Positions 1 through 36,135 of a DNA stretch of 36,135 nucleotides are shown piece by piece. This DNA comes from a virus (Duplodnaviria; Caudoviricetes). Position 1 is the stretch's first letter, and the number at the start of each line of letters is the position of its first letter. The stretch covers positions 1 to 36,135 of the IMG/VR virus record IMGVR_UViG_3300037279_000070; one strand, written 5' to 3'. A program made the translations under genes and the position numbers. The notes below the pieces were generated by a model. That model saw only the letters and a list, made by a program, of their open reading frames with translations, had not been told where the DNA came from and ran no database searches.

Positions 1-126
1 TGATGTCCCATACTTATTTACCCATTCCTTTACAGGAAGTTCTTCTTCTTCGTCCTTTACTATAACAAAAGGGTCATAGCAAGGTTTGAACCGCCTTATA
101 AGACGGTTAGAAATTTTTGTTTCCAT
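1..126 (-). CDS. Hypothetical protein, runs off the left edge (METKISNRLIRRFKPCYDPF...)
   Basis: ATG at 126 after an A-rich leader, 7 nt downstream of the 134 stop; open to the window edge. Confidence 0.55.
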   Translation of the reverse strand, partial: METKISNRLIRRFKPCYDPFVIVKDEEEELPVKEWVNKYGTS

Positions 127-133
127 TTTTTTG

Positions 134-355
134 TTAATTTTTAGGAGGAAATAAATCCTCTGGTTTACAATTAAAATACGTGGCCAGTACACTTTTAGTT
201 AGTTCATCGGGCGTCTGATCTCCGTATATCCACGCCCTAACAGTTTTCTCCGTTTTCTTTGTCTCGTCCGCTATTTTACGGACAAAGGCGCGTTTAGGCG
301 TTTCAATGTTGCCTTTAGAAGGCAGACCTTTGTAAATGTCTGTGAATGTTGCCAT
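134..355 (-). CDS. Cro/XRE-like HTH protein (likely start MATFTDIYK at 355)
   Basis: RKIADETKKTEKTVRAWIYGDQTP...LATYFNCKPEDLF fits a Cro/XRE fold. The ATG at 355 has an A-rich leader, whereas the longer 403 start overlaps the promoter. Confidence 0.7.
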   Translation of the reverse strand: MATFTDIYKGLPSKGNIETPKRAFVRKIADETKKTEKTVRAWIYGDQTPDELTKSVLATYFNCKPEDLFPPKN

Positions 356-379
356 TTTTATTGTGATTAAATTATACGT

Positions 380-467
380 CAAAAGTACACATAATACCTG
401 CAATGTGTACTTATTATTCTATGTTGTACAACATGTTTTCGAGGTTGAAAAGTATGTTATACAACAT
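380..467 (-). promoter_or_regulatory. Bacteroidetes-type promoter with operator-like palindromes
   Basis: TACTTTTG (TAnnTTTG) on minus at 380-387; 10-bp inverted repeat at 383-392/403-412; palindromes ATGTTGTACAACAT (421-434) and ATGTTATACAACAT (454-467). Confidence 0.55.
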
Positions 468-469
468 GT

Positions 470-715
470 TTACAGCTCCAATAACTCTATAATCTTCCCA
501 ATTTTTTGAAGGGAGATCGTTCCTCCGTTTAGGAACTTGCTTATTTCCTGCTGAGTGCAGCCGGTAAGACGGGCTATGTCCGTTCCACGTGTTCGCGATT
601 GCTTGGTTTCCGCGATTGTTTTCAATCGAATTTTTATTAGGAACGCCCGTTTCCTTTCTGAGTATTCAGATTGCAGCTTGGTGATTTCGTTAAGCTCTGT
701 AATTAGTTCGTTCAT
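470..715 (-). CDS. XRE-family HTH transcriptional regulator
   Basis: TDIARLTGCTQQEISKFLNG..ISLQKIGKI is a typical XRE HTH. Confidence 0.75.
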   Translation of the reverse strand: MNELITELNEITKLQSEYSERKRAFLIKIRLKTIAETKQSRTRGTDIARLTGCTQQEISKFLNGGTISLQKIGKIIELLEL

Positions 716-730
716 TTTATTTTGGTTTGT

Positions 731-755
731 AAAAGGGAGCCTTTCGACTCCCTTT
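731..755 (-). terminator. Hairpin, possible intrinsic terminator
   Basis: Minus strand AAAGGGAGTC-GAAA-GGCTCCCTTTT directly after the stop at 760. Confidence 0.45.
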
Positions 756-759
756 CTTG

Positions 760-1209
760 TTAAAGAACAAATAATCCTAACGCTACTGCTTTAACTTTAG
801 ACATCAATCCGCAATAATACATTCCGCAATAATACATTGCATTTTCATCCTTGTAAAAAGTTTCCCGTTTTTCGCCCGGGAAAGGACGCCCATTTATGTC
901 GTTTTTCTGAATATCAGAAAAACAATTTGGGGTAATTTTTTCTGTTGTTTGTTTGCTTTGTGTTTGCCAAATTCCAGGATATGTTTCAATAAATCTTTCT
1001 CCTTCATAATAGAATTCTCTGGTTTTCGATTCTATTATCCTTTCTTCGATCTGAATTGGGTTTCCCTCGCATGTGCCATTTAGATGCCTATATAATACAT
1101 CCCTTAGGATGTCGTGCCGCCCAGCCCATGTGATTTCTCCGATTTTTACATCAGAGGTTTCTTTGAAAGCATAATTTTTGAAGTTGTGTCTGTAAACTAT
1201 CGTTTTCAT
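760..1209 (-). CDS. Hypothetical phage protein
   Basis: 149-aa ORF preceded by the conserved leader repeat; contains a 15-bp tandem duplication (MYYCG x2, 808-837). Confidence 0.65.
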   Translation of the reverse strand: MKTIVYRHNFKNYAFKETSDVKIGEITWAGRHDILRDVLYRHLNGTCEGNPIQIEERIIESKTREFYYEGERFIETYPGIWQTQSKQTTEKITPNCFSDIQKNDINGRPFPGEKRETFYKDENAMYYCGMYYCGLMSKVKAVALGLFVL

Positions 1210-1248
1210 TTTTTTAGTGCCGGTTCCATTCAGCCGGCGAAGTTAAAT
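1210..1248 (-). repeat. Conserved hairpin leader, copy 1
   Basis: Minus strand ATTTAACTTCGCCGGCTGAATGGAACCGGCACTAAAAAAA directly abutting the ATG. Confidence 0.9.
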
Positions 1249-1334
1249 CTTGAAAAGTAATCCGAAAAGTCTTTAATTTTGTGGTGCCGGACTTTTTCCG
1301 CCCAGCACCTGTTCTTTTTCCACCTGATCCCATA

Positions 1335-1778
1335 TTACCAATTTCCTGAATGAAAACGATAACCAATTCCTAAGCAGTCAAAACAAACACCTTTGCAAAA
1401 GTGGCTAAAAGCAGGAATAACACCTTTACCGTTGCATTTTGCGCAAACATAAGCGTCTTGATGTATAGTTATTGATTCTTTTACGTGGGGCATTTGAGCC
1501 ACTTTTGCAAAACAATCACAAATGCTTTCAGGGTCAAATGATTTTAGCATAAAACACTTACCTTTTCCGTTAATAAAAATTCTAAGGTTGTAGTTAAAAT
1601 TATTCGAGTTAGTCCCCATGTAGCCTTTTTTGATAAGCAAAAAATAAACGGCTGAGTTTGATAATGCTTTATTAAGGCTTTTTGTAAAATAAGAACGATT
1701 ATCACATTGCAAATCAAATCCAGCAGCTTTATAAGCTGCTTGCAGTTTGTTTTCTAATTTAGTTGAAGTCATAGCCAT
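1335..1778 (-). CDS. Hypothetical protein with C-terminal DnaJ-type Zn finger (2x CxxCxGxG)
   Basis: CAKCNGKG...CFDCLGIG. Confidence 0.7.
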   Translation of the reverse strand: MAMTSTKLENKLQAAYKAAGFDLQCDNRSYFTKSLNKALSNSAVYFLLIKKGYMGTNSNNFNYNLRIFINGKGKCFMLKSFDPESICDCFAKVAQMPHVKESITIHQDAYVCAKCNGKGVIPAFSHFCKGVCFDCLGIGYRFHSGNW

Positions 1779-1835
1779 TTTTTTAGGGCCGGTTCCATTC
1801 AGCCGGCGAAGTTTAAATTTGCTGTATTAGTATTT
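1779..1835 (-). repeat. Conserved hairpin leader, copy 2
   Basis: Near-identical to copies 1 and 3; also shares TGTATTAGTATTT with copy 3. Confidence 0.9.
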
Positions 1836-1840
1836 TTATT

Positions 1841-2125
1841 TTAGTTTGAACTTCTCACCCATTTGCGATTTCTTCCCCCAAGCGTCGCCGTTTTAATCCA
1901 AATCTCAGAGCAAGAATAAGGGTTACCCGCGTGTTTCATTTCTCCTTCTATTTCAACCCAGCCGAGTTGGCGTGGGTAGCATCCATTGTTTTTTATGCAG
2001 CAAGGTGCATTTTGAGAGACTGTGACTTTTGAGATCAAATTATCAAACTCAAAATCTTTAATATCAGAAGCAATTTTACTTTTGTTTCCGCGTCTTACGA
2101 TTTCAATAACTTCGTTTGCTTTCAT
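1841..2125 (-). CDS. Hypothetical phage protein
   Basis: 94-aa ORF preceded by the leader repeat. Confidence 0.65.
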   Translation of the reverse strand: MKANEVIEIVRRGNKSKIASDIKDFEFDNLISKVTVSQNAPCCIKNNGCYPRQLGWVEIEGEMKHAGNPYSCSEIWIKTATLGGRNRKWVRSSN

Positions 2126-2183
2126 TTTTTTAGTGCCGGTTCCATTCAGCCGGCGAAGTTTAAATTGTGATGTATTAGTATTT
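2126..2183 (-). repeat. Conserved hairpin leader, copy 3
   Basis: Plus strand TTTTTTAGTGCCGGTTCCATTCAGCCGGCGAAGTTTAAATT abutting CAT at 2123-2125. Confidence 0.9.
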
Positions 2184-2217
2184 AATTGTGATGTAAAGGT
2201 ACATCATATGTGATGTA
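2166..2217. promoter_or_regulatory. Operator-like TGTGATGTA triple repeat in the upstream region
   Basis: Copies at 2166, 2187 and 2209 (21-22 bp spacing) plus inverted half-site TACATCA at 2200. Confidence 0.5.
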
Positions 2218-2354
2218 AATGCAAATTATTGAAGAATTATTTTAGCGTGTAAGTGGTTGATATATTGATAGATAAAACTTTAACATTTCATTTTGATTGA
2301 AAACTGTGCATTTGTTGTGATTTTAACACTTGCTTTTGTGGAATAAAGGGGCAT

Positions 2355-2386
2355 AAAAAAAGAGCTACTCTCACGAGCAACTCTTT
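2355..2386 (-). terminator. Intrinsic terminator with GUGA tetraloop
   Basis: Minus strand AAAGAGTTGCTC-GTGA-GAGTAGCTCTTTTTTT just downstream of the 2409 stop. Confidence 0.7.
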
Positions 2387-2408
2387 CCAGGCAAAATCAA
2401 AAAAAATA

Positions 2409-2888
2409 TTAGTCTATTATGACAGCGTCTTGAATATGTCTGCGTTTCTCTTCGAATACTCTGTTTGCTTCTTCGACAAAAGAGTGAAATTTACTTTTAT
2501 CTTGAAGTATTTCTTTGTCGTCTTTTATCTCTGCAAGCATCGTATAGATTCGCGTTATAGAATTCATTAGGGAAGCTAATTGAGTTATGTTATCGCAAGA
2601 GGGCAATAGCGTCCAGGCTTTTGCTAAAGTCGCATCAAATAAATTATGAAGTGTATCGTATGTTCTTGTTTGGAATTGTGACCTTCTAAGCTCTATCGAA
2701 TTGTTTGATCTTACGACCAGATTAGTCGAAAACTCCACATTCTCTAATTCGTTGATATGCTTACTTTTCCACGTTCGGAAAGTAGCAATGTTTACATTAT
2801 ACTTTTTAGCAGTTTCCGCGTTTGTTTTATTATTCTTTATTTGCCAGTTCAGCGCTTGCAATTTTGTCGTCTTTGAATACTTCTTCAA
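2409..2888 (-). CDS. N-terminal HTH DNA-binding protein, possibly terminase small subunit-like
   Basis: KYSKTTKLQAL...AETAKKYNVNIATFRTWKSK HTH followed by a helical region; TTG start. The TerS role is speculative. Confidence 0.5.
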   Translation of the reverse strand: MKKYSKTTKLQALNWQIKNNKTNAETAKKYNVNIATFRTWKSKHINELENVEFSTNLVVRSNNSIELRRSQFQTRTYDTLHNLFDATLAKAWTLLPSCDNITQLASLMNSITRIYTMLAEIKDDKEILQDKSKFHSFVEEANRVFEEKRRHIQDAVIID

Positions 2889-2989
2889 TTTTGTTTTATA
2901 TTATAAGGTTTGAATGTATATATTGAAATGTCAGACAGTTAGTTGCGAATAAAGTGTCTTAAAATGAAGCATATTTGAATAAACATACA

Positions 2990-3226
2990 CTATTCTACAG
3001 AATTATAATAGCATTCGTGCGTTTCAATTACTTCGTTCTGATCAATCGTATTTGATTGATTATCAAATGCTTTGACTACGTAGCTCATTATCAAATCAGC
3101 GAACATAAAGGAATAATTAGAAGCTAAGAATGTTATAAATCGATATTCCATTATTCTGTCACTTACCTTCTTAAGCAGCTTCTTTCTGCCTTTCATAACG
3201 ATTCTAAGATAGCGGAATGGTTTCAT
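2990..3226 (-). CDS. Hypothetical protein
   Basis: 78-aa ORF overlapping the upstream stop (ATGA). Confidence 0.5.
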   Translation of the reverse strand: MKPFRYLRIVMKGRKKLLKKVSDRIMEYRFITFLASNYSFMFADLIMSYVVKAFDNQSNTIDQNEVIETHECYYNSVE

Positions 3227-3414
3227 AAATAAATTCGGGTCTGAATTTCAAAAACCTCCTGTGTTCTGTATCTCCTCAACTTCTTTACAAAGCTCTCTTC
3301 TTCATTGTCAATCAAAACAGGGTTCAAAATGTTCTTTCTCTGTAGGTTATGCAAATCTTTCCTGTTTAACCCTAAAAGTTTTGATGTCTCGGCGATGGTA
3401 AGTAGATCATTCAT
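3223..3414 (-). CDS. MerR/excisionase-like HTH protein
   Basis: LLTIAETSKLLGLNRKDLHNLQRKNIL.P......RRYRTQEV pattern. Confidence 0.7.
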   Translation of the reverse strand: MNDLLTIAETSKLLGLNRKDLHNLQRKNILNPVLIDNEEESFVKKLRRYRTQEVFEIQTRIYL

Positions 3415-3560
3415 GTTATGTATATTTATGCAAGAAATTAAAAATTCAAATATTTGGTATCTGTCCCGTGAGACATTGAGACTTTATCTCTGATTATCAA
3501 TAGTTTGAGAAATGGCGTTGTTTTGAGATGAAATGTATAATTATACAGATATGCAAATGT

Positions 3561-3938
3561 TTATTCAATATTTAGATAGGTCACGGATACTATCGTTTTA
3601 TCGTAAGATTCTTTTATGAATACTTTATCATTTTCTATACGTTTTTTGGCGTCTTCTAATCGGTCATAATCGTAAAGAAATGAATTCCATTTATCGTTCT
3701 GAAACCATTGAGGGATATATTTTTTATTTCCATCATTCAACTCTCGAACTTCAATCCGATAATTAGGGAGTAAAGATGTTTTTTCTTCGAACTTTTCTTC
3801 GAACTTTTCTTCTTTAGCTTTTCTCACGTATTGCAATTCGAATAGTTTACTTATCAACACGATTATTTTGTAGACAGCAAAACCGATAATAGCAAAAAAA
3901 AGCACAAAATATATAGCATGCAAAATAATTGTTTCCAT
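3561..3938 (-). CDS. Hypothetical membrane-anchored protein
   Basis: N-terminal hydrophobic helix (IILHAIYFVLFFAIIGFAVYKIIVLI); 12-bp EEKF tandem repeat. Confidence 0.65.
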   Translation of the reverse strand: METIILHAIYFVLFFAIIGFAVYKIIVLISKLFELQYVRKAKEEKFEEKFEEKTSLLPNYRIEVRELNDGNKKYIPQWFQNDKWNSFLYDYDRLEDAKKRIENDKVFIKESYDKTIVSVTYLNIE

Positions 3939-3958
3939 AATAAATGGTTTTAAAAGGA

Positions 3959-4024
3959 ACCCTCCCTATTCTCACGAACCAGGACGGGTAAAATGAATAT
4001 ATGCATATTGAAGACGCAAATATA
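3959..4024 (-). promoter_or_regulatory. TAnnTTTG promoter plus 5' UTR hairpin with GUGA loop
   Basis: TATATTTG on minus at 4017-4024; hairpin ACCCGTCCTGGTTC-GTGA-GAATAGGGAGGGT at ~3959-3989. Confidence 0.5.
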
Positions 4025-4145
4025 CAATAGATTTCTGTATAACATACACTTTTAATGTATATTAATACAAGTTTATTGCAAGTATGCTATAATACAACCT
4101 CTTAGTACTGCATATATTAGCGTAATTTGTGCAAAAATTAAAATT

Positions 4146-4745
4146 ATGCCAGGAATTGATCCAATTTCTCTCGGTTTAGGTGCCGCAGGAATAGTCGGCG
4201 ACATTATCGGTAACCTTTTTGGAAACAGTGCACGGAAGAAGCAACAAGACATTCTCAATCAGCAACAGAGCCAACTTAACTCCGTGGAGGATGAGAATCA
4301 GAACTACTACAATCAAAACTATTATGGAAATGCTCTCGACAGGACAGAGAACGCCTCCGCTCTGACTCGTGCTAATCAGTTCTTTAAGCAAAGGACAGCA
4401 CAAGACAGAAAGACGGCAGCCGTGACAGGTGCAACGCCTGAAGCCGTGAACGCTGATAAATCACAATATTCGAATGCCTACTCGAATTTAGTAGGCAATA
4501 TTGCAGCGGGTGCATCGAATAGCCGTGATAGAGTTCGTGCTAATTATGAAAATCAGCTTAACAACACCATGAACCAGCAAAATAATCTCAATCAGTTGGA
4601 TATTGGGCTGCTTAATCAGAAAGCTCAAGCAGCCGGTAACTTCGCACAAAATGCGGGAAATGTTGCTTCAAGTGCTGTCCAGTCTGGTTTGATATCAAGT
4701 TATAACCCATATAAAGGTGCTATATCAAACATCAATCTAACGTAA
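4146..4745 (+). CDS. Putative internal virion/ejection (DNA pilot-like) protein
   Basis: Gly/Ala-rich hydrophobic N-terminus (ISLGLGAAGIVGDIIGNLFG), Q/N/A-rich helical body; first of three genes of increasing size, as in the P22 gp7/gp20/gp16 triad. Confidence 0.6.
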   Translation: MPGIDPISLGLGAAGIVGDIIGNLFGNSARKKQQDILNQQQSQLNSVEDENQNYYNQNYYGNALDRTENASALTRANQFFKQRTAQDRKTAAVTGATPEAVNADKSQYSNAYSNLVGNIAAGASNSRDRVRANYENQLNNTMNQQNNLNQLDIGLLNQKAQAAGNFAQNAGNVASSAVQSGLISSYNPYKGAISNINLT

Positions 4746-4752
4746 CAATGCC

Positions 4753-5691
4753 ATGAATCCAGCCAAAGACTTAAAAAAGAAATTTACACCTGGAGATCCT
4801 GTAGTCCTTCAACAAAGTGGCGAACAAGACAAAGCGTTGAACGATGTGAATAAAGCTACTGGATTATCGGACGATACTCCCGTAGGCGCAAATCAAAATC
4901 CTATTCCTACCGAAGATATTCATAGTCAGGAGACTTCAGTAAATCAACCCGAGAATGTTGGACCATCTAACGAACCTACAGAGACAAACGACGCAATTTC
5001 TCGTTATCAGAAATATGTAGAAGGTATTCAACGTCCTGATTTATCAAGTCTATTGACAGGGTATGATCAACAAAAAAAGCAAGCAGAGCAGGATGTCCAG
5101 AAAGCTGAATCGAACAGGAAATGGGCTGCATTAGCGGACTTGGGGAATCTAGTAGGCGAATATATCGGTGCAAGAGGTGGCGCAAATGTCAATGTGAACA
5201 AAACTAACAATGAAGGAGTTTACAATCAGGCTATCAATAAGTTATCGAATACCTACAGACAGTTTCAATCGGGACGCCCTGATCTGGTTGTTAAATTGGC
5301 TTTACAGAAGTATAATGAACAGATGCAGACAGCTGGAGGACTTTATAAGGGAGCTGTTTTATCTGATAAAGAGAAACAAGATCAATTCAATCAAGATTAT
5401 AAATTAGCTGATTTGAATCAGAAGATTGCAGCTGAAAACAATAGATTTGCGCTCGAACAGAAAAGCGTTGCAACGGCTGCGCAACGCGAAAAAGATCAAG
5501 CCGAACATAATAGAATATTAGAAAATCTTACAGGTCAACGACGAAGGACACAAGATGCCGAAAATGCAAAGAAGGCTTATCAACCTAAAAAACAATCTAC
5601 AAATGATGTGAATTGGAGAAAACATAATGCCACACCACAACCAAATACACCTGCCGATAATGATATAAATGGAACACTTGTAAATCAATAA
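4753..5691 (+). CDS. Putative ejection protein (coiled-coil)
   Basis: Q/E/K-rich coiled coil with an amphipathic WAALADLGNLVG segment; synteny. Confidence 0.5.
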   Translation: MNPAKDLKKKFTPGDPVVLQQSGEQDKALNDVNKATGLSDDTPVGANQNPIPTEDIHSQETSVNQPENVGPSNEPTETNDAISRYQKYVEGIQRPDLSSLLTGYDQQKKQAEQDVQKAESNRKWAALADLGNLVGEYIGARGGANVNVNKTNNEGVYNQAINKLSNTYRQFQSGRPDLVVKLALQKYNEQMQTAGGLYKGAVLSDKEKQDQFNQDYKLADLNQKIAAENNRFALEQKSVATAAQREKDQAEHNRILENLTGQRRRTQDAENAKKAYQPKKQSTNDVNWRKHNATPQPNTPADNDINGTLVNQ

Positions 5692-5694
5692 ATT

Positions 5695-8600
5695 ATGCCG
5701 ATTGTAGATGTAAACGGACAGAAAGGATTCGTTCCTGATGCAAACTTAGATGGTTTTCTAAAAGACTATCCGGACGCGAATATTCATTATGCTATAAATG
5801 GGCAGACATGGGCTGTGCCGGCAAAGAATACCAAAAAATTATTGCAAAAGTTTCCCGATGCAGCACCTTTGACAGGAGGTATCGAGACGCCAAAAGACTT
5901 AGCTATACCACATGATCAAGTAGGATTTCAGGGAAGCTTGACGGCTCCTGATCTAAATCCAGAACAAGGGTACCATCCTATCAACAAAACAGGAACGCCT
6001 TCCGTAGTTCCAATGCCTATTCCTTCTTCAATATCCGATCAGCCTATTTTCAATCAACCACAGGAACCGGCTTTAAAAGTAGCACCATATCAGAATGAGA
6101 ACTTAAAAGGAGCGGAAAGCAAAGCACTTGTAAATACTGCTTATAATAATTTAAATTCATCAATAAGTAAAACGGGGGAACAAGCATATAACGCTTCGGG
6201 ATTTAATAAAAATACTCATTTAGGAAGTCCAATGTCAGAAGATGCTGGATCATTGACTAATGCTATACTTGGAATCCAGGCTTATAATAAATCAATAGAC
6301 CCTGCAACATTTATACCTCAAAAGATTGATGAGCTTCAGCCTTATATCCAAAACGAAGCATTGCAAGAGCTTCAAAATGATCCAAACTACTTAAATCTTA
6401 AGAATACAGGACAGTTAACACCTGACTTGCAGCAGAAATTAGTATCTGACAAGTTAGCTCAAAAGACACAACAGGCTTATGATACTATACTTCAAAAGGG
6501 ATATATTCAACCAAACATGCCAACAAGTTGGGCAGATGATATAATCAAAGGAGCTGTTAATCAGTCTATGATTGGGATGGGGTATAACTTAGCTACCAAT
6601 GTGGAGTCTGGATCACTTTTAGCCGCTAAACAACAGGCTTTAAAAGACTATAATCCTAATATTGTAGAATCGGCTCTTTCCATGGCCGGAGGTTTTATAT
6701 TAGATAGTCCTTTCTTTGCAGTGGGTGGAGAGGTTACAAGTGCGGCAACGGATGCGATAGCTAATCAAGTCTTAAAACAATCCACTAAAGGCCTTTTAGA
6801 AAATGGAGTCTTAGGTGTCAATCCAGAGTCATTAGCAAGATTATTGAGTCCTGCAGAAAAAGGTATCATAAAAGGTAGTGAATATGCCGGACAAGGATTG
6901 ACGATGGCAAACTATAATCAGGCAAAGAGTGATCTCGGCCAACTACTAGATATAAATGAGGGGGTTAAGTCTATTGGAGATTTTAAACCTTTTGATGTAA
7001 AGAAATATTTTGAAGATTTCGGAATGTTTTCTATGTTGGGATTTGCCGGAGGAGCTGTTTATGGAGCTGCACAGAAGGCAAAAGAAGCAATTGGCGGATT
7101 AGCCGGAAACTTAACGGCGCGTGCTATTCAAGTTGGGGATGTCGCTGCACAGTCAGCATCCTTTACCGCTGTGAGTGCTTTAGAAAATCCTAATACTCAT
7201 TTTAATGCCTTTAAGGATTTTGAGAGTAATTTTTTGATGTTCGCCACTATGGGTGCACAACATCTCATCGGAGGCGTTGAGGGCGTAAGGAAGCCACGTC
7301 CAGAGAATGCAGCACAGAAGAAAATGTATGACTTCATGGATAATAATCTTAAGGGAAATAATGACATTTTAAACTCTATAAATTTTACACAAGAGGAACA
7401 AAATGCACTTTCTCCTTTGAGCAAGGCAACTGATCTTAAGAGTGCAATAATAGACCTTAGTAATCAATCAGTAAAAGACAAAGACTTGGCTAAAAAGGTA
7501 GATGACTTATTGACTAATAAAGATGTGCCATTTTCTCTAAAATCAAAACTCTATTATGCTATTTCGGGCGATATGCTTTCCATTCCCACAATAGGAACCC
7601 ATGCCGTCATCCCAGATAATGATATGTACACAGTAGAGGCAAGAGATAGAGCAGGAAACCTAATTGAGAAAAAACCAAATCTATCCTTAGAGGATGCAAC
7701 TAACATCGACAGGGACTATGACGAGATGAAAAAAGATCAGGATGGTTTTATGTTAGAGAGATCATTAGGGAACACTGATGCGGTAACAAACATTATGAAA
7801 GACGTGGCAAAGAAAGAAGAAATACCCATAGATGACATCTCAAAGATATTTGCCAAAGAACCAAAAGACAGAACGGATAAAGAAAGACAGATAACACAAA
7901 GTTATATTAGTGAATTGCTTAAGAACGTGAAACCATCTAAAAATAATATTTTATTATCTGACTATGACAATATCACAAATGCACAGAGGAAATCTATAGT
8001 CGATAATTACGATAAGTCATTACATAATTTTGACGACACATTTGGAAAGGATGCAGAACAGATGAAAGGACAAGTAGATTCGGGTAATTATGAAGATTAC
8101 TGGATGACAAAAGGGCAAAAAGATGCCGTAAATAAATATGTAAAGACAAAAAAAGACTATGATGGGTTTCTAAATCATGTAAAGAATAATTTAGATAAAA
8201 CCATAGAGAAACTCCATAAATCCATTGACTTATTAACCAATAAAGATACTGGTCATGTAACGGAGGTAAAATTTAATGGGCAGAACTATACTGTATCAGA
8301 TGGTAAATTAGCAATATCAGTAGATGAAAACGTAGTCAAAGAAATAGATAATAAGAACTCATCTGATATAATAGCGTTACGAGATGTTAATGGAAATATA
8401 ATCAGTGCCAGCATAAAAGACAGCAACTTGGAATTGCAATCTGATACTGACGCCAAAGAGTTAAAGCAATCCGTAGTCGATCAGGCAAGAAATAAAGCTG
8501 TTGAGGATATTAAATCTTCAATAGATTACAATAAGGGCGAACAACTTTTCTATACAAAAGACGGGAAGACGACTAATGTAACGTTTGATCAAGCACACCC

Positions 8601-11600
8601 TGATGATGACAAGGCGATTGTTTTCGATATGGAGAAGACGCCTAAAATAATAAATGGTGTCCCTCAATATGAAAGAATGATTGTAGATAGGAGTATGTTA
8701 TCTACAGAAAAGATTCCGCCGGTAGAAGAAGAAAAATCAACGGAAGGAACAACAGAAATCAAGGAACTTCCAAAAGACGATAAAGGAAACATTTCGTGGA
8801 ATGAAATGACTCCTGAAGAAATACTCCGGACTTTGCGTTCACAAATGGATGATGAGAATGTAATAGGTTCAATAGATGAGACGATAGACAAGGCCACTAA
8901 AGAACTTGATAAGGTTTCTAAAAAGAAAATAACAGGTGATGTTGACACAAGGATGAAAAATATTGAAGAGAAAAACAGCAAGATGAGTTCTCTTCAAAAG
9001 AGAATAGATCACTTTAATAAGGTAAAGGAATTAACAACTAAAACTAACGAAAATGCCACTAAAAACGGGAAAATCGAACAAGACAGTATCGAAAAACATC
9101 AAAACGGAAATGGAATCGTACAAGAAAACGGGGAAACTGGGAACGTCGCACCCGAAAACAGCCAAGAAAGCACAGAAACAGGCGATAGCAATAGCGTACA
9201 GAAAGGCGGAGAGAAAATAAATACGAATATTGACGTACCAGATAATACTCCACTTGAAGACGTTCCTTTTCAAATTATCAGTGAAGAAGAAGGCAACAAA
9301 GAGAAAACCAATGAGCAAGTAGAAAAGATAGATCAGGAAAAGGCAATGGGAAATCCCACTAAGTATGATCAACCATTCAAGACTAATGACGAAAAAAACT
9401 ATGACACATTGGTCGGAATCCTACATAGGCATTTCCCTAAAAATAACACAGCTACAGCGGAAGAGTTTAAGGCAGCAGTCGATAAGATGTTGACAAGTCC
9501 ACGTGTATTAATCTTAAAGGAGATGCAGTCTATAAAAGACAACGCTGTCAAAGATGGCACTTTTATGAAAGCTCCAAATGGGAATGATACGAAGTTAACC
9601 GAAACACAATGGTTGCAAGTACGTACCGATAACTTTAAGAACTGGTTTGGGGACTGGTTAACCGATCCTGAACATGCCTCTAAGGTGGTGGATGAGAATG
9701 GTGAGCCGTTGGTAGTTTATCATGGAAGTCCAAATAAATTTAATGTATTCAATCTTGATAAAATTGGGTCACAAGGGACGACTGAAGGGCAAGGATTTTA
9801 CTTCACTCCAGACAGATCAATTAGTGATGGATATTCAGAAAGACGAGGAGAAGGAGAGGGTTCTCTATTCTCACTTTACTTAAACATTAGAAATCCATAT
9901 TCCAATGAGGTTAAAACATTTACAAAGTCAAATATAAAAAAAATATTATTAGAATTATACTCGCATGATAAGGAGGCGTTATCTAATTTTGGAGATGTTG
10001 GCTATGAAGGGTTTAACAAAATTCTAAATGATGCAGTAAATCTAATGAATGAGGACGAATCAGATACTTCTATTATTGGAGGACTGATTAACGGAGGGGT
10101 TGCAAGTGTTGAGGATGTATTAAAAGCGGTTAAGAAGGTAACAAAAAAAGATGGAGTTATTACCTCTTGGAAAAGTGATGAAAAGGAAACGCCAATTTAC
10201 ATAACAATTGATCCTACTGACATAAAGTCAACCATAGACAATAATGGGGAGTTTGATGCTAACAATCCTGACATAAGGATGCAGATTATCGGCGAACAAG
10301 GTGCAAAAAATCTTGATAAATTTGACAAAGGGACACGATTAGAGAGCTTAAGAGCGGCAAAAGCTATGGAAGGAACTCCAATAGAGATCAAGGCCGCCAC
10401 GGGATGGGAAAAAGGCAGTGATGGACTTTGGAGATACGAGACACCGGACTTAAAACTGAACGATGAGATTCAAAAGGCAATAGATAACGATCCAAAAGGC
10501 GGTTTCGCAACTTGGGAGGCTAAATATAGAGAGAAACATGATGGCAAATCACCTATTATAAAAGACATTATAGGGAAAGACGATCCTTTGTTAAAGGCAT
10601 TTCCTGAACTTGGCGATCATTGGGCAAGCACTTATCCCGCTTCTCAAATGGATGGCGCAACCGGCTATTTGAATAGTCACGGTAATGTAATCATGAGTAG
10701 TGATCTAACAAAAGGCGATAGTCAAGATGTCAGAAGGGTTCTAATACATGAACTTCAACATTACATTCAACACAAAGAAGGGTTTTCAACTGGAACTAAC
10801 TTAGATAACGAAGTCGAAAGAGGAGGGTTGTCGAAAGAGAAAATGATGCTCTTACAAGGTGCTTATATGGCTCCCGAAAAGGACAAAAAAGAAATCATCG
10901 ACGGGTTAGGTAACTTGGTCGATATGGAAGCGATAAGTCCCGAAGAAGCAAAAGATATTAAAACTATAATCGAAAAGGGAGATGACGCTATAAAAAAAGA
11001 ACTTGATACCCCTTTCCAAAGATACAAACGATCAGCTGGTGAGGTGGAGGCTCGTAACGCTTCTGAAAAGAGAGCTAACATGACTCCCGAAGAAAAGAGA
11101 CATAGATTAATTGATGAGACATCCGACGTAGCACCAGAAGATCAGATACACACAAGGGATGAGTATTTGAACAGTGAGTCACGGAATGTTTCTCCAACTG
11201 GATTTTATTCACCTACAGAGGAAGCTCTTGGAAGGATTCAACAAGAAAAAGGGACAAAGGAACAGTTCAAACAAATGCTTCTTAAAAATGGAGCAAAACA
11301 AGCCGAACTTGATTGGATGGGATTTGATCAGTTACCTGACAAGTTGACAAAATCTGATATTCAGAAATGGATTAATGAAAATAAGATTGATGTTAAAGAT
11401 GTTGAATTAGATTCTAATAATGGAGCTATTACCGATGAATTAAATGATGATGCCGAAGAAGAATTAGATAGATTAGATACAATTCAAAAAAGGTGGGATA
11501 GTATAGAATCTGCATTAGCAAATGATTACGAATTGTCAGAAAAAGATCAAGAGCGATTAGATAAATATATAGAAGAGTTTGATGATATAGATGGCGTATC

Positions 11601-14600
11601 TCAGGCAATATATAATTTACAGGATGAATCAAATAATTATAAGGTAGATGAGACTGGAGATACCAAATTCTCTCAATACACTTTACCCGGTGGAGAAAAA
11701 TACAAAGAATTGTTGTTGACGATGCCGGAAAAAAAAGGAGACACTTTCAAATCTTCTCACTTTGACGAACCCAATATACTTGCACACGTACGTTTTGACG
11801 AAAGAACGGTAAACGGTGAAAAGGTATTGTTTATTGAAGAATTTCAAAGCGATTGGGCACAGAAAGGAAAGAAAGAAGGGTTTAAAGTAAAAACTACCGA
11901 ATTGCCAATAGGAACTACTATTGATAAAAATGAATTTGGTTTATTCAATATAAACGTTGGTGGCATAACAAAATATGAAGATTTTAAAAGCGAAAAAGAA
12001 GCAAAAGATTTTGTTTTGAATGCGATTAATAAAGTCAACACTAACGTTCCCGATATGCCATTCAAGAAAACCGACCAATGGGTTAATCTTGCCTTTAGAC
12101 GTATGATGCGTTATGCAGCAGAGAATGGATTTGATAGGATAGCATGGACGAATGGAGAACAACAGGCAGACAGGTATAATTTGAGTAAACAAGTTGATGA
12201 AATACTTTATTCCAAAAACGAAGATGGTACTTATGCCATTTCTGCTATTCAACAGAGGATAGGTAAGATGTTAGGTGAAAGTATTCCGGAGAATAAAATA
12301 GAGGATTATGTAGGGAAAGAGGTTGCAAAAAAAATAATATCTGGAGAAGGTAATGATACTGAAACGCAAGGTAAATACAAAACCATGAAATCACTTTCAG
12401 GCAATGGTTTGAAAGTTGGTGGTGAAGGAATGAAAGGTTTTTATGATCAGATAGTACCAAAGGTAGCTAAAGACTTAGGGAAACCATTTGATGCAAAAGT
12501 AGAAACAATCAATATCCCAGAAACAGGGGAACAACAATCTCTACCTGTGACTGATAAAATGAAAGAATCGGTTAAACAAGGTGTCCCATTGTTTGCCCGC
12601 ACACCAGATGGTACGATTTATGGATTCGTGAAAGATGGAACGATCTATCTTAACCCTGCAAAGATGAATGCAAATACTCCTATTCACGAGTATGGACATT
12701 TATGGTTGATACATATCGAAAAGACCGATCCAGCTTTACATGCAAGGGGAGTAGAGCTAATTAAAGATAGTCCGTATTACACACAAGTAAAGAATGATAG
12801 AAACTATCAAGGCTTAGATGAGACGGGGATAGTCGATGAAGCTTTGGCTCGTGCAATAGGCGATAAAGGAGAACAGATAGTCAATAATTTAGGTTTAAAA
12901 GACAAACTAAAGGCTTGGATTAGTGATTTTTGGAAAGCAATAAGTTCAAAATTTGGAATCAAATTAACACCTGATCAATTACAGGACTTAACTTTGGATC
13001 AGTTTACGGACTATGCAAACGCCAATTTATTAGGTGATGATGTAATATCAGAAAATAAAGTTGAGACAGATAACAAGATGCAGATAGATGACTTGGATAA
13101 TCCAGATGAGACATATACCAAAGATATAGATAAATTAATTGAACAAAGAGCAAAGGAAAGCGAACGACTTGCAAGAATACTTTCATCAGAACCTCAACGA
13201 CCAATCTTAAATAGGGAGATGGGAGAGGATGCTTTGTCTTATGCAAAACGCGTCCAAGATGCAGAAAAAACATTCAATAAAGAACATGCGATTTGGAATA
13301 AAAGTAGAGACGAACTTTCAAAGAATGCAGAGAAATTAGCAAAGAAATTTGGATCCTCATTTCCTCGTCAAGATACTGGTGAGTCAAATGAAGACTTCAG
13401 GAAAAGACTTAAAAAATATCTTGATGAAGTTCCTAAAGAAGGTATAAATCAAGAAGGAGGATTATCTATAGAAAATGGAAAGACTCTTTTAAAATCAATA
13501 AATACTCTTTTCAATAATGGCGACGAAGAGACGAAGGCCGTAATAAGGGAATTTTCCGGAGACTTTAATAGAAGAATGGAGACAGCTACCTTTAATCTAA
13601 AGAAAGCTTTTAGGGCTTTTGCAAAGATGTCAAGAGGTGATATGTTGAAGTTTATCGACAACATGGAGCATGGGAAGAAGCAAGACACCGATATTTTACA
13701 AGTGTACAGTGATCAACTAAGGGCTACCTTGGATAAAGCTCGTGAGGCAGTGAGAGGTTTAGGAATAGGTAAACTTGAAGAATTTATTGAGTATTATTTT
13801 CCTCATAGGTACAAGGGAAAAAAGACTGACTTTTTGAAACATAGAAATTATGAATACTTAAAGGATGCGATTAATGCAGGATTAGAGCCACAAGATTATA
13901 ATCCTGTAGTATCAACCCTTAAACATGTCAGGGATATGTATAGATTTGTCTTTGCCCATAAAGCGATGACAGACTTAGTCAGTACAGGAACGGTTGTGTT
14001 CGTTCGTGCCGGAGAGAGTGCACCAGAATTAAAAGATGGGCACTTTGTAGAACTACCAAGAGCATTAAGTACGATTTACAGCGTGCATAAAGTAGAAAAA
14101 GGAAGGTATTACGCATTGCCGGAAGTTGCGAAGATATTTGAGAGATACCAAAGTAGAGGATGGGAAGATAATAGTCTATATAGACTTGCAAGGGGAATTA
14201 ATAACATAGGAAATCAGTTACAGCTTGGGTTGTCAGCTTTTCACGTTGGATTCACCTCGTTAGATACGATAGTATCAAGAAATGCCTTAGCTTTAGAATA
14301 CTTACTTCATGGCAAGATAGGAAGAGGATTATGGGAGATGTTCCCTTTGAACTCTTTAATTACGCCGGCTACTAACTACTATAGGGGAAAGCAACTTCAA
14401 AATGTATTCATAGGTAAGACTATGGCCGACAATTATAAGATGGTGGTAGCGGCTACAGGGCTTCAAATGGCGAATGGGCGTGCTCACATGGACGCCATAT
14501 ATGGGGATCAGATGTGGAACAAAATGATGGAAAATCTTCACAGCAAAACAGTAGGTGGAGTTTTAACTAGTATTCCGCAAGGACTAATAGCGGTACTTGA

Positions 14601-15891
14601 GGCACCGGGAAAATTTATTATGGAGAATATCGTTCCACGTCAAAAACTTGGTGTTTTTTATGATATGATGATGTATGAGTTAAGGGTGCATCCAAATATG
14701 GACGTGCCACAATTCAGGGAAGCAGCTCAAAGGGCATGGGACAGTGTAGATAATAGATTAGGTCAGTTGACTTATGATAATCTGTTTTGGAATGAATCCG
14801 TAAAAGATGCTTTGATGTTGACTTTTAGATCAGTTGGGTGGAATCTTGGAACTATCCGTGAGATAGGGGGAGCCGTACTGGAATTACTTCATACTGTATC
14901 TCATAGACCAAAAAATGATATAGAAACGCATAAGGCGGCTTATGTTGCCTCTTTGATGTTTACGACAGCCATGATGTCATCTATTTATCAATATTTGGCT
15001 ACTAAAAAAGCACCTTCATCGGCACTTGACTTAGTAGCTCCGCAAAATGGCGGAGTGGATAATTTTGGAAACCCAACACGGTCAATGCTTCCAAGTTATA
15101 TGGGCCAAATATTTTCAGCACACTACTACGGTTTAAATGAGGTAGCTAATAAATTCTCTCCCCTACTTACTGGGATAATTGAAAACATAGAAAACAAAGA
15201 TTTTTATGGAGCAGAGATAAGAAGGTCAGACATGGAGCTTAGAGATATAAAAGGTGTAATTAAATATGCTGCACAACTTGGATGGGATGAGTTGAAATAT
15301 GTTTTAAAAGATGTAATCCCTCTTTCCATAAAGAATTTACAACAACAACAAGTTTCGCCTATGGCTCAAAAGATAGCTGTCATGTTTGGGATTAAGTCGG
15401 CTATTACTCCTTTGAATAGGACAGCGGCAGAAAATGAACTGTTAGCCTTATATGGTGAGATGGCGCCACAAGCACCTAAAACACAAGACAAAATAGATAC
15501 GAACGACTTACTTTATCAATTAAGGGGTCAATATCTTAATTCAGATGTACAGGGGAAAGAGAAGATCAGGGAACAAGCTATCCAAGCATTAAAAGACAAA
15601 ACTATTTCTCCGATAGAATATAAAAGAATCATAGCCCCTATAAATGAAAATCCATTAGGTCAGTTATTAATGTCTTATAAGATTACAGGGGATCAGGCAT
15701 ATGAAAACTTTATCGGTTATCAGACAAAAGAGGAAAGATCAAAAACTTATCAGATAGTGATTAACAAACTAAAGAAAGAGTTCGTAAAATCATCTCTTGA
15801 TAAAAGGAAGAATATAAATATATATTTAGGTAACATCTATAACATATTAAAAGATGAAGGTATCAAAACACAACAACAGGCTGCTAATTGA
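5695..15891 (+). CDS. Large polyvalent (internal virion) protein: ART-like domain, LPD23-like region, two HExxH zincin domains, C-terminal helical region
   Basis: FKNWFGDW..SKVVDENGEPLVVYHG..GFYFT..YLNIRNP (PolyVal ART-like); TGWEKGSDGLWRYE; LIHELQHYIQ..EGF..GEVEARN; SHFDEPNILAHVRF..LFIEEFQSDW; IYLNP..TPIHEYGHLW. Confidence 0.85.
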   Translation: MPIVDVNGQKGFVPDANLDGFLKDYPDANIHYAINGQTWAVPAKNTKKLLQKFPDAAPLTGGIETPKDLAIPHDQVGFQGSLTAPDLNPEQGYHPINKTGTPSVVPMPIPSSISDQPIFNQPQEPALKVAPYQNENLKGAESKALVNTAYNNLNSSISKTGEQAYNASGFNKNTHLGSPMSEDAGSLTNAILGIQAYNKSIDPATFIPQKIDELQPYIQNEALQELQNDPNYLNLKNTGQLTPDLQQKLVSDKLAQKTQQAYDTILQKGYIQPNMPTSWADDIIKGAVNQSMIGMGYNLATNVESGSLLAAKQQALKDYNPNIVESALSMAGGFILDSPFFAVGGEVTSAATDAIANQVLKQSTKGLLENGVLGVNPESLARLLSPAEKGIIKGSEYAGQGLTMANYNQAKSDLGQLLDINEGVKSIGDFKPFDVKKYFEDFGMFSMLGFAGGAVYGAAQKAKEAIGGLAGNLTARAIQVGDVAAQSASFTAVSALENPNTHFNAFKDFESNFLMFATMGAQHLIGGVEGVRKPRPENAAQKKMYDFMDNNLKGNNDILNSINFTQEEQNALSPLSKATDLKSAIIDLSNQSVKDKDLAKKVDDLLTNKDVPFSLKSKLYYAISGDMLSIPTIGTHAVIPDNDMYTVEARDRAGNLIEKKPNLSLEDATNIDRDYDEMKKDQDGFMLERSLGNTDAVTNIMKDVAKKEEIPIDDISKIFAKEPKDRTDKERQITQSYISELLKNVKPSKNNILLSDYDNITNAQRKSIVDNYDKSLHNFDDTFGKDAEQMKGQVDSGNYEDYWMTKGQKDAVNKYVKTKKDYDGFLNHVKNNLDKTIEKLHKSIDLLTNKDTGHVTEVKFNGQNYTVSDGKLAISVDENVVKEIDNKNSSDIIALRDVNGNIISASIKDSNLELQSDTDAKELKQSVVDQARNKAVEDIKSSIDYNKGEQLFYTKDGKTTNVTFDQAHPDDDKAIVFDMEKTPKIINGVPQYERMIVDRSMLSTEKIPPVEEEKSTEGTTEIKELPKDDKGNISWNEMTPEEILRTLRSQMDDENVIGSIDETIDKATKELDKVSKKKITGDVDTRMKNIEEKNSKMSSLQKRIDHFNKVKELTTKTNENATKNGKIEQDSIEKHQNGNGIVQENGETGNVAPENSQESTETGDSNSVQKGGEKINTNIDVPDNTPLEDVPFQIISEEEGNKEKTNEQVEKIDQEKAMGNPTKYDQPFKTNDEKNYDTLVGILHRHFPKNNTATAEEFKAAVDKMLTSPRVLILKEMQSIKDNAVKDGTFMKAPNGNDTKLTETQWLQVRTDNFKNWFGDWLTDPEHASKVVDENGEPLVVYHGSPNKFNVFNLDKIGSQGTTEGQGFYFTPDRSISDGYSERRGEGEGSLFSLYLNIRNPYSNEVKTFTKSNIKKILLELYSHDKEALSNFGDVGYEGFNKILNDAVNLMNEDESDTSIIGGLINGGVASVEDVLKAVKKVTKKDGVITSWKSDEKETPIYITIDPTDIKSTIDNNGEFDANNPDIRMQIIGEQGAKNLDKFDKGTRLESLRAAKAMEGTPIEIKAATGWEKGSDGLWRYETPDLKLNDEIQKAIDNDPKGGFATWEAKYREKHDGKSPIIKDIIGKDDPLLKAFPELGDHWASTYPASQMDGATGYLNSHGNVIMSSDLTKGDSQDVRRVLIHELQHYIQHKEGFSTGTNLDNEVERGGLSKEKMMLLQGAYMAPEKDKKEIIDGLGNLVDMEAISPEEAKDIKTIIEKGDDAIKKELDTPFQRYKRSAGEVEARNASEKRANMTPEEKRHRLIDETSDVAPEDQIHTRDEYLNSESRNVSPTGFYSPTEEALGRIQQEKGTKEQFKQMLLKNGAKQAELDWMGFDQLPDKLTKSDIQKWINENKIDVKDVELDSNNGAITDELNDDAEEELDRLDTIQKRWDSIESALANDYELSEKDQERLDKYIEEFDDIDGVSQAIYNLQDESNNYKVDETGDTKFSQYTLPGGEKYKELLLTMPEKKGDTFKSSHFDEPNILAHVRFDERTVNGEKVLFIEEFQSDWAQKGKKEGFKVKTTELPIGTTIDKNEFGLFNINVGGITKYEDFKSEKEAKDFVLNAINKVNTNVPDMPFKKTDQWVNLAFRRMMRYAAENGFDRIAWTNGEQQADRYNLSKQVDEILYSKNEDGTYAISAIQQRIGKMLGESIPENKIEDYVGKEVAKKIISGEGNDTETQGKYKTMKSLSGNGLKVGGEGMKGFYDQIVPKVAKDLGKPFDAKVETINIPETGEQQSLPVTDKMKESVKQGVPLFARTPDGTIYGFVKDGTIYLNPAKMNANTPIHEYGHLWLIHIEKTDPALHARGVELIKDSPYYTQVKNDRNYQGLDETGIVDEALARAIGDKGEQIVNNLGLKDKLKAWISDFWKAISSKFGIKLTPDQLQDLTLDQFTDYANANLLGDDVISENKVETDNKMQIDDLDNPDETYTKDIDKLIEQRAKESERLARILSSEPQRPILNREMGEDALSYAKRVQDAEKTFNKEHAIWNKSRDELSKNAEKLAKKFGSSFPRQDTGESNEDFRKRLKKYLDEVPKEGINQEGGLSIENGKTLLKSINTLFNNGDEETKAVIREFSGDFNRRMETATFNLKKAFRAFAKMSRGDMLKFIDNMEHGKKQDTDILQVYSDQLRATLDKAREAVRGLGIGKLEEFIEYYFPHRYKGKKTDFLKHRNYEYLKDAINAGLEPQDYNPVVSTLKHVRDMYRFVFAHKAMTDLVSTGTVVFVRAGESAPELKDGHFVELPRALSTIYSVHKVEKGRYYALPEVAKIFERYQSRGWEDNSLYRLARGINNIGNQLQLGLSAFHVGFTSLDTIVSRNALALEYLLHGKIGRGLWEMFPLNSLITPATNYYRGKQLQNVFIGKTMADNYKMVVAATGLQMANGRAHMDAIYGDQMWNKMMENLHSKTVGGVLTSIPQGLIAVLEAPGKFIMENIVPRQKLGVFYDMMMYELRVHPNMDVPQFREAAQRAWDSVDNRLGQLTYDNLFWNESVKDALMLTFRSVGWNLGTIREIGGAVLELLHTVSHRPKNDIETHKAAYVASLMFTTAMMSSIYQYLATKKAPSSALDLVAPQNGGVDNFGNPTRSMLPSYMGQIFSAHYYGLNEVANKFSPLLTGIIENIENKDFYGAEIRRSDMELRDIKGVIKYAAQLGWDELKYVLKDVIPLSIKNLQQQQVSPMAQKIAVMFGIKSAITPLNRTAAENELLALYGEMAPQAPKTQDKIDTNDLLYQLRGQYLNSDVQGKEKIREQAIQALKDKTISPIEYKRIIAPINENPLGQLLMSYKITGDQAYENFIGYQTKEERSKTYQIVINKLKKEFVKSSLDKRKNINIYLGNIYNILKDEGIKTQQQAAN

Positions 15892-16471
15892 GTTTCCCAC
15901 TAAAAAGGAGATGACATTGACGATGTTTCGTATGTCGGAGTTCTCGGAAGGAAAAGACGGCATCAAGGGAAAGCGATTTTCTTGTGATGAGTTCATAGAC
16001 AAATACTCGGATGAAGAAGGAAATATTGATTACTTTGCTTTTTGGGATGGTTTTAATATTCCTAAGTCCGTTATCTCCAAGTTTCAATCTATCTTTCAAT
16101 GCTCGGAAAGGGAAAGAAAGGTCATTAGAGCCATTAAAGACCTTCCAGAGGATGGATATGTCATTTGTATTATAGAAGGCGACAAAATGGCTCTAAGGCA
16201 TGAGCTATGCCATACTAAGTGGTACGATGACAAGGAGTATCGCGAACATACGTTGTCTATAATTGAAAATATGCAAAAGTCACTCCGTAAAAAGTTAACT
16301 AAGTGTTTACTTGAAGCGGACTACATAGATGACGTGATAGACACGGAGATAGTAGCTTATCTAACAGCCTTTAATGACGAAGACATGAAAGATATATTCC
16401 CGAACATTGACTATAGGGAAATCGAACCTTTTGTAGAACTATTAAACAACCTATATAATGGAAAACCTTAA
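15854..16471 (+). CDS. HExxH zincin-like metallopeptidase (putative)
   Basis: ALRHELCHTKW plus downstream DTEIVAYL as a possible third ligand; overlaps both neighbouring genes. Confidence 0.6.
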   Translation: MKVSKHNNRLLIEFPTKKEMTLTMFRMSEFSEGKDGIKGKRFSCDEFIDKYSDEEGNIDYFAFWDGFNIPKSVISKFQSIFQCSERERKVIRAIKDLPEDGYVICIIEGDKMALRHELCHTKWYDDKEYREHTLSIIENMQKSLRKKLTKCLLEADYIDDVIDTEIVAYLTAFNDEDMKDIFPNIDYREIEPFVELLNNLYNGKP

Positions 16472-17714
16472 AACAAAATCTGCTCTATTTTATGACAATG
16501 GCAACTGGGTATCTATGGCGCAAAGACTTGCTAAGGACTTCGGACAAGTCCAGTACTTTAATACGTGGAAAGATGCTTTCCCTCAAGTTAAAAGAGTCGC
16601 AGTAGGTGAAGGAGTGCCCGGAATCAAGAAGGTGTATAACTTTTTTGATGCTCTTAAGGAGAATGACATAATCATCTTTCCGGATATATTAGATGGTGAT
16701 CTTCAGGAACATTTAAGGGGATTAGGTTATCCTGTATGGGGTAGCGGAAAAGGCGAACAGATGGAGCTCGACAGAGTAGGTATGTTGGAATGGATGAAAA
16801 GCGAAAAACTCAACGTGCCGGATTATGAAGTAGTCGAGGGAACGGATGCTTTAAGAAAATACATTAAAGAGAATGAGAACATCTGGGTAAAACCCGTTTT
16901 TAGAGGTGACTTTGAAACTTTTAATGCTAAAAACTACCGATATATTGAAACGTATCTTGATGAATTGGAGACTATATTGGGAGTTCTAAAACAACACTCT
17001 ATTTTCTTATGTCAGCACGCTTTAGATGACTGTGTAGAGATAGGATATGATGGGTATACGGTAAACGGAAAGTTCCCGACTAAAACCATGTTCGGGATAG
17101 AGGTTAAAGATATGGGTTATGTAGGGGTAGCCAAAGACTATAAGGATTTACCTCAACCATTAATTGACTTCAATAAAAAGATCAGTCCTATGATGGAGTC
17201 CTTTAATTATCGAGGGGATTACTCCAATGAGATGCGTATTCAAAGAGACGGTAAATGGTTTATGACAGATATGACTTGTAGAAAGCCTTCTCCTCCTGGT
17301 GAGCTATTTCAAAAGATGGTCACCAACTATTCTCAAATTATTTGGGAGGGTGCACATGGGAATCTTATCGACCCTATCATGGAGGATAATTATGGAGTAG
17401 AGGTTATTATGAAAAGTTCATGGGAAGGACAGCATCAGATACCTGTACAATTTAATGAAAAATATGCAGAAAATATACAAGTTAAATCTTGCACTTTTTT
17501 GAATAACCAATATACTTACCTTCCACAAGTTATCGAATTGGAAGAGATAGGCTCTATTGTAGCCACTGGAAAGACATTAGAGGAAGCTATCAATAACTTG
17601 GAAGAGATAAGCGATGAGATGCGATCCTACAGTGTCACAATACCATTAGGGAGCATTGATAAAGCCAAAGAAGAGATTGATAAGTTAACCGAGTTTGGAT
17701 ATGATGTGTTTTAG
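16458..17714 (+). CDS. ATP-grasp ligase, PurD (GAR synthetase)-like fold
   Basis: PVWGSG..EQMELDR, VPDY, IWVKP, EIGYDG, SNEMRI...MTDMTCR.PSPP resemble PurD-type ATP-grasp motifs. Confidence 0.75.
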   Translation: MENLKTKSALFYDNGNWVSMAQRLAKDFGQVQYFNTWKDAFPQVKRVAVGEGVPGIKKVYNFFDALKENDIIIFPDILDGDLQEHLRGLGYPVWGSGKGEQMELDRVGMLEWMKSEKLNVPDYEVVEGTDALRKYIKENENIWVKPVFRGDFETFNAKNYRYIETYLDELETILGVLKQHSIFLCQHALDDCVEIGYDGYTVNGKFPTKTMFGIEVKDMGYVGVAKDYKDLPQPLIDFNKKISPMMESFNYRGDYSNEMRIQRDGKWFMTDMTCRKPSPPGELFQKMVTNYSQIIWEGAHGNLIDPIMEDNYGVEVIMKSSWEGQHQIPVQFNEKYAENIQVKSCTFLNNQYTYLPQVIELEEIGSIVATGKTLEEAINNLEEISDEMRSYSVTIPLGSIDKAKEEIDKLTEFGYDVF

Positions 17715-17796
17715 GGGTGGTGAAATTAGAAATAAAGGCAACAAAAAACCCGATAAACACAAGGCTTATCGGGGTGGTGAAATAGGGTGGTGAAAT
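17715..17796. repeat. Three GGGTGGTGAAAT direct repeats in a convergent intergenic region
   Basis: Copies at 17715-17726, 17772-17783 and 17785-17796. Confidence 0.85.
17743..17773 (-). terminator. Intrinsic terminator for the minus-strand operon
   Basis: CCCGATAA/TTATCGGG stem followed by TTTTTT on minus. Confidence 0.6.
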
Positions 17797-17937
17797 ATAA
17801 TATGTTTTGATGTAGCTTCTATTGATAGGATATTTATTTGACCAGTCAAATATAAATTGATAAAACTACCAGAGGACAAATTGAAATTACCGACATAATA
17901 ATAACCTTCTCTATGTATCATTTTTATGTGATATATT

Positions 17938-18351
17938 TTACCTTAGCGGCAATAATTTCAAAATCGGGTTAGTCAACCTCTGATATTTCAGATATTGCTT
18001 TCTCATCTCCATGCGTTCTGAAAAAGTTATAGATTGCTCACCTGTACGATAAAGAGGTGTACGATAAAACTCCCATTTCTTTGATATTTCATACTGACCC
18101 ATGTTTTTAGGAATGATTTTAAGGTGCTTCATCTTTGCAATGTCCAGGTGAGTGACACACATGACATAATCCTCTCTCCCGCCTTTGAGTCTTGGAGGTT
18201 TAGGAATCACGTAGTATCTTTTATTGTTGATCTTACAAAGAAGGTCGGCCTTTTTTATTGCCATGTTAAGTCGGATGTTCACTATTTTTAAAGTGAACAT
18301 CTCCCTTATCCAGTAGGATATTTCTATCCTTAATCGTTGAAATTCGGTCAT
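17938..18351 (-). CDS. Hypothetical basic phage protein
   Basis: 137-aa ORF, ATGA-coupled to the upstream small ORF. Confidence 0.65.
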   Translation of the reverse strand: MTEFQRLRIEISYWIREMFTLKIVNIRLNMAIKKADLLCKINNKRYYVIPKPPRLKGGREDYVMCVTHLDIAKMKHLKIIPKNMGQYEISKKWEFYRTPLYRTGEQSITFSERMEMRKQYLKYQRLTNPILKLLPLR

Positions 18352-18524
18352 CCATTTTTCTTTTTACCGGCAGCAGCCATCGACGCCATCGCTTTCTTTC
18401 CGTACTTTTTACGTCCAGCACTTGCCATGATTGCGCCGGCAGACTTCTTTGATAATCCTTCTTTTTCTATTTTCTTTTCTCCTTGTTTGAAGCGTTCTCC
18501 GCTTCCTAACTTTGCTTGTTTCAT
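18348..18524 (-). CDS. Small highly basic protein (58 aa), missed by the ORF track
   Basis: MKQAKLGSGERFKQGEKKIEKEGLSKKSAGAIMASAGRKKYGKKAMASMAAAGKKKNG; ATGA overlaps at both ends. Confidence 0.8.
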   Translation of the reverse strand: MKQAKLGSGERFKQGEKKIEKEGLSKKSAGAIMASAGRKKYGKKAMASMAAAGKKKNG

Positions 18525-19411
18525 AGTTGTGAATTATTAATTGATTTGTAAAGTGAACTTACTTCATCTCGTGCCTTAGTAGCCATTTCTTTAGTTTTAT
18601 GGTAGTTACCATAATCATAAAAAGTATTATCTGCTGCATCCTCGCGTTCAGTAGTAAATTCAATATCGCCTGTGCCTTGCACTATCCAATATTTTTCTCC
18701 CTGTTTCGCTCTCCATCTCAATTTTTCAATTTTCTTTTTTTCGGCGTTCCAGCGTACCCCCTTTCCTTTCAAAGCATCGAAAAATGTAAATGTTTCTTTT
18801 TGATTTGCTAAACGTGTAGGGGACGACCATCCTCTTTCATCTATGAATACGTGTCCATCGGAGTCGATTCCAGCATAAATAGTGGAACCATATTCTGTTT
18901 GTGATTTGAAGATAGATGTACTCTTTTTTTTATCATTATAAACAACGTCCCCGTCTTTCGGAATGAACATTTTCCCTTCTTCTTTTTTACGCAATTCTTC
19001 ATTTCGCCTACATGATTCACGCACTTGCTGAACATGAAGTTTAGCCCATATTTTCCCTTCTTCATTTGTCAGTCGTCTTATTTCTTGATGGATTTCCTCG
19101 TATTGATCATTTAAAGACATTTCATCAAAATTATCTTTCCCCCACGTCACTATAAGGGGGTCTTCTTGTTTTGCTATGTCTGTTAATGTTTTTCCCACGA
19201 CATCATTATTGGTAAGGGAATAATTCAATTGTTGTAATTCATACACTCTTTTTCTTATTTTCTCCAAAGCATCAGAAGAAGAATGAAACTCAATGCAAAG
19301 TTCCTGTCCTTTGTCTGAAATCTCTTTCGTTAATTCTTTGAATAGAGATTCAATCCTTTTTAACTCGTTGTATCTTTTTTCAGATAAAACAATTCCTATT
19401 TCGTCACTCAT
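18521..19411 (-). CDS. Hypothetical protein (N-terminal coiled coil, C-terminal RWRAK..GNY.KT module)
   Basis: 296-aa ORF in a tightly coupled operon. Confidence 0.7.
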   Translation of the reverse strand: MSDEIGIVLSEKRYNELKRIESLFKELTKEISDKGQELCIEFHSSSDALEKIRKRVYELQQLNYSLTNNDVVGKTLTDIAKQEDPLIVTWGKDNFDEMSLNDQYEEIHQEIRRLTNEEGKIWAKLHVQQVRESCRRNEELRKKEEGKMFIPKDGDVVYNDKKKSTSIFKSQTEYGSTIYAGIDSDGHVFIDERGWSSPTRLANQKETFTFFDALKGKGVRWNAEKKKIEKLRWRAKQGEKYWIVQGTGDIEFTTEREDAADNTFYDYGNYHKTKEMATKARDEVSSLYKSINNSQL

Positions 19412-19536
19412 GATTTTTGTTTTATGAATTTAGCTACTAATATATCTCCTTCGTATGCTTCGTTTAGTCTTATAGTCAGACAACTTTCATAGTTGTCAAT
19501 GAATAAATCCCATTTTATCTTATCGGTGTAAATCAT
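19408..19536 (-). CDS. Possible 42-aa protein (MIYTDKIKWDLF...)
   Basis: Fills the gap and ends in an ATGA overlap with the 19411 start. Confidence 0.35.
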   Translation of the reverse strand: MIYTDKIKWDLFIDNYESCLTIRLNEAYEGDILVAKFIKQKS

Positions 19537-19610
19537 GGATATTGGGTTTGTTTTAGACTGCAATTATACGTATAAATATCCATTTATGCAAGATATTATA
19601 AATATTTACA

Positions 19611-21680
19611 TTAAAATGAAGCCAATCCAGTGACTTTATTTGTATAAACGGGTTTGTCGACAATGAATTCAGGACGTGGTAGGTATTTCAAGTTAGTGCA
19701 TACGTAAATACCTATGCCGTTACTCATCAAAAGGTCATCATGGAACCCATCGACGGCTCCTAATGATCCATTTTCCTTAACTTCATAGGTATCTAATTCG
19801 TCGCATACCTCTTTGTCTTTCTCTAAATATCCATCTGTGGCCAAAACAATGTCGTAGGTATCCATTACTAAAGGTTTCGTATGGGAATTTATATGTAACC
19901 CCCACTTATGAGGTACACCATCCCTAATAACCTCTGATGAGTTTCTACAATATAAGTTACGATATGCACCTCCAAGTTCATCTAAGATATATTCCAAGTG
20001 ATCACCTTCTGTTTTATTCGTTTCAAATGTATTTGACTCAAAGACAAGTAATGCCTCATCGTAAAACATAGCTATCTGTGCTCCCATCCATGCTAAATTT
20101 GCATGTTCTATATGACCTCTCCAACGCGCTATCTTTTCGAGTCTCCCCCCAATGTCTGTCATTAAATATCTATCGTGAACCGTGATAACTGACCAGTCTG
20201 CCGCACTTGAATTACCTCCAATGTCCACACTGACTACATATCTGTATCTCATCGGCTGTCCATCTGGCAATCTCCATACTAATAGCTTATTATCATTATT
20301 CTTTGAAAATTCTTCTTCGGTAAACTTCAAATCTACCAAAGAGTCCCTTCCTCGTTTATCTTTTCCGTAAATATTGCCTATCTTAACAGGATCGACACAT
20401 CCTTCTCTCAATTTAGCAACATGTATAGCATTGAATTTCCTTCGTCCGGACGTCTGAAAAGCTTCGTTAGCCATAGATGGATTTTCCTGCTTCATAATCC
20501 ACGACTCAGGATATTTTTTGCTCTCTAAGCGATACCAAGCAATCTGTTCTAATGTAGCTCCGTTGTCCCATAGGATATTTTTTTCATATTCATCCAGTGA
20601 GTTTATAAGTTTTGAATGCCCTTCGTTTTCGTTTTTTATCTGGTAGTTTTCGGCTTCCCAATACTTAGCCATCGAAACTTGATAATTATGAGCGAACATC
20701 CATGGGACGAAAATAGGCGTAAAGGAACTCTTTCCACTTATAGCCCGTCCCCATTCTTTAGAAAAGAAATTGATCCCGTTAGCTGTGGACTCATAGACTA
20801 TGATTGTATCTGGGATAGATGGGATACGACTCCCCAAAGTAGCTACTAATTGCTCTGGTGTTTTCCCTTTGGTTTTTTTCCATGATCCAACCTCTGAACA
20901 GTGCAACATGGAGGCAGAAATAGACTTTACTCCATCGGGGCGTTCTGCACTTCCTATCGTGATCCTACATTGACGTTGATTGATTATAGAGGTCTTAGTA
21001 GAACGATTATAAGGAGACAGCTTTAGAAACTCCTCTTTAGTCTCTCCTACCAAGTAAGCTGGAAAAGAGGAAAGGACGGTATTGTACATCCCCTTGATAT
21101 TTATTGAAGCATTTTCGACGTGTGCACAAATCACAGAGTTCCAATTCTTGTGAATAAAGAGTTGTATCCATGCCATGTATAGTTGAAAAAACGTAGAGCC
21201 ACCTCCTCCTTGACTGAACTTTAAGACTATCGCTCTGATAGGTAGTCCTTTTAATCTCTTTGTCTCAAACTCCTTTAGAAATAGTTTTTGGGTATAATTT
21301 AGAAGGAATGGTATTTCTTCGTCGCTATTCTTATCCTTGATCTTAAAATGAAGAAATGCCACATACTCAAAATCTGTCTTGTGGCGTAAAATATCAACCT
21401 CTTTTCTTAAATAATCTATCTCTAATTCTGGATGACACCCTTTCATCTCTAAGTACTTTCTCGCATCTCCCACCTCTGCAAGTTCCTTAAAGATGGGATT
21501 GATAAACATCTCATTGGGAGCCCAAAAATCCACTAAACTGAGTCCTTCTATGTGTACATGAGTTCGGGGAATAGAGAAGCAGTTCTCGCCCGTGATCGGG
21601 TTGAAATTCTCTTCGTCTTTCCGTTTCTTATTACGGATACGGTTTTCTTCAACTATAGTATGGATTCTCCAATCAGTCAT
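19611..21680 (-). CDS. terL: Terminase large subunit
   Basis: LLNYTQ adenine-binding motif, deviant Walker A LKFSQGGGGST, Walker B MLHCSE, coupling motif ESTANG, RNase H-like nuclease VSVDIGG...HDDLLMS. Confidence 0.92.
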   Translation of the reverse strand: MTDWRIHTIVEENRIRNKKRKDEENFNPITGENCFSIPRTHVHIEGLSLVDFWAPNEMFINPIFKELAEVGDARKYLEMKGCHPELEIDYLRKEVDILRHKTDFEYVAFLHFKIKDKNSDEEIPFLLNYTQKLFLKEFETKRLKGLPIRAIVLKFSQGGGGSTFFQLYMAWIQLFIHKNWNSVICAHVENASINIKGMYNTVLSSFPAYLVGETKEEFLKLSPYNRSTKTSIINQRQCRITIGSAERPDGVKSISASMLHCSEVGSWKKTKGKTPEQLVATLGSRIPSIPDTIIVYESTANGINFFSKEWGRAISGKSSFTPIFVPWMFAHNYQVSMAKYWEAENYQIKNENEGHSKLINSLDEYEKNILWDNGATLEQIAWYRLESKKYPESWIMKQENPSMANEAFQTSGRRKFNAIHVAKLREGCVDPVKIGNIYGKDKRGRDSLVDLKFTEEEFSKNNDNKLLVWRLPDGQPMRYRYVVSVDIGGNSSAADWSVITVHDRYLMTDIGGRLEKIARWRGHIEHANLAWMGAQIAMFYDEALLVFESNTFETNKTEGDHLEYILDELGGAYRNLYCRNSSEVIRDGVPHKWGLHINSHTKPLVMDTYDIVLATDGYLEKDKEVCDELDTYEVKENGSLGAVDGFHDDLLMSNGIGIYVCTNLKYLPRPEFIVDKPVYTNKVTGLASF

Positions 21681-21930
21681 TCAAGGTTATCATAATCATA
21701 TTTTTGTTCTCTGAATCTGCATATTTAGCACATTGTGGATCATAAATGAGTCGAATAATCCTTTTCATATCTTCTTCAGCTTCCTCTTTTGTTTTGAAGG
21801 TATCACATACAATATAGCCACCATGATTTTATACGATGTTTACCCCAAATACCTCATCACCATTATCTTTTTTATGACCATATACGTCGATCAAATCAAT
21901 ACTATTCCTGTTAATCAAAATCGTTCTCAT
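21673..21930 (-). pseudogene. Small gene interrupted by one in-frame TAA (or a sequencing error)
   Basis: MRTILINRNSIDLIDVYGHKKDNGDEVFGVNIV*NHGGYIVCDTFKTKEEAEEDMKRIIRLIY...LND*; TAA at 21829-21831; the frame fills the rhomboid-terL gap. Confidence 0.55.
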
Positions 21931-21941
21931 AGTTGTAATTT

Positions 21942-22430
21942 TTAATCGTTCCATTTATAAATTATCCAAAACACAAAACCCCAGAAGAAACATCCCAAAT
22001 GAAGCATTGGATTAACGGGAATAAAGAACCCACCGTAAAGCCCCAATAGAATAAAGAATAAGAATGGTACTACAAACTTATTGCCAGCATTAAGTAGATA
22101 ACAAAGCATCATTCCTGTAAGTGCATAATCAATCCCAGAAGCCCCAATAGTGGGCAAGACTTTAGCTGAAAGAATGGCGGAACCGGTAGCTATAATCACC
22201 GAAGCTAAAAGTATGGCGTATGTGTTCCCGACCTTACTAAGAAAGTGAAACAACATATAGAAGCTAAAAGCGTCTACGGCCAAATGAAAAATGTTCTCGT
22301 GAAAAAACGAGTAGGTGAAATATGCGTACCAGTTTCCGCCAATCTTAAAACCAACTACATCCAACGGGATTTTGATAAAAAAACAACCTAACAAAATCAA
22401 TATAAAAACGAATGGGAGTATCTTTTTCAT
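21942..22430 (-). CDS. Minimal rhomboid-family intramembrane serine protease
   Basis: FTYSFFHENIFHLAVD (HxxxxHxxxN-like), IGASG catalytic Ser motif, MLHLGCF catalytic His, about six hydrophobic helices. Confidence 0.88.
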   Translation of the reverse strand: MKKILPFVFILILLGCFFIKIPLDVVGFKIGGNWYAYFTYSFFHENIFHLAVDAFSFYMLFHFLSKVGNTYAILLASVIIATGSAILSAKVLPTIGASGIDYALTGMMLCYLLNAGNKFVVPFLFFILLGLYGGFFIPVNPMLHLGCFFWGFVFWIIYKWND

Positions 22431-22873
22431 AGTATCTTACGATTTTGAATATATGACAGCTCTACATAAAAACACGGTGCTTCAGAGTAGATTATCTCAT
22501 CAATGATCTCGTAAATACTTCTTTTGGGAGTCTCCTTTATTTTAATCTCGAAGCGTCTTAATATCTCCTCATACATAGCTCTTTTGTTTTTTGATTTAAG
22601 GGCTATCTCAAATCCCCTATGTGCCATTACGATGATCTTTTTACACTCTATGTCATCAACATAGAATCTTTTAGCCGGACTATTTATCGTCATGGTAATT
22701 AGACCTGACTTGGACATGTATTTAGACGTCTCACCCAATGAAGCAACGGTTTTTTTATACGCCTCCCTTATATCTTTTTTCCTTTCATTGGTTAAGTCAC
22801 GTGTCCTTTCCCAATGAACACTTTTGTTGAGTTTAATTTGGTAGTCAATACTATTCATACTCTTTGTCTTCAT
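22427..22873 (-). CDS. Hypothetical phage protein (SPAKRFYV / EAPCFYV internal repeat)
   Basis: 148-aa ORF, ATGA-coupled to the rhomboid gene. Confidence 0.7.
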   Translation of the reverse strand: MKTKSMNSIDYQIKLNKSVHWERTRDLTNERKKDIREAYKKTVASLGETSKYMSKSGLITMTINSPAKRFYVDDIECKKIIVMAHRGFEIALKSKNKRAMYEEILRRFEIKIKETPKRSIYEIIDEIIYSEAPCFYVELSYIQNRKIL

Positions 22874-23210
22874 TGGTAAAAAATTCGTTTAGCTCTTCTA
22901 TTTCATAGATTAGCTCATTGATAACACCATAAGGATCGTAGTGATGAACTAAAAGATTAGCTACTTTCGTAAATAGCAGTGATCTCTTTCTCTCCTTAGT
23001 GGCTTTTAGCTTTTTGTAAACATGGTAGGTTCTGGCTAATGTCTCCACGATGCTCATTTTCTCATTATGCAAAAAGACTAAGTCGTCGATATTAAAATCT
23101 TCGATTAGTCTCATCCCCCAGCCTACAACGAGGCTGTCCTGTTCATTTATGGTATTCTTTAAGAAGAACGATTTGAAGTGTCGTTCAATCTGATCTTTGG
23201 TTATTATCAT
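22851..23210 (-). CDS. Hypothetical protein
   Basis: 119-aa ORF overlapping the next gene. Confidence 0.6.
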   Translation of the reverse strand: MIITKDQIERHFKSFFLKNTINEQDSLVVGWGMRLIEDFNIDDLVFLHNEKMSIVETLARTYHVYKKLKATKERKRSLLFTKVANLLVHHYDPYGVINELIYEIEELNEFFTNEDKEYE

Positions 23211-23272
23211 GCTTTACATTTTATTTCTCCTTATAAATTTAATATCTAAATCAACTCCCAATATTGCAAAAT

Positions 23273-23506
23273 TTAAGTTTTGAAGCTGTTGTATTTTTCT
23301 CTCATCTCGTTTTGAAAATCGCGTAAACTTTTCATTGACTCGACTCCCATCACATATGTTTGTGTTTGTGAGTCGAAAATTCCCGGAAGTAATAGCATTG
23401 AGTTTTTAATTCTCTCATACTCTGTCATCCTTTGCCAAATCTCTATTGGCAGATGAAGATTATGATATGGCTCTCTTTTCTTTCCAGTCATTCGTATCTC
23501 TGTCAT
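23273..23506 (-). CDS. Hypothetical protein
   Basis: 77-aa ORF with ATGA overlap. Confidence 0.55.
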   Translation of the reverse strand: MTEIRMTGKKREPYHNLHLPIEIWQRMTEYERIKNSMLLLPGIFDSQTQTYVMGVESMKSLRDFQNEMREKYNSFKT

Positions 23507-23733
23507 AAGGCTTCAAATTCTTTTTCGAGTTCGGTTCTGGATATTAATAACCCTTCAAGGGTCTTTTGATAAAAAGGAAGTGCATCTCTTACTTTGATAT
23601 ATGCTGTAACCATTTTTTCAGGTGTCATTTTTTTCATACTTTCTATTTCCTGTGTATATCCAATAATCATGGCATCAATGTCATCTATTTTGTTTTTGAG
23701 TGCCAATCCTTTTTCAAAGAATGTCTTTTCCAT
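23503..23733 (-). CDS. Hypothetical coiled-coil protein
   Basis: 76-aa ORF, first gene of the minus operon. Confidence 0.6.
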   Translation of the reverse strand: MEKTFFEKGLALKNKIDDIDAMIIGYTQEIESMKKMTPEKMVTAYIKVRDALPFYQKTLEGLLISRTELEKEFEAL

Positions 23734-23982
23734 AGTGTTGTATTTATAACCGTAAAATTTACAGCAACAAATATACTAATATTTTGCATAAATCGTGTAT
23801 ATATACATGATATATTTTCGTATTAAAAGCATAAATAATTAAGCACCAAATAATTACTTCGTAGAATCAACTTATATTTATATTTCATTAATACATATTT
23901 GTGAATAAATCAGGACTGATCAACCGCAAAAATCGGGATATATTTCAGAAATTTGCACTTTCAAAACGCATAATTATACGAA
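23734..23982. promoter_or_regulatory. Divergent promoter region between the terminase operon and the head operon
   Basis: AT-rich gap; TATATTTG (TAnnTTTG) on minus at 23768-23775. Confidence 0.5.
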
Positions 23983-24804
23983 ATGGATCCAAATCAAGAC
24001 GTAAATCAAGATCAGGGCGAAGATCAAAGCCAAGATCAACCCCAAGATCAGGGTCAGATGTCCCCACGGGATCGTCTGCGCCAAAAAATGCAAGCCATAA
24101 ACCCACAAAAGGATTATGGAAGTGGTGATGATGACATTAATGACATGCTGGACTTACACGACAAACATGAAGCCGCCGCTAATAAATTAGCTGAAGGAAT
24201 CAAGAAATATCCCGCTATGGCCGGCGTGTTTGGCAGCATGGCCGAAGGAAAGCATCCTTTACACGCTATCGTTTCGGGTTTTGGAAAAGATGTTATGGAC
24301 ATGGATCCAGAATCTGAAGAGTTCGCGAACATAGTAAAGTCACAAGATGAGTACTCACGTAAACAGGAGGACTTAGGAAAGTCAGACAAAGAGTTTCATA
24401 AAAACATGGAAGAATCCGGTAAGGTTTTCCAAGAGTTTGCGGAAAGTAAACAAATGGACGACAAAGCCTTTTCTGATTGGTTCCAAAAGTTCTATGAATA
24501 TTTCGGTGTTCCAATCTTATCCGGCGCTTATAATCTCGAAGTCCTTCAAAAAGCCGACGACGCCATGAATCACGATGACCATGTGGCACAGGCTCAACAA
24601 GACGGAATTCAAGCTGGAGTCGTAGCAACAAAGAATGCTAAGATTATAGCAAAAAACAAAGACATGGGTGGTGATAATATTCCATCATTACATGGTTCAC
24701 CGGCTCCTTCCATTAAACAACCCGAAGCCGAAGGGAAAGGTGATATATGGGATAAATGGGGAAACAGCGGAGTAATGGGAAAGAGTAAAAAAAGAAAGAA
24801 TTAA
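23983..24804 (+). CDS. Putative capsid scaffolding protein
   Basis: Acidic and helical, D/Q low-complexity N-terminus, basic C-terminus, immediately upstream of the capsid gene. Confidence 0.65.
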   Translation: MDPNQDVNQDQGEDQSQDQPQDQGQMSPRDRLRQKMQAINPQKDYGSGDDDINDMLDLHDKHEAAANKLAEGIKKYPAMAGVFGSMAEGKHPLHAIVSGFGKDVMDMDPESEEFANIVKSQDEYSRKQEDLGKSDKEFHKNMEESGKVFQEFAESKQMDDKAFSDWFQKFYEYFGVPILSGAYNLEVLQKADDAMNHDDHVAQAQQDGIQAGVVATKNAKIIAKNKDMGGDNIPSLHGSPAPSIKQPEAEGKGDIWDKWGNSGVMGKSKKRKN

Positions 24805-24820
24805 ACCTAATAATAAATCA

Positions 24821-26590
24821 ATGAAAAAACTATTTAAAGACTATTTTACTAAGGGGAATATTGCTATAATGACCCTTATGATTGTTTGCGCCATCTTTGG
24901 TGTGATGGACGGGAGTGCGCTTGCCGCCACTGCCACTGCCACTGATTTTCAAGGATCGACGATGCCTGGCATTCCTGATGAAGTGCCTAATAACACCACA
25001 GGATTAGATGCTGGCCTTCAATCGCCCGGAAATACCCTTACCGATGAGCTTGTGCGTAATGAGTCAGATCAAATTTTGTTGAGTGCCTATGATAAGGTAA
25101 TCACGCAGTTTCGACCTTATCTGAATCCTCTGGATACTCTTTTGCGTTATGTAGAACAAAGACCATGGGACGGTGATCCATCATTAGAAATCAAATGGGG
25201 GGCTAATGACGTAAAAGCCGTTTCTACTTATCTATCAAGTGCTTATGTACAAAACACAGCTTTGGCTGCCGCTGACATAGTTGTTGCAAATGCTCAACTT
25301 TTTGCCACTTCGCAGACAATCAAAGTTATTGGAGGAGTAAATGAGGTGGATACCTTAACTGTTAGCGGAGCCGCTACTGTTGCCGGACAAGTACTCATTA
25401 CGCTTAACGGTGTAGAGCAAGCCGTAAGTGTATTAGCTACAAGTACCGCTATTAATATCGCTGACTTGATAAGAGCTACCGCATTCACTAACTATACGAC
25501 TGGTGGGCCTATCGGGACTACCTCTGTAACGTTTACCGCTACTCAACCCGGCGTTACCTCCGCTCCTACTTTCGCAGCAAACGGAACCGGCGCGGCTGCT
25601 TCTTTCGCGGTTAAAACTGCCGGAAGCACTGTTATTGGTTATCTTGCTGACGGAGCAACTGCCGACACACGACCTTTGACGCTTTATGTACAAGCAAGAA
25701 ATTACGGGACTAATACATTAACGGTGGTGGCTATTAACGGCCCGAAAACATTGTCTACCGATGTTTCTACTTATGTTCCTTCATTGCCTGCCGGAGTCTC
25801 ATTATATCGTTTAGGCCGTGCTGCTGCTGAACTTGATATTACGACTGATGCTTACAATGCTATTCCTACTTTCGTGGGTAATTACATGCAATCGTTCAAA
25901 TCTCAGGTAACGGTAAGTAACTGGTTTAAGAAATCAAAGAAAAACGTCAAATGGGATAAGGTAGATATTGAAGATGCTGCTAAATTCGAGTACAAACGTG
26001 AGATTGAGGCAAGTTCTATCTATGGCGTCAAAGGAAATACCCGTGACACCGTGAAGAATGCTGACGTCTTAACGTGTAATGGTATCTCGAGTTATATCAC
26101 ACAGGTTTTTGAATATCAGATTCAGAATGTATCTAAAGTTGGTGGATGGGATAAAAATGACCTTATCCTATTCCATGAACAGCTATTTAGTGAGAATGTA
26201 GGTTCGAATAAACGTATCGTATTTGCTGGCAAATCGTTACTGTCAAGTATCTCTATGATTGACTACACTCAATTTAAGGACTTGGAACGTGATACTAAGG
26301 TGATGTTTGGAATAGAGTGGGATACCATTAAGACTATTTTTGGTACTACTTACTGGGTGCACATGCCTTTAATGGATGAGATGGGCGAAGCTACCGAAGG
26401 GTACGCTATTGATCCTCAATACTTGTATAAGTACTCATTTGAGCAACAAAACGTGAAGAATCTTGACCTCGTAACTTCTGGTATTGCAAATGCTGATGCA
26501 AGTGTTACTACTGAAGTAATGTGTCCGGCTTTGGCTTATCCAAAATGCCATATGAAGATTCATCTCAATCCAATAGTACTTAATACTTAA
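24821..26590 (+). CDS. Major capsid protein with N-terminal signal/TM segment and an inserted A/T/G-rich beta domain
   Basis: Follows the scaffold gene and precedes a strong terminator; HK97-like motifs NYMQSFKSQVTVS, FEYKREIEASSIYGVK, TCNGI, KRIVFAGKSLL, IKTIFGT. Confidence 0.82.
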   Translation: MKKLFKDYFTKGNIAIMTLMIVCAIFGVMDGSALAATATATDFQGSTMPGIPDEVPNNTTGLDAGLQSPGNTLTDELVRNESDQILLSAYDKVITQFRPYLNPLDTLLRYVEQRPWDGDPSLEIKWGANDVKAVSTYLSSAYVQNTALAAADIVVANAQLFATSQTIKVIGGVNEVDTLTVSGAATVAGQVLITLNGVEQAVSVLATSTAINIADLIRATAFTNYTTGGPIGTTSVTFTATQPGVTSAPTFAANGTGAAASFAVKTAGSTVIGYLADGATADTRPLTLYVQARNYGTNTLTVVAINGPKTLSTDVSTYVPSLPAGVSLYRLGRAAAELDITTDAYNAIPTFVGNYMQSFKSQVTVSNWFKKSKKNVKWDKVDIEDAAKFEYKREIEASSIYGVKGNTRDTVKNADVLTCNGISSYITQVFEYQIQNVSKVGGWDKNDLILFHEQLFSENVGSNKRIVFAGKSLLSSISMIDYTQFKDLERDTKVMFGIEWDTIKTIFGTTYWVHMPLMDEMGEATEGYAIDPQYLYKYSFEQQNVKNLDLVTSGIANADASVTTEVMCPALAYPKCHMKIHLNPIVLNT

Positions 26591-26596
26591 AAGCCC

Positions 26597-26630
26597 AATA
26601 AAGGGAGGGTAAAACCTCCCTTTATTTTTA
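26597..26630 (+). terminator. Intrinsic terminator after the capsid gene
   Basis: AATAAAGGGAGG-GTAAAA-CCTCCCTTTATT-TTT. Confidence 0.85.
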
Positions 26631-26634
26631 TAAT

Positions 26635-27045
26635 ATGAAAATATACCAAAGTGCGCTTTTGAACTGCTCTATTATGTGTCAACATAAAGGGCAGGATTAT
26701 AGGATAAGTTTCCAACATGGCTCTTTAATGGGAGGTAGGACGTTTGGAGGTGTCTATCTGACTAATGACGTTAATGAACAAAAAGCCATAGAGTCACATA
26801 GGGACTTTTTAGAAGGAAAGATAAAAATACATTTTCAAGACCCCGAACCTATAGAGGAGCCTAAGAAAGAAGAACAGAAACCGGCAGAGATATTCAAAGG
26901 TATAAAAAATGGACAGAGTGCTTTGATAAAACTCAAAGAACTTGGTTACACCGAAGAAGAAACGGGTTATACTCCGGCAGAGATAGCCGCCTTCTCTAAA
27001 TCTAAAGGATTTTACTTTCCAGACTGGCTAACATTTACAAAATGA
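26635..27045 (+). CDS. Hypothetical head-module protein
   Basis: 136-aa ORF after the capsid gene, ATGA-coupled to the next gene. Confidence 0.65.
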   Translation: MKIYQSALLNCSIMCQHKGQDYRISFQHGSLMGGRTFGGVYLTNDVNEQKAIESHRDFLEGKIKIHFQDPEPIEEPKKEEQKPAEIFKGIKNGQSALIKLKELGYTEEETGYTPAEIAAFSKSKGFYFPDWLTFTK

Positions 27046-27740
27046 CCATTTCAGACTTGATAAGGCGTGTAAAAATCAAAATGGATGAACTTACGCCTTT
27101 TGGCGAAGGATTATCTATTACCGATCCCTCTACAGGTGCTTCTATTCCCGTTACATCTGGATTAGTCTTATTGAGACCTGAACTTTACGAGAAACCCATT
27201 GAGACATACATTAAAGAGTCTATCTATGATGGCTATTATGCTTTAGTAGCTATTGCCCCTTATCATATTACGCCGGTTAAATCATTAACCGGAACCGTTG
27301 TGTTGAATGCTGATAGAAGTGGCACTTTTACGTTGCCTTCTGACTTTTATAAGCTAAAGGATTTTAAGTTAGTCGAGTGGGAGAGACCCGTAACGGTTAC
27401 TATAGACGAGAATGACCCTCATTATAAGGATCAATTCAATATTTACACAAGAGGGAATATCTCTAAACCTATATGCGTGCGAAATAGCGACAATCTAACG
27501 ATGAGTCTGTTTTCTATTTCGTATCCTATCATTACGATGACATTTCAGAAAGGTTCTTATGTCCCTGATCTTGTCTTATCAGTTACCGCAGGCGGCCAGA
27601 TAGACCCTAACGGGATGATAACGTTAGATGAGGATTTCCTAAGACCTTTAATTTGGATGATAGCCTCAATAGTGTATGATATTTATGAGGCTACGGATTT
27701 AGCTAAGATAGCTTTAACCCATGTAGCAGAATTACTATGA
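27042..27740 (+). CDS. Putative head-tail adaptor
   Basis: MTISDLIRRVK N-terminal helix, FTLPSDFYKL motif, C-terminal helical pair; adjacent to the portal gene. Confidence 0.6.
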   Translation: MTISDLIRRVKIKMDELTPFGEGLSITDPSTGASIPVTSGLVLLRPELYEKPIETYIKESIYDGYYALVAIAPYHITPVKSLTGTVVLNADRSGTFTLPSDFYKLKDFKLVEWERPVTVTIDENDPHYKDQFNIYTRGNISKPICVRNSDNLTMSLFSISYPIITMTFQKGSYVPDLVLSVTAGGQIDPNGMITLDEDFLRPLIWMIASIVYDIYEATDLAKIALTHVAELL

Positions 27741-29704
27741 AAATAAATAAACTCCTTACCCGTTCGGCTCTTGGGATACCTTCTGATACAGAGATAGACG
27801 TCTTCGACAGCGTCGAGTCAAAGAGTGATTCAGAGATACTTCTTTCATGCAAATACGCATGGGAGAAATTAGAACCGTTTAGGGAGAGAAGAAGACGTAA
27901 CTATAGATACCTATTTGGAAAGCATTGGGATGACATGGTTGAGGACGTGAACGGTAGTTTAATAAAAGAGGAAGAACTTATAAAAAGACGCGGAAGGGTT
28001 CCATTAGTCCATAATCTGATAAGACAGATATTAAAAACCGTTGTAGGTCAGTATCGGTCGAACAAAACACAAGCCATAGTCTCGGTAAGAGATACAGATG
28101 AAGTGAAACTTGGAGAGATGATGAGTATCGCTCTACAGTACGTTAATCAGGTAAATCAGAAAGAACAATTAGATGCAGATGCTCTTTTGGAGATGTGTAC
28201 CTCTGGAGTGTGTTTTCAATCGGCAAAATATGAGCTTTTGCCTATGAGAGGGACTCCGGATGGATTTGTTGAGAACCTTAACACCGCAAGGATGTTCTGG
28301 TCTTCTAATCTGGAAGACCCAAGAGGATGGGACTTAAAGATGATAGGGCAGATTCACGATTTAAGAATATCCGATGTAGTGGCCGCTTTCTCAAAAGGAA
28401 GCAGAAAGAAAGCTATTGAGATAAGAAAGACATACTCGGAAAGTGGAGCCGGCATCTTCCATTATTCACAACATGATAAGTTTGAATTTTTAGTTCCCGC
28501 TAATCCAAAAATATGTAGAGTAATAGAAGTATGGAGAGAGGAAACTAAAGAGATGTTTCAATGTCACGACCTATTAGAAGGAAAATTATATTGGGTTAAC
28601 CCTGAAGATATTAAAAAGATAGACATACAAAATGCAGAAAGGATACTCGAATATCAAAAGATTGGAGTAGGAAAAGAGGATGCGTTACTTATAAATTACA
28701 AATGGGGTATCCATAAATTCTGGTATTATAGATTTCTCACTCCGTGGGGAAATATCCTTGACGAAGGAGAGACTCCTTATTGGCATAATTCACACCCATT
28801 TACATATAGATATTACAATCTGTATGATGGCATGCCTCATCCTTTTGTAGAGGATATGATTGATCAGAATAGAATGATTAACAGGATGCTCACGCAGTGG
28901 GATTATATTCAGTCCACGAGCGCAAAGAATCCGGTATTTTATGACTTACAAGCCTTAAAGGGGACTACGCCAGAACAACTAAAAGAAGACTATCAAACGC
29001 CAGGCGCAATGATAGGATTCGATGTGCCGGCCACAAAGAAACTAAGTGATATGTTCGTGTCCGAGAAAGGGACACCACCTAACGTAGGGACGTTCGACAT
29101 GATTAGCCTTATGTCTCAATTCATGGATACTATCTCTGGTGTTCATGGAGCTATGAGGGGAGAGAAGCCCGCTTCCGGTACTGCGGCTTCTTTATTTGCC
29201 CAACAGACACAACAGTCAGCCGTTAATCTGGTTGATCTATTCGAGTCTTTTCAGCTTTTTAGAGTTGATGGGGATACTAAGATGATGAAAGTCATCCAAC
29301 AATATTACGATAAGAAAAAAATCATACGCGTTGCCGGTGAAAACTATTCAAAAGAAGCAAGCTATTACGATCCAGATAGAGTAAGGGATGCAGAGTTTGA
29401 CCTTATAATCAGTGAAAGCACTTCCACGACAAGCTATAGGGGCATTATGGATAACTTCTTGTTAGAACTGTTTAAGGAGAAAGCCATAGATATAAAGATG
29501 ATGCTTTCAAATGTGACATTCCCATTTGCGGAAAAACTATTACAATCCATAGAGTCAGAAGAACAGCAGCAAGCACAGCAGCAAATAGGACAGGGGCAAA
29601 GTGGGGGAATAGGTGGGGTAAATGGGGGGAATGCTTCACAACAGCCACCCCAACAAGGGCAATTACCCCAATATTCTCCACAGCCATCCCAACAAGGGCA
29701 GTAA
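27737..29704 (+). CDS. Portal protein (P22-like)
   Basis: RYLFGKHW..RRGRVPLVHNLIRQILKTVVG, FVEDMIDQNRMINR, ISGVHGAMRG..ASG..QQ; Q/G/P-rich tail. Confidence 0.88.
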   Translation: MKINKLLTRSALGIPSDTEIDVFDSVESKSDSEILLSCKYAWEKLEPFRERRRRNYRYLFGKHWDDMVEDVNGSLIKEEELIKRRGRVPLVHNLIRQILKTVVGQYRSNKTQAIVSVRDTDEVKLGEMMSIALQYVNQVNQKEQLDADALLEMCTSGVCFQSAKYELLPMRGTPDGFVENLNTARMFWSSNLEDPRGWDLKMIGQIHDLRISDVVAAFSKGSRKKAIEIRKTYSESGAGIFHYSQHDKFEFLVPANPKICRVIEVWREETKEMFQCHDLLEGKLYWVNPEDIKKIDIQNAERILEYQKIGVGKEDALLINYKWGIHKFWYYRFLTPWGNILDEGETPYWHNSHPFTYRYYNLYDGMPHPFVEDMIDQNRMINRMLTQWDYIQSTSAKNPVFYDLQALKGTTPEQLKEDYQTPGAMIGFDVPATKKLSDMFVSEKGTPPNVGTFDMISLMSQFMDTISGVHGAMRGEKPASGTAASLFAQQTQQSAVNLVDLFESFQLFRVDGDTKMMKVIQQYYDKKKIIRVAGENYSKEASYYDPDRVRDAEFDLIISESTSTTSYRGIMDNFLLELFKEKAIDIKMMLSNVTFPFAEKLLQSIESEEQQQAQQQIGQGQSGGIGGVNGGNASQQPPQQGQLPQYSPQPSQQGQ

Positions 29705-29732
29705 GTATGTAACTAAAAAGTAGTCGCACATA

Positions 29733-29762
29733 GGTCCGGGATGGTCGGGAATGGTCGGGAAT
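29733..29762. repeat. Intergenic 10-bp tandem repeat (ATGGTCGGGA x2 plus a degenerate copy)
   Basis: GGTCCGGG ATGGTCGGGA ATGGTCGGGA AT. Confidence 0.7.
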
Positions 29763-29786
29763 ATTATTAGTCAATAATTTAGATAG

Positions 29787-32700
29787 ATGGAACAAAAGGA
29801 TAACATAATACAACTTGGAAGCATGAACTTAGCCGCTTCTTCTGCTATCGTCAACGACGGAGGGATGGAGGAGATAATGAATTTACGGCATAAGAACGGT
29901 TCATTGCGTCCGATAGGTACTATTCCCAATGCTCTTTTTGAATCTAATTTGGCCGGCTCATTCGTTGTTGGAGTATCTTATTTAATCCTATCAATAGGAA
30001 CGACTGATTTTACTCTTATTGGAGCTGCTTCTAATACTATCGGATTGACTTTTGTAGCTACAGGAGTAGGATCGGGCACTGGCACGGCTGGAATACCTTC
30101 CCAATACATGAATGGTGTCTCTAACCCCTATATTCACTCTAATAACGACTATGAGCATTGGTTGGGAGTAGTTAATGGCAATATAACATGGTTTGCATCA
30201 AACATAAATGGGGTGATTACTATGTTAGCCGCACCTATTGTTTTGCTTGCATGTACTAATCCAAAGATTTCATCTATTAAAAATATCGTCTCTGTGGCTT
30301 GGGTCGATACCGAAGTACATAGAATGTTTTTATTTTGGGACACGCCAGACGGCTCTACGTCGCCTTCTTATCAGGTTCTTGATCCATCGTTTTTGAATCC
30401 TGCATTTAATTTTTACTTATACGCTTTGATAGAGGATATAGCAGAATATAATGGAACTGAATATCCTTATCAAGTAGCTATTTCATCCCCTGTGATAACG
30501 ACAGGTGTCTATACTCCCGCAGGAACAAGTCAGCCATTATCCTATGACGATAATAATTTAGTATGGGAGGCTATACAAGGTGCAATAAATAAGGGAGTAT
30601 ATCAACTTAATCAAACTGGAAAAATCAGTGGATTTGTGCTTATAAGGTATGCTATTCAATTATTTGACGGAACATATATTAAGCATTCGCCAGTAATGTT
30701 GGTTAATACACAAAACAACCAAATGCAGAATTCGTTAAGAACGAATGGGTATTTCCCTTATACAGCTCCTGGAATGATTTATACAGCATCAAACGATGGG
30801 GGTAATTATTTTACCATTTTCTCGCTAACAACTGGATATGATTTAATGATGGTTAATCAAAGTACGATACCAAGTAATTGGGAAGATTTGATACTTAGCG
30901 TTGACATTTTCATGTCGAGTCCTATCCAAGTTGAAGATTATCTTAATGAGACTGGAGTAATAATTCAAACTCCACCTACACAGACTGGCTATTCACCTAC
31001 ATTTCAAAATCCAATAGTTTATACTGATAAGCAGTTACATGATAAAGTAATAAACAACGCTTCTTTCTTTTTGATAAAATCTATTCCGATTAAAGATTTA
31101 ATCGGAATTACGCCTACTATTGAACCTACACCTCAAAAAATAGACTTGACTGAAATTTTGCCAATCTTAGAGACTCAACAAGTGATGGTTGACGATAATT
31201 CTTCTTATATTAATCTTTATGGAAATGCAGTTTATTCTTACAATCAGGAAGAGCATTTGGCTAATATAATTTCTGACTACTTTAAGGGGTATCCTTTGAT
31301 GTATTATCAATTATTAGTCAATAGCTATTTTAGAACAATCCCTATTAACGCTGGTAGTTTCTTAAATGGCAATACTTATACCGTTACCACAACTGGGACT
31401 ACAGACTTTACATTAATCGGAGGCGTTAATACAGTTGGTACAACTTTTACTGCTATTGGTGCTGGTGCTGGAACCGGTACGGCTACGCCCGTTAATCAGG
31501 TAACAGAGTTAGCCTCTCGAAGCGCTATAGCGGCTCTTACTATAGCTGTTTATATTAAAAATGAGAATATAGTTCAAACTATCGTTCAATCTTTAACTCC
31601 CGACTATGGAAGCACTATATACGATGTCTTAAGTATTTTTTTTAGCGGATTATTCACCTATCCTGACAGTAGAGCATTTCAAGCTACTATAATCTTACAA
31701 ATAGGGCCTTTTTATTACTCTTTAACTGATGGGGTACATGATTATCTACCATTAGAGCCACATACATACCTTAACTTGGCTTGTTATGTAAACCCGGGAT
31801 TGAAGCCTATTCAAGCGATACCTATTTCAGCTCCGACTATTCCTACTTTGAGTAATCTAATTGAGTATAGATTGAACGTGTTGAAAGTTTCCTCTGTGGA
31901 TAACCCTATAGTATTTCCTGATTCCTCTACTTACCAAATTGGCGGTGGAACACTGGTAGGACTTAGATCAAACGGTAATCCAATCTCTTTAGGCCAGTTT
32001 GGTCAATATCCTCTTATCGTTTATGCCACAGATGGACGATGGGCATTAGAGCAAGGAAGCGGGGATGTTGTTTATGCTTCGATACGTCCTCTTTCGAGGG
32101 ATGTATGCGTTGATCCCGCTTCTATTACCTCTATCGACCAAGCAATAATCTTTGTTTCGGCTTCGGGATTGATGATTGACACAGGCCAGAACGTACAAGA
32201 CATAGCAGCTCCGTTAAACGGTACTCCTTTGGCGATAGTTTCAGGATTAGATCAGTTGGACATCTTAAAACAGGCAATGTCGAATGATCAACTTGTACAA
32301 TTGACTAATTCTATCTCTCAATTGAACTTTATGGACTATCTTAAAGGCTCGTTAATAGCCTTTATCTACCGTGAAGATAGAGAACTGATAATTTCTAACC
32401 CACTATATGCTTACTCGTATATTTTTAACTTCGACACAAAAACCTATTATAAGACAGACTACCAAGTCAAATATTTCGTCAATGACTATCCGAATACGTA
32501 TGCTTTACTCAAAGATGTTACTGGTATCACTCAAAATTTCTATCTATATTCCCTTTCTGGTGAGTTAAGAAGCGGAAATAGGCAGACGATGCTTTTAACA
32601 AGACCTATAAAAGTCTATGGAGAACAGTTTAAAGAGTCCACAAGGGCTGTTTTACGCTCTATGATAACTCCAATAGGTAAGAGTGTAGGGTTTTATGTAT

Positions 32701-33206
32701 TTGGAAGTGAAGATGGTTTAATGTGGCGTTTCTTAGGGGGTTCAGAGACTAACGGAGTAGTTGGATTAATACCCGTTGGAGTATGGATAAACTATGTATG
32801 TGAAGTTCTAACGTATAATTGGATAAACTATGTATGTGAAGTTCTAACGTATAATTGGATAAACTATGTATGTGAAGTTCTAACGTATAATTGGATAAAC
32901 TATGTATGTGAACAAGTCTATCAAGCATCTTACATTCTATATATGGGGCAAAGTAACCCTACGGTGACAACTAATGGAACGGATGCTTTGGCGGCTTATT
33001 CGGTTTCGAGGGGTTATTATACGACTACCGTAGGTGGACCGGCTGCAATAGGGGATGTTTTGTACAACGATGCGGGGTTTACAAACCCAGTGAGTAACAA
33101 CTTTGGAATCACTTACTTTTTAGCAGTGACAGTTAACGGGATAGGAACGCCATTCTGGATAGAAATAGCCCCGACCGGAACAATAATAAACAAAGGATCA
33201 TCTTAA
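29787..33206 (+). CDS. Tail hub/nozzle (stabilization)-like protein with inserted motifs and an atypical C-terminus
   Basis: DGGMEEIMNLR..NGSLRP N-terminus, LKVSSVDNPIVFP, SLGQFGQYPLIVYATDGRWAL, SRDVC, LLTRPIK; follows the portal gene. Confidence 0.7.
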   Translation: MEQKDNIIQLGSMNLAASSAIVNDGGMEEIMNLRHKNGSLRPIGTIPNALFESNLAGSFVVGVSYLILSIGTTDFTLIGAASNTIGLTFVATGVGSGTGTAGIPSQYMNGVSNPYIHSNNDYEHWLGVVNGNITWFASNINGVITMLAAPIVLLACTNPKISSIKNIVSVAWVDTEVHRMFLFWDTPDGSTSPSYQVLDPSFLNPAFNFYLYALIEDIAEYNGTEYPYQVAISSPVITTGVYTPAGTSQPLSYDDNNLVWEAIQGAINKGVYQLNQTGKISGFVLIRYAIQLFDGTYIKHSPVMLVNTQNNQMQNSLRTNGYFPYTAPGMIYTASNDGGNYFTIFSLTTGYDLMMVNQSTIPSNWEDLILSVDIFMSSPIQVEDYLNETGVIIQTPPTQTGYSPTFQNPIVYTDKQLHDKVINNASFFLIKSIPIKDLIGITPTIEPTPQKIDLTEILPILETQQVMVDDNSSYINLYGNAVYSYNQEEHLANIISDYFKGYPLMYYQLLVNSYFRTIPINAGSFLNGNTYTVTTTGTTDFTLIGGVNTVGTTFTAIGAGAGTGTATPVNQVTELASRSAIAALTIAVYIKNENIVQTIVQSLTPDYGSTIYDVLSIFFSGLFTYPDSRAFQATIILQIGPFYYSLTDGVHDYLPLEPHTYLNLACYVNPGLKPIQAIPISAPTIPTLSNLIEYRLNVLKVSSVDNPIVFPDSSTYQIGGGTLVGLRSNGNPISLGQFGQYPLIVYATDGRWALEQGSGDVVYASIRPLSRDVCVDPASITSIDQAIIFVSASGLMIDTGQNVQDIAAPLNGTPLAIVSGLDQLDILKQAMSNDQLVQLTNSISQLNFMDYLKGSLIAFIYREDRELIISNPLYAYSYIFNFDTKTYYKTDYQVKYFVNDYPNTYALLKDVTGITQNFYLYSLSGELRSGNRQTMLLTRPIKVYGEQFKESTRAVLRSMITPIGKSVGFYVFGSEDGLMWRFLGGSETNGVVGLIPVGVWINYVCEVLTYNWINYVCEVLTYNWINYVCEVLTYNWINYVCEQVYQASYILYMGQSNPTVTTNGTDALAAYSVSRGYYTTTVGGPAAIGDVLYNDAGFTNPVSNNFGITYFLAVTVNGIGTPFWIEIAPTGTIINKGSS
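32784..32912 (+). repeat. Perfect 36-bp coding tandem repeat x3.6 (WINYVCEVLTYN)
   Basis: TGGATAAACTATGTATGTGAAGTTCTAACGTATAAT at 32784, 32820, 32856 and partial at 32892. Confidence 0.95.
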
Positions 33207-33216
33207 AATTAAAATT

Positions 33217-33498
33217 ATGGTATACGTAAATAATGGCTACGAAAGAGCAACCGTGTTAATGGTAGGGACTACGGCATATTCTGTCCTACCGGGTGGGACG
33301 TGGAACGGAAACGTTTACGCGGCAATGACAAGCACATATTTAGCTGAACTCGCAGAGGCTACTTATGCAACGATGATGAGAGACTTTTGTATTTGGGTCA
33401 TGTCTCTTAATCCGGGACTTACATTAAGTACATCAGACACGCTCGGAACGGAAGGCGAAAACTTTAGGTCAACGAATACAACTTTGTGTCCAATATGA
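33217..33498 (+). CDS. Small hypothetical virion-associated protein ending NTTLCPI
   Basis: 93-aa ORF with AAATTATG start. Confidence 0.65.
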   Translation: MVYVNNGYERATVLMVGTTAYSVLPGGTWNGNVYAAMTSTYLAELAEATYATMMRDFCIWVMSLNPGLTLSTSDTLGTEGENFRSTNTTLCPI

Positions 33499-33674
33499 AC
33501 ACCGTAACGACAAATGGCTTAGTCATCGCTCCTATTCCTAACATAGGGGCGGTGATTGAACGTACAAGCGTAAAGTTTATACGCATTGCCTTCGTCGGAG
33601 ATATAGATTACGAGTCGAATTTAGATTATATCGAATTGGTTAGTAAACCAAAGAATAATAATAAGATACGATAA
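33495..33674 (+). CDS. Small protein resembling a detached C-terminus of the tail hub protein
   Basis: ATG at 33495 overlaps the upstream stop (ATGA); KFIRIAFVGDI..ES.L..IEL....KNNNKIR. Confidence 0.55.
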   Translation: MNTVTTNGLVIAPIPNIGAVIERTSVKFIRIAFVGDIDYESNLDYIELVSKPKNNNKIR

Positions 33675-34207
33675 TGGAAGAATTCAGGCATCATCACAGG
33701 GAGATTTATTTTGACCTTACATTTAAGTATTTAGACATACTTGAAGAGGTTAAAAAAGTCAGTTCATACATGGCAAAGAGTCGTGTAGATAAAGATGGTA
33801 AAAACCTTTTAGATTTAGCCAATGTGACCACAGGGGATAATGTCTTGATACGATCTTTCATTAAGAAGTCAGAGAGCGACATCTTTGACGGCATAGCGGG
33901 TTATATGAAGTCAGATGAAGAATATGTCTATTTTGATGGATACAGGGAGAATCTAAACCCACATGAGAACGTACCTATTGTATTCCATTTTGCAGTACCA
34001 GAGAGTTTTAATTTCTATAATAAGAAATACATCTATCAGCTTATTATTTGGGCTTTCGTAGATTCTATTATCAGTCAGTGGTTATTGATTGTCTATCCTC
34101 AAGAGGCTGCGATCTATCAAAATAAATTCAATACAGGAATGTCAGAGATTATAGGAAAACTTAATACAAGAACCAATGTCATTATACGACGACCATCATG
34201 GCTGTGA
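33674..34207 (+). CDS. Hypothetical structural protein (adaptor-like)
   Basis: 177 aa, helical, ends IRRPSWL; TAATG-coupled. Confidence 0.6.
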   Translation: MEEFRHHHREIYFDLTFKYLDILEEVKKVSSYMAKSRVDKDGKNLLDLANVTTGDNVLIRSFIKKSESDIFDGIAGYMKSDEEYVYFDGYRENLNPHENVPIVFHFAVPESFNFYNKKYIYQLIIWAFVDSIISQWLLIVYPQEAAIYQNKFNTGMSEIIGKLNTRTNVIIRRPSWL

Positions 34208-34586
34208 TCATGATTATTTCATCCCCTTTGTAGGACAATGGGATTTCCCGCCCGTAGTGAGTGGGAATGATACTATGTCGCCATTTGTTATGACGATAAA
34301 CGAGTACGATCCGATTACCATGTTGACCACTCCGTTAAACTTGGTAGGGGCAACGGTCACTATTCAGTTTAAGTTGGATGCTTGGTCTCCCATGGCTTTA
34401 CAGATAAGCACTGCGAATGCTATCGCAATCACAGACGGAGTTAATGGAGTATTAACTATAAATCAGTTTTTGGTTAACATACCAGAAGGACTATATAATT
34501 ACGATTGTCTGATACTTACCTCTGATGGTATGAAAAGAACCTATTACAGAGGCATTATGAACGTTGAACAACCTATAACGACATGA
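34176..34586 (+). CDS. BppU-N-like beta-sandwich tail accessory protein
   Basis: GNDT..PLNLVGATVTIQFK...GVLTI...GLYNYD.....DG..RTY.RG...VE..IT pattern. Confidence 0.55.
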   Translation: MSLYDDHHGCDHDYFIPFVGQWDFPPVVSGNDTMSPFVMTINEYDPITMLTTPLNLVGATVTIQFKLDAWSPMALQISTANAIAITDGVNGVLTINQFLVNIPEGLYNYDCLILTSDGMKRTYYRGIMNVEQPITT

Positions 34587-34957
34587 GTGTAGTTGCCGAA
34601 ATAAAACCCGTAACGATCACTGTAGCATATACCGTGAAACCCATTACTATCACCGTTCAGGGAGGAAATAACGGAGGTGGCGGTGGTGGTGGGTATTCCA
34701 ATATCTTTTACAGGGATTTATCTATTTCATCTACGACTATAGCGATACCCGCCGGCACTTGGATAGACAAAATTACTTTCAGGGTAAAAGGAATCTCTAC
34801 GGTGAATATCTCGGATACTAAAAATGGTAATAAATTTGGTTCTATGACAAATGGTTCTCCTATTGACTGGGGGACAGATTATCAAATAGCAGACACATTA
34901 ATAATTAACGTCGTAGGCGATCCCATCGACATAGAAATAACAAAATATTCAATATGA
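34583..34957 (+). CDS. Hypothetical tail-module protein with poly-Gly linker
   Basis: VKPITITV repeat, GGNNGGGGGGG linker, beta-rich C-terminal domain. Confidence 0.65.
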   Translation: MSVVAEIKPVTITVAYTVKPITITVQGGNNGGGGGGGYSNIFYRDLSISSTTIAIPAGTWIDKITFRVKGISTVNISDTKNGNKFGSMTNGSPIDWGTDYQIADTLIINVVGDPIDIEITKYSI

Positions 34958-36135
34958 AAAAGATTCTTTTAGGGTTAGTATTAGTAGCGTCTATATTTGG
35001 ATTATCGGAAGACTTCGCTCACAGAACGGCTGGAGACAGTCAATTTGTCGGTAAGGTAGTTGTGACAGACTCAATTCAGAGTCCTCTTTACAAACAAGGC
35101 ATGGATACCTTAGCTACAAAGGCATTTTCACGGCTTCATAAATTATCGAATGATTCCGTAGCGCCTTCTGGTTATTTCACTAACTATAAAGCACTTTCAA
35201 AAGTCAACAAAAGCGATACAACGGTTTATCTTGAGACTAAGCATCAAGCGTATACGACTTATCAACCTTTAGGGAGTTATCAACCAAGCGGGACGTATTT
35301 AGTTCCTTCGGACTCAACTCATATTAGGAGCTACTCTAATGCAATCTACAAGTTAAAAGGCGACTCCGTAAATGGTTATGGTTATTTCACTAACTATAAA
35401 GCACTTTCAAAAGTCAACAAAAGCGATACAACGGTTTATCTTGAGACTAAGCATCAAGCGTATACGACTTATCAACCTTTAGGGAGTTATCAACCAAGCG
35501 GGACGTATTTAGTTCCTTCGGACTCAACTCATATTAGGAGCTACTCTAATGCAATCTACAAGTTAAAAGGCGACTCCGTAAATGGTTATGGTTATTTCAC
35601 TAACTATAAAGCACTTTCAAAAGTCAACAAAAGCGATACAACGGTTTATCTTGAGACTAAGCATCAAGCGTATACGACTTATCAACCTTTAGGGAGTTAT
35701 CAACCAAGCGGGACGTATTTAGTTCCTTCGGACTCAACTCATATTAGGAACTACTCTAATGCAATCTACAAGTTAAAAGGCGACTCCGTAAATGGTTATG
35801 GTTATTTCACTAACTATAAAGCACTTTCAAAAGTCAACAAAAGCGATACAACGGTTTATATTGAGACTAAGCATCAAGCGTCTACGACTTATCAACCTTT
35901 AGGGAGTTATCAACCAAGCGGGACCTATCTTATTCCTTCGGACTCAACTCATATTAGGAGCTACTCTAATGCAATCTACAAGTTAAAAGGCGACTCCGTA
36001 AATGGTTATGGTTATTTCACTAACTATAAAGCACTTTCAAAAGTCAACAAAAGCGATACAACGGTTTATCTTGAGACTAAGCATCAAGCGTATACGACTT
36101 ATCAACCTTTAGGGAGTTATCAACCAAGCGGGACG
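34954..36135 (+). CDS. Signal-peptide-bearing 70-aa-repeat protein (putative fiber/surface protein), truncated at the right edge and absent from the ORF track
   Basis: ATG at 34954 (ATGA overlap); MKKILLGLVLVASIFGLS...; open for 394 codons to the window end. Confidence 0.85.
   Translation, partial: MKKILLGLVLVASIFGLSEDFAHRTAGDSQFVGKVVVTDSIQSPLYKQGMDTLATKAFSRLHKLSNDSVAPSGYFTNYKALSKVNKSDTTVYLETKHQAYTTYQPLGSYQPSGTYLVPSDSTHIRSYSNAIYKLKGDSVNGYGYFTNYKALSKVNKSDTTVYLETKHQAYTTYQPLGSYQPSGTYLVPSDSTHIRSYSNAIYKLKGDSVNGYGYFTNYKALSKVNKSDTTVYLETKHQAYTTYQPLGSYQPSGTYLVPSDSTHIRNYSNAIYKLKGDSVNGYGYFTNYKALSKVNKSDTTVYIETKHQASTTYQPLGSYQPSGTYLIPSDSTHIRSYSNAIYKLKGDSVNGYGYFTNYKALSKVNKSDTTVYLETKHQAYTTYQPLGSYQPSGT
35170..36135 (+). 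repeat. 210-bp near-perfect coding tandem repeat, at least 4.6 copies
   Basis: Units start at 35170, 35380, 35590, 35800 and 36010; a few substitutions in copies 3 and 4. Confidence 0.95.

Follow-up and report, generated by a model that had tools for sequence, protein, structure and literature searches.

Major capsid proteins of tailed phages are regarded as soluble and, where processed, as cut by soluble prohead proteases. Why, then, does one such phage carry a rhomboid gene beside its terminase gene, together with a capsid gene whose product begins like a membrane protein? The question is raised by IMG/VR record IMGVR_UViG_3300037279_000070 (Caudoviricetes), of which the whole stretch of 36,135 nucleotides, here called the window, was analysed. 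The source habitat of this phage is peat soil. Its relevant features are:

17938..18351, minus strand: the 'down' gene (phrog_22658), encoding a small basic protein
19611..21680, minus strand: terminase large subunit (terL)
21942..22430, minus strand: predicted rhomboid protease, minimal six-TM protein of the S54 fold, from Pfam, a structure model and homologue alignment
22427..22873, minus strand: the conserved 'up' gene (phrog_27246, 148 aa), between the rhomboid and head genes
23983..24804, plus strand: probable scaffolding protein (phrog_22323), judging by position and sequence character
24821..26590, plus strand: 589-aa major capsid protein of the SU10_MCP family, with an HK97 fold
24821..24928, plus strand: capsid leader, residues 1-36, with a basic n-region, a hydrophobic helix (about residues 13-29) and a Gly/Ser turn
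24899..25045, plus strand: low-confidence linker rich in Gly, Ala and Thr, residues 27-75, joining leader and capsid fold
25334..25633, plus strand: beta-rich insertion of about 100 aa in the capsid protein
26635..27740, plus strand: two conserved head-module genes, one of 136 aa and one adaptor-like of 232 aa (phrog_22135)
27737..29704, plus strand: portal protein, P22-like

The rhomboid gene lies on the strand of terL, shares 4 nt with the 148-aa gene upstream of it and stops 261 nt short of terL, with two tiny ORFs inside the gap; the capsid gene is divergent from it. The same terL-rhomboid-'up' and scaffold-capsid arrangement occurs in cultured Bacteroides phages. Promoter-like sites were not in excess (18 vs 25.9 by chance), and RNA contigs, which leave parts of the rhomboid gene uncovered, were uninformative. 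The preliminary description of this DNA had drawn on the lack of a recognisable prohead protease. None was indeed found among the ORFs scanned (27 in one set of scans, 20 in another) in this 36 kb record, which may be incomplete; as an argument, however, this absence is weak, because the window's phage is of a podovirus type with a scaffold and a P22-like portal, which to our knowledge requires no prohead protease.

The first component of the proposed pair, described beforehand as a 162-aa rhomboid with a GASG serine and a downstream histidine, was confirmed by its ORF, by a match to Pfam PF01694 that passes the cut-off (E 1.5e-7) and by an AlphaFold2 model (pLDDT 84) with six long helices and an L1 helix. 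The model superimposes on Haemophilus influenzae GlpG (3odj) with Z 15.5 and rmsd 2.3 over 137 aligned residues; Foldseek gave a TM-score of 0.72 to Escherichia coli GlpG, but an E of merely 7e-3. Because PF01694 is too insensitive as a detector, missing for example the rhomboid of one related locus (L119), family-specific profiles were used to find homologues. In the resulting alignment, Gly96, Ser98 and His144 are unchanged in 29/29 phage-type rhomboids, with Ser98 of the GxSG motif at the start of TM4 and His144 in TM6, as in a catalytic dyad, and this invariance argues for catalysis. The product is thus a six-TM rhomboid-fold protein with a Ser/His dyad, for which proteolysis is predicted. 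In rhomboids, the TM2 motif HxxxxHxxxN belongs to the oxyanion-hole region. His44 and His49 are retained in the window's copy, which has Asp53 where 28/29 homologues have Asn, as well as a second Asp in TM4 (Asp101); given these two residues, its activity may be reduced. Both Asp codons are without variation in DNA contigs, although two of the four runs are possibly the window's own source. As in GlpG, the cytoplasmic loops are rich and the periplasmic loops poor in Lys and Arg (0.17-0.32 per residue in segments predicted inside vs 0.007-0.05 outside), and by the positive-inside rule the N-terminus is predicted to lie inside, with the active site towards the periplasm.

The second component is an HK97-fold major capsid protein, matched by SU10_MCP (PF17236, E 3e-22) and, in Foldseek, by the capsids of phage VP1 and phicrAss001 (E 2e-20 to 9in6; 4e-13 to phicrAss001 7qof). 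It is about 30% identical to the capsid proteins of the cultured Bacteroides TP phages. Its beta-rich insertion is missing from most homologues and has no Pfam match. The N-terminus reads as first quoted, a basic n-region followed by a hydrophobic helix, and its 17-residue hydropathy peak of 2.36 was equalled in the first 60 residues by only 41/5000 shuffles. A peak of at least 1.6 within the first 60 residues is found in 123/151 capsid homologues; among these 123 leaders, the n-region is net positive in 92% and the c-side zero or negative in 98%. This charge bias predicts an N-in/C-out orientation, the reverse of that of type I/III rhomboid substrates.

A cleavage site near MDGS/AL had been suggested. 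The family alignment instead favours GSALA↓A as the conserved candidate, aligned with GVMMA↓DA in relatives, and the putative cut would thus fall after Ala35 or Ala36. Close to it, the turn contains two residues expected to destabilise a helix, Gly27 and Gly31, each with a conservation of 90% or more across 25 leaders. Of 24 sequences, 21 have Val, Ile, Tyr, Met or Phe at P4 of the called site (Ser in the window) and 17 have Ala at P2', so that the P4/P1/P2' motif of rhomboids is matched only loosely; the Ala at P1 is part of the definition by which the site was called. Complex prediction for the rhomboid with capsid residues 1-50 was uninformative (score 0.04, 25-row alignments). Two other readings of the leader were rejected. 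A two-helix hairpin lacks its second hydrophobic or TM segment. Initiation within the gene, at a conserved Met-Ala from which a capsid without leader would result, is contradicted by an upstream A fraction of 0.13 (17 sites), compared with 0.55 for the first Met of leader-bearing and 0.49 for that of leaderless capsids; furthermore, this Met-Ala is missing in 6/23.

If the two components function together, they should be distributed together. Most of the leaderless capsids found first belong to host-domesticated cassettes with no terL nearby, and such cassettes were excluded from the count of intact phages. Among 42 non-redundant intact loci, leader and rhomboid are both present in 23 and both absent in 16; three, forming a single clade (L112, L115 and L348), carry only the leader, and none carries only the rhomboid. 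The co-occurrence that the preliminary description proposed to test holds in one direction: a rhomboid without a leader was never seen, whereas a leader without a rhomboid occurs in 3/42 intact loci, in a decayed prophage (L333) and in 15/18 leader-bearing domesticated capsid cassettes of the order sample. Because of these cases, the rhomboid is not obligatory for a leader-bearing capsid. Three genomes whose domesticated head genes are dispersed retain an intact phage-type rhomboid at an unlinked site. A phylum-wide search of 401 genomes added a single weak match.

Shared ancestry or simple linkage could produce such a pattern. The rhomboid is flanked by terL and 'up', the latter present irrespective of the rhomboid and used as a phylogenetic marker. 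On the terL and 'up' trees, a single clade of the double-loss phages is rejected (AU p 2.7e-80, 23 rows; 1.1e-5, 33 rows). Plain linkage is thus unlikely, because phages lacking both traits sit on scattered branches in the trees of the two rhomboid-flanking genes. On the scaffold tree, a single clade is not rejected (AU p 0.39), and recombination within terL and 'up' could give a false impression of repeated loss. Four of four well-supported independent contrasts point in the same direction (sign test p 0.125). In the capsid tree, the leaderless capsids fall, apart from L122, into a single divergent clade, and therefore this gene seems to pass from one backbone to another; despite this mobility, leader and rhomboid are discordant in 0 of 33 rows.

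In no related phage under comparison was the rhomboid seen on its own, with the leader missing, and it therefore likely trims the leader. The main reading, to which a probability of roughly 0.45 is assigned, is that the phage rhomboid cuts the leader and frees a membrane-tethered capsid protein, with host enzymes able to substitute; the interpretation first offered for this locus is in this sense partly supported. The leader would insert into the inner membrane as a signal-peptide-like loop, while the folded capsid domain would remain cytoplasmic, alongside scaffold and portal. Flexibility at the conserved Gly/Ser turn that follows the helix would allow the site, (V/S)-x-(M/L)-A↓(D/N/A)-A, to fold back and enter the active site of the rhomboid. 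Once cleavage has occurred, the linker, polar and disordered, would slip back and the subunit or procapsid depart from the membrane. Phages that lost their rhomboid but retained the leader would rely on signal peptidase or rhomboids of the host; those that lost the leader would also shed the rhomboid, together with 'down', the gene for the small basic protein. A broader reading is possible but more tentative: a large family of podovirus-type phages of Bacteroidales would build their HK97-fold heads at the inner membrane from a TM-anchored capsid precursor, release them through a dedicated three-gene module (leader-bearing capsid, phage rhomboid and small basic partner) by intramembrane proteolysis of a natural substrate in reverse, N-in topology, and leave this mode by acquiring a capsid gene without leader in exchange for their own and discarding the rest of the module.

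The main rival, which appears somewhat unlikely, holds that host signal peptidase I cuts at A-x-A and that the rhomboid clears the inner membrane of the many leftover leaders, or of precursors that have stalled there, by degrading them. It would account equally well for the one-way dependence, and the leader does resemble a signal peptide in its tripartite n/h/c layout, its charge bias towards N-in and its possible A-x-A sites (ALA↓A in the window, MA-D-A↓S in relatives). Also in its favour, P3 of the called site is mostly a small residue in rhomboid-less lineages (Ala 14 and Ser 6 of 38). Against it, Met, Leu or Phe at P3 is atypical for signal peptidase, and these residues occupy P3 in 16/24 rhomboid-bearing phages, although these rows come mostly from one clade. 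Signal peptidase I substrates of Bacteroidetes tend to have Gln at +1, with an average Q-value of 71% (PMC5837995). In the leaders, Gln at this position is nearly absent, following a small residue in at most 12/123, 2/26 and 1/40, though a phage protein may disregard the rule. Moreover, the stub left for the rhomboid would still be N-in. On the other side, signal-like capsid leaders are described in other Bacteroidetes phages in a paper whose main text does not mention a rhomboid (PMC10367356).

A rhomboid directed at some other protein, be it in lysis, the host membrane or a step involving 'down', with the leader linked to it through a shared pathway or history, is unlikely. In its favour is the distribution of 'down', found in 21/23 rhomboid-bearing, 0/16 double-loss and 0/3 leader-only representatives. 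This gene follows the rhomboid more closely than the leader does, and by this pattern its product could be the real rhomboid partner; in addition, two domesticated genomes encode the rhomboid as a fusion with a lipoprotein-like segment, and the supported contrasts mentioned above are few. However, the 'down' protein contains no TM segment, no other membrane gene family in the fetched loci (about 10 kb on each side) shares the rhomboid's pattern, and rhomboid-only loci were not seen. The ESM Atlas returned only hypothetical proteins for 'down'. Finally, it is improbable that the leader stays on as an assembly anchor or within the particle while the rhomboid fold thins the membrane or extracts the leader in a Derlin-like manner, since the invariant dyad favours catalysis and leaderless capsids begin roughly at the leader's expected end, even though Der1 and iRhoms are among the fold relatives of the model and the leader topology is unusual for a rhomboid substrate.

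If leader trimming by the rhomboid is true, a membrane step is added to head assembly in Bacteroidales phages that abound in the gut and the environment, work on bacterial rhomboids gains a natural and abundant substrate, a rarity in that field and one that may be oriented unusually, and the phage supplies a minimal rhomboid enzyme of 150-170 aa. The proposal is directly testable in the cultured relatives BS-TP4, BF1-TP2 and BKO1-TP3, with natural leaderless phages as controls.

Known systems resemble the proposal in part. HK97 gp4 and T4 gp21 are soluble proteases that act inside the shell, T4 assembles its proheads on the inner membrane, and in M13 the membrane-spanning filamentous procoat is processed by leader peptidase, a host enzyme. 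In all of these, as proposed here, the coat precursor loses an N-terminal portion while the particle assembles; we know of none in which a phage-encoded intramembrane protease acts on an HK97-fold protein. The Bacteroides phages BS-TP4, BKO1-TP3 and BF1-TP2 (PQ571277, PQ571269 and PQ571263) share the layout of the window, and the capsid leader is present in both records inspected. In two of the TP-phage records the rhomboid is already labelled, with no functional link to the capsid annotated; their capsid genes are annotated as DUF2951 or DUF5309 and terL as 'tail spike'. No report of a rhomboid paired with a capsid leader in tailed-phage assembly was found in the main texts of the literature searched, and the LoVEphage paper nowhere mentions a rhomboid or protease. 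A phage-encoded rhomboid is likewise found in Stenotrophomonas phages DLP3 and DLP5, but outside the packaging module, where it is listed with accessory genes close to a deacetylase and to WcaG/WecE, and no target is proposed for it in the part of the paper concerned (PMC7326821). The major capsid proteins of Nixviridae, phages of Porphyromonas gingivalis, have predicted signal peptides; these are siphoviruses, and their leaders are attributed to prohead proteases (PMC10367356). With GlpG and AarA (PF01694; 2ic8, 3odj; motif, PMC2941825), the window's rhomboid shares the six-helix core, the GxSG serine, the TM6 histidine and a predicted periplasm-facing active site. Unlike them, the phage-type rhomboid is 150-175 aa long, lacks a soluble domain and is encoded by a phage beside terL; the window's copy has Asp for the TM2 Asn, and its proposed substrate is a leader predicted to be N-in rather than type I/III. 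The best analogy for how the pair may operate is rhombosortase and GlyGly-CTERM, in which phylogenetic profiling paired a rhomboid subfamily with one class of TM-anchored targets (PMC3237569). The rhombosortase model TIGR03902 scores the window's rhomboid at 27.6 bits, below the 84-bit cut-off, and the anchor of rhombosortase targets is C-terminal on exported proteins, whereas the hydrophobic segment considered here stands at the N-terminus of a capsid protein.

The rhomboid and capsid reading frames of the preliminary description were both found to match what it had said of them. The features concerned are as follows.

Features of the window
5695-15891: 3398-aa virion-type protein (ART-PolyVal, LPD23, weak DUF6782 metallopeptidase match)
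17938-18351, minus strand: small basic protein ("down"), downstream of terL, opposite side from the rhomboid
19611-21680, minus strand: terminase large subunit (terL)
21942-22430, minus strand: 162-aa rhomboid
22427-22873, minus strand: conserved 148-aa protein ("up")
23983-24804, plus strand: probable scaffolding protein
24821-26590, plus strand: capsid protein, leader in residues 1-36
25334-25633: beta-rich capsid insertion of about 100 aa, common to homologue P0002, absent from homologue P0003, no Pfam match

The window record, a virus contig of 36,135 bases, is present in peat metagenomes. Its P22-like portal, SU10-family capsid gene, T7-gp14-like gene and 3398-aa protein with polyvalent domains (Pfam) mark it as a podovirus-type phage, and its closest cultured relatives, Bacteroides phages BS-TP4, BKO1-TP3 and BF1-TP2, point to a Bacteroidales host. 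Contigs from RNA libraries, which prove neither transcription level nor strand, map to the capsid gene in three studies; two of four runs have contigs spanning the leader, and a single run has them on part of the rhomboid gene. An open-ended reading frame at 34954-36135, with a signal-peptide-like start and only sub-threshold Pfam stretches, contains 4.6 near-identical 210-bp (70-aa) repeats running past the contig end, which may have caused the assembly to stop there. A 36-bp (12-aa) unit is present in 3.6 exact copies at 32784-32912, near the end of a 1139-aa tail-type protein.

The window rhomboid scores above the Pfam Rhomboid cut-off, and its predicted structure has six helices (pLDDT 84) and aligns with GlpG (Z 15.5; Foldseek TM 0.72, E 7e-3). 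Across 29 phage-type homologues, His44, His49, Gly96, Ser98 and His144 are invariant, and Lys and Arg are concentrated in segments predicted to be cytoplasmic, so that the active site is predicted to face the periplasm, as usual. Several catalytic-region residues are deviant in the window lineage: the terL ATPase motif reads KFSQGGGGST (alignment consensus KARQWGGST), the TM2 Asn position of the rhomboid is Asp in this homologue alone (1/29), and residue 101 is also Asp. In P0153, its nearest relative, the two Asp positions hold Asn and Ile.

The capsid protein has the HK97 fold. The hydropathy of its leader exceeds that of 4959 of 5000 shuffles, and a leader-type hydrophobic peak occurs in 123 of 151 proteins from capsid homologue searches, fragments included; BS-TP4 and BF1-TP2 have both the leader and the annotated gene order of the window. 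The leader consists of a basic n-region, a single hydrophobic helix, a Gly/Ser turn (conservation of Gly27 and Gly31 90% or more, 25 rows), the conserved stretch (V)-x-M-A|(D/N/A)-A, and a polar linker of low confidence in the predicted structure. Its charges predict an N-in orientation, which poses a real difficulty because the shell must be cytoplasmic and the scaffold, portal and terminase proteins have no such hydrophobic segment. No second transmembrane segment was found in the capsid protein, and its gene gave no sign of an internal translation start.

The expected co-occurrence of leader and rhomboid in related phages held in one direction only. Among 417 sequences searched, a complete capsid gene, terL and "up" all lay within 7 kb in 175, and the remainder were left out as short, truncated or missing a neighbour gene. 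The raw counts (138 both, 28 neither, nine leader only, none rhomboid only) are inflated by near-identical matches to the query sequences; at 90% terL identity, 42 representatives comprised 23 with both, 16 with neither, three with the leader only and none with the rhomboid only. The rhomboid thus never occurred without the leader, but the leader also occurred alone; the leader-only records searched whole are 44-76% complete, with "up" abutting terL. Outside the count, L121, L329 and G099 (L332 with L341) each carry both traits, consistent with pairing, whereas L333 (G065) has the leader and "down" without a rhomboid and is a decayed prophage whose terL, scaffold, "up" and capsid genes are interrupted by in-frame TGA codons. 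Locus L122 lacks both traits and has an unrelated 151-aa gene in the rhomboid's place between "up" and terL.

On the terL tree (FastTree) the leader changes at least eight times and the rhomboid nine; supported branches carry only four independent pairs, and all four agree (p 0.125). Since the rhomboid gene sits close to "up", scaffold and capsid, linkage as a block was tested. Leaderless capsids form one divergent clade plus L122. In a divergent leaderless subfamily of about 505 aa (L355, L357, L360, L376, L380, L385, L400, L417 and kin), terL, portal and "up" interleave with those of leader-bearing phages, apparently through repeated displacement of the capsid gene. AU tests of phages with neither trait, a group defined by traits yet after the FastTree trees were known, rejected their grouping for the rhomboid-flanking genes terL and "up" (p 2.7e-80, 23 selected rows; 1.1e-5, 33 rows) and did not reject it for scaffold (p 0.39). 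Most simply, a leaderless capsid gene would have passed from backbone to backbone, each time with deletion of the rhomboid. Alternatively, the loss happened once and recombination within terL and "up" did the rest; on that view too, none of the 33 rows is a discordant recombinant.

Clustering of all reading frames in the 42 representatives picked out a single further family, "down", distributed as the rhomboid is. Of the 23 rhomboid-bearing representatives, 21 have it (the exceptions being one truncated locus and one without the gene); it occurs in none of the 16 with neither trait, 14 of which leave 3 kb or more of space for it, and in none of the three with the leader only. Profile and structure-database searches assigned its product to no named family, and no transmembrane segment was found; it may act together with the rhomboid in a single step.

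This capsid gene is also carried by 27 of 401 sampled Bacteroidales genomes, mostly as head cassettes amid housekeeping genes.

Dispersed phage-family copies
L311-L330, L425-L444 (e.g., genomes G312, G325, G367, G112, G070); L126, L158, L172, L175, L271

Each dispersed copy is a scaffold-capsid-adaptor cassette, with terL, portal and ejection-protein-like genes at separate chromosomal sites; intact terL lay elsewhere in 27 of 28 cassette genomes tested and portal in 5/5, and four of five genomes of one family carry such a cassette. Neighbours are often what we take, from their N-termini, to be fumarate-hydratase-like or aminopeptidase-like genes. These copies are apparently domesticated in many Bacteroidales chromosomes and are a candidate gene-transfer-agent-like system; the available portion of PMC12946183 contains no description of it. 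Three of 18 leader-bearing cassette genomes in the 401-genome sample have a phage-type rhomboid with the dyad at an unlinked site adjoining "up", and none was found in the other 15, many of them incomplete assemblies; host rhomboids occur in 5/5 cassette genomes tested, and the phage type in 0/4 leaderless cassettes. Among 105 complete capsid genes in genome-collection loci, 56 are leader-bearing without nearby terL or rhomboid and 45 are leaderless. The leader can therefore outlive the rhomboid in cassettes: a rhomboid goes with a leader, whereas a leader need not go with a rhomboid, so the dependence runs one way. In G070 (L339:5857-6927) and G237 (L342:1038-2159), a phage-type rhomboid with intact Ser and His exists as a fusion to a segment resembling a lipoprotein or spanin, beside "up" and amid housekeeping genes.

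From this pattern we infer that the leader would tether the capsid protein to the membrane until the phage rhomboid cuts it, putatively in the conserved stretch, and so releases the protein; we give a releasing cut by the rhomboid a probability of roughly 0.45. Signal peptides insert as a loop whose early mature chain runs back to the cytoplasm, and the hepatitis B precore protein is cleaved and then slides back. Such a geometry would suit a rhomboid or signal peptidase I alike. Rhomboids classically cut N-out substrates with a small P1 and hydrophobic P4 and P2', and a type II protein may bend its motif round to reach the active site (PMC2941825, in part). That signal peptidase makes the cut and the rhomboid cleans up afterwards is a weaker candidate; Gln at +1 of the leader site is nearly absent, against an average of 71% for signal-peptidase-I substrates of the phylum (PMC5837995, in part), which argues only weakly against an ordinary exported substrate. 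Release and clean-up taken together make some action of the rhomboid on the leader probable. Another target for the rhomboid is unlikely; the enzyme was never the sole trait in the 42 representatives. A leader that is never cut is improbable.

Databases already annotate the rhomboid in relatives' records, and a literature search that took in few subscription papers turned up no publication that connects a phage rhomboid with a capsid. The present analysis contributes the one-way association, the tree tests on genes flanking the rhomboid, "down" as a third gene, and the domesticated copies that depart from the pairing. In the available portions of the sources, signal-peptide capsids of Porphyromonas gingivalis siphoviruses are ascribed to prohead proteases (PMC10367356), and a rhomboid is listed for phages DLP3 and DLP5 with no target given (PMC7326821). 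Although the window rhomboid falls outside the rhombosortase family, rhombosortase, as partly available in PMC3237569, offers the closest working analogy.
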